The notes under the pieces: generated by a model | What the model was told of the DNA's origin: nothing | What the model saw: the letters and a program-made list of their open reading frames with translations, nothing else | The model's database searches: none | NCBI RefSeq assembly: GCF_000186885.1 | Contig: NC_014972.1 | Location: 1,830,001-1,862,000, forward strand | Reading direction: 5' to 3' | DNA length: 32,000 bases | Source of the DNA: Desulfobulbus propionicus DSM 2032 | Lineage (GTDB): Bacteria; Desulfobacterota; Desulfobulbia; Desulfobulbales; Desulfobulbaceae | Made by a program: the position numbers and the translations under genes | Shown here: in pieces, positions 1-32,000 of the stretch | Layout: every line of letters begins with the position of its first letter | Numbering within the stretch: position 1 is the stretch's first letter

Positions 1-188
1 AGATTGAAGCCGCGGAAAAATTGATCGAACAGTCGATCGATGTCGCGGTGAATTTGTACCATTGGATCACCGTGCCGTTGTGGATAAAAGGGGGCCTTGT
101 GTTCGTGTTTCACCGGCACGGTATGCTCGATTTCCTCTTCGTTCTTGAACCAATTCCAGGGGGCCAGTTTTTTCAGTTCCATGGTCAT
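1..188 (-). CDS. Hsp20/alpha-crystallin small heat-shock protein, N-terminal part only (runs off the window edge)
   Basis: Manual reverse translation from the ATG at 188-186 gives MTMELKKLAPWNWFKNEEEIEHTVPVKHEHKAPFYPQRHGDPMVQIHRDIDRLFDQFFRGFN. This looks like a typical sHSP N-terminal arm. A GAGGAG Shine-Dalgarno lies 5-6 nt upstream. The ORF is not in the supplied track because it is truncated by the edge. Confidence 0.7.
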   Translation of the reverse strand, partial: MTMELKKLAPWNWFKNEEEIEHTVPVKHEHKAPFYPQRHGDPMVQIHRDIDRLFDQFFRGFN

Positions 189-232
189 TGCTCCTCTTGC
201 TTCCGTGTTGGTTGTTCGGCGTATCTGCGTTA

Positions 233-619
233 TCAGCCGACCTTGATTTCAATCTGCCTTGGCTTTGCGGCCTCTGACTTGGGCAGATGGAGCCGCAAGA
301 CACCGTTACTGAGCTCGGCATGGACTTTCTCGATATCAATGCTCTGCGGCACGGAGAACGTCCGGCGGAATTCCACCTCGCCAAATTCCCGCCAGGCAGC
401 GGCGCCGCTGGTCACCAGCCGGCGCATGCCGGACAGGGTCATCTTGCCGTTGTCGATGTTGATGGCTATGGCGTCCTTGATCACGCCGGGCATATCGGCA
501 TAGAGCAGAATCTCGCTGTCGTTTTCAAAAATATCCACTTCGGGCGCGACAACCGGCAGCTGTTGAACAAGTTCTCCTGCCTGTTCTTTTCGGGTGACAA
601 CCTCGGTGTTCTCGCTCAT
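233..619 (-). CDS. Hsp20/alpha-crystallin family small heat-shock protein (128 aa)
   Basis: The alpha-crystallin domain pattern is present (VDIFENDSEILLYADMPGV...FRRTFSVPQSIDIEKVHAELSNGVLRLHLPK). An AAGGAGGA SD lies directly upstream (reverse complement of 622-632). Confidence 0.9.
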   Translation of the reverse strand: MSENTEVVTRKEQAGELVQQLPVVAPEVDIFENDSEILLYADMPGVIKDAIAINIDNGKMTLSGMRRLVTSGAAAWREFGEVEFRRTFSVPQSIDIEKVHAELSNGVLRLHLPKSEAAKPRQIEIKVG

Positions 620-664
620 GGGTATCCTCCTTGTTCTGTGTTCGATTTTTGAATGATCGTCGAA

Positions 665-1111
665 TCAATTGATACTGATCTGTCGTGGTTTGGCGGCTTC
701 CGACTTGGGGAGGGTCATTTTGAGCAAGCCATCCTTCAAGGTGGCTTCCACTTTGGAAGCATCTACCTCGTAGGGCAGGGTGAAGCTACGGGAAAAGGAT
801 CCTGTCCCCCGTTCGGTGCGATGGATTTTAAAGGTGTCGGGGGTGTCCGATTTGCGCGCTCCGCTGATTTCCAGATAGTTGCCCTGAATCTTGACCTGCA
901 GATCCTCTTTCAGCACTCCGGGCAGTTCAACGACGATTTCCAGATTATCGCCGGTATCGCTGAGATTGGTGCGCGGAAAGGTATCAGCGGCAACCCATCC
1001 CTGGCCGAGATTGTAGGCCCGGTCGAACTCATTGAATACGTTGTTCATCCGGTTGCGGAACAGATCCATGGCCCCCATCATCTGATGAATGTCATTCCAT
1101 CGGGTAATCAT
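665..1111 (-). CDS. Hsp20/alpha-crystallin family small heat-shock protein (148 aa from the internal ATG)
   Basis: The ORF track gives 665..1156. I prefer Met16 (ATG at 1111-1109) because AAGGAGGAG lies 6 nt upstream and the product then starts MITRWNDIHQMM. The domain pattern is NLEIVVELPGV...FSRSFTLPYEVDASKVEATLKDGLLKMTLPK. Confidence 0.88.
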   Translation of the reverse strand: MITRWNDIHQMMGAMDLFRNRMNNVFNEFDRAYNLGQGWVAADTFPRTNLSDTGDNLEIVVELPGVLKEDLQVKIQGNYLEISGARKSDTPDTFKIHRTERGTGSFSRSFTLPYEVDASKVEATLKDGLLKMTLPKSEAAKPRQISIN

Positions 1112-1185
1112 CTTGTCTCCTCCTTTTCGTGAGTGTGTAGGGTATGTTCCGATCATGCATGACCCCGTCTTTGTGTTGTAGTTGA

Positions 1186-1213
1186 ACTATAAGTATGACA
1201 AATAGCCAGTCAA
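1186..1213 (-). promoter_or_regulatory. Candidate sigma70-type promoter for the Hsp20 operon (TTGACT-N16-TATAGT on the minus strand)
   Basis: The reverse complement of 1208-1213 is TTGACT and of 1186-1191 is TATAGT, with a 16-nt spacer. It sits in an AT-rich island about 70 nt upstream of the first hsp20 ATG. Confidence 0.4.
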
Positions 1214-1307
1214 TGCGACTTATGAATATTTTGGTTGCATTACTTATTGTGAAAATTTATCAATAGTAATGAAATGGTATGAATGAGCAGTAAGAAGGAG
1301 GTGTGCG

Positions 1308-1907
1308 ATGAGTGATGAACAGGATGGAAAAAAATACGGGGAGGGGCTATTGGCTGGTTTGTCCGCCGATACCCTGCGGGGCCGGCAATCGGTACGGGCG
1401 ACTTTTCGTCTGCCGTCGCAGGTGATAGCGTTACTCAGCCTAGCCGCCAACCAGTTGGGATTGAAGCAGAAATCGCTCTTCGATCAGCTAGTGGAAGACC
1501 GGGAGGTGCTGAAACAGCTCGCCCAGGCCGCCGGTTCGTATTCGCCAAGCGGTGAACAGCGGCAGCAAAAGACCTTTGTGGTCAGCCGCAACTCGCTGCT
1601 GTCGCTCGAATATGTAGCCAAGGCCTGCGGTTTGCCGCGTGATCTCCTGGTGGAGTTGTCCATTCGACGACTGTTGCCGGTGATGAGTTCGGAGCAGGAA
1701 AAACAGAAGAAAAGGCGGGCGGTCCTGGCCGAGATGGAATCGTTTCTGCAACAAGGTCAGGCTTTGTGGGCGAGCGCCGAGCAATTGCTCGGCGAAACTG
1801 ATGACACCACCAGGCAGCTCGCCATGGTGTTGCTGCACTGTGAACGGGCGGTCAACGATCTGCGCCAGGCTATTGACCAGGGAAAAGAAATCGAGGGATA
1901 TCAATAA
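1308..1907 (+). CDS. Hypothetical protein (199 aa) with two ribbon-helix-helix-like repeats and a helical C-terminal region
   Basis: A strong SD (AAGGAGG) lies 7 nt before the ATG. Two beta-strand-plus-helix segments recur: ATFRLPSQVIALLSLAANQLGLKQKSLFDQLVE and KTFVVSRNSLLSLEYVAKACGLPRDLLVELSIRRLL. I did not recognise a family. Confidence 0.6.
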   Translation: MSDEQDGKKYGEGLLAGLSADTLRGRQSVRATFRLPSQVIALLSLAANQLGLKQKSLFDQLVEDREVLKQLAQAAGSYSPSGEQRQQKTFVVSRNSLLSLEYVAKACGLPRDLLVELSIRRLLPVMSSEQEKQKKRRAVLAEMESFLQQGQALWASAEQLLGETDDTTRQLAMVLLHCERAVNDLRQAIDQGKEIEGYQ

Positions 1908-2036
1908 GCATCGCTGTGCATTGACCACATGGTGGTGGTCTTGGGTCACAATTCAACATCTTGGAAATATGAGAAATATTTATAATATATTGTTTTTACA
2001 ATAAAATATCCGCATAAATTTTTTTGATTAAATAGT

Positions 2037-2065
2037 TTGACAGTAACGTCTTATTTTGTCATAAT
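2037..2065 (+). promoter_or_regulatory. Candidate sigma70 promoter of the rex-hydCBA operon (TTGACA-N17-CATAAT)
   Basis: TTGACA is at 2037-2042 and CATAAT at 2060-2065, with an exact 17-nt spacer. It lies in a 250-bp AT-rich island upstream of rex. Confidence 0.55.
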
Positions 2066-2069
2066 AAAT

Positions 2070-2089
2070 ATCGAGAATTAATTCTCGAT
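2070..2089. promoter_or_regulatory. Perfect 20-bp palindrome ATCGAGAATTAATTCTCGAT, a candidate Rex-type operator overlapping the predicted transcription start
   Basis: The sequence is an exact reverse complement of itself. It begins 5 nt after the -10 hexamer. The inner 18 bp (TCGAGAA-N4-TTCTCGA) share the GAA-N4-TTC core and spacing of the Rex consensus TTGTGAA-N4-TTCACAA (consensus recalled from memory). Confidence 0.5.
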
Positions 2090-2163
2090 AGCAATCACCC
2101 CGACAAAGCGGGGCGCAGGGTAATCGGTATTTCATTCTTCATTCATGCTCAAGGGTGCGGGAT

Positions 2164-2856
2164 ATGGAAAACAAGACAGTACGGCCGATCCGGAAGAGTG
2201 AAAAGGGCGTGCCGGAGCCGACACTGCGTCGTTTGCCGTTGTATTACCGCCTCTTGAAACAGTTGCGCGAGGTCGGTCGCTCCGGCGTCTCCTGCACCAT
2301 GATCGGCACCGAACTCAAGCTCGATGCCACTCAGGTTCGCAAAGACATCGAGATGACCGGCACCGTGGGACGGCCGAAGGTGGGATACGATGTCAACGAG
2401 CTAATCTGCGCCATCGAAAAATTTCTCGGTTGGGACATCTCCACCGAGGCCTTTCTCGTCGGTGCGGGCAGCCTGGGGGAAGCGCTGATGGGCTACCCCG
2501 GCTTTGCCGAGTGCGGTCTTGATATCGTGGCCGCCTTCGATGTCGACCCGAACAAATGCCATCGGGTCATTCACGGCAAGCATGTCCGCCACATCAGCAA
2601 GCTGCCCGGCCTGATGCGCCGAATGCGCGTTCGTTTCGGGATTATCACTGTTCCCGCGTCCGAGGCCCAGCAGGCGGCCGACTTGCTGGTCGAGGGCGGG
2701 GTATTGGCCATTTGGAATTTTGCCCCGGCAAAGATACACGTGCCGGACCGTGTCATTGTGACCAACGAAGATCTGTACTGCTCGCTGGCCGTCCTGTCGC
2801 AAAAAATGACCAGGAAGCTGGCCGAGTCCCGTTCAAAAGGAGTATCCAAATCATGA
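2164..2856 (+). CDS. rex: Redox-sensing transcriptional repressor Rex
   Basis: The N-terminal winged-helix signature is present (PEPTLRRLPLYYRLLKQL...VSCTMIGTELKLDATQVRKDI). A Rossmann GxGxxG follows (LVGAGSLGEAL). I prefer the ATG at 2164 over the track GTG at 2155. The stop overlaps the next start (ATGA). Confidence 0.92.
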   Translation: MENKTVRPIRKSEKGVPEPTLRRLPLYYRLLKQLREVGRSGVSCTMIGTELKLDATQVRKDIEMTGTVGRPKVGYDVNELICAIEKFLGWDISTEAFLVGAGSLGEALMGYPGFAECGLDIVAAFDVDPNKCHRVIHGKHVRHISKLPGLMRRMRVRFGIITVPASEAQQAADLLVEGGVLAIWNFAPAKIHVPDRVIVTNEDLYCSLAVLSQKMTRKLAESRSKGVSKS

Positions 2857-3368
2857 CCACACTTGAGCAGGATGCCGTATCGCAAACGCCTGCGCGCCGT
2901 TACGAAAAAGTTTGCACGATCCTTGAACAGCACGACAACCAACCACAACGACTGATTCCTATCCTTCAAGCCGTCCAGGAGGAGTACCGCTATCTGCCCG
3001 AAGACGTGCTCACTTTTGTCGCCGCCGGCCTTGATGTGCCGCCGGCGCGTGTCTACGGCGTGGCTACCTTCTATTCCCACTTCGCCCTCGAACCCAAGGG
3101 CAAGTACTGCATCCGCTTGTGCGACGGCACCGCCTGCCATGTCAAACGTTCCATTCCCATCCTGGAGGCCATCTACAAGCGGCTGGGCCTGTCCAGCAAG
3201 CGCACCACCACCGAGGACATGCTGTTCACCGTGGAGACCGTCGCTTGTCTCGGCGCCTGCGGCCTGGCGCCGGTGGTGGTGATCAACGAGGAGGTGCATG
3301 GCCAGATGACGCCTGAAGCAGCCATTCAACTCATCAACGAGATCGAGGAGCGGGAGAAGGTATCATGA
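2853..3368 (+). CDS. hydC: [FeFe]-hydrogenase small electron-transfer subunit, NuoE-like thioredoxin-like [2Fe-2S] protein (HydC/HndA type)
   Basis: The start is Met100 of track ORF 2556..3368 (MTTLEQD...). The NuoE pattern is present: CDGTAC...CLGAC (Cx4C...Cx3C) and VATFYSHF. ATGA overlaps occur at both ends. Confidence 0.9.
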   Translation: MTTLEQDAVSQTPARRYEKVCTILEQHDNQPQRLIPILQAVQEEYRYLPEDVLTFVAAGLDVPPARVYGVATFYSHFALEPKGKYCIRLCDGTACHVKRSIPILEAIYKRLGLSSKRTTTEDMLFTVETVACLGACGLAPVVVINEEVHGQMTPEAAIQLINEIEEREKVS

Positions 3369-5266
3369 ACACCATGCAACAAACAGTGAATAATGCCGAC
3401 CCGTTGATGGGTGCCCAACGACGGGTGGTGATCTGCGCCGGCACCGGCTGCGTCGCCAACGGCGCCATGAAGGTCCATGCCGCCTTTCAGCAGCGGATGG
3501 CCGAGAAGAATCTACCCTTTGTCCTCGAACTCCGGGAAGAAAACGACAATAGCGGCAAGACCGCCTTCACCCGCAGCGGCTGTCAGGGGTTCTGTCAGAT
3601 GGGGCCGCTGGTGACGGTCCTGCCGGAGAACATCCTCTACACCCAGGTCAAACCGGCCGATATCGACGAAATCATCGAGACCAGCCTGATCGGCGGCGGG
3701 GTCGTCGAGCGGCTGTTGTACAGCGAGCCAGGCAACGGGCACGCGTGCAAGGGCACCGACGACATCCCCTTCTACACCCGCCAGCAGCGGTTCGTGCTCG
3801 GCGACTGCGGCACCATCGATCCGGAAAGCATTGACGAATACCTGCGCAACGGCGGCTATGAGGCGGCCAAGAAGGCTTTTCTGCAGATGTCGCCCGAGGC
3901 GATCTGCACCGAGATCTCCGAATCCGGCCTGCGCGGCCGAGGCGGCGGCGGCTTTCCCACCGGCCGCAAGTGGGAGGCGGCCCGCCGTCAGGCAGGAGAC
4001 AAGAAGTATGTCATCTGTAACGCCGACGAGGGCGACCCCGGTGCGTTCATGAACCGCAGCGTCATGGAGGGCAACCCCCACAGCGTCATCGAAGGTCTGA
4101 TGATCGCCGCCCGGGCCATCGGCGCCGACGAGACCCTGGTCTATGTGCGCGCCGAGTATCCGTTGGCGGTCGAACGCATGCGGCGTGCGGTCAAGGATGC
4201 CACCGCCCGTGGCATTCTCGGCGAAAACGTCTTTGGTTCCGGACTCAACATCAGCTGCGAGATCATGGAAGGGGCGGGTGCCTTTGTCTGCGGCGAGGAG
4301 ACGGCGATGATCGCCTCCATCGAGGGGCAGCGCGGCATGCCCCGGCCCAAGCCGCCGTTTCCGGCGCAAAGCGGTTTGTGGGGCAAGCCGACCATCATCA
4401 ACAACGTCGAGACCCTCGCCCACGCGGTACGCATTGTCCGCGAAGGGGCCATCCGTTTCCGCCAACTGGGCACCCCTGGTTCCCCGGGCACCAAGACTTT
4501 TGCCCTCACCGGCCATGTGGCCAACACCGGTCTGATCGAGGTGCCGTTTGGCACCACCCTGCGGGAGATCGTCCACAACATCGGCGGCGGCGTCACCAAG
4601 AGTGACGGCAGCATCGATCCTACCGGGTTCAAGGCGGTGCAGATCGGCGGGCCTTCGGGCGGCTGTCTGACCCAGGAGCACCTCGATCTGCCCATGGATT
4701 TCGACTCCTTGCGCACCGTGGGCGCCATGGTGGGCAGCGGCGGCCTGGTGGCCATGAACCAGGACACCTGCATGGTGTCGGTGGCCCGGTTCTTCATGGA
4801 GTTCACCCAGCGCGAGAGCTGCGGCAAGTGCGTGCTCTGCCGGGAGGGTACCCGCCAGATGCTGGCCCTGATGGACGACATCATCGAGGGGCGGGCCGAC
4901 GAGACCACCCTGCCGCTGCTCAGGGAACTGGCCGTGGCGGTGCAGAAGGGCTCGCTGTGCGGCCTGGGCAAGACCGCGCCCAATCCGGTGCTCTCCACCC
5001 TGCGTCATTTTCCGGAAGAGTACGAGGCTCATGTCCGCGACAAGGTCTGTCCGGCCGGTCAGTGCAAGGCCCTACTCAAGCCGTGGATCAATGCCGAGAA
5101 GTGCAAGGGCTGCGGCAAGTGCGCCAAGAAATGCCCGGTGGAGGCGATCAGCGGCGAACTCAAACAGCCGCATGTGATCGATCAGGACAAGTGTATCAAG
5201 TGCGGGGCCTGCCTGCAGTCCTGCAAATTCGGGGCAGTCGAGGGATTGCAAGGAGGTCAGGCATGA
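3365..5266 (+). CDS. hydB: [FeFe]-hydrogenase flavoprotein subunit, NuoF-like (HydB/HndC type)
   Basis: The N-terminal Trx-like domain has CAGTGC...CQGFC. The NuoF FMN/NADH region has [14 protein letters not shown] and a [11 protein letters not shown]-type segment. A [4Fe-4S] motif is [10 protein letters not shown]...C. The C-terminus has 2x CxxCxxCxxxCP ([23 protein letters not shown]). Confidence 0.95.
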
Positions 5267-7314
5267 TGAAGACGAAAACCGCCGCCCTCACCATTGACGG
5301 CCGCAAGGTGGCCATCGAGGGCGAGAAGAACCTGTTGGAGCTGGTGCGCAAGGCGGGCATCGACCTGCCCACCTTCTGTTATCACTCCGACCTGAGCGTT
5401 TACGGCGCCTGCCGCCTCTGTCTGGTCGACGTCGAGGGCCGCGGCATTCTCGGCGCCTGTTCGACCCCGCCGGAGCCGGGGTTGGTGGTGCGCACCAACA
5501 CCGAGGAGCTGCGCGAGATCCGCAAGATTTCAGTGGAACTGCTCCTGGCCAATCACGACCGGGAGTGCACCAGCTGCGTGCGCAGCGGCTCCTGTCAGTT
5601 GCAGGACATCGCCCGCCGGCTGGGGATCACCAAGATCCGCTACCGCTCCATCCACCAGCCCAAACCGGTGGATACCTCCAGTCCGTCGCTGATCCGTGAT
5701 CCCAACAAGTGCGTGCTCTGCGGCGACTGTGTCCGCTTCTGCGATGAGATTCAGAGTATCGGCGCCATCGATTTCGCTTTCCGGGGTCACGATGCCATGG
5801 TGCTGCCTGCCTTTGGCCATGATCTCGGCACCACCGAGTGCGTCAACTGCGGTCAGTGTGCCTCGGTCTGCCCCACCGGCGCCCTGGCACCGGCCTCGGA
5901 GATCGATGCGGTGTGGAAGGCGATCCACGATCCCAACACCGTGGTGGTGGCTCAGATCGCCCCGGCGGTGCGGGTGGCCATCGGCGAGCAGTTCGGTCTG
6001 GAGTACGGGCTCAACACCACCGGCCAGGTGGTGGCGGCCATGAAGCGGATGGGGTTTAACATCGTCTACGACACCAGCTTCACCGCCGACCTCACCGTGG
6101 TCGAGGAGGCGGGTGAGTTCATGGCCCGCAAGACCAACGGCGAGCGATTGCCGCTGTTCACCAGCTGTTGCCCGGGCTGGGTCAAGTTTGCCGAGCAGTA
6201 TTTCCCGCAGCTCTTGGGTAACCTCAGCTCCTGCCGTTCGCCGCAGCAGATGATGGGGTCCATGGTCAAGCACACCCTGCCGGCGCAGCTCGGTCGGGAG
6301 CGCAAGGATGTGGTCATGGTGTCGATCATGCCCTGCACGGCCAAGAAGTTCGAGGCCAAACGGCCGGAGTTCAAGACCGGTGGCTCGCCGGACGTGGATT
6401 TCGTCCTCACCACCCAGGAACTGGCGAGGATGATCGAGGAGTCGGGTCTGAGCCTCAACAAGCTCAATCCGGCCAGCTTCGACATGCCCATGGGTTTCAA
6501 GACCGGTGCCGGGGTCATCTTCGGCAACTCCGGCGGCGTCACCGAGGCAGTGCTGCGTTATGCGGTGGGCAAGATCACCGGCCAGAACCCGGTCGATCCT
6601 GAGTTCGAGGAGATCCGCGGCGAAGAGTCGCTACGCGTCATCCGCACCGAGGTCGGCGGCCTGGAGCTGAAACTGGCCATTGTCCACGGCCTGGGCAAGG
6701 CCCGCGAGGTGATGCACCAGATTCTCGACGGCTCGCTGATCGTCGATCTGGTCGAGGTCATGGCCTGTCCGGGCGGCTGCATCGGCGGCGCCGGCCAGCC
6801 GGTGGGCCGCGACATCGCCGAACGGCGGCGGGCGCGTACCGAATGGCTGTACAACACCGACCGGTTGCTCGATCTGCACTGCTCGCAGGAGAACCACTTC
6901 GTGAACGAGTGCTATCAGAAGTACTTGGGCGAACCGGGCAGTCGCGAGTCCCATCGTCTGCTCCATACCCACTACCACCACCGCCGCCGCACCGGCAGCG
7001 AGGAACTGGCCCTGGCCAAGGCCAAGGAGAGCGGCGACGGCGTGCTGACCGTGCGGGTCTGCGCCGGCACCGGCTGCTTTCTGCGCAACTCCCAGGCCAT
7101 TATCCAGGGCCTGATGAAACATGTCGAGGCCAACGACCTCGACGACAAGGTCCAGGTGCAGGCTTCCTTCTGCTTCGAGATGTGCGGCGAGGGACCCAAT
7201 GTGGCGGTGGGCGACACCATCATCAACCACGCCACCCTGGATGTGGTGATCAACGCCGTCCATGCCGAACTGGCACAGATGGCCTCGGGCCAGATGCAGG
7301 CCGACGCCTGCTGA
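5263..7314 (+). CDS. hydA: [FeFe]-hydrogenase catalytic subunit with N-terminal [2Fe-2S]/[4Fe-4S] ferredoxin domains and a C-terminal thioredoxin-like [2Fe-2S] domain
   Basis: The start is Met146 of track ORF 4828..7314 ([13 protein letters not shown]), overlapping the hydB stop. All three canonical H-cluster motifs are present: TSCCPGW, MPCTAKKFEA and EVMACPGGCIGGAGQP. The C-terminal tail has CAGTGC...CFEMC. Confidence 0.95.
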   Translation: MMKTKTAALTIDGRKVAIEGEKNLLELVRKAGIDLPTFCYHSDLSVYGACRLCLVDVEGRGILGACSTPPEPGLVVRTNTEELREIRKISVELLLANHDRECTSCVRSGSCQLQDIARRLGITKIRYRSIHQPKPVDTSSPSLIRDPNKCVLCGDCVRFCDEIQSIGAIDFAFRGHDAMVLPAFGHDLGTTECVNCGQCASVCPTGALAPASEIDAVWKAIHDPNTVVVAQIAPAVRVAIGEQFGLEYGLNTTGQVVAAMKRMGFNIVYDTSFTADLTVVEEAGEFMARKTNGERLPLFTSCCPGWVKFAEQYFPQLLGNLSSCRSPQQMMGSMVKHTLPAQLGRERKDVVMVSIMPCTAKKFEAKRPEFKTGGSPDVDFVLTTQELARMIEESGLSLNKLNPASFDMPMGFKTGAGVIFGNSGGVTEAVLRYAVGKITGQNPVDPEFEEIRGEESLRVIRTEVGGLELKLAIVHGLGKAREVMHQILDGSLIVDLVEVMACPGGCIGGAGQPVGRDIAERRRARTEWLYNTDRLLDLHCSQENHFVNECYQKYLGEPGSRESHRLLHTHYHHRRRTGSEELALAKAKESGDGVLTVRVCAGTGCFLRNSQAIIQGLMKHVEANDLDDKVQVQASFCFEMCGEGPNVAVGDTIINHATLDVVINAVHAELAQMASGQMQADAC

Positions 7315-7331
7315 GCACGGCATAAACGAGC

Positions 7332-7367
7332 GCTCCCGCCGGGATCTGTGCGGTATCCGGCGGGAGC
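7332..7367 (+). terminator. GC-rich hairpin 18 nt after the hydA stop, a possible partial terminator
   Basis: GCTCCCGCCGG (7332-7342) pairs with CCGGCGGGAGC (7357-7367). It is followed by CTGTTCATTGATTCATGTTT, which is T-containing but not a clean U-run. Confidence 0.4.
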
Positions 7368-7389
7368 TGTTCATTGATTCATGTTTCGC

Positions 7390-7438
7390 TCCTCCGTGGC
7401 GTGGCCGCTTTCGCGACAGGCGGCCGTGCCGCGGAGGA
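7390..7438 (+). other. Long imperfect hairpin (19 paired positions including 3 G-U pairs), foldable only as a + strand RNA
   Basis: TCCTCCGTGGCGTGGCCGC (7390-7408) pairs with GCGGCCGTGCCGCGGAGGA (7420-7438). The three non-Watson-Crick positions are G-U on the + transcript but would be C-A mismatches on the opposite strand. Confidence 0.4.
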
Positions 7439-7516
7439 ATTGCGCAGAAAAGGCATCCGGTCACGATGCTCAATAAATTCGACAACGCTCCCAGACTACT
7501 CCAAGATGCGCTGCGT

Positions 7517-7546
7517 GGACTCCGGTATGGGCTGATACCGGAGTCC
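7517..7546 (+). other. Perfect 12-bp stem with a 6-nt loop in the hydA/aspA-like intergenic region
   Basis: GGACTCCGGTAT gggctg ATACCGGAGTCC is an exact inverted repeat. No U-run follows it. Confidence 0.4.
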
Positions 7547-7670
7547 TGTCGATTCGCTCCCCGTCCTTCTGATTTTCCCTTGGCCGCCCCCTTAGTCCGT
7601 CTTACTATTGGCCCATGATTGCCTCCATTTTCGTTCTTCACCTCTCTTTTCCCTTCCGAGAGTAACCGGT

Positions 7671-9089
7671 ATGGCCACGACCCGACCCGAAACCGATTCC
7701 CTCGGCACGCGCGAGGTCCCTGCCGCACCCCTGTGGGGAATTCATACCCTCAGGGCCCTGGAGAATTTCCCGCTCACCGGCCGACCGATCCACCCCCTGT
7801 TGGTCCGGTCCCTCGGCCTGGTCAAGCTGGCCGCGGCCCAGACCAATCACCGGCTGGGCGCCTGGAGCGACGATGACGACAAAGCCTCTGCCATCCTGGC
7901 CGCCTGCACCGAGATGGCCGAGGGCGGCTTAGGATCGGCCATCGTGGTCGATGCCCTCCAGGGAGGGGCCGGCACCAGCGCCAACATGAATGTCAACGAG
8001 GTGCTGGCCAACCGGGCCCTGGAACTGCTGGGCTGTGGTCGGGGTGAGTACACCCGCGTCAATCCCCTCGATGACCTCAACCTCCACCAGTCGACCAACG
8101 ATGTCTTTCCCACCGCCCTGAAAATCGCGGCCTTGCTCTCGCTCGACCGGCTGGAACAGCGGGTGGTGGCCCTGCAGGAGGCGCTACAGGAGCAGGAGCA
8201 GCGGTGGGCCCATGTGGTCAAGGTGGGCCGCACCGAAATGCAGGACGCGGTGCTGATCACCGTGGGTCGCGGCTTCGGCGCCTATGCCGAGGCCATCAAT
8301 CGCGACCGCTGGCGCATCTCCAAATGCCGGGAGCGGCTGCGGGTGGTCAACCTCGGCGGTACCGCCGTGGGCACCGGTCTGGCCGCGCCGCGCCGCTATA
8401 TCTTCGAGGTTACCGAGGCCCTGCGCCAGCTCACCGGGCTCAGTCTGGCCCGGGCCGAGAACCTGGTCGAGGCCACCCAGAATGTGGATGTCTTTGTCGA
8501 GGTCTCGGGTATCCTCAAGGCCCATGCCGCCAGCCTGTTGAAAATCTGCACCGATCTGCGTCTGCTCAGTTCCGGCCCGGACGCCGGTCTGGCCGAGATC
8601 CGCTTGCCTGCGCGTCAGGCCGGTTCCTCGATCATGCCGGGCAAGGTCAACCCGGTGATCCCCGAGGCGGTCAGTCAGGCGGCCATGCTGGTGATCGGCA
8701 ACGACACGACCCTGACCCTGGCCTGCGCCTCGGGCAGCCTGGAACTCAATCCCTTTTTGCCGCTGGTGGCCCTGACCCTGCTCGACAACCTCGACCTGCT
8801 CGCCCAGGCTGACGACATCCTCTGTCGCCACTGCATAGTCGGCATCAAGGTCGACGAGGCGCGCTGCGCCCGTCAGGTGGAAAACTCCACCGCCTCGGCC
8901 ACGGCCCTGCTGCCGGCCATCGGCCATGAACGGGCCGCGGAGATCGCGCGCAAGGCGGCGCACACCGGCACCAGTGTCCGTGAGCTGGCCCGCGAGGCCG
9001 GGATCAGCGACGTCCAGTTCGATCAACTCACCAGCGCCACCGCGGTCTGCCGCTTAGGCTTTGTCCCTCCCTCCACCGAAAAACGATAA
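7671..9089 (+). CDS. Aspartate ammonia-lyase / class II fumarase superfamily protein (aspartase-like), embedded in the hydrogenase maturation operon
   Basis: The start is Met22 of track ORF 7608..9089 (MATTRPETDSLGTREVPAAPLWGIHTLRALENF), which parallels the E. coli AspA N-terminus as I recall it. Conserved segments are GGAGTSANMNVNEVLAN, HQSTNDVFPTA, and the fumarate-lyase signature/SS loop GSSIMPGKVNPV. Confidence 0.88.
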   Translation: MATTRPETDSLGTREVPAAPLWGIHTLRALENFPLTGRPIHPLLVRSLGLVKLAAAQTNHRLGAWSDDDDKASAILAACTEMAEGGLGSAIVVDALQGGAGTSANMNVNEVLANRALELLGCGRGEYTRVNPLDDLNLHQSTNDVFPTALKIAALLSLDRLEQRVVALQEALQEQEQRWAHVVKVGRTEMQDAVLITVGRGFGAYAEAINRDRWRISKCRERLRVVNLGGTAVGTGLAAPRRYIFEVTEALRQLTGLSLARAENLVEATQNVDVFVEVSGILKAHAASLLKICTDLRLLSSGPDAGLAEIRLPARQAGSSIMPGKVNPVIPEAVSQAAMLVIGNDTTLTLACASGSLELNPFLPLVALTLLDNLDLLAQADDILCRHCIVGIKVDEARCARQVENSTASATALLPAIGHERAAEIARKAAHTGTSVRELAREAGISDVQFDQLTSATAVCRLGFVPPSTEKR

Positions 9090-9093
9090 CATC

Positions 9094-10344
9094 ATGTCGC
9101 AATCCGCACCCAAGGGCCTCCGCCTCCATATCGGCCTCTTTGGCCGCCGCAATGTCGGCAAGTCGAGTCTGCTCAACGCCATTACCCGCCAGCAGGTGGC
9201 CATCGTCTCCAACGTGGCCGGTACCACCACTGATCCGGTGGAAAAGCCGATGGAGCTGCTGCCGCTCGGGCCGGTGCTGTTCATCGATACCGCCGGCGTG
9301 GACGATGTCGGCGCGCTGGGCGAGATGCGCATCGCCCGCACCCGCGCGGTGTTCGACCGCACCGACCTGGGCATCCTCGTCGCGGCCGGCGGCGAGTGGG
9401 GCTCATTTGAAACCGAGTTGCTCGCCGCCCTGACCGCGCGCCAGGTCCCGGTGCTGGTGGTGATGAACAAGCTCGATCAGGGCCGCGCCAGCGACACCCT
9501 GACGGCCGAGCTGGCTGCCAAAAAGATCCCGCTGGTGCATACCGCCGCCCTCAACGGCGAGGGCATCGCCGAATTGAAACAGGCCATTGTCGCCCAGACC
9601 CCGGCCGATTTCCTCACCAGTCCGGCCATCATCTCCGATCTGGTCGGCCCCGGGGAGTTGGCGGTACTGGTGGTACCGATCGACAAGGAAGCGCCCAAGG
9701 GACGGCTGATCCTGCCCCAGGTACAGACCATCCGTGACCTGCTCGACGGCGATGCCATGAGCCTGGTGGTCAAGGAACGCGAACTGCGTCATGCCCTGGA
9801 CCAGCTCACATCGCCCCCCAAGTTGGTGGTGACCGACTCGCAGGCCTTTCTCAAGGTGGCCGCCGACGTGCCGCCCGAGGTCAAGCTGACCAGCTTCTCC
9901 ATCCTTTTTTCCCGCTGCAAGGGCGATCTGCTCACCCAGGTGGAAGGGGCCCTGGCCATTGACCGGTTGCAGCCCGGCGACCGGGTGCTGATGGCCGAGG
10001 CCTGCGCCCATCATCCCATCGGCGAGGATATCGGCCGGGTCAAGATTCCCCGTTGGCTGACCCAGTATGTCGGCGGCCAACTCGCGTTCACCCATGTCCA
10101 GGGCCATGATTTCCCGCCCGATCTGCACGAATACCAGTTGGTGATCCAGTGCGGCTCCTGCATGCTCAACCGTCGCGAGGTGCTCAGCCGCATCCTTCGC
10201 TGCCGCGAGGCCGGCGTGCCGATCACCAACTACGGTTTGGCGATTTCCTACAGCCTGGGCATCTTCACCCGAGCCCTGAGCCCCTTTCCCGCGGCCCTGG
10301 AACTCCTGCACAGTGCGGATCAGGGACGGTGCGAAGGGCGATGA
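9094..10344 (+). CDS. hydF: [FeFe]-hydrogenase maturation GTPase HydF
   Basis: The start is Met12 of the track ORF. GTPase motifs are GRRNVGKSS (G1), DTAG (G3) and NKLD (G4). The C-terminal cluster-binding region is CAH-x45-QCGSC. Confidence 0.88.
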   Translation: MSQSAPKGLRLHIGLFGRRNVGKSSLLNAITRQQVAIVSNVAGTTTDPVEKPMELLPLGPVLFIDTAGVDDVGALGEMRIARTRAVFDRTDLGILVAAGGEWGSFETELLAALTARQVPVLVVMNKLDQGRASDTLTAELAAKKIPLVHTAALNGEGIAELKQAIVAQTPADFLTSPAIISDLVGPGELAVLVVPIDKEAPKGRLILPQVQTIRDLLDGDAMSLVVKERELRHALDQLTSPPKLVVTDSQAFLKVAADVPPEVKLTSFSILFSRCKGDLLTQVEGALAIDRLQPGDRVLMAEACAHHPIGEDIGRVKIPRWLTQYVGGQLAFTHVQGHDFPPDLHEYQLVIQCGSCMLNRREVLSRILRCREAGVPITNYGLAISYSLGIFTRALSPFPAALELLHSADQGRCEGR

Positions 10345-11660
10345 CCATGGATCGCAAAGAAATTCTTCATTGGTTGCGCTGCGACGACCCGAAGGAACTG
10401 GAGCAGCTGTGGCGCCTGGCCGACCGGGCCCGGCAACAGCACGTGGGCGAGGCCGTGCACCTGCGCGGCCTGGTCGAGATCTCCAACTACTGCGCCCGTT
10501 CCTGCCACTATTGCGGGTTGCGCGCCCCCAACCGTCAGGTCAGCCGCTACCGCTTGAGCGCCGAGGAGATCCTCGACTGCGCCGATCAGGCGGTCCGGCT
10601 CGGGTATGGCACCCTGGTGCTGCAGTCGGGCGAGGACGACCGCATCGAGGCCGAGTGGCTGGCCAGCCTGCTGCGGCACATCAAGGCCACCACGCCGCTG
10701 GCCCTGACGCTGAGCCTGGGCGAGCGGAGCGAGGACGACCTGCGCATCTGGCGGGAGGCCGGGGCTGATCGCTACCTGCTGCGCTTTGAAACCTCGGACC
10801 GCGCCCTCTACCGGGCCATCCACCCGGACCGGGGCGCCCGGGTGTCGGATCGGCTGGCCCTCCTCCGCCAGTTGAAGAGCCTGGGCTATGAGACCGGCAG
10901 CGGCGTCATGGTGGGGATTCCAGGGCAGAGTTATGCAATCCTGGCCGACGATATCCTCTTGTTTCGCGAGCTCGATCTCGACATGATCGGCATCGGCCCC
11001 TTTATCGCCCATCCGGATACACCCCTGGGGCAGGCCGCCTCGCCCCTGCCCGGTGAGACGCAGGTGCCGCCCTCCATCGGCATGACCTGCAAGGCCGTGG
11101 CCCTGGCCCGGATCCTGCGGCCGGACGCCAACATTCCGGCCACCACCGCGGTGGCGGTCATGGATGCCTGGCAGGGGAGGGAACTGGCCCTGCGCTGCGG
11201 GGCCAACGTGATCATGCCCAACCTGACGCCGGCCCGGTTTCGCGAACACTACACCATCTATCCGGGCAAGGCGGACCGGATCGAGGCGGCCGAGCAGAGC
11301 GATCAACAGATTCGCAGCCAGATCAAGGCCATGGGCCGTGGCATCGGTTCGGGTCAGGGCGGACGGAAAAGTGGAACCCAAACGGAACCGGCCGCGCCCG
11401 CCACCCTGCGCATCGCCGTGTGCATGGGCAGCTCCTGTTTCTCCCGGGGCAACAACAGCCAGGCGATCGACACCCTGCGCCACTGTGTCGAGGATGCCGG
11501 GTTGGTGCCGGACATCTCCGGCCATCTGTGCGAAAACCTCTGCACCCAGGGGCCGAACATCACCATCGGCGAGACGATCTACTCCAACGTGCAGCCGTCC
11601 TGTTTCCCCGAACTGCTCAAACACCACCTCGCCAGCACCAAGGAGGGACGCGATGGATAG
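10341..11660 (+). CDS. hydE: [FeFe]-hydrogenase maturase HydE (radical SAM) fused to a C-terminal thioredoxin-like [2Fe-2S] ferredoxin domain
   Basis: The start is Met65 of track ORF 10149..11660 (MTMDRKEILHWL), with an ATGA overlap onto the hydF stop. The radical-SAM motif is ISNYCARSCHYCGLR. After a Gly/Pro-rich linker (GIGSGQGGRKSGTQTEPAAPA), an extra ~85 aa carries CMGSSC...CENLC (Cx4C...Cx3C). Confidence 0.88.
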   Translation: MTMDRKEILHWLRCDDPKELEQLWRLADRARQQHVGEAVHLRGLVEISNYCARSCHYCGLRAPNRQVSRYRLSAEEILDCADQAVRLGYGTLVLQSGEDDRIEAEWLASLLRHIKATTPLALTLSLGERSEDDLRIWREAGADRYLLRFETSDRALYRAIHPDRGARVSDRLALLRQLKSLGYETGSGVMVGIPGQSYAILADDILLFRELDLDMIGIGPFIAHPDTPLGQAASPLPGETQVPPSIGMTCKAVALARILRPDANIPATTAVAVMDAWQGRELALRCGANVIMPNLTPARFREHYTIYPGKADRIEAAEQSDQQIRSQIKAMGRGIGSGQGGRKSGTQTEPAAPATLRIAVCMGSSCFSRGNNSQAIDTLRHCVEDAGLVPDISGHLCENLCTQGPNITIGETIYSNVQPSCFPELLKHHLASTKEGRDG

Positions 11661-13392
11661 ACGCTCGCCCATCTATACCGAGAAACACGAGTGCCAGGAC
11701 TGCTATAAGTGCGTTCGCCAATGCCCGGTCAAGGCCATCCGGGTGCAGGATGCCTATGCCACCATTGTCGACGAGATGTGCGTGTACTGCGGCATTTGTG
11801 TCTCCATCTGCCCCAACACCGCCAAGCATGTGCGCAACGATTTGCCCCGGGCCCGCCAACTGGTCAAGCTGCCGCCCCGGGTGCTGGTCTCGCTCGCCCC
11901 CTCGTGGATCACCGAATTCCCCAACATCGAGGCCGGTCAGCTGATCGCCGCCCTCAAACGGCTCGGCTTTGCCGCTGTCTCCGAGACCGCACTCGGCGCC
12001 CAGCAGGTCAGCGCCCATGTGGCCGAGACGCTGCGCGAACAGCCGGGCCAGATCCTGCTCAGCTCGGCCTGCCCGACCGTGGTGGCCTATATTCAGAAGC
12101 ACCGGCCGCAGCTGGCCGGGGCCGTCACCGCGCTCCTCTCGCCCCTGCTGGCCCACTGCCGCATGCTCAAGCGCCACTATGGCGAAGAGAGCGCCATTGT
12201 TTTCATCGGCCCCTGCATCGCCAAGAAACTTGAGGCCGACGAACACCCGGACCTGCTCGATATCGCCCTGACCTTCGAGGATTTGCGCATCTGGATGGCG
12301 GCGGAGCGGATCGATCCCCGCGCCCTGACCCCGGCGACCGACGACCGGTTCGAGCCCCAGGCCGCCGAGGAGGGTGTGCTCTATCCGGTGGATGGCGGCA
12401 TGATCGCCGGCATCCGCGCCCACTGCAGCGTTGATGACGGTGCGTTCATGAGTTTTTCCGGCTTGGCGGCGGTGGAGAACGCCCTCGACGGGCTGGAGGA
12501 TCTGGACCCGATGCAGGGGTTGTTTCTGGAGTTGTTGGCCTGCGAGGGCGGCTGCATCAACGGCCCCAAGGTCACCCGGCCGGGCAGCACCGTGACCAAG
12601 CGGCAGCGGGTGCTGGCCCATGCCCGCTTCCCGGAGACGCAACCCGTGCCCCGACCGCCGGAGCTCGATATCCGCCGGTCTATCATGCCCCGGCCGCTCA
12701 GCCAGCCCACGCCCACCGAGACCCGCATCTCGGAAGTCCTGCGATCCATCGGCAAGCGCTCGATCGAGGACGAACTCAACTGCGGCGGTTGCGGCTACGA
12801 CTCCTGCCGCGAATTCGGCAAGGCCCTGATCGCCCAGCGGGCCGAGCGGGCCATGTGCGTCTCCTGGATGCGGCAGCTGGCCTTCAAGAAGGCCAACGTG
12901 CTCATCCACAAGATGCCCTCGGCCGTGGTGATCGTCGATGGCGACCTGCGGGTGCTGGAATGCAACGCCGCCTTTGTGGCCATCATCAACCACCTGCGTC
13001 CGGTGTCGCTGCCGGCGGAACTGGAGGGAACGTCGGTGGCCGAGCTGCTGCCCTTCCATAACCTCTTTGCCAGCGTGCTCAAGAACGACATGGATATCCT
13101 CGACCGGGATATCCGTTTCCTCGATACCATCCTCCACCTGTCCATCTTCACCATCGACCCGCACGCAGTGGTCGGCGCCATCCTCCAGGACATCACCCGA
13201 CCGGCGGTACAGAAGGAGCAGGTGATCCGGCGGGCCCGCGAGGTCATCCAGAAAAACCTGGCCACGGTGCAGAAGATCGCCTACCTGCTGGGCGAAAACG
13301 CGGCCGAATCCGAGGTCACCCTCAACAGCATCATCGAGTCGTTTTCGCCGGCCAAGATCGAAGGCGACGAGGGAGGCAGCCTTGGCGACTGA
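11653..13392 (+). CDS. hydS: Sensory-type [FeFe]-hydrogenase homologue (HydS-like): 2x[4Fe-4S] ferredoxin, degenerate H-domain, Cx2Cx4Cx16C motif and PAS domain
   Basis: The start is Met106 of track ORF 11338..13392 (MDRRSPIYTEKHECQDCYKCVRQCP), with an 8-nt overlap onto hydE. The H-cluster motifs are altered: SSACPTV (vs TSCCPxW), GPCIAKKLEA (vs MPCxxKxxE) and ELLACEGGCINGPKV (vs ExMxCxxGCxxGGGQP). CGGCGYDSC-x16-C lies at 12781-12858. A PAS-like tail follows (VVIVDGDLRVLECNAAF...ILQDITR). Confidence 0.85.
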   Translation: MDRRSPIYTEKHECQDCYKCVRQCPVKAIRVQDAYATIVDEMCVYCGICVSICPNTAKHVRNDLPRARQLVKLPPRVLVSLAPSWITEFPNIEAGQLIAALKRLGFAAVSETALGAQQVSAHVAETLREQPGQILLSSACPTVVAYIQKHRPQLAGAVTALLSPLLAHCRMLKRHYGEESAIVFIGPCIAKKLEADEHPDLLDIALTFEDLRIWMAAERIDPRALTPATDDRFEPQAAEEGVLYPVDGGMIAGIRAHCSVDDGAFMSFSGLAAVENALDGLEDLDPMQGLFLELLACEGGCINGPKVTRPGSTVTKRQRVLAHARFPETQPVPRPPELDIRRSIMPRPLSQPTPTETRISEVLRSIGKRSIEDELNCGGCGYDSCREFGKALIAQRAERAMCVSWMRQLAFKKANVLIHKMPSAVVIVDGDLRVLECNAAFVAIINHLRPVSLPAELEGTSVAELLPFHNLFASVLKNDMDILDRDIRFLDTILHLSIFTIDPHAVVGAILQDITRPAVQKEQVIRRAREVIQKNLATVQKIAYLLGENAAESEVTLNSIIESFSPAKIEGDEGGSLGD

Positions 13393-14563
13393 GACGGCCT
13401 TCATCGACGTCGACCATGCCCTGCGCTGCAAGCATCGCCAGTCGATCTGCGGTGATGTCTTTCTCAGTCATCGGATCAAGGAAGAGGGGCGGATCCTGGC
13501 GGTGCTTTCCGACGGCCTCGGTTCCGGGGTCAAGGCCTCGGTGTTGGCCAACCTCACCGCCGCCATGGCGCTCAAGTTCGCCTCCACCTGCACCGATCCC
13601 CGGGCGTGGGCGCGGTCGATCATGGATACCCTGCCGATCTGCGAGGTGCGCAAGATCAGTTACTCCACCTTCACCCTGATCGATCTCGACGAGAGCGGCG
13701 CCCTGCGCTTCATCGAACACGGCAACCCGCCGCTGGTGCTGCTGCGCGGCACGAGCGAGGTGGAGCTGCACCGGTCGCTGATCACCCTTGATCGGTGGAA
13801 GGATCGCCTGATCTATCACGGCCGGCTGCAACTGGCCATCGGCGACCGATTGCTCTGTTTTTCCGACGGCGTCACCCAATCGGGCATGGGACAACGGACC
13901 ATGCCGCTCGGCTGGACCCGGGAGGAGGCGGTGGCCTGCGCCCAGGAGCTGATCCGTGCCGATGCGGATATCTCCTCGCGGCGGCTGACCGCGGCGCTGA
14001 TGGAGCGGGCCCTGACCAACGACAGCGGCTGCGCCCGCGACGACACCAGCTGCGCGGTGATCCATTTCCGGGTGCCACGGCAGCTGTTGATCATGACCGG
14101 GCCGCCCTTTGCGCCGCAACGCGATTTCGAACTGGCACGGGCCGCCTCGACCTTTCCCGGCAAAAAGATCATCTGCGGCGGCACCACCGCGACCATCATC
14201 GGCCGCATTCTCCGCCGGCCGATCAGCGTCGATCTCACCCAGGCCGATACCGGCATGCCGCCGCCGGCGCGGATGGAGGGCATTGACCTGATCACCGAGG
14301 GGGCCTTGACCCTGGCCCACGTGGCCCAACTGCTGGCCACGGGCGTCACCGTCGAACGGCTGCCGAACAATCCGGCCGGGGACATCGTCCGTCTCATGTT
14401 CGGCAGCGATCTCATTCACTTTATCGTCGGCACCCGGATCAACGAGGCCCATCAGGACCCCAACACCCCGCAGGAACTCGATCTGCGCCGCAACATCGTC
14501 CGCCGCATCGTCTCGCTTCTTGAGGAAAAGTACCTCAACACCACGTCGGTCCGCTTTCTCTGA
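13382..14563 (+). CDS. PP2C/SpoIIE-family serine phosphatase with an uncharacterised ~160-aa C-terminal domain
   Basis: A TTG start at 13382 has a GGGAGG SD 5 nt upstream and overlaps hydS by 11 nt. There is no in-frame ATG before the catalytic domain. PP2C metal-site pattern: CGDVF, LSDGLGSGVKAS, FSDGVTQSG, ARDDTSCAV. I could not assign the C-terminal part (GKKIICGGTTATIIGR...). Confidence 0.8.
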   Translation: MATETAFIDVDHALRCKHRQSICGDVFLSHRIKEEGRILAVLSDGLGSGVKASVLANLTAAMALKFASTCTDPRAWARSIMDTLPICEVRKISYSTFTLIDLDESGALRFIEHGNPPLVLLRGTSEVELHRSLITLDRWKDRLIYHGRLQLAIGDRLLCFSDGVTQSGMGQRTMPLGWTREEAVACAQELIRADADISSRRLTAALMERALTNDSGCARDDTSCAVIHFRVPRQLLIMTGPPFAPQRDFELARAASTFPGKKIICGGTTATIIGRILRRPISVDLTQADTGMPPPARMEGIDLITEGALTLAHVAQLLATGVTVERLPNNPAGDIVRLMFGSDLIHFIVGTRINEAHQDPNTPQELDLRRNIVRRIVSLLEEKYLNTTSVRFL

Positions 14564-14586
14564 CCCCTTTGGGGGAGGAGAGCGGC

Positions 14587-15513
14587 TCAGCGGCGCACTT
14601 CGACGGGATTGGAGAGAACCAGGTCGAGCATCTGGGGAAAGGGTTTGTTGCAGAAGGTCAGCTGGAGGGTGTATCGACCGCCGGACAGATCCGGCGGCAG
14701 GGTGGCGGTGAGGAAGCGGGAGGCCTTGCGGTTCTTGATCGGTACACAGTCGGTGCCGTTACTTTGGTCGAGGCTGACGGTGGCCACCGGCGGATGCGGA
14801 CTGCCGGCCCGGAAGATCTGAACCGTCGGCCGCACTCCGAAATCAAAGGTGCTGACACTGGACAACGACAGTCGCACCTTTTCTCCCGGCCTGTAACGGT
14901 CAAAATCGGTGGCCAGGTGGAGGTGGCGGTTGTAATCCGGCTCCGGGGAACGGGTACCCGAGGTCGCCGCCTCCCAAAAGCGCGGCCGGCCGGCGTCGAA
15001 ATGGACGGTCTTGCCGCCGTAATGACCGATGCCGCCGCAGTTTTTTTGCCGGATCGTTTCCCACAGCTGTTTCCCGTCCACCCCCTCCAGCCAGAAATCG
15101 AGTGCCAGACCGTCCATGTGGGTGCTGGTCCGGGCGGCATTGTTGCCCTGGGCGCGGATTTGGTCGTTGTATTCGGGGCTGCGGTAGGCGGATTCGATGT
15201 TGATCGTCTTGCCCGGCGCCATGCGCTCGGCAAAGTAGCTGAGCATGAACAGCATTCGCGGCGAGATGTGTTCGCCCTTCTCCTCGGTGGGGAAGCCGAA
15301 CACCCAATCCACGGTGGCGAAATCACGTTCGTTGAACGATCCGTCCGGGTTGAGCAGGTGCACCCTGGCCTCGCGGTCGTTGCGCAGGTTCTTGAGGTGC
15401 ATGGAACCGCTGCCCATGAGGAAGAAGCGTTCCGAGGGCTGGGTGGCAGTGCTGTCTGTCGCCTGAAACAACAGAAAAACAGTGTAAAGAAAAATAAAGA
15501 TAATGTGTTGCAT
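14587..15513 (-). CDS. Secreted DUF882 / peptidase M15A-type (YcbK/MepK-like) metallopeptidase with a C-terminal extension
   Basis: I prefer Met66 of track ORF 14587..15708 (MQHIIFIFLYTVFLLFQATDS), which is signal-peptide-like. Family pattern: INIESAYRSPEYN...STHMDGLALDF...GKTVHFD (His/Asp zinc ligands). Confidence 0.78.
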   Translation of the reverse strand: MQHIIFIFLYTVFLLFQATDSTATQPSERFFLMGSGSMHLKNLRNDREARVHLLNPDGSFNERDFATVDWVFGFPTEEKGEHISPRMLFMLSYFAERMAPGKTINIESAYRSPEYNDQIRAQGNNAARTSTHMDGLALDFWLEGVDGKQLWETIRQKNCGGIGHYGGKTVHFDAGRPRFWEAATSGTRSPEPDYNRHLHLATDFDRYRPGEKVRLSLSSVSTFDFGVRPTVQIFRAGSPHPPVATVSLDQSNGTDCVPIKNRKASRFLTATLPPDLSGGRYTLQLTFCNKPFPQMLDLVLSNPVEVRR

Positions 15514-15599
15514 GAGATTGGTCGGGCGTTGGTGCGGTGGCCGTGTTCGCTGGCGGGAAGAATCCGTTTGCCTGCTGGTCGATGGGTGCTGCCCCCTTG

Positions 15600-15893
15600 T
15601 CAGGCGGGCAGATTTTCCACCACCACCCCTTTCAGCCGTATTCCCTTGACCAGATTGTCGCGGGTGTTTTGTTTGCTCTTGATCTGTAGCTGCAGCCAAG
15701 ATCGCCATTCCTCCCGCTGCTGGGCCCGGGGCGAACCCGGTTCCAGGGGCGGACTGCTTTCCAGCTGCACGCGGACCTGCTGGATCTCCTCGGTCAGCCG
15801 GTCATACTGCTCCTGAAAAAAAGCCAGATCGCGGATGGTCTGGTAATCGATGGTAATGCTCTGATTGGTGATCTGTTTGGGGTCGTCGGTCAT
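15600..15893 (-). CDS. Hypothetical small protein (97 aa), predicted helical/coiled-coil
   Basis: A GAGGTG SD lies 7 nt upstream of the ATG. It is co-oriented with the peptidase gene and directly upstream of it. I recognised no family. Confidence 0.45.
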   Translation of the reverse strand: MTDDPKQITNQSITIDYQTIRDLAFFQEQYDRLTEEIQQVRVQLESSPPLEPGSPRAQQREEWRSWLQLQIKSKQNTRDNLVKGIRLKGVVVENLPA

Positions 15894-15935
15894 GCGCGTT
15901 CACCTCGCTGTGATGTCGATTGGGATGCGCCAACA

Positions 15936-15964
15936 ACTGTAGGAGAAGAAACGAAAAAAGGCAA
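15936..15964 (-). promoter_or_regulatory. Candidate sigma70 promoter (TTGCCT-N17-TACAGT on the minus strand) for the 97-aa ORF / peptidase pair
   Basis: The reverse complement of 15959-15964 is TTGCCT and of 15936-15941 is TACAGT, with a 17-nt spacer. Confidence 0.3.
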
Positions 15965-16011
15965 CCGGCGTTTACTCTTCCCCTCGATTCACCTGTTTTT
16001 CCCTGGCAAGA

Positions 16012-19000
16012 CTACTCCACCCTGCGGCAGACATTTTCCACTTCCCGCCATTTCTGCGCCAGTCGCTGTTCCGAGACCGGCTGGGCCGTGCCCAGTTCCG
16101 GGGCAAAGATCGACACTCGAAATTCCTCCAGCAACTCCACATATTCCTGCTGACAGACCCGGCAGGGCAGGGTGGGGCTGTTGAAGTGGCGCATCTGCTC
16201 CAGCCAGGCGAGCGGTTTGCGCAGCCGCTCGGCCTTTTTCTCGTCTTTGAGCGGCGAGTGCTCGGCCCGTTCGATACGCAGGGCCAGGGCCTGGAGGTAG
16301 CGCGGCTTGTGCCGCAGCTGTTCGGGCCGGAGGGTGTTGAGAAAATGCTCAGGCACGATCTGCTCCAGGGCGGCGAGATACTCTTGCTGCCGCTCGGGCT
16401 GAAAACTGCGGTTGGCCCGCGCCCGGCCGGCCCACTCCCTGATTCGGCTGTGCACCATGCGCCGCTGCTGCAGGGTGGCATGGACCTGGTCGAGCAGGGC
16501 GGTGGCAATGCGCACCACCCCCGACGCCACCGCCTGCTCCAGGGCGGCCTGGAACTGCGCCCGGCTGGGCAGTTGCCCCTCGTCAGTGGCAAAGACCGCG
16601 TCGAGGAGAAAGGCCTGGAGCGCGGCGCGCAGTTCGCTCGCCGAGGTCTTGGCCCCCAGGCTCAACCAGGAAGCGGAGTGGCTGGTGAGTGACCCCTTGC
16701 ACAGCTTGCGCAGGGCGGTGATCTCCTTGGCGCAGTGGAGGCCATAGAGAAACTGCAGGCCGAGCCGATTGAGCCGCCGGCTCTGGGATTCGCTGTCGAT
16801 ATAGTGGAGCGAGACCGTGTTGCGGACTTCATCGACCGTGAGTGTCGGGAAGTAGAGCCCCACCACCCGGCCGCTCGCATCGGTGAGCGGCAATCTGGCC
16901 TCGATCTGGTCGAGGTCGTCGACCGTGATAGCCCGTGGCGGCGGCAGGGCCTGGCAACTGCGGGAGGCGGGGCCGGCTTGGGCCCGATCGAACTGGAGCA
17001 GCTCGTCAAAGACCCGGCTGGTCACGAGCTGCTCTCCCTGATCATCAACGAGGACAAAACGCATGCGCAGATGGGGCGGCAGGGTGTCGGCCTGCCAGTC
17101 GCTGCGCTGCACCGTCACCTGATAGCCTCTCAGGATGGCGCGTTCCAGCTCCTGGTAGAGCGACCCTTTGTACAGGGACAGGCTGTCCATGAGCCGGTCG
17201 ACCGCATCCGGCAACGGCACCAGGCGGCGGCGCAGCTGCTTGGGCAGCCGCCGGCAGAGCAGTAGCAGTTTTTCCGGCAGCAGGCCGGGGACCAGCCATT
17301 CGAATAGTTGCGGGTTGAGATGGCCGAGCAGGGTGCGGGGGATGCGCACCGTGACTCCGTCGGCCGGATCGCCGGGGGCAAAGAGGTAGCGCAGTTCCAG
17401 CTCGAACTCACCGGCCCGCAGCGTGGCCGGGAACCGGTACAACTCCTCGCTATCGGGCACGGCCAGACAGATGTCCTCCTCGCGCATGCGCAGGAATGCA
17501 TCGTTTTTTTTGCTCCGCAACAACCGGTTGAGGGTGAAGCGGTCGTAGACCTTGCCCAGGCGGGCATCGTAGAATTGGTAGAGCACCTCGTCGTCGACCA
17601 CGATGTCGCGACGGCGGAACCGTTCCTCCATCTCCTGAAACCCGGCCACCAGGGCCACGTTGTGGTCGAGAAAGGGGTACTGGCCACCCAGCTGGTTGCC
17701 GATCAGGGCCGAGCGGATGAAGATGTCACGCGCCTCCAGCAGTGTCTTGTCGTTGATCCGGCCGTACTCGATTTTGCGGCCGGCGACGATGGTCAGGCCA
17801 AAGAGGCTGACCCGCTCCAGGGCCAGCACCTTGCCGCTGCGTTTCTCCCAGTGCGGCTCCGACCAGGAACGTTTGCACAGCGTGCCGCCCAACCGTTCCA
17901 GCCAGTCGACCTCGATCTCGGCCACGGTGCGGGCGAACAGCTGGGTCGTTTCCACGAACTCGGCGGCCACGGCCCACTGCGGCCCCTTGTTGTACAGGCC
18001 GGAGCCGGGAAAGAGGACCACCTCGCGGTTGCCGCTGCTGAGGTAGATGTTTTTCTCTTTTTTCAAGCAGATGTTGCGCAAAAAACCGCTGGCTAGGGCG
18101 ATATGGATGGCCTCGAAGCCGGCGGGCTGTTCATTGACGCGCACCCCCTTGTGTTCCCGCAGCAGGCGGCTGATCTGTTCGTGCACGTCCATCCATTCGC
18201 GCATCCGCTGCCAGGAAAGAAAATGGGCCTTGCAGAAGCGCGACAGCCGCGATTTGGAAGGGGCTTCCCCGCCGGGCACAAAAAAACTGTTCCAGATATT
18301 GAGCAGGGTGAGGAAGTCGGACTTTTTATCGACGAACTGGCGATGAACCTCGTCGGCCTTGTGCTCCTTGTCCGGCGGCCGCACGCGCGGGTCCTGGATG
18401 GACAGGGCCGCGGCCAGGATGGTGATTTCGCGCACCGAACCAAGGGCCATGCTCTCGATGATGATCCGCGAGATGCGCGGATCGAGCGGCAGCCGGGCCA
18501 TGAGCCGGCCGTTGGCCGTGAGGCGGTGCTCGCCGACCGTGGCTCCCAACTCCTTGAGCAGACGGTACCCCTCGCGGATGGCGGTGGATGGCGGGGCGTC
18601 GACAAAGGGAAAGCGGGCCGGGTCGCCCAGTTTGAGGCTGATCATCTGCAGGATGACCTCGGCCAGGTTGGCGCGCTGGATCTCCGGCAGGGTGAAGGGT
18701 TCGCGGGCGAGGAAGTCCTCCTCGCTGTAGAGACGGATGCAGGTGCCGGGCCCGGTGCGGCCGCAGCGGCCCCGGCGCTGCTCACAGCTCGCCCGGGAAA
18801 TGCGGCTGACCTTGAGGCTGGTGGTGCCGGTGCGCGGATTGTAACGGGCAATGCGCGCCAGCCCGGTGTCGACCACGAAGCGGATACCCGGCACGGTGAC
18901 CGAAGTCTCGGCCACATTAGTGGCGACGATGATCTTGCGGTGGGGCGAGGGCCGGAAGATCTTGCGCTGATCGGCGGCGGGCAGGCGGCCGAACAACGGC

Positions 19001-19800
19001 AAGAGCAGATGGCTGTCGCCCAGATGTTGCAGTCCGTCGAGGGTGTCGTTGATGTCGCGCTCGGTGGGCATGAACACCAGGATGTCGCCGCCCTGGGGCA
19101 GGGTGGCCAGTTCCTCGACCGCGGCAATGGCCTGATCCACATAGGAGAGTTCGGCCTCGTCCTCATCGATGGTCTCGCGGTACAGGGTGGTGATCGGGTA
19201 GGTGCGGCCGGACACGGTCATGACCGGCGCGCCGCCGAAATGGGTGCTGAACTTTTCCGCGTCGATGGTGGCCGAGCTGATGATCAGCTTCAGGTCCGGC
19301 CGGGACGGGAGCAGGTTCTTCAGGTAGCCGAGGAGAAAATCGATGTTGAGACTGCGCTCGTGAGCCTCGTCGACGATCAGGGTGTCGTACTGGGCCAACT
19401 GCGGGTCCTGGCGGGTCTCGGCCAGGAGCACGCCGTCGGTCATGAACTTGATCAGGGTTTCTTTCGAGGTCTGGTCGTGGAAACGGATCTTGTAGCCGAC
19501 CCGGTCCGGGGCGCGCAGTTCCTCGGCCACCCGGTCGGCCACCGAGAGGGCGGCGATGCGGCGCGGCTGGGTGCAGCCGATCATGCCGGTCGCGCCCCGG
19601 TCGGCCTCAATGCACATTTTTGGGAGTTGGGTGGTCTTGCCGCTGCCGGTGTCGCCGATGATGATCAGCACCTGATGTTCGCGAATAGCGGCGACGATCG
19701 ATTCCCGTTGCTCGCTGACCGGCAATTCGGGGGGGTAAGAAAGCTGCATGAAATTATGGAAATATTCTTGAGGATGCCGGTCCGTTCGGAGTACAATCAT
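16012..19800 (-). CDS. hrpA: ATP-dependent RNA helicase HrpA (DEAH-box)
   Basis: The product is 1262 aa with GDTGSGKTTQLPK (motif I), DEAHERS (motif II), SATID, TNVAETSVTVPGI and QRRGRCGR. An alternative start at Met18 (19749) is possible. Confidence 0.92.
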   Translation of the reverse strand: MIVLRTDRHPQEYFHNFMQLSYPPELPVSEQRESIVAAIREHQVLIIIGDTGSGKTTQLPKMCIEADRGATGMIGCTQPRRIAALSVADRVAEELRAPDRVGYKIRFHDQTSKETLIKFMTDGVLLAETRQDPQLAQYDTLIVDEAHERSLNIDFLLGYLKNLLPSRPDLKLIISSATIDAEKFSTHFGGAPVMTVSGRTYPITTLYRETIDEDEAELSYVDQAIAAVEELATLPQGGDILVFMPTERDINDTLDGLQHLGDSHLLLPLFGRLPAADQRKIFRPSPHRKIIVATNVAETSVTVPGIRFVVDTGLARIARYNPRTGTTSLKVSRISRASCEQRRGRCGRTGPGTCIRLYSEEDFLAREPFTLPEIQRANLAEVILQMISLKLGDPARFPFVDAPPSTAIREGYRLLKELGATVGEHRLTANGRLMARLPLDPRISRIIIESMALGSVREITILAAALSIQDPRVRPPDKEHKADEVHRQFVDKKSDFLTLLNIWNSFFVPGGEAPSKSRLSRFCKAHFLSWQRMREWMDVHEQISRLLREHKGVRVNEQPAGFEAIHIALASGFLRNICLKKEKNIYLSSGNREVVLFPGSGLYNKGPQWAVAAEFVETTQLFARTVAEIEVDWLERLGGTLCKRSWSEPHWEKRSGKVLALERVSLFGLTIVAGRKIEYGRINDKTLLEARDIFIRSALIGNQLGGQYPFLDHNVALVAGFQEMEERFRRRDIVVDDEVLYQFYDARLGKVYDRFTLNRLLRSKKNDAFLRMREEDICLAVPDSEELYRFPATLRAGEFELELRYLFAPGDPADGVTVRIPRTLLGHLNPQLFEWLVPGLLPEKLLLLCRRLPKQLRRRLVPLPDAVDRLMDSLSLYKGSLYQELERAILRGYQVTVQRSDWQADTLPPHLRMRFVLVDDQGEQLVTSRVFDELLQFDRAQAGPASRSCQALPPPRAITVDDLDQIEARLPLTDASGRVVGLYFPTLTVDEVRNTVSLHYIDSESQSRRLNRLGLQFLYGLHCAKEITALRKLCKGSLTSHSASWLSLGAKTSASELRAALQAFLLDAVFATDEGQLPSRAQFQAALEQAVASGVVRIATALLDQVHATLQQRRMVHSRIREWAGRARANRSFQPERQQEYLAALEQIVPEHFLNTLRPEQLRHKPRYLQALALRIERAEHSPLKDEKKAERLRKPLAWLEQMRHFNSPTLPCRVCQQEYVELLEEFRVSIFAPELGTAQPVSEQRLAQKWREVENVCRRVE

Positions 19801-19881
19801 TGAACGTGCCGCCTGTTCAGGGCTCTATACCTGAATTTCCCGGCCATCACATCTGAAATATCATCGCACAGCGAGGAGCAC

Positions 19882-20763
19882 ATGAAAGCGATCAGAAAGG
19901 CTGTCATCCCGGTCGCGGGACTGGGAACACGATTTTTACCCGCCACCAAGGCCATTCCCAAGGAAATGCTCACCATCGTCGATCGGCCGACCATCCAATA
20001 CATTGTCGAAGAGGCCGTGGCCTCGGGCATCGAGGAGATCATCCTGGTGACTAGCGCCGGCAAATCGGCCATCGAGAACCACTTTGACTATGACTTCCAA
20101 CTGGATACGGTGCTCAAGGACCGCAACAAGGTTCAGTTGCGCGAAGAGCTCAACAACATCTCCAACCTGATCGACATCATCTCGGTACGGCAGAAGGAGC
20201 CGCTGGGCTTGGGCCATGCCATCTGGATGGCGCGCAACGTGGTCGGCGACGAACCCTTCATGGTGTTGCTCGGCGATGACCTGGTGATGAGCAAGGTGGC
20301 CTGCTGCAAGCAGATGATTCAGCTCTACGAGCAGGTGGGCGAGTCGATTGTCGCCGTGCAGCGGGTGCCGATGGAGGAGACCCATCAGTATGGTATTGTC
20401 GAGGGATCGCCCACCGAGCAGGAACGGACCTACAAGGTCGACCGGATGGTGGAGAAACCGGCGCCGGGCACCTGCAACTCGGACATGGCGATCATCGGCC
20501 GTTACCTGTTGATGCCGGAGATTTTCGAACTGCTGGAGCGGACCACCCCCGGTCACGGCGGCGAGATCCAGCTGACCGACGCCCTGCTGGCTCTGTCCAA
20601 CAAACGGGCCATGTATGCCTATGAATTTGTCGGCAAACGCTACGATGCCGGCGACAAGCTCGGCTACCTCAAGGCTATCGTCGATTTCGGCCTCAGCCAC
20701 AACAGTTTGGGCAAGCCGTTCCGCGAGTATCTGCGCAAGGTGTGCGCCGAATTGGGGCAGTGA
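19882..20763 (+). CDS. galU: UTP--glucose-1-phosphate uridylyltransferase
   Basis: The N-terminal signature is KAVIPVAGLGTRFLPATKAIPKEMLTIVDRP. A GAGGAG SD lies 4-5 nt upstream. Confidence 0.92.
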   Translation: MKAIRKAVIPVAGLGTRFLPATKAIPKEMLTIVDRPTIQYIVEEAVASGIEEIILVTSAGKSAIENHFDYDFQLDTVLKDRNKVQLREELNNISNLIDIISVRQKEPLGLGHAIWMARNVVGDEPFMVLLGDDLVMSKVACCKQMIQLYEQVGESIVAVQRVPMEETHQYGIVEGSPTEQERTYKVDRMVEKPAPGTCNSDMAIIGRYLLMPEIFELLERTTPGHGGEIQLTDALLALSNKRAMYAYEFVGKRYDAGDKLGYLKAIVDFGLSHNSLGKPFREYLRKVCAELGQ

Positions 20764-20786
20764 GCTGTTTGCCGAGTTGAGCGCCG

Positions 20787-23090
20787 GTGGAGCTGACCTA
20801 CGAGGTTGCCGTTGACGCACCGCTTGCCACCCCCCTGACCTACAGCCAGCCCGCCGGGAGAACAACACCCATCCCGGCGGGCTGTTGCGTTCGCGTGCCC
20901 CTAGGCAGGCGGAAGGTGATTGGCTATGTGCTCGGACCGGCCTCCCTAACGGACCCGGCGGGTGCCGAGCCCGCGTTTGCGGTCAAGGCCATCGCCGAGG
21001 TGATCGACGAGACGCCGCTCTTTCCGCAGACTCTTATTCCTTTTTATCGCTGGATCGCCCGGTATTATCACCACCCGTTGGGCAATGTGCTGCGCACCGC
21101 CCTGCCGCTGGCACCCACTTCGCGAAGCGGTCGGCGGGTTAGTGCCAAAACCAGGAAGACGTTGACCCCCGGCCCGGTACTGCTGTCGCCGCTGCAATCA
21201 GGGGGAACAACAGAGGAGGTACTCGCCGCTGTTGAGTACAGTCTTGATGGCCGGCTCAAAAATGCCGAACACAAGGCTCTGTCGCTGTTTCTCGATGACC
21301 TGCGATCAGGCGGGAACCGGCCGGTGCCGCGATCCCTGTTGCTGCGCCGTTATCCGGGTGCCGGTCCCCGGCTTACCCGGCTCGTCGATCTCGGTGTTCT
21401 CTGTTCGGTCAACGAGCGGGTGTATCGTGACCCTTTTGGCCAAACGCCCGTCTTCCATCCCCGGCCGGCACAACTCACCGACGAGCAACAGCAGGTGCTG
21501 GAGGCGCTCCTCCCTGCCATGGACCGGGCTGCCTTTGCCCCGTTTGTTCTTTTTGGCGTCACCGGCTGCGGCAAGACCGAGGTCTATCTGCGGCTGGTGG
21601 AACATGCCTTGACCCGCGGGAAAACCGCCTTGGTCCTGGTGCCTGAAATCGCGCTTGCCTCCCAGCTGGAGGCTCATTTTTATAGTCGTTTCGGTGCGCG
21701 CTTGGCCGTGCTGCACAGCGGCCTGAGCGATGGCGAGCGTTTTGACCAGTGGCACAACGTGCTGACCGGTGAGGCCAGGGTGGTTTTGGGGGCGCGATCG
21801 GCGGTGTTCGCCCCCCTCGAACATGTGGGCGTGGTCATTGTCGACGAGGAGCACGAACCGGCCTACAAGCAGGAGGACGGTCTGCGCTATAACGGCCGCG
21901 ATCTGGCGGTGCTTCGGGCAAAGATGGCCGAGTGTCCGGCGGTACTCGGCTCGGCCACGCCCTCGGTGGTCAGTTATCACCACTGTCTGCACGGCAAGTA
22001 CACCTTGTTGACCATGCGCAAGCGGGTGGCGGAGCAACCCTTGCCCACGGTGGAGCTCGTCGACCTCGCGGCCACAGAGCGTTCCCGGCCTGATCTGGCC
22101 TTTTCGGACCGGTTGATCAATGCGATGGCCCAGACCTTGGAACAGGGCCAGCAGACCTTGCTGTTCGTCAACCGTCGCGGCTTTTCGTCGTCCATGCTCT
22201 GCCGTGACTGTGGCGCCATCCTCCAGTGCCGGCACTGTCAGGTGTCCATGACCCTGCATCGCAGCCGCAACCTGCTGATGTGCCATTACTGTGGCTCCAC
22301 CCAGCATCCGAGCACGCTCTGCCCTGCCTGTGGCTCTCCGCGGCTCTCGGGGGTCGGTATCGGTTCGGAACGGATCGAAGAGGAGGTACGGCAACTGTTC
22401 CCCGAGGCCCGCATCGCCCGTCTGGACAGCGACACCACCGCCAACCGCCGACACTATCTGGCCACGCTTCAAGCGGTGCGCACTCGTCAGGTTGACATGC
22501 TCATCGGCACCCAGATGATCGCCAAGGGGTTGCATTTTCCTCACATGACCCTGGTCGGGGTGGTCTGGGCCGACGCGGGACTGGCAATGCCCGATTACAA
22601 AGCAGCGGAGCGCACCTACTCCCTGCTGGCCCAGGTGACCGGCAGGGCAGGGCGGGGAGCCGATCCGGGCCGGGTGATCATCCAGACCTATCAGCCGAGC
22701 CATTACAGCGTGCGCCTGGCCCAGCATCACGACTACGAAGCCTTTTTCGCCCAGGAGATCGCGGTTCGCCGGCCCTTGGGCTATCCGCCTTTTTCCCGGC
22801 TGGTCAATATCCGATTCAGCGGCCTGAAGGAGCAGCAGGTGGCACAAGCCGCCGGTCGGGTTGCCGAGTTTCTTCGCCGTCAATACGGCAACAACCAGGT
22901 GGATGTCCTTGGGCCGTCACCGGCGCCCCTGGTCAAACTGAAAGACCGCACTCGCTGGCAACTGCTCCTCAAAAGCGGATCGTCAGCCCTGCTGCAGGCC
23001 ATGTGTGAGGCGCTGTTGGCTGAAAAGGCCGAGCTGTGTCCGCGATCGGTGAGCATGAGCCTTGATGTCGATCCGGAAAATATGATGTGA
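20787..23090 (+). CDS. priA: Primosomal protein N' (replication restart helicase PriA)
   Basis: It has a GTG start. Motifs are Walker A GVTGCGKTEVYL, DEEHE, and the Cys-rich zinc region CRDCGAILQCRHCQVSMTLH...CHYCGS...CPACGS. Confidence 0.92.
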   Translation: MELTYEVAVDAPLATPLTYSQPAGRTTPIPAGCCVRVPLGRRKVIGYVLGPASLTDPAGAEPAFAVKAIAEVIDETPLFPQTLIPFYRWIARYYHHPLGNVLRTALPLAPTSRSGRRVSAKTRKTLTPGPVLLSPLQSGGTTEEVLAAVEYSLDGRLKNAEHKALSLFLDDLRSGGNRPVPRSLLLRRYPGAGPRLTRLVDLGVLCSVNERVYRDPFGQTPVFHPRPAQLTDEQQQVLEALLPAMDRAAFAPFVLFGVTGCGKTEVYLRLVEHALTRGKTALVLVPEIALASQLEAHFYSRFGARLAVLHSGLSDGERFDQWHNVLTGEARVVLGARSAVFAPLEHVGVVIVDEEHEPAYKQEDGLRYNGRDLAVLRAKMAECPAVLGSATPSVVSYHHCLHGKYTLLTMRKRVAEQPLPTVELVDLAATERSRPDLAFSDRLINAMAQTLEQGQQTLLFVNRRGFSSSMLCRDCGAILQCRHCQVSMTLHRSRNLLMCHYCGSTQHPSTLCPACGSPRLSGVGIGSERIEEEVRQLFPEARIARLDSDTTANRRHYLATLQAVRTRQVDMLIGTQMIAKGLHFPHMTLVGVVWADAGLAMPDYKAAERTYSLLAQVTGRAGRGADPGRVIIQTYQPSHYSVRLAQHHDYEAFFAQEIAVRRPLGYPPFSRLVNIRFSGLKEQQVAQAAGRVAEFLRRQYGNNQVDVLGPSPAPLVKLKDRTRWQLLLKSGSSALLQAMCEALLAEKAELCPRSVSMSLDVDPENMM

Positions 23091-23122
23091 CCACGCCAGT
23101 CGCAAAGGCCGGCTGGTTGATA

Positions 23123-23167
23123 TAAAAAAACGCCCCGGCGGCAAGGAGGGAGGAAACCGCCGGGGCG
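23123..23167 (-). terminator. Rho-independent terminator for the zraP-like gene (may also stop priA read-through)
   Basis: A perfect 11-bp stem pairs CGCCCCGGCGG (23131-23141) with CCGCCGGGGCG (23157-23167). The A7 run at 23124-23130 becomes the U-tail on the minus-strand transcript. Confidence 0.6.
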
Positions 23168-23211
23168 ACAGGAGGGCGTTGGGAAGTGCGAAAAATTGCG
23201 CGGTTGAACAA

Positions 23212-23649
23212 TTACCGTTTAGAGTGGCGCGGGCTGTGAAAGTCGTAGAAACACGGCATGGCATCGTCGCCCTGTCCCATCAGCAGCATGGGTAACGGGA
23301 ATCCGGCTTCCTGAGCCTTGACCCGTAACTTTTCACGCAACTCGAACAACTCTCCGGCCACCTGGGATGCCTTGACCGTGTCCGGCGTGCCAGCAGCCAT
23401 GATGGCCCGCATCTCCGCGCTCTTTTGTGCCAGTTCCTTGCGGACCGTCACGGTGTCATTGAGAAACTTTTCCCGGGCTTTTTGCATTTCGGTGTTGACT
23501 TGAGCCGCGTGGTGCGCGGGTTTGTCCTTGGAACCGGCGTCGGCCGCCTGGCCCGGTTGCGCCAACGCCGCTTGACTGATGGCCAGGGTCAAGCCACTGG
23601 TTAGAATAGCCGCCATCATGATCCGTTTTTTGACACTTGCTGTTTCCAT
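23212..23649 (-). CDS. Periplasmic Spy/CpxP/ZraP-family protein (ZraP-like)
   Basis: A signal peptide is present (KKRIMMAAILTSGLTLAISQAALA). The helical core EMQKAREKFLNDTVTVRKELAQKSAEMRAIMAAGTPDTVKASQVAGELFELREKLRVKAQEAG parallels E. coli ZraP as recalled. Confidence 0.72.
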   Translation of the reverse strand: METASVKKRIMMAAILTSGLTLAISQAALAQPGQAADAGSKDKPAHHAAQVNTEMQKAREKFLNDTVTVRKELAQKSAEMRAIMAAGTPDTVKASQVAGELFELREKLRVKAQEAGFPLPMLLMGQGDDAMPCFYDFHSPRHSKR

Positions 23650-23706
23650 GATTCAATGCTCCTGAGATTCAAGAGAAGGTATATTGGTTTGTTGTGCCTG
23701 TAGTCT

Positions 23707-23722
23707 AGCGAGATTCATGCCA
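23707..23722 (-). promoter_or_regulatory. Sigma54 (-24/-12) promoter upstream of the zraP-like gene
   Basis: The minus strand reads TGGCATGAATCTCGCT. The GG and GC dinucleotides are at the exact consensus spacing (TGGCAC-N5-TTGC). It lies about 57 nt upstream of the ATG. Confidence 0.55.
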
Positions 23723-23738
23723 TTTTTTGCTTTCTGTA

Positions 23739-23751
23739 CAATTATTTGATA
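23739..23751 (-). promoter_or_regulatory. Possible IHF site between the sigma54 promoter and upstream DNA
   Basis: The minus strand reads TATCAAATAATTG, matching WATCAANNNNTTR. It is in an AT-rich tract centred about 50 nt upstream of the inferred start. Confidence 0.3.
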
Positions 23752-23968
23752 TGATTGAATATAATATTTCATTGAGCAAGATGGCCGTTGTTTCGGTCGG
23801 GCCAAGGCCGATACCTGTTTCCTTTCTATCCACGTGCGAGCGGCACGGATGAGTAAAAAGTATCCAGCCGATGCGGCCGCCCCTGATCAGCCTCCAGGTC
23901 AAAGCGGCCATCATCGGCAAAAAGATCACCGCTGTTCCCCTGGATTGATCCTTGCAAAGACCGCCGAC

Positions 23969-25828
23969 ATGAGCATGCGATTGTTGAAAAAGTCCCGCCG
24001 GCCCGCCTATATGTTTTCCTCTCCCTGGCTCTTGGCCTCGGCCGCCGGTCTTCTCATCATGATCGTGGTCACGTTTGCCTTCCACAATCTTAGGCTCGAA
24101 GAGCGGTTGATGACCAATGCCATGCTGCAGAAGGCCTCGACCTTGATCCGGGTGCTCCATTCGGGGTCTCGGGCCTCCTATCTTAACGATCTGCGCAAGG
24201 ATACCTGGAACAACGAGGCGTGGACAACGCACGTCCAGCGGGTGATCGACCATCTGGCCGAAGATCCGGACCTGCGTTTTCTTTCCCTGGTCAACGAAAC
24301 CGGCCAAGTCATAGCCCATAGCGATCATACGCGGATTGGCGCTCTCGAACCCGTGCCGGAGAGCAACAGGTATCGGCATCCCGCCGACGATCAGCCGCAG
24401 CTCACCCACAGTGTCCGGGAAACCCGCGAGTATGGCCGCGTTTTCGAGACAATCCGCCAATTTTCTCCATCCTTTCCGGCGTTGCTGCCGATGCCCCTGC
24501 AACCGTTGCGGGAGGGGCTGAAAGGACCGTTTCTCCACCATCCCGAAGAGAGACGGCCGATGATGCGGCTGCTTCCCGAGGGGCTGCCCACGGGGGAGCG
24601 CTATTTCGTGGTGGTCGCCCTGGACATGAAGGAGTTTGATCGGACCCTGGGGCGGTTGCGGATGCAGATTTTCATGCTGTCGCTGGCCATGTTGCTTGTC
24701 GGCCTGGGCGGCTGGTTTTCCTTGTCAGCGGTCCAGGGATTTCGCGTCTCGCAGAAAACATTGGAAAACATCCAGGCGTTCACCTCGCTGCTGGTCGCCA
24801 AACTGCCGGTCGGTGTCATCGCCACCGATGCCACTGGTCGGATCACCACCTGGAACCAGACCATCGCCCACGTGACCGGCATCGACAAAACCGCAGCCAC
24901 CGGCAAACACCCGGAGGAGATCCTGCCCGAACCGTTGGCCGCCTTTTTTCTTCCAGGCGGTTCAGGGGCGGCTGAGCCAACCGCCACCGAAAAGGAAACC
25001 CTTGTCCGTCTTGCCTTCGGGCCCAGACGGTGCGAACTGCTCTGCCATCCGCTGACCATCAGCGACAGCGAACACCAGTATCTTGGCCGGGTGCTGCTGA
25101 TCTCGGATGTCACCGAGATCCGTTCGCTTGAACAGCGGATGCGGGAGAACGAACGCCTGGCCGCGGTGGGACGGATGGCCGGCGGGGTGGCCCATGAGGT
25201 CCGCAACCCCTTGAGTTCCATCAAAGGATTGGCTTTGCTGCTGAAAAATAAATTTCCTCTTGGCAGCAAGGAGCAGGATACCGCCGATCTGCTCATTCAG
25301 GAGACGGAACGGATGAACCGAACCATCACTGAGATGCTCAGCTTCACCCGGCCCTCGGCCCTCCACCTGGGCAGAGTCGATCTTGGCGCCTTGCTGGGGC
25401 GAAGTCTGGAGTTGATCAGGGCCGAGGCCGAGGAAAACGGCATCCGGAGCGTGCTGAACATCGGCCCGGATCTATGTCCGGTGCTGGGAGACGCCGACCG
25501 GTTGCAGCAGGTGGCCATGAATGTGCTGCTCAATGCCATGCAGGCCATGGAAGAGGGCGGAGAGCTGGTTGTGTCGCTGGCCAACAGAGACAACGGGCAA
25601 ACCGTGGAACTGCGCATCAGCGACACCGGTGCGGGTATCGATCCGGCCCTCCTGTCCCAGGTTTTTTATCCCTATTTCACCACCAAACAGGGGGGAACCG
25701 GCATTGGATTGGCTATCTGCCAGAAGATTGTCGCCGATCACGGCGGGACCATCGAATTGGAAAGCGAACCGGTCAAGGGGACGACGGTGATCGTCACCTT
25801 GCCGGCCTATCATCCTCCTCAAGGATGA
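23969..25828 (+). CDS. ZraS-like sensor histidine kinase (periplasmic sensor domain, extra cytoplasmic PAS, HisKA, HATPase_c)
   Basis: I prefer Met46 of track ORF 23834..25828 (MSMRLLKKSRRPAYMFSSPWLLASAAGLLIMIVV = TM1). The periplasmic segment ASTLIRVLHSGSRAS...FLSLVNETGQVIAHSD resembles E. coli ZraS as recalled. The H-box is AAVGRMAGGVAHEVRNPLSSIKG. The N, G1 and G2 boxes are LLNAMQAM, DTGAGI and GTGIGLAI. Confidence 0.86.
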   Translation: MSMRLLKKSRRPAYMFSSPWLLASAAGLLIMIVVTFAFHNLRLEERLMTNAMLQKASTLIRVLHSGSRASYLNDLRKDTWNNEAWTTHVQRVIDHLAEDPDLRFLSLVNETGQVIAHSDHTRIGALEPVPESNRYRHPADDQPQLTHSVRETREYGRVFETIRQFSPSFPALLPMPLQPLREGLKGPFLHHPEERRPMMRLLPEGLPTGERYFVVVALDMKEFDRTLGRLRMQIFMLSLAMLLVGLGGWFSLSAVQGFRVSQKTLENIQAFTSLLVAKLPVGVIATDATGRITTWNQTIAHVTGIDKTAATGKHPEEILPEPLAAFFLPGGSGAAEPTATEKETLVRLAFGPRRCELLCHPLTISDSEHQYLGRVLLISDVTEIRSLEQRMRENERLAAVGRMAGGVAHEVRNPLSSIKGLALLLKNKFPLGSKEQDTADLLIQETERMNRTITEMLSFTRPSALHLGRVDLGALLGRSLELIRAEAEENGIRSVLNIGPDLCPVLGDADRLQQVAMNVLLNAMQAMEEGGELVVSLANRDNGQTVELRISDTGAGIDPALLSQVFYPYFTTKQGGTGIGLAICQKIVADHGGTIELESEPVKGTTVIVTLPAYHPPQG

Positions 25829-25850
25829 GCGAACGGCTTGTTGTTCGCTC

Positions 25851-26042
25851 CTATCCTTGCGGGGTGATGAGGTGCTTGTCGAGAAACTCGCATTCGATCG
25901 GAGTGAGGTCAAATCGCAGTTCAGCTTGCTGAAGAATCGCCCGCCGCGTCTTTTCCGGATGTTCCGCCAAAGTTTCCGTCATCCAGACAAGCGCTTTTTT
26001 CAGTTTTGCCGACTTGACGTTCAACGGTGAGTGTTCGCTCAT
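25851..26042 (-). CDS. Hypothetical small protein (63 aa)
   Basis: This is internal Met61 of track ORF 25851..26222, with an AAGGAA SD about 7 nt upstream. The upstream part of the long ORF looks non-coding. I recognised no family. Confidence 0.4.
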   Translation of the reverse strand: MSEHSPLNVKSAKLKKALVWMTETLAEHPEKTRRAILQQAELRFDLTPIECEFLDKHLITPQG

Positions 26043-26233
26043 GGGCGTTTCCTTGTTTTTCTTTGATAACGGTTGCTTGTTGCCGGGGATGCGATTACAT
26101 TGTACCCATACCGGAGCAAGGGGGCAACCTTCATTGATGTCGCTTGCCTGCCGTGCCGCCGGCTCGACCAGTTCGACCGGGATGATCGATTGGTGAGAGC
26201 AGGACAGCAAAGGGAGTAACAACGGGAATCGCC

Positions 26234-26785
26234 ATGGAAAGTCTGGCAGGACATTTTCTTATTTCCACCCCGCAGATGCCTGATCCACGGTTTCAGGAAC
26301 AGGTGATCTACCTGTGCGCGCACAACGAGGAAGGAGCCATGGGGCTGGTGATCAACAATCCCAATCCCGAGATCACCATGGTCGATGTCCTCCACGGTTC
26401 CAATCTGTCCATCCCCGAAGGCCCGTTGCCGGCGGTGTACATGGGCGGCCCGGTGGAGGTCGATGCCGGGTTCATTCTCTATTCCACCGCGACGCCGGAC
26501 CGCTACTCGGTGGAGGTGAAGCCCGGAGTCTATCTGAGCCGCGATTCCCGTCTCTTGGAAGATATTTCCCTGGGTCAGGGGCCGCAATGCTATCTGTTCA
26601 TGCTCGGCTATGCCGGATGGGGTGCCGGTCAGCTGGAGAATGAACTGATGGACAACAGCTGGTTGACCGTTCCAGCGGACGTGGACGTGCTCTTCCATAC
26701 CCCGGATGACCAGAAATGGCGCAAGGCGGCCCAAATCTTCGGTATTGATATTTCAACCTTTGGGGATATCATCGGCTACGCCTGA
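26234..26785 (+). CDS. yqgE: YqgE/AlgH family protein (UPF0301)
   Basis: Family pattern: GHFLISTPQMPDPRFQEQVIYLCAHNEEGAMGLVINNP...GGPVE...GYAGWGAGQLENEL..NSWL. Confidence 0.86.
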   Translation: MESLAGHFLISTPQMPDPRFQEQVIYLCAHNEEGAMGLVINNPNPEITMVDVLHGSNLSIPEGPLPAVYMGGPVEVDAGFILYSTATPDRYSVEVKPGVYLSRDSRLLEDISLGQGPQCYLFMLGYAGWGAGQLENELMDNSWLTVPADVDVLFHTPDDQKWRKAAQIFGIDISTFGDIIGYA

Positions 26786-26825
26786 AGGCTGACTGTTCCT
26801 GCTTTTTCCCTTTCCTTCTGCCCCC

Positions 26826-26854
26826 GTCGGTTCACGAGAACCGACATTTTTTTT
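26826..26854 (+). terminator. Rho-independent terminator after yqgE
   Basis: GTCGGTTC acga GAACCGAC forms an 8-bp perfect stem with a 4-nt loop, followed by ATTTTTTTT. Confidence 0.6.
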
Positions 26855-26857
26855 GCC

Positions 26858-27286
26858 ATGAACGAGAACACCGTACCCGACGTTGCTGATATTTTTGTTT
26901 GTGCCCGCTGCGGCTTCTGCTGCCACGGGGAAACCACCGTCTCTCTCGACGAGCGCGATCAGGAGCGGATGATCAAGGCTTTGGGCCTGACCCGTGAACA
27001 GACCCAGGCGCGCTACTGGCGGGTCACCGGTTCGGTGGTGCAGATGCAGGTGCGCGACGGCCACTGCATTTTTTTCGACGACCAGGTTGGCTGCACGGTC
27101 CATGAGGGCCGCCCCTGGCGATGCCGGCAGTGGCCCCTGCACCCGAGCATGCTCGCCGACGAGGACAACTACCGCACGATCACCGACTCCTGCCCAGGAT
27201 TGAACAAAGAACTGAGTTACGAGCAGTTCTGTCGTATTTTTCAAGCTCTGCTCGATCTGGGAGAGGGGGGCAAGTTCAGCGGATGA
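26858..27286 (+). CDS. YkgJ-family (UPF0153) cysteine-cluster protein
   Basis: The N-terminal CxxCxxCC motif is CARCGFCCHG. Downstream Cys residues (CIFF..GCTVHE..PWRCRQWP) are typical of the family. Confidence 0.78.
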   Translation: MNENTVPDVADIFVCARCGFCCHGETTVSLDERDQERMIKALGLTREQTQARYWRVTGSVVQMQVRDGHCIFFDDQVGCTVHEGRPWRCRQWPLHPSMLADEDNYRTITDSCPGLNKELSYEQFCRIFQALLDLGEGGKFSG

Positions 27287-27750
27287 AGGTGCTCATCCCG
27301 TTCCTGGGCAAGACCAGGGAAACCTATCTCGATGCCGGTATCCGCGACTATGCCGGCCGGCTCGGCCGTTTTGCCACGGTGGATCTGCCGGTGCTCCGCG
27401 AACGCCACCACCGCAAGGAGCCGGACGAGGTGATCAAGGCGGCCGAAGCCGCACAGCTGATGGAACAGGCGGCGGCGGCCCCGCTGCGGGTGGCCCTTGA
27501 TCCCCAGGGCAAAATTCCGGATTCCGAAGAACTGGCCGCCCTGCTTACCCAATGGGAAGATCAGGGGATCGGCACGGTCTGTTTCCTGATTGGCGGCCAT
27601 CTTGGGCTGCACCGCCTAGTGCTTGATCAGGCGCACTTGACCCTGTCCCTCTCCCGTCTGACCTTTACCCACGAAATGACCCGCCTGATCCTGTTGGAAC
27701 AGCTCTACCGGGCCTGGACCATCAAGGCCGGCCACAAGTACCACAAATAA
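27283..27750 (+). CDS. rlmH: 23S rRNA (pseudouridine1915-N3)-methyltransferase RlmH (SPOUT)
   Basis: The start is Met55 of track ORF 27121..27750, with an ATGA overlap onto the ykgJ-family stop. Motifs are FLIGGHLGL and LSLSRLTFTHEMTRLILLEQLYRAWTI..GHKYHK. Confidence 0.88.
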   Translation: MKVLIPFLGKTRETYLDAGIRDYAGRLGRFATVDLPVLRERHHRKEPDEVIKAAEAAQLMEQAAAAPLRVALDPQGKIPDSEELAALLTQWEDQGIGTVCFLIGGHLGLHRLVLDQAHLTLSLSRLTFTHEMTRLILLEQLYRAWTIKAGHKYHK

Positions 27751-27889
27751 CCACCAAACGCACACTACTTCCCCTGTTTGATCCTCGCCTAACCAAACCA
27801 GCGGGCCTGCTGCACTTCTGACTTCATAAATCGCGCGCCCTGTGGTACTGATGGAACCCGACAAGGCATTTTTCGCAGAGGCAAGGACG

Positions 27890-28408
27890 ATGGCCAACAC
27901 AGCTCAACCGCAGGAAGAACAGGCACGGGACCATGCCTTGGTGGTCTTTTGTCCGTCGGTCGAAAGCCTGGCCCCCCTGGCCGAGATCCTGGCCACGATG
28001 CTGCATGCGGGCGACGTCCTTCTGCTCCACGGCGAGCTGGGAGCGGGGAAAACCACCCTGACCCAATGGCTCGCCCAGGCACTGGGCGTGGACGAGTCGC
28101 AGTATGTGGCCAGCCCTTCCTTTGCCCTGATGCACGAATACCAGGGGCGGCTGCCGATCTTTCACATGGATCTGTACCGGCTCCGCGACGAGGACGATGT
28201 CGAGGCCGCCGGATTGCTTGATTGTTTCGAGCGGCAGGGGCTGTGCATCGTCGAGTGGCCGGACCGCCTCGGCACCTTGACCCCGGATGAGCGGCTTGAT
28301 ATTCTGTTGCAGCCTGCGGACTCCGGGGCCCGACGGATTACCCTGACGCCGTGGGGATTCGACTGGAATCAACGCATCCAGCGGATCGCCGCGCGCCTGG
28401 CCGCCTAA
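27890..28408 (+). CDS. tsaE: tRNA threonylcarbamoyladenosine (t6A) biosynthesis ATPase TsaE
   Basis: The P-loop is LHGELGAGKTTL, followed by SPSFALMHEY and HMDLYRL. The start is uncertain. I chose the ATG at 27890 because GAGG lies 8 nt upstream. Alternatives are 27842 (GTG) and 27851 (ATG). Confidence 0.82.
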   Translation: MANTAQPQEEQARDHALVVFCPSVESLAPLAEILATMLHAGDVLLLHGELGAGKTTLTQWLAQALGVDESQYVASPSFALMHEYQGRLPIFHMDLYRLRDEDDVEAAGLLDCFERQGLCIVEWPDRLGTLTPDERLDILLQPADSGARRITLTPWGFDWNQRIQRIAARLAA

Positions 28409-28494
28409 CCACCCAACCCGATGCCGCGATCGGATGCGGCTACGTTGCACGCATCGGTTCCTGCTCGATTAATCACCCATTCACGCACGAGTTC

Positions 28495-30261
28495 ATGAAG
28501 AAAAGAATCATCACCCTGCAGCCCTGCAGGAAACAGTACACTTATGATCAAGACAAGGCCTGCTCTCCGGAGGAAACCGTGGCCCGGTTTCAGGAGCGGC
28601 TCAAGGCGACCAATCTCGACGTGCTCAAGGAGATCCGCCGCATTGACAACGGCCGCCTCGATATTCCGGTCTATTTCAGCATCTGCGGCGAGGATGCCCG
28701 GCGAATCATCGGCAACAAAAAGCAGATGGGCAAGGGCTCGACCCCCGAGCAGTCGCGGGCCAGCGCCTGCATGGAGCTGGGCGAGCGGTTCAGTTTTTTC
28801 AGTTTTCTCAAAGAGGAGACCAACTTCATCACCGGCGACTATGCCGCCATGGAAGCGTCCGGGTATCCGGTGCTCCCGATCGAGGTTCTGCTTGATTCGG
28901 TCCACGACACCACGCTCTCGCCCGAGATCCTGCGGGTCATGCTCGCTGATCTGCCGTTGCAGTGGACCTGGGCCCTGCGGCTGTCGGACAACCATCCGCT
29001 GCTCGTGCCTTTTTCCTGGTTCTACGCCATCAACGAGTTCAACGGCCCCTCGGCTGGCAACACCTATGAAGAGGCGGTCATCCAGGGAATCAGTGAGGTG
29101 GTCGAGCGTCATGTCTGCGCCCTGATCACCCGCGACCGCATCCCGACCCCGCAGATCGATCCGGCCTCGATTACCGATCCGGTGGCCCTGGAATTGCTGG
29201 CCAAATTCCGCAGATGCGGCATCGAGGTCTTTCTCAATGATTTCTCCCTCGACACCGGTATCCCCACCATCGGTGCCCTAGCCTGGGATCCTGCCACCTT
29301 TCCCGAGCAGAGCGAGATCGTCTACACCGCCGGCACCACTCCGGATGCCAACAAGGCCTTGATTCGCGCCCTGACCGAGGTGGCCCAACTGGCCGGCGAT
29401 TTCAACAGCGGTGCCAACTACGTGGCCAGCGGCCTGCCCAAGCCGCTCAGTTTGGACGAGGTGGGCCATGTGGTGGCCAGCGGCCTGACCACCCGCCTCG
29501 AAACGGTGGTGGATCTTAAAGACACGGACATCTTCCAGGAAGTGCGCAACTGCGTGGCCGCCCTGCAACGCAGCAACCTGGAGGTGCTGGTCATCGACAC
29601 CACCCATCCGGAATTGCGGATTCCCGCCATCTACACCATCATTCCCGGTGCTCACTTCCGTGAACGGGCCATGGGCGGCAACGCGGCCCTGTTCGCCGCC
29701 AAACTGGCCTCGGAGCTGCTCGCGGGCGACCGGCTGGACGCCAAGCTGAAGGCCATGCAGGGACTGCTGCCCGAGGCCTACTACCTCCATTTCTACCGGG
29801 GGCGTCACCTCTACGACCAGGGGCTGACCGATGGGGCCCTGGTCTGTTTCGACCAGGCCCTGCAACTGGAACCCCGCCAGGAAGACCTGCCCTATCTTTA
29901 CTCCTATAAAGGGTCCTGCCTGCGCGACCTGGGCCGCTACGACGCGGCGATTGCCGCGCTGGAACAGGGTCTTGGCTATGACGAGGAGCGGCCGGACATC
30001 TACAACACCCTCGGCGTCTGCTGCTACAAGATTGGCCGCTACGACCGGGCGGTCGACCATTTCCGGCGGGCGGTGGAGCTCAATCCGGCCTCGGCCATCG
30101 ACTACGCCAACCTGGCGCTCAATCTGGAGCATCTGGGCGAGCGCGAGCAGGCGATCTGCAACTACGAGATCGCCCTGTCCCAGGATACCTCCATCGCCTT
30201 TGCCGCCGAGCGTCTTGCCGGCCTGCTGGCGGAGGCGGCAAGCGGAGGGGAGCGCGCGTGA
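28495..30261 (+). CDS. YcaO-domain protein with C-terminal TPR repeats (stand-alone, non-TOMM-like architecture)
   Basis: The start is Met49 of track ORF 28351..30261 (MKKRIITLQ). The YcaO ATP-binding region is GPSAGNTYEEAVIQGISEVVERH, with MELGERFS upstream. The C-terminal ~150 aa contain TPR-like repeats (YYLHFYRGRHLYDQGLTDGALVCFDQALQLEP, YSYKGSCLRDLGRYDAAIAALEQGL, YNTLGVCCYKIGRYDRAVDHFRRAVELNP). Confidence 0.83.
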   Translation: MKKRIITLQPCRKQYTYDQDKACSPEETVARFQERLKATNLDVLKEIRRIDNGRLDIPVYFSICGEDARRIIGNKKQMGKGSTPEQSRASACMELGERFSFFSFLKEETNFITGDYAAMEASGYPVLPIEVLLDSVHDTTLSPEILRVMLADLPLQWTWALRLSDNHPLLVPFSWFYAINEFNGPSAGNTYEEAVIQGISEVVERHVCALITRDRIPTPQIDPASITDPVALELLAKFRRCGIEVFLNDFSLDTGIPTIGALAWDPATFPEQSEIVYTAGTTPDANKALIRALTEVAQLAGDFNSGANYVASGLPKPLSLDEVGHVVASGLTTRLETVVDLKDTDIFQEVRNCVAALQRSNLEVLVIDTTHPELRIPAIYTIIPGAHFRERAMGGNAALFAAKLASELLAGDRLDAKLKAMQGLLPEAYYLHFYRGRHLYDQGLTDGALVCFDQALQLEPRQEDLPYLYSYKGSCLRDLGRYDAAIAALEQGLGYDEERPDIYNTLGVCCYKIGRYDRAVDHFRRAVELNPASAIDYANLALNLEHLGEREQAICNYEIALSQDTSIAFAAERLAGLLAEAASGGERA

Positions 30262-31319
30262 AATCCCTGCCAGCCCATCCGCACAAAATTCTGGTCCGTT
30301 CCACCAACTGGATCGGCGACGCGGTGATGACCACGCCGGCGGTGCGCACCATCCGCGAAAATTTCCCGGACAGTGAGATCACCCTGCTGGTGCACCCCTG
30401 GGTCAGCGATGTCTTCCGCTACAGCCCCCGGGTCGATCGGTTGATCATCTATGACAAAAAAGGGCGGCACAAAGGGATACGGGGCATGCTGCAGTTGGCC
30501 GGCGAGCTGCGCCAGGAGCAGTTCGACTGCGCCATCCTGCTGCAAAACGCCTTCGAGGCGGCGCTGATCACCCTGATGGCCGGCATCCCGGTGCGCGCCG
30601 GCTACACCACCGACGGCCGGGGTCTGCTGCTCACCCACGGGGTGCATAAAATCACCGAACTCAACCGCAAACACGAGATCTACTACTACCAGCGGATCAT
30701 GCAGGGCTTGGGACTGAAACCCGCCGTCAACGAGCTGGAGCTGTTCATTCCCGGCGAGCAGATCGACGCGGCCAAGGAGCGGCTCGCGCAACGGGGCGGC
30801 GAACGATTGGGTGCGGGGCCGTTGCTCGGCTTCAACCCGGGTGCCGCCTTTGGCCCGGCCAAGCGCTGGCCGGCGGAGAAGTATGCCCAACTGGCACGGA
30901 CGATCTGCGACCGGCTCGATGGATGGATCCTGCTCTTCGGCAGCGAGGCTGACCGGCAGACGGCCGCCGACATCATCGCCCGCGCCGGCAGCGCCGCTTC
31001 GCGGATGATCGATCTCACCGGCGCCACCACCCTGATCGAAGCCATGGCCCTGATCGGCGAGTGCGACGTGTTCGTCACCAACGATTCCGGCCTGATGCAT
31101 GTGGCTGCCGCCCTCCACACCCCGCTGGTGGCCATCTTCGGCTCCACCGACCACATCGCCACCGGCCCCTATGCCGACAATGCGGTGGTGATCCGCAAAC
31201 CGTTGCCCTGCAGCCCCTGCAAGAAGACCCATTGTCCGGAAAAGCATTTCCGCTGCATGAAGCTGATCGACAGCGACGAGGTCTTCGCCGCGGTCGAGGG
31301 CATTCTCAAGGAGTCCTGA
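30258..31319 (+). CDS. waaF: ADP-heptose:LPS heptosyltransferase (GT9, heptosyltransferase II-like)
   Basis: It has a GTG start overlapping the ycaO stop (GTGA). GT9 pattern: ILVRSTNWIGDAVMTTPAVRTI, GAAFGPAKRWP, TNDSGLMHVAAAL. The I versus II assignment is tentative. Confidence 0.82.
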   Translation: MKSLPAHPHKILVRSTNWIGDAVMTTPAVRTIRENFPDSEITLLVHPWVSDVFRYSPRVDRLIIYDKKGRHKGIRGMLQLAGELRQEQFDCAILLQNAFEAALITLMAGIPVRAGYTTDGRGLLLTHGVHKITELNRKHEIYYYQRIMQGLGLKPAVNELELFIPGEQIDAAKERLAQRGGERLGAGPLLGFNPGAAFGPAKRWPAEKYAQLARTICDRLDGWILLFGSEADRQTAADIIARAGSAASRMIDLTGATTLIEAMALIGECDVFVTNDSGLMHVAAALHTPLVAIFGSTDHIATGPYADNAVVIRKPLPCSPCKKTHCPEKHFRCMKLIDSDEVFAAVEGILKES

Positions 31320-31942
31320 TGAGCGCCCCACCTTCCTCGCCGGGCGGTGTTTCCACTCGCCAGCCGGCGGTGTTTCTTGATCGCGACGGCACCATCAACG
31401 AGCAGATGGGCTACATCAACCACATCAGCCGTTTTCATCTCCTGCCGGGGGTGGGCCAGGCCATCCGCCGTCTCAATGAATATGGCCTGCCGGTGCTGGT
31501 GGTGACCAATCAGTCCGGGCTGGCGCGCGGCTACTTTCCCGAATCGCTGCTCGACGAGGTGCATGCGGAGATGCGCCGCCAACTCGCTTTACAGGGCGCG
31601 CACATCGACGGCCTCTACATCTGCCCCCACCATCCCGAGGCCAAGGAAGAACGGTTCCGGTTGACCTGCACTTGCCGTAAACCCCGAACGGGCTTGCTCG
31701 AACAGGCGGCGGCTGAAAGGCATCTCGATTTGCCGCGCTCCTATGTGGTCGGCGACCGCTGGTCGGATCTGCGTTGCGGGGCGGCGGTTGGGGCCACCAC
31801 CATCCTGGTGCTGACCGGCTACGGCCGCGGCGATGCCCAGTACATCGGCCCCACCCAAACGGTCCAGCCCGATTTTGTGGCCGAGGATCTGCAAACGGCG
31901 GTGCAATGGATTCTCGACCGGGAAAACAACAAGCAAGGGTGA
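31319..31942 (+). CDS. gmhB: D-glycero-beta-D-manno-heptose-1,7-bisphosphate 7-phosphatase (HAD family)
   Basis: The start is Met87 of track ORF 31061..31942 (TGATG overlap with waaF). The HAD motif I is FLDRDGTIN, followed by VTNQSG. The zinc motif is CPHHP...CTCRKP, followed by GDRWSD. Confidence 0.86.
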   Translation: MSAPPSSPGGVSTRQPAVFLDRDGTINEQMGYINHISRFHLLPGVGQAIRRLNEYGLPVLVVTNQSGLARGYFPESLLDEVHAEMRRQLALQGAHIDGLYICPHHPEAKEERFRLTCTCRKPRTGLLEQAAAERHLDLPRSYVVGDRWSDLRCGAAVGATTILVLTGYGRGDAQYIGPTQTVQPDFVAEDLQTAVQWILDRENNKQG

Positions 31943-32000
31943 ACCGTCAACGCGACGACCCCCTTTTTGATACGTCCACCAACTGAGGAGGAACAGGCTA

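Follow-up and report, generated by a model that had tools for sequence, protein, structure and literature searches.

A real and well-conserved gene cluster in the window (the whole 32-kb stretch of DNA that was analysed) encodes an NADH- and ferredoxin-linked [FeFe]-hydrogenase, a partial set of proteins for cofactor assembly, the regulator Rex, and an H2-sensor/phosphatase pair. Every component belongs to a known kind. The cluster is probably a laterally widespread "supercluster" of two blocks: rex-hydCBA, which would be autoregulated through binding of Rex and its release by NADH, and a block of maturation and putative H2-sensor/phosphatase genes, with a structured spacer between them. This reading builds on demonstrated gene identities, junctions, and motifs, on the conservation of gene order, on the conservation and specificity of an operator, and on the covariation of a spacer hairpin.

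Gene content and conservation of the cluster

Nine intact open reading frames occupy the forward strand from position 2164 to 14563, in the order rex, hydC, hydB, hydA, aspA, hydF, hydE-Fd (with a C-terminal ferredoxin domain, Fd), hydS, and a PP2C phosphatase gene (Table 1). Neighbours overlap by 4 nt at rex/hydC, hydC/hydB, and hydF/hydE (each time as ATGA) and at hydB/hydA, by 8 nt at hydE/hydS, and by 11 nt at hydS/PP2C, the TTG start of the phosphatase lying within hydS; 356 nt separate hydA from aspA, and 4 nt separate aspA from hydF. The gene order and all the overlaps listed in an earlier sequence-only reading proved exact to the base. Pfam and NCBIfam profile matches back all nine gene identities, and an independent gene caller gave identical products for HydF, HydE, HydS, and the phosphatase (four metagenome contigs with an identical HydS).

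Table 1. Features of the hydrogenase cluster, in positions of the window.
Feature	Position	Strand	Basis
Sigma-70-type promoter, TTGACA-17-(TG)-CATAAT	2037..2065	+	11/12 positions, TG extension
Operator, 20-bp perfect palindrome ATCGAGAATTAATTCTCGAT	2070..2089		4 nt 3' of the -10 hexamer
rex, 230 aa, NADH/NAD+-sensing repressor, cluster-specific subfamily (putative)	2164..2856	+	NF003994, 288 bits (cut-off 130)
hydC, 171 aa, NuoE-like thioredoxin-like [2Fe-2S] subunit	2853..3368	+	PF01257, E = 4e-50
hydB, 633 aa, NuoF-like FMN/NAD(H) subunit	3365..5266	+	NuoF core, N-terminal [2Fe-2S], C-terminal 2x[4Fe-4S]
hydA, 683 aa, H-cluster subunit	5263..7314	+	Fe_hyd_lg_C, E = 7.6e-91; C-terminal thioredoxin-like [2Fe-2S] domain
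Hairpin 1, GC-rich, terminator-like, directly 3' of the hydA stop, then a weak U-tract	7328..7372	+	Spacer fold
Hairpin 2, 20 bp, invariant loop (CGCGAC core; consensus yyCGCGACAG)	7390..7438	+	Covariation
Hairpin 3, GGACTCCGGTAT-N6-ATACCGGAGTCC	7517..7546	+	In MFE fold; 7/9 Desulfobulbus-type loci
aspA, 472 aa, aspartate ammonia-lyase family	7671..9089	+	AspA subfamily NF008909, 607 bits (cut-off 510)
hydF, 416 aa, maturation GTPase/scaffold	9094..10344	+	TIGR03918, 556 bits (cut-off 326)
hydE, 439 aa, radical-SAM maturase with C-terminal Fd fusion	10341..11660	+	TIGR03956, 316 bits (cut-off 255), residues 3-338
Thioredoxin-like [2Fe-2S] ferredoxin domain, HydE C-terminus	about 11397-11660	+	Profile comparison
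hydS, 579 aa, group C-type putative H2-sensing [FeFe]-hydrogenase	11653..13392	+	Fe_hyd_lg_C and PF04060
SpoIIE-type PP2C phosphatase, 393 aa, TTG start	13382..14563	+	PF07228, residues 35-229
Conserved alpha/beta C-terminal domain of the phosphatase (predicted)	14054-14563	+	Predicted model, pLDDT 89.5

The hydrogenase had been assigned to the bifurcating HydABC type, and domains, motifs, and structure matches all support this. The closest solved structures to the trimer are the bifurcating 8a6t, 7p5h, 7q4v, and 7t2r (HydABC/NiFe-HydABCSL). HydB matches such enzymes over its full length (7t2r_B, E = 1e-233; 8a6t_B; 7p5h_B), residues 9-664 of HydA match 8a6t_A (E = 5e-169) and 7p5h_A, and the H-cluster motifs of HydA are canonical (TSCCPGW, MPCTAKKFE, EVMACPGGC). 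HydB also carries the extra Fe-S domains typical of the bifurcating type, a criterion because non-bifurcating homologues lack them (PMC9304861).

We compared the cluster with 80 related loci from several phyla. The gene order is colinear in 43 of them, and is shared between Desulfobulbus and Verrucomicrobiota, Planctomycetota, Acidobacteriota, Myxococcota, and Nitrospirota. In 76 of 76 loci the phosphatase gene follows hydS; rex lies ahead of hydC in all 32 with upstream sequence available, and aspA is present in 24 of the 43 colinear loci. This co-occurrence is far above chance, and the comparison shows which parts of the cluster truly belong together. The close relatives (L002-L008) have a second [FeFe]-hydrogenase directly 3' of the phosphatase, which the window lacks. 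Across distant phyla the cluster is shared at identities of 52-63% for HydS and 64-79% for HydB, which suggests lateral transfer.

The spacer and the operator

The spacer between hydA and aspA is conserved and strongly structured as a whole (folding z = -3.36). Its first hairpin is kept in most Desulfobulbus-type loci and fails the T-run rule of the terminator scanner. The second shows compensatory changes at 9 of its 20 pairs, with 93.9% of cells paired; none of 500 shuffles scored as high, and slid controls gave 2-3 pairs. A covariance model of this hairpin matched at that position only, in 9 of 9 Desulfobulbus-type loci, and no Rfam family matches it. A consensus scan, a method that is insensitive, detected neither a sigma-70 nor a sigma-54 promoter on the forward strand of the spacer. 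The sequence-only reading had described one array: the genes are co-directional as it stated, but a single expression unit fits poorly with a spacer that holds terminator-like and covarying hairpins. Because these hairpins are conserved and covary, the array probably comprises at least two expression units, with putative transcript boundaries. The spacer would most likely lower or process read-through between the blocks, giving different levels of the catalytic subunits on the one hand and of the maturation and sensor proteins on the other.

A single long transcript is possible, if rather unlikely, because the spacer yielded no promoter and the U-run of hairpin 1 is poor. The nine genes would then form one polycistronic unit read from the rex promoter, the hairpins would do no more than modulate mRNA stability or attenuate read-through, and control by Rex (NADH) would therefore extend to the maturases and the sensor. 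The tight packing of the genes and the lack of a second operator before aspA agree with this. Against it stand the structure of the spacer, the terminator-like hairpin at its start, the insensitivity of the scan, and the sensor blocks found without hydCBA in other phyla (L043, L057, Fibrobacter loci), which indicate that this block can be expressed alone.

Two expression units would leave the first block (2037-7314) as an autoregulated rex-hydCBA operon, with a strong predicted promoter followed by the operator. The promoter is the top-scoring site in 14 kb (scan of positions 1800-16000); its -35 and -10 elements and their spacing are kept in 8 Desulfobulbus-type loci, whereas the flanks diverge. 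The adjoining palindrome is kept in all Desulfobulbus-type loci compared. The generalised pattern ATCGAnA-N6-TnTCGA[AT], allowing at most one mismatch, has 53 matches in 1.48 Mb of related loci, of which 42 are found no more than about 100 nt upstream of rex, in at least six phyla and often as tandem copies offset by 14 bp. None precedes hydG, aspA, hydF, or hydS in these sequences. This new type of operator (ATCGAnA-N6-TnTCGAT) is thus almost confined to the region upstream of cluster-encoded rex across phyla. The cluster Rex aligns over its full length with the solved Rex structures 3wg9 and 3ikv and contains GxGxxG, and its recognition helix and wing differ from those of canonical Rex; it appears to represent a subfamily of its own in which the NAD(H)-binding Rossmann fold is retained. 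Rex had been proposed to gate the front of the array, which is plausible given a conserved putative operator directly 3' of the -10 hexamer. The cluster Rex would bind the palindrome at low NADH/NAD+ and leave it when NADH rises, and its release would lead to the synthesis of HydABC, which would couple NADH and ferredoxin to H2 by electron confurcation/bifurcation.

It is doubtful that the palindrome instead serves an unlinked transcription factor, possibly a phosphoprotein controlled by HydS and the phosphatase, with Rex acting elsewhere or at a weaker site. The palindrome does differ from the canonical Rex box, which was not found in the window, and the core of the recognition helix (QVRKD) is identical in cluster and canonical Rex proteins. 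Moreover, loci L077 and L041 have both a canonical Rex box and an ATCGA-type box upstream of rex, and in L077 the two could have different binders. Yet the geometry of the box is Rex-like (two half-sites, an 18-20-bp palindrome, and a GAA/TAA-N4-TTC/TTA core), and it tracks the cluster-encoded rex across those phyla. The cluster Rex proteins also have in common helix and wing substitutions absent from canonical Rex, and the cluster loci encode no other conserved DNA-binding protein.

Maturation genes and the putative sensor

The second block (7671-14563) would comprise aspA-hydF-hydE~Fd-hydS-PP2C. AspA contains the GSSIMPGKVNP loop, and published work links aspA to hydF and has AspA provide the ammonium for the dithiomethylamine ligand (PMC11736057). 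Its place beside hydF is therefore that of a known maturation helper and no oddity, and AspA is likely to supply ammonium for the synthesis of the H-cluster ligand. Structural and maturation genes are co-located, as had been claimed, but the maturation set is incomplete: hydG was not found anywhere in the 32-kb window. In other phyla it lies within the cluster, and in close relatives downstream of it. AspA, HydF, and HydE would thus perform part of H-cluster assembly with a HydG encoded elsewhere.

The profile of the HydE tail matches the C-terminal domain of T. maritima HydA (E = 7e-13), HndA (2auv), HydC, and NuoE, and comparison of Fd with the HydA C-terminal domain by hhalign gave 99.2%. 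Of 74 related loci, 66 encode Fd in a small gene of its own and 8 have it fused to hydE; the stop of Fd overlaps the start of hydS in 57 of the 74. In Fibrobacter and Telmatobacter the Fd-hydS-PP2C triad has no maturase nearby, and in the cultured Telmatobacter bradus rex, Fd, hydS, and the phosphatase gene alone form a four-gene unit. The sensor had been described as translationally coupled to the maturases. The hydE/hydS overlap is there, but the coupling does not seem intrinsic to the maturases: because Fd is usually separate and its stop overlaps hydS, the sensor appears coupled to its own ferredoxin. The overlap in the window is best read as the ancestral coupling of Fd to hydS, retained when hydE and Fd fused in this lineage.

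The assignment of HydS to group C was well founded. The protein consists of 2x[4Fe-4S], an H-domain, a C-terminal four-Cys Fe-S motif, and PAS (PAS models match 35 of 40 orthologues), has the motifs SSACP, GPC, and LLAC, and does not reach the profile cut-offs for groups A and B1. Ala, Gly, and Leu occupy the second-sphere positions of CpI C299, M353, and M497 (Cys, Met, Met), in agreement with the published description of TmHydS and group C, whose sensing of H2 is termed "putative" in the literature. The aspartate motifs of the phosphatase align with those of SpoIIE (SDGMGNG, SDGI, DDMT), and the metal-binding aspartates are kept. Its C-terminal domain has no Pfam match and only weak matches to methylglyoxal-synthase-like folds. 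The family has 1,114 representatives, and the full-length ones among the matches listed share the two-domain architecture; the predicted model thus points to a new conserved, unannotated alpha/beta domain. No kinase or STAS-type substrate adjoins the phosphatase in any related locus compared. We propose that Fd, group C HydS, and the phosphatase with its extra domain constitute a conserved sensing triad. HydS would need the maturases for its own H-cluster and would signal H2 to the phosphatase by way of its C-terminal Fe-S/PAS region; the phosphatase would in turn dephosphorylate a target not encoded in cis.

HydS keeps all four H-cluster cysteines and its accessory clusters, has a translationally coupled electron-transfer partner in most loci, and resembles TmHydS, whose reported activity is measurable in both directions. 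Given that its sensing role is graded putative, it might be a slow catalytic hydrogenase with a [2Fe-2S] ferredoxin partner, the phosphatase tuning enzyme activity (e.g., of HydABC) post-translationally rather than expression. We consider this improbable: HydS has other residues in place of the proton-relay Cys and the two second-sphere Met, as do low-activity sensory enzymes, PAS and the ever-present phosphatase make a signalling architecture, and both Thermoanaerobacterium genetics and R. albus transcript data point to regulation. It is less probable still that the proximity of the genes has no regulatory meaning and that they travel together only through their shared dependence on the H-cluster and transfer as a block (a "selfish operon"), since this would suit the spread to distant phyla and the variation in aspA, hydG position, and Fd fusion, but not the invariant rex-hydC, Fd-hydS, and hydS-PP2C pairings, the conserved stop/start overlaps, or a dedicated operator that co-varies with the cluster's own rex.

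Relation to known systems

The co-location of Rex, HydS, and the phosphatase with such hydrogenases, pointed out from the sequence, is already in the literature. The window resembles the aspA-hydF operons of Pagnier et al. 2024 (PMC11736057) in having aspA directly upstream of hydF; it differs from them in lacking hydG and in running on into the sensor/phosphatase module. The [NiFe] HoxBC-HoxJ-HoxA system of Cupriavidus necator is alike in its working only: a low-activity H2-sensing hydrogenase and phosphorylation-dependent control of hydrogenase genes. It uses a histidine kinase and a response regulator instead of a PP2C phosphatase, and its metal site and families are unrelated, with no homology.

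Thermoanaerobacterium hfsABCD (PMC5707799, PMC11837493) has the same order of a small protein, the HydS-like HfsB, the PP2C-like HfsC, and a hydrogenase, and its genetics showed a regulatory phenotype requiring the downstream genes. However, HfsB/TamHydS belongs to group D and lacks PAS, HfsA is reported to be unlike known proteins except hydrogenase large subunits whereas the small partner in the window is a thioredoxin-like [2Fe-2S] ferredoxin, and hfs is linked to neither Rex nor maturases. In Ruminococcus albus, HydS and a Ser/Thr phosphatase share a cluster with AdhE and HydA2 and have been proposed to set hydrogenase expression by H2 (Zheng 2014; Greening 2019, PMC6776011). Common to both clusters is a PAS-bearing group C hydrogenase, putatively H2-sensing, next to a PP2C-type phosphatase. 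The R. albus sensor, however, sits with a ferredoxin-only A1 hydrogenase and adhE, that of the window with a bifurcating enzyme and maturases; R. albus and L002-L008 have a further [FeFe]-hydrogenase beside the sensor/phosphatase genes, unlike the window.

The enzyme itself resembles Thermotoga maritima HydABC (7p5h), a trimer of NuoE, NuoF, and HydA, down to the C-terminal [2Fe-2S] domain of HydA. TmHydS, like the HydS of the window, bears PAS and has Ala at the position of the proton-relay Cys, but at the M497 position it has Ser where the window has Leu. In T. maritima, a Rex-type regulator presumably also lies near HydABC and TmHydS. Unlike there, rex in the window opens the structural operon, preceded by a non-canonical operator, and hydS is packed behind aspA-hydF-hydE, overlapping the ferredoxin domain.

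Gene content, conservation and the HydABC enzyme

The sequence-only reading had proposed that a single array at 2037-14563 joins an [FeFe]-hydrogenase, its maturation and an H2 sensor. The nine-gene order and the overlaps that it described match the ORF coordinates and the junction lengths exactly (-4, -4, -4, +356, +4, -4, -8 and -11 nt from rex to the PP2C phosphatase gene), and each gene identity is backed by Pfam and NCBIfam searches. Four metagenome contigs encode the identical HydS, and the HydF, HydE, HydS and PP2C products were reproduced on them by an independent gene caller, which also chose the TTG start of the phosphatase. The array is flanked by unrelated genes on the minus strand: one for Hsp20 on its upstream side, and those for an M15 peptidase and for HrpA on its downstream side. 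There are no tRNAs in the whole window. The HrpA, PriA, sensor kinase and YcaO-TPR genes in the rest of the window have no evident tie to the cluster.

Features of the hydrogenase cluster and of the remainder of the window
Feature	Position	Strand	Remarks
Sigma-70 promoter	2037-2065		TTGACA-17-CATAAT, TG extension; best match in 14 kb
Perfect palindrome ATCGAGAATTAATTCTCGAT	2070-2089		Starts 4 nt after the -10 hexamer; candidate operator
Leader element	2123-2142		5' leader of rex, ~54 nt past the operator; conserved (T)AATC(G/A)(G/A)TA...
rex	2164-2856	+	Intact ORF
hydC	2853-3368	+	Intact ORF
hydB	3365-5266	+	Intact ORF
hydA	5263-7314	+	Intact ORF
Terminator-like hairpin	7328-7372		GC-rich, weak U-tract; directly 3' of the hydA stop; conserved
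20-bp hairpin	7390-7438	+	Invariant loop CGCGACAG (CGCGAC core; consensus yyCGCGACAG); covariation
Third hairpin	7517-7546		GGACTCCGGTAT-N6-ATACCGGAGTCC; conserved
aspA	7671-9089	+	Intact ORF
hydF	9094-10344	+	Intact ORF
hydE	10341-11660	+	Intact ORF
hydS	11653-13392	+	Intact ORF
PP2C phosphatase	13382-14563	+	Intact ORF, TTG start
Phosphatase C-terminal domain	14054-14563	+	Residues 225-393
HrpA helicase	16012-19800	-	
PriA	20787-23090	+	
PAS-HisKA-HATPase sensor kinase	23834-25828	+	
YcaO-TPR protein	28351-30261	+	

A scan for HydS, with one genome per species, gave 80 loci, and their gene content was established by tblastn with the nine window proteins. The closest HydS loci (79-87% identity) are from Desulfobulbus, D. 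elongatus DSM 2908 among them, and the remaining ones (52-63%) come from Verrucomicrobiota, Planctomycetota, Acidobacteriota (including the cultured Telmatobacter bradus), Myxococcota, Nitrospirota, Fibrobacterota, Lentisphaerota and Auribacterota. The synteny comparison suggested along with the initial proposal bore out the gene order: the order (rex)-hydC-hydB-hydA-...-hydF-hydE-hydS-PP2C is colinear in 43 of the 80 loci. The phosphatase gene lies immediately 3' of hydS in all 76 of 76 loci, and rex immediately 5' of hydC in all 32 with checkable upstream DNA. Hence, the cluster is real and conserved. It has probably spread laterally. Two things suggest that it spreads as a block: its G+C content (up to 0.63-0.67 at 3000-15000, from ~0.50-0.54 at 1-3000), and a HydS that is 52-63% identical to those of Verrucomicrobiota, Planctomycetota and Acidobacteriota. 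On the chromosome of T. bradus DSM 23630 (locus L057, 8668-12897), rex, a small [2Fe-2S] ferredoxin gene, hydS and the PP2C gene form a stand-alone four-gene unit preceded by the same type of operator, with neither hydABC nor maturases within 10 kb.

HydA carries the H-cluster motifs L1, L2 and L3 (TSCCPGW, MPCTAKKFE and EVMACPGGCIGG) and matches Fe_hyd_lg_C (E = 7.6e-91) and TIGR02512 (469 bits, cut-off 406); with the NCBIfam 'A6 NADH-dependent' model it scores 722 bits, just below the cut-off of 765. Its three best matches among solved structures, taken as a proxy for placement in the A3 clade, are all bifurcating enzymes that outscore every monomeric one: those of Thermoanaerobacter kivui (8a6t, E = 5e-169), Thermotoga maritima (7p5h, with an alignment from residue 9 to 664 that takes in the C-terminal [2Fe-2S] domain) and Acetobacterium woodii (7q4v). 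A NuoE-like hydC and a NuoF-like hydB lie directly 5' of hydA, with 4-nt overlaps. Along its whole length, HydB can be aligned with the bifurcating-enzyme subunits 7t2r_B, 8a6t_B and 7p5h_B. Domain-level assignment gives it a thioredoxin-like [2Fe-2S] domain at the N-terminus and a 2x[4Fe-4S] domain at the C-terminus. The additional HydB Fe-S clusters are missing in non-bifurcating NuoF homologues (Schut et al., PMC9304861). As far as sequence can tell, the extra HydB domains and the bifurcating nearest structures argue for the electron-bifurcating HydABC type that had been proposed.

Maturation genes and the structured spacer

The maturation layer ascribed to the array was found in part. HydE and HydF score above their equivalog cut-offs, and HydG is absent from the 32-kb window. 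Therefore, the maturation set of the array is incomplete. In other phyla, a genuine HydG (TIGR03955, 514-535 bits) is encoded between hydA and aspA/hydF; in the relatives L002-L004 and L006-L008, hydG lies ~4 kb downstream of the phosphatase gene, beyond a second hydrogenase module. In these six loci (~13,100-18,800), a copy of the palindrome follows the phosphatase gene, and after it come genes for a group A HydA2, an HmcB-like Fe-S subunit and an HmcC-like membrane subunit, with hydG last. The minus-strand M15 peptidase gene stands in place of this whole module in the window (14564-14590), only 24 nt past the phosphatase stop. This replacement indicates a rearrangement or a deletion. We rejected a remnant of hydG in the 356-nt gap, because tblastn with HydG matches only the paralogous hydE. 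The linkage of aspA with hydF, and the supply of nitrogen for the dithiomethylamine ligand by aspartate ammonia-lyase, were published in 2024 (PMC11736057); aspA is found in 24 of the 43 colinear loci.

The 356-nt spacer between hydA and aspA is strongly structured (z = -3.36) and conserved among nine Desulfobulbus-type sequences. In the 20-bp hairpin with the invariant loop, 9 of the 20 pairs show compensatory changes, pairing reaches 93.9%, and G-U pairs are frequent on the plus strand; its covariation was matched by 0 of 500 shuffles, and slid controls were far lower. A covariance model of this hairpin matches at one position only in each of the nine Desulfobulbus-type loci (the window and L002-L009). 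This restriction to the Desulfobulbus-type spacer led us to reject a dispersed repeat or an element shared with other phyla. The hairpin could be a site of processing, of transcript stability or of protein binding. No Rfam family was found across the window at the gathering score or in the spacer at E <= 1. Scans of the spacer for sigma-70 and sigma-54 promoters found neither, and sigma-54 matches over the whole window are at chance level.

HydS, its ferredoxin and its phosphatase

HydS keeps all four H-cluster cysteines and has Ala (SSACP), Gly (GPC) and Leu (LLAC) at the positions of C299, M353 and M497 of CpI. Such a pattern of replacements is on record for TmHydS and for group C, for which residue frequencies at these H-domain positions are available (PMC10055695). 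Behind the H-domain, group C enzymes have a C-terminal [4Fe-4S] motif with four Cys, and a PAS domain sets this group apart from group D (PMC13104023). The motif is present in the window HydS (PF04060, E = 2e-8) and in 40 of 40 orthologues. The PAS domain of the window protein falls just under the cut-offs (PAS_4, 22.5 bits vs 23.1; E from 8e-4 to 2e-2 for four further PAS models), and among the orthologues (51-92% identity) PAS_8 is matched in 35 of 40 (best E = 1e-7), PAS in 29 and PAS_9 in 23. HydS does not reach the cut-offs of NCBIfam for groups A and B1, with 84 bits vs 406 for TIGR02512 and 188 vs 450 for TIGR04105 among the catalytic-group models. It is 29% identical to the HydA of the same window and has no close solved relative, its best structural match reaching only E = 3e-19. 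The residue swaps, the two accessory domains and the low catalytic-group scores are all consistent with the earlier placement of HydS in the putatively sensory group C. For every member of this group, H2 sensing or signalling is described as putative in the literature (including PMC13104023 and PMC10055695).

For the C-terminal ~85 residues of HydE, Pfam gave no match, and neither did BLASTP of this tail against that of HydA. The profile of the tail matches the C-terminal domain of T. maritima HydA (E = 7e-13), the HndA domain 2auv, HydC and NuoE, and a comparison of profiles with the HydA C-terminal domain gave 99.2%. By these profile matches, the tail is a thioredoxin-like [2Fe-2S] ferredoxin (Fd). 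A module of this type lies 5' of hydS in 76 of 78 loci; in two of them (L071 and L077) it is really the HydA C-terminal domain, and these were excluded from the later count (n = 74). Without counting the window itself, 66 of the 74 loci have Fd as a small gene of its own and 8 have it fused to HydE; in 57, the end of Fd and the beginning of hydS share 4-14 nt. It also accompanies hydS and the phosphatase gene where no maturase is nearby, for example in Fibrobacter loci and in T. bradus. Since Fd is mostly separate and overlaps hydS, the hydE/hydS overlap of the window is a coupling of Fd with hydS that was inherited through gene fusion. The translational coupling of the sensor to the maturases, which had been read from this overlap, is thus not upheld.

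The phosphatase has a PP2C catalytic domain (PF07228, E = 3e-17), in which SDGLGSG, FSDGV and RDDTS align with SDGMGNG, MSDGI and EDDMT of SpoIIE, with the metal-binding aspartates kept. It continues into a C-terminal domain (CTD) with no Pfam family, for which an alpha/beta fold is predicted (pLDDT 89.5) with a weak likeness to methylglyoxal-synthase-like folds (TM ~0.4), so that the fold class is tentative. The domain carries a TRINEAHQDP motif and an invariant GGTT loop that resembles the loop with which methylglyoxal synthase binds phosphate. It may bind a phosphorylated ligand. An exhaustive profile search gave 1114 representatives of the family, and the full-length ones among the 150 matches listed have a single architecture of ~390 aa, with the CTD at ~215-395. 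Across the loci compared, Fd-HydS-PP2C(+CTD) appears as an invariant core that is worth testing as a general one.

No STAS substrate or anti-sigma-type kinase of the SpoIIE/RsbU partner-switching kind occurs among the scanned ORFs of the window, and no kinase, STAS protein or other conserved partner lies 3' of the phosphatase gene across the related loci. The only family that recurs there is the second hydrogenase, in some loci. HfsD was rejected as a kinase, as the literature describes it as a ferredoxin-linked hydrogenase (hfsABCD of Thermoanaerobacterium; PMC5707799, PMC11837493).

Rex, its candidate operator and a possible switch

Rex consists of an N-terminal winged helix (PF06971) and an NAD(H)-binding Rossmann domain (PF02629), scores 288 bits with NF003994 (cut-off 130), aligns over its full length with the solved Rex proteins 3wg9 and 3ikv, and keeps GxGxxG as GAGSLG. 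Rex reportedly binds the consensus operator TTGTGAA-N4-TTCACAA at its target promoters. No such box occurs in the window with <=3 mismatches. The palindrome at the rex promoter (ATCGAGAA-N4-TTCTCGAT) shares its geometry with Rex boxes, and its outer bases are unlike the canonical ones. Promoter and palindrome are kept in all Desulfobulbus-type loci, where the surrounding DNA has diverged, and other phyla have the same arrangement with TCGATA half-sites just 5' of rex. The pattern ATCGAnA-N6-TnTCGA[AT] (<=1 mismatch) has 53 matches in 1.48 Mb of related loci, 42 of them within ~100 nt upstream of rex and often paired at a 14-bp offset; at the same threshold and in the same DNA it is absent before hydG, aspA, hydF and hydS. 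In six Desulfobulbus relatives, the palindrome core (GAGAATTAATTCTC) recurs 3' of the phosphatase gene and 5' of that for the second hydrogenase. The Rex proteins of the cluster share substitutions beside the recognition helix (xTG for YFG) and in the wing (GRPKVGY-type). We infer from these sequence features that this Rex subfamily would bind the candidate operator and autoregulate rex-hydCBA.

Some further sites were seen around these promoters. The leader element of rex may be a weak second operator; its counterparts in L004 and L005 fit the operator pattern with <=1 mismatch. In some phyla, canonical boxes (TGTGAA-N4-TTCACA) occur 5' of hydC, hydS or rex. They replace the ATCGA-type boxes in L015 (~102), L026 (~148) and L044 (~6743) and accompany them in L041 (~1528) and L077 (~4780), which suggests that two distinct regulators can act on such clusters.

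In the mechanism that we propose, high NADH would cause Rex to leave the operator and HydABC to be made, and the enzyme would then dispose of reducing equivalents, or generate them, via H2. The maturation and sensor block would supply holo-HydS, which, with its Fd partner and PAS domain, would modulate the phosphatase according to H2. A bolder reading, which we hold to be unlikely, is that the cluster Rex, the small [2Fe-2S] Fd, HydS and the PP2C phosphatase, including the CTD with its likeness to methylglyoxal synthase, form a single portable switch, in which the output of HydS/PP2C is the adjacent Rex. Its inputs would be H2 pressure and NADH/NAD+, perhaps also the ferredoxin redox state, and its output would act at the dedicated ATCGAnA-N6-TnTCGAT operator. 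Such a four-part switch would account for the stand-alone rex-Fd-hydS-PP2C unit of Telmatobacter, for a kinase or substrate never being encoded in cis, and for the operator tracking the cluster rex across phyla.

Cultured carriers of the arrangement are D. elongatus DSM 2908 (L004) and T. bradus DSM 23630 (L057). The HydE-ferredoxin fusion and the missing hydG of the window would mislead automated pathway calls. The literature describes an output of HydS/PP2C for no organism. The component families and their co-location are already known, and none of the parts at this locus is of a new kind. Comparing 80 loci narrows the problem of how anaerobes sense H2 via [FeFe]-type sensors to an Fd-HydS-PP2C core, a special Rex before hydC, an extra phosphatase domain, no kinase or substrate that travels along, and a specific operator at the regulated promoter. 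The hydE-Fd fusion, the relocated hydG and the structured spacer are lineage-specific features of the window locus; the points worth testing as general are the dedicated operator and the Fd-HydS-PP2C(+CTD) core, with rex before hydC wherever this can be checked.

Follow-up and report, generated by a model that had tools for sequence, protein, structure and literature searches.

A variant hydrogenase gene within a hydrogenase cluster

The stretch of DNA analysed here (32,000 nucleotides; referred to as the window) encodes two [FeFe] hydrogenase-like proteins, one of which, HydS, departs from the other in all three motifs around the H-cluster. This raises the question of whether HydS still is a hydrogenase and, if so, whether it turns over H2 or rather senses it. 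The gene order is rex-hydCBA-aspA-hydF-hydE-hydS-PP2C, and the relevant features are the following:

2165-2856, plus strand: rex, redox-sensing repressor heading the cluster (Put_DNA-bind_N and CoA_binding matches; ATG at 2165)
2556-5266, plus strand: hydC (NuoE-like) and hydB (NuoF-like), subunits of a bifurcating hydrogenase (domain matches)
5263-7314, plus strand: hydA, [FeFe] hydrogenase of Group A, catalytic and bifurcating-type, whose motifs are canonical (motifs and profiles)
9061-10344, plus strand: hydF, maturase GTPase (Pfam HydF_dimer and HydF_tetramer)
10341-11660, plus strand: hydE, maturase, 439 aa including a fused thioredoxin (Trx)-like module (TIGR03956, 316 bits, above cutoff)
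11382-11660, plus strand: Trx-like [2Fe-2S] module (Cx4C...Cx3C) fused to the HydE C-terminus (PF01257, E=4e-4)
11653-13392, plus strand: hydS, putative sensory [FeFe] hydrogenase, Group C (M2f), 579 aa (ORF, Shine-Dalgarno sequence, Pfam, homologues)
13382-14563, plus strand: SpoIIE/PP2C-type Ser/Thr phosphatase, 393 aa (PF07228, E=3e-17)

HydA scored above the cutoff of the group A profile TIGR02512 and, at 722 bits, just under the 765-bit cutoff of NF040763. The 439-aa HydE product was identical in three independent assemblies. The hydS start codon (ATG) lies 6 nt past an AAGGAGG sequence and within an 8-nt overlap with the hydE stop; the phosphatase gene, in turn, starts with an 11-nt overlap with the hydS stop. 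HydS matched Fe_hyd_lg_C (PF02906; E=1e-43), FeS (PF04060; E=2e-8) and also Fer4. Its AlphaFold model adopts the H-domain fold, and the top Foldseek matches consisted of [FeFe] hydrogenases throughout (lowest E, 5e-16). With this fold and all four H-cluster cysteines, HydS carries the defining traits of the [FeFe] hydrogenase superfamily.

The H-cluster site is retained and its surroundings are exchanged

The N-terminal and H-domain features of HydS are as follows:

11692-11811, plus strand: two CxxCxxCxxxC motifs (aa 14-24 and 43-53), N-terminal 2x[4Fe-4S] ferredoxin-like domain (Fer4 matches)
12061-12081, plus strand: motif 1, SSACPTV (aa 137-143); A139 corresponds to C299 of CpI, C140 to the ligand C300 and V143 to W303 (alignments)
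12208-12237, plus strand: motif 2, GPCIAKKLEA (aa 186-195); G186 corresponds to M353 of CpI, C188 to C355 and K191 to K358 (alignments)
12529-12573, plus strand: motif 3, ELLACEGGCINGPKV (aa 293-307); L295 corresponds to M497 of CpI, C297 to C499 and C301 to C503 (alignments)

All three motifs aligned in register with those of the window's HydA (BLASTP) and of PDB hydrogenases including CpI (HMMER alignments). The substitutions listed in the preliminary description were thereby borne out: relative to TSCCPGW of HydA (6160-6180; 5.9 kb upstream of motif 1 of HydS, where about 6 kb had been given), the first cysteine of the pair is replaced by alanine and the tryptophan by valine; relative to MPCTAKKFEA and EVMACPGGCIGGAGQP, the methionines are replaced by glycine and leucine, and motif 3 ends in NGPKV in place of GGGQP. 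The objection that SSACP might not be homologous to motif 1, with a canonical cysteine pair located elsewhere, did not hold either, as there is no adjacent Cys-Cys pair in the whole protein.

The position of E279 in CpI is taken by V123 in HydS (Val or Ala among orthologues), that of E282 is variable, and the positions of the canonical proton path are occupied by hydrophobic residues. Judged from the alignments, other residues take the place of the Group A proton-transfer pathway in HydS and of both methionines that flank the [2Fe] site, and with the relay cysteine C299 exchanged at A139, the Group A proton relay is predicted to be lost from motif 1. The four cysteine ligands of the H-cluster (C140, C188, C297 and C301) are retained together with K191, whose counterpart K358 in CpI is linked to a hydrogen bond to CN-; a complete H-cluster site is thus predicted, as are the ligands for two N-terminal [4Fe-4S] clusters.

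Conservation was assessed in 49 HydS orthologues (59-88% identity). A139, C140, P141, P187, C188, K191, E293, L295, C297 and C301 are invariant in 49/49, as are P164, the LAPS segment and the eight cysteines of the N-terminal CxxCxxCxxxC motifs, and G186 is present in 46/49; T159 (position of S319 in CpI) and Y244 are conserved as well. As the motif substitutions are invariant or nearly so, they represent a family signature and not decay. That HydS is a pseudogene or a decaying paralogue was ruled out by these invariant residues and by the size of the family, homologues of equal length forming more than 6000 clusters.

The preliminary description had taken the alanine at the relay position as an argument against efficient catalysis. 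The substitution itself stands, but as the sole explanation it is too simple, because TmHydS is far more active than CpI with the C299A exchange, and restoring the cysteine (A131C) lowered the activity of TmHydS (PMC10055695, PMC10407848).

Alterations in the second sphere of the [2Fe] site (A139, G186, L295 and V143) would also be expected if HydS were an Fe-S-only redox sensor resembling the hydrogenase-like proteins Nar1/NARF of eukaryotes, devoid of the [2Fe] subcluster and responding to ferredoxin or the cellular redox state instead of H2, a reading with which the earlier wording "H2/redox sensor" is compatible. However, the four H-cluster cysteines, K191, P164 and the LAPS segment do not vary, hydS, situated downstream of hydF, shows translational coupling to hydE, and TmHydS and TamHydS, with A/G/S and A/S/L at the three altered positions, respectively, still incorporate [2Fe]adt and display normal H-cluster FTIR spectra (PMC10055695, PMC8163306), which makes a protein devoid of the [2Fe] subcluster very unlikely.

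The C-terminal part of HydS

Beyond the H-domain, HydS contains three further elements:

12781-12858, plus strand: Cx2Cx4Cx16C (C377, C380, C385 and C402; aa 377-402), predicted [4Fe-4S] site typical of Group C/D (PF04060, E=2e-8)
12898-13191, plus strand: PAS-fold domain, about aa 416-513 (PAS matches, PAS_8 matches of orthologues, predicted fold)
13213-13341, plus strand: helical hairpin with the highly conserved IAxLLGExAAE (aa 521-563; DSSP of the model)

The Cx2Cx4Cx16C motif was found exactly where the preliminary description had placed it, and its four cysteines are invariant in 49/49 orthologues. The PAS domain said to follow it is the weakest element of the architecture. In the Pfam scan of full-length HydS it stayed sub-threshold (E about 3e-3), the isolated C-terminal part matched PAS_4 at 23.2 bits (gathering score, 23.1 bits), and 33 of the 49 orthologues matched PAS_8. 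In the AlphaFold model, residues 424-513 form a five-stranded sheet with helices, in the order beta-beta-helices-beta-beta-beta (pLDDT 81-89), so that both folds for which a model had been called for (H-domain and PAS domain) were seen. For the PAS region, no solved PAS structure appeared in the Foldseek list, which was filled by hydrogenase matches. In the C-terminal hairpin, I542, A543, L545, L546, G547, E548, A550, A551 and E554 are invariant, and the segment is also conserved in the Thermotogota relative (locus L006) described below; it is a possible output or dimerisation element.

HydS as a probable phosphatase-linked Group C hydrogenase

In HydDB, subgroup C3 is defined by phosphatase linkage (PMC5037454, Table 1), and C3 genes adjoin Group A3 genes (PMC11406978). 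In the architecture published for M2f/Group C, a PAS domain comes after the Cx2Cx4Cx16C motif (PMC8163306), and the frequencies of substitutions at C299, M353 and M497 across the family have been reported (PMC10055695). HydS has two N-terminal CxxCxxCxxxC motifs, Cx2Cx4Cx16C after the H-domain and a PAS domain C-terminal to it; C299, M353 and M497 are not conserved (A139, G186 and L295), with one of the small residues (Gly/Ser/Thr) at the position of M353. The overlapping gene encodes a SpoIIE-family protein (PF07228), and a bifurcating hydrogenase (hydCBA) is encoded at 2556-7314. HydS is therefore very probably a Group C (M2f) [FeFe] hydrogenase of the C3 "phosphatase-linked" subgroup, that is, of the putative H2 sensor type to which TmHydS belongs.

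The traits of Group A (canonical motifs, C299 and the E279/E282/S319/R286 pathway) are absent from HydS, which reached 84 bits with TIGR02512 (cutoff, 406 bits). None of the NCBIfam models captured HydS, the best one being TIGR04105 (group B1) with 188 bits (cutoff, 450 bits). As a proxy for placement in Group C, identity was compared: it amounts to 31% over the full length with a TmHydS-like Thermotogota protein vs 27% with the window's HydA, the latter covering the N-terminal and H-domain only. The Thermotogota protein is encoded by a locus in a metagenome-assembled genome (MAG) that was found by degenerate back-translation of the TmHydS peptide PFITTACPVVVN; it is a stand-in distinct from TmHydS itself, with residue numbering off by 3-6 positions. 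The published TmHydS mutagenesis-primer sequence (PMC10055695 supplement) had no exact match in genome contigs.

The decision between Groups C and D rests on published criteria, namely, the PAS domain and the residue at M353. HydS shares with TamHydS the leucine at M497, the alanine at C299 and the Cx2Cx4Cx16C motif (PMC8163306), as a Group D (M2e, TamHydS-type) enzyme would; Group D members, however, lack the PAS domain and keep Ser/Thr at M353 (PMC8163306), whereas HydS has a PAS fold and Gly186 (Gly in 46/49 orthologues), and it is paired, as in C3, with a PP2C phosphatase. The probability that HydS belongs to Group D is accordingly negligible.

HydS is ordinary for its family, which has been classified before, and there is little new in the finding itself: Group C hydrogenases that combine these substitutions with the additional cysteine motif, the PAS domain and a PP2C partner already have their class in HydDB. 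"Sensor" is a putative role, and only a proposal, for Group C hydrogenases as a whole. Of the earlier claim that HydS is an H-cluster-binding H2/redox sensor, the ligands, the architecture and the PP2C neighbor offer support at the level of sequence, and sensing keeps the status of a proposal.

The phosphatase and the thioredoxin-like module

A PP2C gene directly follows hydS at every locus inspected (Desulfobacterota, Planctomycetota, Bacillota and Thermotogota). The model of the phosphatase (pLDDT 82) has SpoIIE/RsbU as its nearest structures, and the protein is 32% identical over its full length to the partner phosphatase from Thermotogota. Its C-terminal alpha/beta domain (about aa 234-393) is conserved and unannotated; this part returned no Pfam match at E<=10. 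Bifurcating hydrogenase genes are also found near hydS at loci L004, L006 and L009 and are absent at L008.

In other lineages, the Trx-like module, here fused to HydE, is a separate ORF of 87-93 aa just upstream of hydS. The fused module and the free-standing proteins are 34-48% identical, all four cysteines being invariant, and the module always precedes hydS, even at L008, which has no further hyd genes in the vicinity. It is probably the electron acceptor or donor of HydS, which would let the sensor reset.

A dedicated redox partner would also suit a HydS that is slow but truly catalytic, exchanging the electrons of H2 with the Trx-like [2Fe-2S] protein while the PAS domain and the phosphatase regulate the enzyme, and not the reverse. 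As TmHydS and TamHydS keep measurable turnover, catalyzing both H2 oxidation and evolution (PMC10055695, PMC8163306), a catalytic role is possible; protons have an alternative pathway in TamHydS (PMC10407848), T159 and Y244 are conserved in HydS, and the [2Fe-2S] module is always directly upstream of hydS, including at L008. Such a role is nevertheless improbable, considering that activity is low and electrochemistry irreversible in the characterized relatives (PMC13104023, introduction), that hydrophobic residues replace the canonical proton path, and that HydS is invariably coupled to a signaling-type phosphatase, usually beside a bona fide catalytic hydrogenase.

A proposed route from H2 to gene expression

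By analogy with the biochemistry of TmHydS and TamHydS, the [2Fe] subcluster would be installed by HydE and HydF, whose genes lie just upstream, HydS would turn over H2 slowly and stabilize the one-electron-reduced H-cluster over a wide potential range, and its redox or conformational state would thereby serve as a readout of H2 partial pressure. From the gene order, the translationally coupled PP2C (SpoIIE/RsbU-like) may receive this state by way of the PAS domain and the C-terminal helices and would then alter the phosphorylation of a Ser/Thr-phosphoprotein encoded elsewhere; this output, together with Rex as the NADH/NAD+ sensor, could adjust how strongly the neighboring bifurcating hydCBA genes are expressed. 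No match to the canonical Rex operator (TTGTGAAN6TTCACAA, up to three mismatches) was found in the window, and its other ORFs include no STAS, RsbW, kinase or other obvious phosphatase substrate.

A more speculative extension, which we hold to be possible though doubtful, is a conserved three-protein sensor made up of the Trx-like protein, HydS and the PP2C phosphatase. [quoted passage not shown] A literature search found no description of the Trx-like component or of this phosphatase domain. If true, the module could render the signaling mechanism of Group C hydrogenases testable, the trio providing concrete partners for experiments. The value of the present assignment lies in annotation: HydS is a candidate regulator of the operon for the bifurcating hydrogenase in a sulfate reducer or syntroph resembling Desulfobulbus, and H2 sensing in such an organism would bear on interspecies hydrogen transfer.

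Comparison with known systems

The domain order of TmHydS (2x[4Fe-4S], H-domain, Cx2Cx4Cx16C, PAS) is identical to that of HydS; the cysteine motif and PAS domain that the preliminary description had given for the Thermotoga maritima protein agree with the published M2f architecture (PMC8163306). A131 and G177 of TmHydS correspond to A139 and G186 of HydS at C299 and M353 of CpI (PMC10055695), the tyrosine at Y223 is kept (Y244 in HydS), and both proteins have the motif 2 core GPCIAKK. At the M497 position, however, HydS has a leucine (invariant in the clade), whereas TmHydS has Ser267, which raises the potential of [4Fe-4S]H; redox tuning may therefore differ. HydS is also the longer protein, by about 50 aa. 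The operon of the Thermotogota relative has the same gene set in a different order (hydS-PP2C-hydC-hydB-hydA-rex), with hydS upstream of hydC and not, as here, downstream of the maturase genes.

TamHydS resembles HydS in its N-terminal clusters, the Cx2Cx4Cx16C motif, the residues at C299 (Ala) and M497 (Leu), the missing Group A proton pathway and a neighboring bifurcating hydrogenase (PMC8163306). The C-terminal cluster of this Group D enzyme gave no response to H2 (PMC13104023).

HfsB of Thermoanaerobacterium saccharolyticum and HydS of Ruminococcus albus are, like HydS, PAS-containing hydrogenase-like proteins accompanied by a PP2C, and the R. albus cluster, like the present one, also includes Rex (PMC6776011). 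Fermentation is rewired once hfsB is deleted (PMC5707799), and the R. albus cluster is regulated by the H2 level (PMC6776011); genetics and transcriptomics thus suggest a regulatory role for both (PMC5707799, PMC6776011). Compared by description, these clusters also encode either a kinase or a protein resembling histidine kinases (HfsD, or a Ser/Thr kinase), whereas the window has none.

The [NiFe] HoxBC-HoxJ system of Ralstonia/Cupriavidus (Group 2b) is a functional analogy only (PMC8163306, PMC5707799). It, too, combines a slow (and CO-tolerant) hydrogenase with a PAS-containing partner and phosphorylation-based control of hydrogenase genes; its fold and metal site are unrelated, however, and its output is a histidine kinase/response regulator pair instead of a PP2C phosphatase.

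The hydS gene and its cluster

Translation of 11653-13392 (+) yielded a 579-aa product, confirming hydS as a real gene; its ATG lies 6 nt past AAGGAGG, in an 8-nt overlap with the end (stop codon) of the upstream hydE. From rex through the gene for a SpoIIE/PP2C phosphatase, one tight plus-strand cluster is formed, after which a convergent peptidase gene follows:

2165-2856, +, rex
2556-3368, +, hydC (NuoE-like)
3365-5266, +, hydB (NuoF-like)
5263-7314, +, hydA
7608-9089, +, aspartate ammonia-lyase (NF008909, 607 bits), between hydA and hydF
9061-10344, +, hydF
10341-11660, +, hydE
11653-13392, +, hydS
13382-14563, +, SpoIIE/PP2C phosphatase (11-nt overlap with hydS)

No hydG was found within the window, including 7314-7608; the gene, which directly follows hydA (3') in related loci of Phycisphaerales (L004) and of another metagenomic lineage (L009), must be encoded elsewhere in the D. 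propionicus genome. L009 has the order hydG-aspA-hydF, and since aspartate ammonia-lyase thus adjoins hydF there as in the window, a link with H-cluster maturation is suggested; speculatively, the enzyme possibly supplies nitrogen for the azadithiolate bridge. The C-terminus of HydA (7078-7314) is a thioredoxin-like [2Fe-2S] domain (PF01257), which brings such modules in the cluster to four (HydC, HydB N-terminus, HydA C-terminus, HydE C-terminus). Upstream of rex, an AT-rich stretch (2037-2090) contains a strong sigma-70-like promoter (TTGACA, 17 nt, TG-CATAAT), and directly after this promoter comes the perfect 22-bp palindrome TATCGAGAATTAATTCTCGATA, a candidate operator unlike the canonical Rex box, of which none occurs in the window within three mismatches. 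Genes for STAS proteins, RsbW or kinases are likewise absent from the window. At 28351-30261 lies a gene for a YcaO cyclodehydratase with fused TPR repeats, which has no relation to the hydrogenase cluster.

H-cluster motifs of HydS

The motifs of the preliminary description were all found where it had placed them, alongside two of ferredoxin type:

close to the N-terminus, two ferredoxin-type CxxCxxCxxxC motifs
aa 137-143, motif 1, SSACPTV
aa 186-195, motif 2, GPCIAKKLEA
aa 293-307, motif 3, ELLACEGGCINGPKV
aa 377-402 (nt 12781-12858), Cx2Cx4Cx16C

The canonical comparator is equally real: HydA (5263-7314) carries TSCCPGW (6160-6180), MPCTAKKFEA and EVMACPGGCIGGAGQP. HydS shares 27% identity with it across ferredoxin domain and H-domain (BLASTP, E=2e-21), and all three H-cluster motifs are in register, in agreement with HMMER alignments to PDB chains. 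The alternative, that SSACP is not homologous to motif 1 and a canonical motif lies elsewhere, fails on these alignments and on the fact that the entire protein contains no adjacent Cys-Cys pair in which such a motif could be concealed.

HydS residues at CpI positions (HMMER alignment to PDB entry 6GLY, the CpI C299A variant; gapped near E282 and R286, where the region is variable)
E279: V123
C299: A139, proton relay lost
C300: C140, H-cluster ligand
W303: V143
S319: T159
P324: P164, retained
M353: G186
C355: C188, H-cluster ligand
K358: K191, retained
M497: L295
C499: C297, H-cluster ligand
C503: C301, H-cluster ligand

The four exchanges read initially (relay Cys to Ala, Trp to Val, Met to Gly, Met to Leu) are hence in register with both CpI and HydA. 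That the Ala explains poor catalysis needs qualifying: the activity of the HydS of Thermotoga maritima (TmHydS) far exceeds that of CpI C299A, and was decreased by the back-mutation A131C (PMC10055695, PMC10407848).

A search of 5.8 billion proteins returned 6261 clusters related to HydS, the best (80-89% identity) from Desulfobulbus and nearly all 575-590 aa long. Across 49 aligned orthologues (59-88% identity), A139, C140, P141, P187, C188, K191, K192, E194, E293, L295, A296, C297, G299, G300, C301 and the four C-terminal Cys are invariant; 46 sequences carry Gly at position 186, the other three Ser. As the variant residues are invariant or nearly so, the "sensor-type" substitutions are, judged from sequence, a selected family signature. 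Outside the cluster motifs, C258 (12424-12426) is invariant and C169 (12157-12159) at least 90% conserved in the clade; C258 falls in a loop modelled with low confidence, and the Thermotogota relative does not share it.

Domains and predicted fold

Pfam matches comprised Fe_hyd_lg_C (E=1e-43), the PF04060 FeS motif and Fer4 domains. The AlphaFold2 check proposed earlier bore out the H-domain (pLDDT 84-96), and the PDB matches listed for the model were all [FeFe] hydrogenases (Foldseek, E down to 5e-16), none of them a sensory-type enzyme; a PDB sequence search likewise returned catalytic-type hydrogenases only. The metal-dependent N-terminal domain modelled poorly. Residues 424-513 (pLDDT 81-89) form one beta-beta-helices-beta-beta-beta unit; a long helical hairpin comes next (521-563). 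The PAS-like domain claimed to follow the Cys motif holds, as the weakest element of the observation: PAS matches were sub-threshold in the full-length scan, PAS_4 scored 23.2 bits (cutoff 23.1) in a scan restricted to the C-terminal region, and PAS_8 matched in 33 of the 49 orthologues (best E=2.6e-6).

Related loci and two conserved accessory parts

The hydS-PP2C pair follows hydrogenase and maturase genes in Phycisphaerales, Bacillota and the other metagenomic lineage, with phosphatases of 392-395 aa, and stands without other hyd genes in one 617-kb contig (L008). Published mutagenesis primers (PMC10055695 supplement) gave the TmHydS peptide PFITTACPVVVN, whose degenerate back-translation matched a Thermotogota locus in genome_contigs, a proxy for that of TmHydS. 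The order of this locus is hydS-PP2C-hydC-hydB-hydA-rex, and the four sites changed by mutagenesis in TmHydS are Ala, Gly, Tyr and Ser in the HydS it encodes. Identity to the window proteins is 31% for HydS (first Cys motif through C-terminal helices) and 32% for the full-length phosphatase.

Directly upstream of hydS there is always a thioredoxin-like [2Fe-2S] module (CMGSSC...GHLCExxC) with four invariant Cys:

window, 11382-11660, C-terminus of HydE (10341-11660)
L004 (Phycisphaerales), 8145-8423
L007 (Bacillota), 1860-2123
L008 (lone pair), 9723-10004
L009 (other metagenomic lineage), 9741-10004

The module is fused to HydE in the window, as also in three independent assemblies of that organism; in other lineages, including the locus without nearby hyd genes, it is a free-standing ORF of 87-93 aa. 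It is probably part of the HydS module, not of maturation. The phosphatase C-terminal domain (14072-14560, aa about 234-393 of the product of 13382-14563) is modelled as alpha/beta (pLDDT 85-95), carries invariant CGGTT, TEG and VGTRINxAHQxP motifs, is conserved from Thermotogota to Desulfobulbus and had no Pfam match at a cutoff as loose as E<=10; it may be a docking or regulatory domain for HydS. These two parts, which may be missing pieces of the signalling module, are more interesting than the hydS finding itself.

Proposed working and comparison with known sensory hydrogenases

The ligand sets and domain order of HydS, and its coupling to maturase and phosphatase genes, are directly evident. 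By analogy with TmHydS and TamHydS, a Group D (M2e) enzyme, HydS would turn over H2 slowly and irreversibly with a stabilised reduced H-cluster state. Gene order and the SpoIIE/RsbU-like fold of the partner suggest that PAS domain and helical tail modulate the phosphatase, which would act on a phosphoprotein; its output, together with Rex, would adjust hydCBA expression. Signalling is putative for every member of the HydS family, the support being indirect, from hfsB genetics (PMC5707799) and R. albus transcriptomics (PMC6776011); the C-terminal cluster of TamHydS did not respond to H2 (PMC13104023).

M2f/Group C enzymes combine two N-terminal [4Fe-4S] motifs, an H-domain without the Group A proton pathway, Cx2Cx4Cx16C and a PAS domain; TmHydS has A131 (C299), G177 (M353) and S267 (M497), and Ala (∼43%) and Gly (∼51%) are commonest at C299 and M353 of sensory sequences (PMC8163306, PMC10055695, PMC10407848). 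Enzymes of Group D (TamHydS) have no PAS domain, and their residue at M353 is Ser/Thr. HydDB divides Group C into C1-C3, C3 being "phosphatase-linked (putative)" (PMC5037454), and C3 genes have been reported adjoining Group A3 bifurcating hydrogenases (PMC11406978). HydS has every testable feature of Group C/C3 and departs from Groups A and D, supporting its interpretation as an H-cluster-binding, putative H2/redox sensor; the class is described and widely sequenced, and HydS is a routine representative of it. At the highlighted positions HydS departs from TmHydS only at M497, with Leu (invariant in the clade) in place of S267. As the S267M exchange made the [4Fe-4S]H potential of TmHydS 50 mV lower and the enzyme less active (PMC10055695), Desulfobulbus-type HydS may be tuned differently from TmHydS.

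Follow-up and report, generated by a model that had tools for sequence, protein, structure and literature searches.

The C-terminal domain of a HydS-coupled PP2C phosphatase recurs as a stand-alone protein beside ferredoxin and [FeFe] hydrogenase genes

The signal output of the putative H2-sensing [FeFe] hydrogenases is an acknowledged open question: papers of 2024 and 2026 describe both the signalling mechanism and the partners of these enzymes as unknown (PMC11376134, PMC13104023), and the H2-sensing role itself is called putative (PMC5037454, PMC11376134, PMC13104023). A stretch of 32,000 nucleotides from the genome of Desulfobulbus propionicus DSM 2032 (hereafter, the window) poses this question in a concrete form. 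Here, the gene for a sensory-type hydrogenase, HydS, is followed by the gene for a PP2C phosphatase with a C-terminal domain (CTD) that an earlier, sequence-only reading could not assign, and for which that reading saw no kinase or substrate gene nearby. What is this domain, and with which partners does the phosphatase work?

The same reading took the locus to be unusual, which it is not: the pairing of HydS with a phosphatase is already classified as group C3, the 'phosphatase-linked' sensory [FeFe] hydrogenases (PMC5037454, PMC6776011). The window gene is a typical representative of the large group C3 phosphatase family (hfsB/hfsC of Thermoanaerobacterium). Its product can be regarded as orthologous in kind to HfsC of Thermoanaerobacterium, judging by synteny and by the domains that have been published for HfsC. 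What is new is the occurrence of the CTD as a stand-alone protein that heads ferredoxin/hydrogenase operons.

The hydS-phosphatase locus of Desulfobulbus

The cluster is headed by rex, which encodes a redox-sensing repressor (2155..2856, forward strand, as are the features that follow down to the phosphatase gene; Pfam Put_DNA-bind_N and CoA_binding). It continues with hydC, hydB and hydA of an electron-bifurcating-type [FeFe] hydrogenase (2556..7314, the ORF limits, the true hydC and hydA starts being internal), with the Pfam domains 2Fe-2S_thioredx; Complex1_51K and NADH_4Fe-4S; and Fe_hyd_lg_C and Fe_hyd_SSU. No match to the canonical Rex operator was found in the window at up to 3 mismatches. 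The maturase genes hydF and hydE (9061..11660; NCBIfam TIGR03918, 5.7e-167, and TIGR03956, 1.2e-94) come directly before hydS, the genes overlapping at their starts and stops. HydE is fused at its C-terminus to a thioredoxin-like [2Fe-2S] ferredoxin domain (11406..11657; BLASTP, Pfam 2Fe-2S_thioredx) that in most other phyla is a separate gene of ~90 codons directly before hydS; the small ORFs found there match the ferredoxin part of HydE in BLASTP and carry the same Pfam domain. The 579-aa group C sensory-type [FeFe] hydrogenase encoded by hydS (11653..13392, ATG behind AAGGAGG) matches Fe_hyd_lg_C (1.7e-43) and FeS (PF04060, 2.6e-8) in Pfam. In its H-domain, SACP (SACPTV) replaces TSCCP and the proton-relay Cys is absent; the C-terminal cluster motif is Cx2Cx4Cx16C (CGGCGYDSC-x16-C), and the C-terminus is weakly PAS-like: PAS, PAS_4 and PAS_8 reach E~0.004-0.006, short of the Pfam thresholds.

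The HfsC-type gene (13382..14563) is a 393-aa ORF with a TTG start codon. This TTG (13382-13384) is the first start codon past the in-frame stop at 13223, and the hydS stop codon is the TGA at 13390-13392, which gives an overlap of 11 nt. A Shine-Dalgarno sequence read as GGGAGG (13371..13376) lies in the 3' end of hydS, 5 nt before the TTG, and the resulting N-terminus, MATETAFIDVD, lines up with those of the homologues. The phosphatase gene is translationally coupled to hydS. The coordinates bear out the TTG start and Shine-Dalgarno sequence already proposed from the letters, as well as the next gene, a convergent DUF882/M15 peptidase (14587..15708, reverse strand; Pfam Peptidase_M15_2, E=5.6e-19), which closes off the operon on its 3' side in the window and is outside the sensory system. 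No convincing intrinsic terminator was found 3' of the phosphatase gene, candidate counts being at shuffle level.

The N-terminal half of the protein (aa ~7-230; 13400..14071, forward strand) is a SpoIIE/PP2C (PPM) phosphatase domain by Pfam, PDB profile and Foldseek. The Pfam SpoIIE model (PF07228) spans aa 35-229 with E=2.9e-17 and 63.7 bits (cutoff 25); the PDB profile search matches SpoIIE at E~1e-10. Foldseek aligns the AF2 model with SpoIIE 5mqh (E=1.1e-14, TMt 0.71) and with 3pu9 (TMt 0.78), both in keeping with the PP2C beta-sandwich fold. RsbX, an RsbU-like protein and RssB are the other best matches in the PDB. The metal-binding motifs are in place, namely, CGDVF (aa 23-27), SDGLGSG (43-49), SDGVTQSG (161-168) and DD (220-221), and D25, D44, G45, D162, G163, D220 and D221 are invariant across 31 homologues, in agreement with the intact pattern claimed earlier. 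The domain is SpoIIE-type and, from its sequence and modelled fold, predicted to be catalytically intact.

Related loci and the search for a kinase

The arrangement is widespread. Among 82 related loci, which come from more than 12 phyla, 81 have hydS immediately upstream of the PP2C-CTD gene; the two overlap or abut in 55 of these loci and lie within 30 nt of each other in 73. Full-length homologues of the window protein are ~392 aa long, with 56-89% identity, and nearly all of the best 120 show this length with ~99% coverage. The window protein belongs to the same two-domain family that dominates C3-type loci. A monomeric hydrogenase gene directly follows PP2C-CTD in 39 of the 74 canonical loci with enough DNA, and an ORF for a small ferredoxin lies between these two genes in 29 loci.

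The window shares with hfsABCD of T. saccharolyticum, with the Ruminococcus albus locus, where a Ser/Thr phosphatase subunit adjoins HydS, and with the HydDB C3 loci the gene order small Fe-S protein, HydS, serine phosphatase; the published HydS proteins contain a PAS domain, to which the C-terminus of HydS in the window bears a weak likeness. In these loci, an Fd-dependent hydrogenase often follows, and rex and adhE are found nearby (PMC5707799, PMC11837493, PMC6776011, PMC5037454). Unlike the hfs-type loci, the cassette in the window ends an operon, hydCBA, aspA-like, hydF, hydE; no monomeric hydrogenase and no separate small ferredoxin gene come after the phosphatase gene, and the ferredoxin is fused to HydE.

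A deletion mutant of hfsC, the homologue in Thermoanaerobacterium, has been made (PMC5707799). Deletion of hfsA, which lies directly upstream of hfsB in the position of the small ferredoxin here, or of hfsB produces one phenotype, which depends on intact hfsC and hfsD, and deletion of hfsC or hfsD produces another; hydrogenase activity rises on hfsB deletion, and the phenotypes are complex and ascribed in part to polar effects (PMC5707799).

With SpoIIE, RsbU and RsbX, the window phosphatase shares the catalytic fold and the metal-binding motifs. These phosphatases carry N-terminal regulatory domains and are encoded together with a STAS substrate and a HATPase Ser kinase, whereas the window protein has its PP2C domain right at the N-terminus, with an unrelated domain C-terminal to it. 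Within the window, no Ser kinase or STAS gene was found near the phosphatase gene; the sole kinase is a PAS-HisKA-HATPase histidine kinase (23834-25828), ~9 kb off behind hrpA, an NTP-transferase gene and priA. The ORFs of 85 related loci were searched with phmmer using SpoIIAB, RsbW, SpoIIAA, RsbV and PknB as seeds. In these loci, the SpoIIAB/RsbW kinase seeds have no match, the STAS seeds have one (7 kb away, on the opposite strand), and the Hanks-kinase seed has one (distant, opposite strand). No recurrent kinase family appears among the unlabelled neighbours, and no kinase-like gene is present in the two loci from Bacillota-labelled MAGs, the statement that Firmicutes loci carry a kinase being repeated in a passage of PMC5707799 that cites Zheng 2014 (R. 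albus). The lack of a linked kinase or STAS gene, noted before for this locus, is accordingly a feature of the whole family and not peculiar to it. The cassette of a thioredoxin-like [2Fe-2S] module, HydS and PP2C-CTD is conserved in many phyla with no kinase or STAS gene in cis. Because of this absence, the earlier suggestion that kinase and substrate are encoded elsewhere fits the data. Rex, one candidate target then named, recurs in the flanks of 19 related loci carrying a PP2C match, and not in all.

In concept, the putative HydS sensor resembles the regulatory [NiFe] hydrogenase HoxBC with HoxJ (a PAS histidine kinase) and HoxA of Cupriavidus, in which a low-activity hydrogenase serves as H2 sensor with PAS-type coupling to a phospho-signalling enzyme, and phospho-signalling controls hydrogenase expression (PMC5707799, PMC6776011). 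The Hox system differs in metal centre, proteins and chemistry, with a histidine kinase and response regulator instead of a Ser/Thr phosphatase, and there is no homology.

Sequence and fold of the C-terminal domain

The CTD (aa ~231-393, ~163 aa; 14072..14560, forward strand) is a conserved Rossmann-like alpha/beta domain with no match in the libraries searched. It includes QLLIMTGPPF, CGGTTA and VGTRINEAHQDP, and its conserved loops are TGPP, D248, CGGTT, TEG, VGTxxN(E)AHQDP and RRN. The CTD of the window protein matches no Pfam or NCBIfam model, and a PDB profile search gives no sequence match at E<=10; among 60 diverse CTDs, Pfam names no family, and none matches the methylglyoxal synthase (MGS) family at E<=1. 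The earlier impression that this region resembles nothing recognisable therefore holds for Pfam, NCBIfam and PDB sequences, and the fold search then proposed, run with Foldseek, yielded no well-characterised domain below E=1e-3 in PDB and BFVD. With the full-length model, the PP2C half alone was matched.

The CTD is carried by 830 clusters at 50% identity, in a nearly constant position (aa ~230-393 of ~390-aa proteins). It is always C-terminal, with no extension, and no fusions to ferredoxin, hydrogenase or other domains were found among these proteins. Measured by invariant columns, 44/166 against 48/227, the CTD is conserved as strongly as the PP2C half. Proteins of intermediate length, considered as new architectures, proved to be truncated or split PP2C-CTD genes, and apparent sigma-54, PhoU and DsrH 'fusions' were fragments or sub-threshold matches.

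The AF2 model of the CTD (pLDDT 93.4, pTM 0.89) is a Rossmann-like, three-layer alpha/beta fold with the conserved residues on loops after parallel strands and CGGTT at a helix N-terminus. It resembles the MGS-like folds (MgsA, the IMP cyclohydrolase domain of PurH and the allosteric domain of CPS) in its three layers and parallel strands and, by eye, in two loops, of which the GTT-type phosphate loop follows strand 2 and the H-x-DP loop follows strand 4; a beta-hairpin and a helix are additional in the CTD. On a rival reading of this architecture, the domain would be chiefly a small-molecule sensor, whose Rossmann/MGS-like pocket would take up a phosphorylated metabolite, a nucleotide or flavin/NAD(P)H and which would gate PP2C allosterically. 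Metabolic state would then be integrated with the H2 signal of HydS, and the stand-alone CTDs described below would regulate or serve the adjacent hydrogenase in a ligand-dependent manner. The confident fold, the conserved loops TGPP, CGGTT, TEG and VGTxxN, and the conserved D, E, H and R speak for this reading, and the most consistent, if weak, Foldseek matches are binders of phosphate ligands, above all methylglyoxal synthases (probability 0.93-0.98, E 6e-3 to 3e-2, TM 0.38-0.50), followed by the MGS-like domains of PurH and CPS and by UbiX flavoproteins. In local mode, hhalign places KiIcGGTTA..R of the CTD on the MGS phosphate loop yATGTTG..R, over 37-45 columns at a probability of 8-12%; in global mode, nothing aligns. 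All these similarities are, however, below significance (Foldseek E>=1.5e-3, TM<=0.5), AHQDP and RRN are partly lost in the stand-alone CTDs, and no ligand can be named, which makes a chiefly sensory role somewhat unlikely. We do not claim homology to MGS, since loops that look alike by eye are offset by the low hhalign probability and the lack of a Pfam match; we keep the likeness as a weak resemblance of the modelled fold alone.

The constant absence of a kinase gene would be explained if the CTD itself had a new type of kinase or phosphotransferase activity, so that the protein would be a self-contained, bifunctional kinase/phosphatase switch like HprK/P or AceK. The glycine-rich GGTT loop and the conserved Asp, His and Arg residues are candidate ligands of phosphate and metal, and 5 of the 60 CTDs marginally match NBD_C (PF17042, of DUF1537 kinases, with a GGDTA-like motif). 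These matches, at E>=0.033, are at chance level and were discarded; the window protein has none, and neither NBD_C structures nor any kinase fold appear among the Foldseek matches of the CTD, or NBD_C structures among its PDB matches. Moreover, stand-alone CTDs encoded with no phosphatase would be unopposed kinases, and MGS-like or Rossmann-like domains of 160 aa are not known to be protein kinases. We consider such a switch very improbable.

Stand-alone CTDs and the partner of the phosphatase

The CTD is also encoded alone, as proteins of 164-199 aa. The 164-aa form makes up one cluster (90% level, 527 members), found on contigs of up to 808 kb, and longer forms have 179-199 aa. In several lineages, the operon order is CTD, thioredoxin-like [2Fe-2S] ferredoxin, monomeric [FeFe] hydrogenase; the small ferredoxin is always adjacent, and the hydrogenase is present wherever the DNA reaches far enough. 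These operons contain neither HydS nor PP2C. With dN/dS of 0.26-0.35, the stand-alone CTDs are under purifying selection; they could be deletion remnants that acquired or retained a different role.

These proteins bear on the view that the CTD docks on the PAS domain of HydS and passes conformational change in HydS to the PP2C site, with kinase and substrate encoded elsewhere. Regulatory domains are the norm in SpoIIE/RsbU-type phosphatases, and the strict adjacency and translational coupling of hydS and PP2C-CTD speak for such docking, as do the invariably C-terminal position of the CTD and, in the model, its junction of 3 residues with the PP2C core. However, CTDs persist under selection where HydS, and hence any PAS partner, and PP2C are absent, and a direct PAS-PP2C contact explains the coupling to HydS equally well; docking as the main function of the CTD is distinctly unlikely. 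From gene context, the CTD looks like an autonomous hydrogenase/ferredoxin-associated module more than a HydS-PAS docking element, and its conserved neighbours suggest that it partners the ferredoxin/hydrogenase module. The adjacency shows functional linkage, not physical binding.

We therefore favour, with middling confidence, a scheme in which the product of the window gene serves as output subunit in a group C3 H2-sensing system and the CTD is a hydrogenase/ferredoxin-associated tether. HydS and its small [2Fe-2S] partner would report H2 or redox state and control the phosphatase by direct contact, and the CTD would anchor the phosphatase on its partner, either a thioredoxin-like ferredoxin or a hydrogenase; the glycine-rich loops of the CTD may also bind a phosphorylated small ligand. 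Given such tethering, the substrate of the phosphatase would be either a phosphoprotein in or close to the hydrogenase machinery or a regulator, Rex for example, and a kinase encoded elsewhere would phosphorylate it. In the Desulfobulbus window, the CTD would probably pair with the thioredoxin-like modules found in HydABC and fused to HydE, since no monomeric hydrogenase follows, an extrapolation by analogy with the other loci.

A bolder version of this scheme, which we consider rather unlikely, makes the CTD an unrecognised family of accessory subunits of ferredoxin-linked [FeFe] hydrogenases and PP2C-CTD a hydrogenase-bound phosphatase; in a still more extreme form, the CTD would supply the opposing phosphotransfer activity. 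If the accessory-subunit reading is true, hydrogenase activity would be set post-translationally by the H2 sensor, acting through PP2C-CTD on the complex itself, in place of a classical kinase/STAS/sigma or transcription-factor cascade.

The phosphatase is the sole conserved candidate for the output of the HydS sensor, and no description of its CTD was found in the protein-family libraries or the literature searched. HydS-type systems influence the partitioning of H2, ethanol and acetate in rumen, gut and biofuel organisms (PMC6776011, PMC5707799). The CTD defines a new domain family for annotation, and its place beside small ferredoxins and fermentative hydrogenases provides a lead, namely, that the target and anchor of the phosphatase may lie at the ferredoxin/hydrogenase module.

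A hydrogenase cluster ending in an HfsC-type phosphatase

The phosphatase gene (13382-14563, + strand; 393 aa) is the last in a long co-directional cluster comprising rex, hydC, hydB, hydA, a lyase gene, hydF, hydE, hydS and the phosphatase itself. It starts with TTG, the earliest start codon past the in-frame stop at 13223, located 5 nt downstream of a GGGAGG sequence (13371-13376), and the gene overlaps the last 11 nt of hydS, the TGA codon of which occupies 13390-13392; this start is supported because the N-terminus of the protein aligns with the N-termini of its homologues. A SpoIIE (PP2C/PPM) domain spans residues 35-229 (Pfam; E=2.9e-17, 63.7 bits against a cutoff of 25). The protein contains all of the motifs CGDVF, SDGLGSG, SDGVTQSG and DD, whose Asp and Gly residues do not vary across 31 aligned homologues. 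The C-terminal domain (CTD; residues ~231-393) produced no match in Pfam, NCBIfam or PDB sequences, and the next gene downstream is a convergent DUF882/M15 peptidase. The sequence-only reading of this gene, which covered its start, Shine-Dalgarno sequence, overlap with hydS, PP2C motifs, unmatched C-terminus and convergent neighbour, is borne out throughout.

The cluster is headed by rex (2155-2856), followed by hydC, hydB and hydA (up to 7314) and an aspartase/fumarase-like lyase (7608-9089) between hydA and hydF. A thioredoxin-like [2Fe-2S] domain (11406-11657; motif CMGSSC...CENLC) is fused to the C-terminus of HydE; in most other phyla, this domain has a gene of its own (~90 aa) immediately upstream of hydS, and the closest relative, a Desulfobulbus MAG (L006), appears to share the fusion. 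The true ATG of hydS (11653) is preceded by AAGGAGG and overlaps the hydE stop. Judging from its sequence, HydS is typical of the sensory group C enzymes in that SACP replaces the proton-relay TSCCP and the C-terminus carries a Cx2Cx4Cx16C motif (PF04060); PAS matches in its C-terminal domain are below threshold only.

An aspartate ammonia-lyase/fumarase-family gene is conserved within the hydrogenase maturation cluster in several phyla, flanked by hydA (or hydG) and hydF (in the window, at 7608-9089, and in the related loci L001, L005-L008, L011, L012 and L023). The window lacks hydG, the maturases being HydE and HydF only. A perfect 20-bp palindrome, ATCGAGAATTAATTCTCGAT (2070-2089), in an AT-rich region upstream of rex and just 3' of a TTGACA...CATAAT-like promoter, occurs once in the window, with 0 occurrences expected by shuffling, and is a candidate operator; the canonical Rex box (TTGTGAAnnnnTTCACAA, with up to 3 mismatches) has no match anywhere in the window. 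Positions 1-2100 have 50-54% GC, compared to 63-67% in the remainder, and contain three ORFs (21-503, 653-1132 and 1308-1907) without a Pfam match; this stretch ahead of rex may be of foreign origin or rich in intergenic sequence. In L006, the phosphatase gene is followed by one for a Tat-signal-bearing periplasmic-type [FeFe] hydrogenase large subunit (9406-11256) rather than the convergent DUF882 gene; thus, the 3' neighbourhood varies even at 84% protein identity.

Conservation of the C-terminal domain with and without the phosphatase

A search of 5.8 billion proteins with the phosphatase returned thousands of matches, and among the best 120, nearly all are ~392 aa long, with ~99% query coverage and 56-89% identity. 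The CTD alone, searched against 1.84 billion cluster representatives, retrieved 830 clusters at E<=1e-3 and 495 at E<=1e-10, the great majority of which match over residues ~230-393 of a ~390-aa protein. Invariant columns make up 44 of 166 in the CTD vs 48 of 227 in the catalytic half, that is, CTD conservation at least equals that of the catalytic half. Some database entries and contigs carry broken versions of the gene: in two metagenome contigs (L095, 5761-6948; L096, 554-1741), the PP2C-CTD gene after HydS is split into 73-aa and 315-aa ORFs, many entries of ~200-330 aa are similar truncated or frameshifted forms, and the entries P0361 (222 aa) and P0401 (129 aa) from one genome correspond to the 394-aa P0400.

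The 80 genomic loci taken from GTDB species representatives come from Desulfobulbus (the closest relative, at 84% identity), Verrucomicrobia, Acidobacteriota, Nitrospirota, Bacteroidales, Spirochaetes, Planctomycetota, Lentisphaerae, Alphaproteobacteria, Gastranaerophilales, Armatimonadota, Synergistales and Bacillota. The phosphatase protein is always coupled to HydS: a hydS homologue lies directly upstream in 81 of 82 loci, the remaining locus stopping at a contig end, and the two genes overlap or abut in 55 of the 82 and are at most 30 nt apart in 73. Of 75 loci, 61 have a thioredoxin-like [2Fe-2S] ORF or domain ahead of hydS. This pairing is not new, since HydDB already names such loci group C3, 'phosphatase-linked (putative)' (PMC5037454), and the Thermoanaerobacterium counterpart consists of hfsB (HydS), hfsC (serine phosphatase) and hfsD (ferredoxin hydrogenase) (PMC5707799, PMC11837493). 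The phosphatase gene analysed here is a member of this known group C3, HfsC-type family.

Some CTD matches are short proteins with N-termini unrelated to PP2C, and a profile of seven of these brought up many more. The gene contexts of the stand-alone CTDs are consistent across loci. A 164-aa form, the 90%-identity cluster of which has 527 members on contigs of up to 808 kb, is followed by an 87-aa thioredoxin-like ferredoxin and a 488-aa [FeFe] hydrogenase, with 17-21-nt spacers (L090-L092); the divergently oriented gyrB ends 135 nt upstream, so that a PP2C domain cannot fit before this CTD. In L090, the CTD, ferredoxin and hydrogenase genes occupy 7001-7495, 7517-7780 and 7798-9264, respectively. 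Forms of 181-199 aa occur in the order ferredoxin, CTD, small ORF (ferredoxin-like in the L087 fragment) and 473-aa hydrogenase (L087, L093, L094, L099 and L100). A 188-aa form is followed by a ferredoxin, a 75-aa ORF and a 404-aa hydrogenase (L088, an NCBI MAG), a 179-aa form by a ferredoxin and an Fe-S protein (L089), and a 181-aa form lies immediately 3' of a 2x[4Fe-4S] ferredoxin gene. None of these stand-alone loci encodes HydS or a PP2C domain. The hydrogenase of L090 retains the TSCC proton-relay motif and hence looks catalytic, not sensory. The dN/dS values of the stand-alone genes, 0.26-0.35 in unsaturated pairs, indicate purifying selection.

The canonical loci contain this sub-cassette as well. 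A monomeric hydrogenase lies directly downstream of PP2C-CTD in 39 of the 74 loci with enough DNA, and hydCBA is downstream in three more; a small ferredoxin ORF recurs between PP2C-CTD and the monomeric hydrogenase in 29 loci. In the other 32, as in the window, hydABC and/or maturase genes mostly lie upstream, or the cassette is accompanied by no further hydrogenase gene. In the phosphatase, an intact PP2C is joined to a conserved domain that is autonomous and is also found, independently of PP2C, in the company of small ferredoxins and fermentative hydrogenases. We infer that the CTD is a hydrogenase/ferredoxin-associated module, a docking element or accessory subunit. The sequence-only reading had proposed, as one of two alternatives, a regulated or docking element that possibly contacts the HydS PAS domain; this idea is weakened by the existence of stand-alone forms without HydS.

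Predicted fold of the C-terminal domain

The AlphaFold2 model of the CTD, a confident one built with an alignment of 60 diverse CTDs (pLDDT 93.4, pTM 0.89), alternates between beta and alpha elements, and its strands lie at 7-12, 34-38, 69-71, 74-78, 117-122 and 160-165 (CTD numbering). In the full-length model, three residues separate the last PP2C strand (222-230) from the first CTD strand (234-239). The conserved residues map to post-strand loops (TGPP, D248, CGGTT at a helix N-terminus, TEG, VGTxxN-AHQDP and RRN); in Rossmann-like folds, ligand sites are usually on such loops. No Foldseek match in the PDB or BFVD had an E below 1e-3 or a TM exceeding 0.5. The most consistent weak matches are phosphate-ligand binders, namely, methylglyoxal synthases (MGS; prob 0.93-0.98, TM 0.38-0.50), as well as the MGS-like domains of PurH and CPS, and UbiX-type flavoproteins. 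By eye, CGGTTAxIxxR of the CTD is similar to ATGTTGxLIxR, the MGS phosphate loop, as is FxVGTRINEAHQDP to FFWDPLNAVPHDPD; hhalign gave 8-12% probability, for the first motif only. Matches to the NBD_C domain were marginal, with 5 of 60 members at E>=0.03, a chance-level result.

We conclude that the CTD represents a previously uncharacterised domain family, the three-layer alpha/beta fold of which is generic. It may bind phosphate as a distant member of the MGS-like domains, although membership is not established. The domain may have a phosphate-ligand pocket, and a ligand sensor is a serious rival to the docking module, with which it is compatible; a cryptic kinase is unlikely.

Partners, proposed role and implications

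The only kinase in the window is a PAS-HisKA-HATPase histidine kinase (23834-25828), ~9 kb away, past hrpA, an NTP-transferase gene and priA, and it is not conserved with the cassette elsewhere; no STAS protein or RsbW/SpoIIAB-type kinase was found among the window ORFs. Clustering of the unlabelled neighbour ORFs of all related loci, a result independent of seeds, recovered as recurrent neighbours a second small thioredoxin-like ferredoxin (29 loci), AdhE (18) and response-regulator/histidine-kinase genes (14), and no Ser-kinase family. A phmmer search with SpoIIAB, RsbW, SpoIIAA, RsbV and PknB as single seeds, and hence of limited sensitivity, over all ORFs of 85 loci gave two matches only, one STAS gene (7 kb off, on the opposite strand) and one distant Hanks-type kinase. 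The earlier observation that no kinase or substrate gene is nearby therefore holds as a property of the family, not a peculiarity of this locus. The substrate and kinase would have to be encoded elsewhere.

In ~14 related loci, response-regulator and (hybrid) histidine-kinase genes directly follow the PP2C-CTD gene (e.g., L008, ~9200-12311; L012, 9207-12308; L023, 9206-14781; and ~11 others), which may represent a lineage-specific downstream signalling link. The AdhE-like bifunctional alcohol/aldehyde dehydrogenase gene recurs beside the cassette in the 18 loci (e.g., L010, L026 and L041-L043), and probably at 9334-11808 of L068, in agreement with the regulatory links that have been reported (hfsB-adhE and R. 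albus).

Under the docking-module proposal, the CTD would place the phosphatase at the ferredoxin/hydrogenase machinery, and HydS with its [2Fe-2S] partner would regulate the catalytic domain. In the window, where there is no downstream monomeric hydrogenase, the thioredoxin-like modules carried by the HydE fusion and by HydA, HydB and HydC are the candidate CTD partners. The proposal fits the published hfs genetics, without being proved by it: deletion of hfsA or hfsB yields one phenotype, dependent on intact hfsC and hfsD, deletion of hfsC or hfsD yields another, and hfsB deletion raises hydrogenase activity (PMC5707799). The gene hfsA lies directly upstream of hfsB, where the related loci have the small ferredoxin.

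The CTD is a conserved domain absent from every family and structure library searched, and no mention of it was found in the hydrogenase literature examined. What is added to the known HydS-phosphatase pairing is attention to this domain. According to the literature, neither the partners nor the signalling mechanism of sensory [FeFe] hydrogenases is known (PMC11376134, PMC13104023), and the operons that combine a stand-alone CTD with a ferredoxin and a hydrogenase make this question more directly testable.
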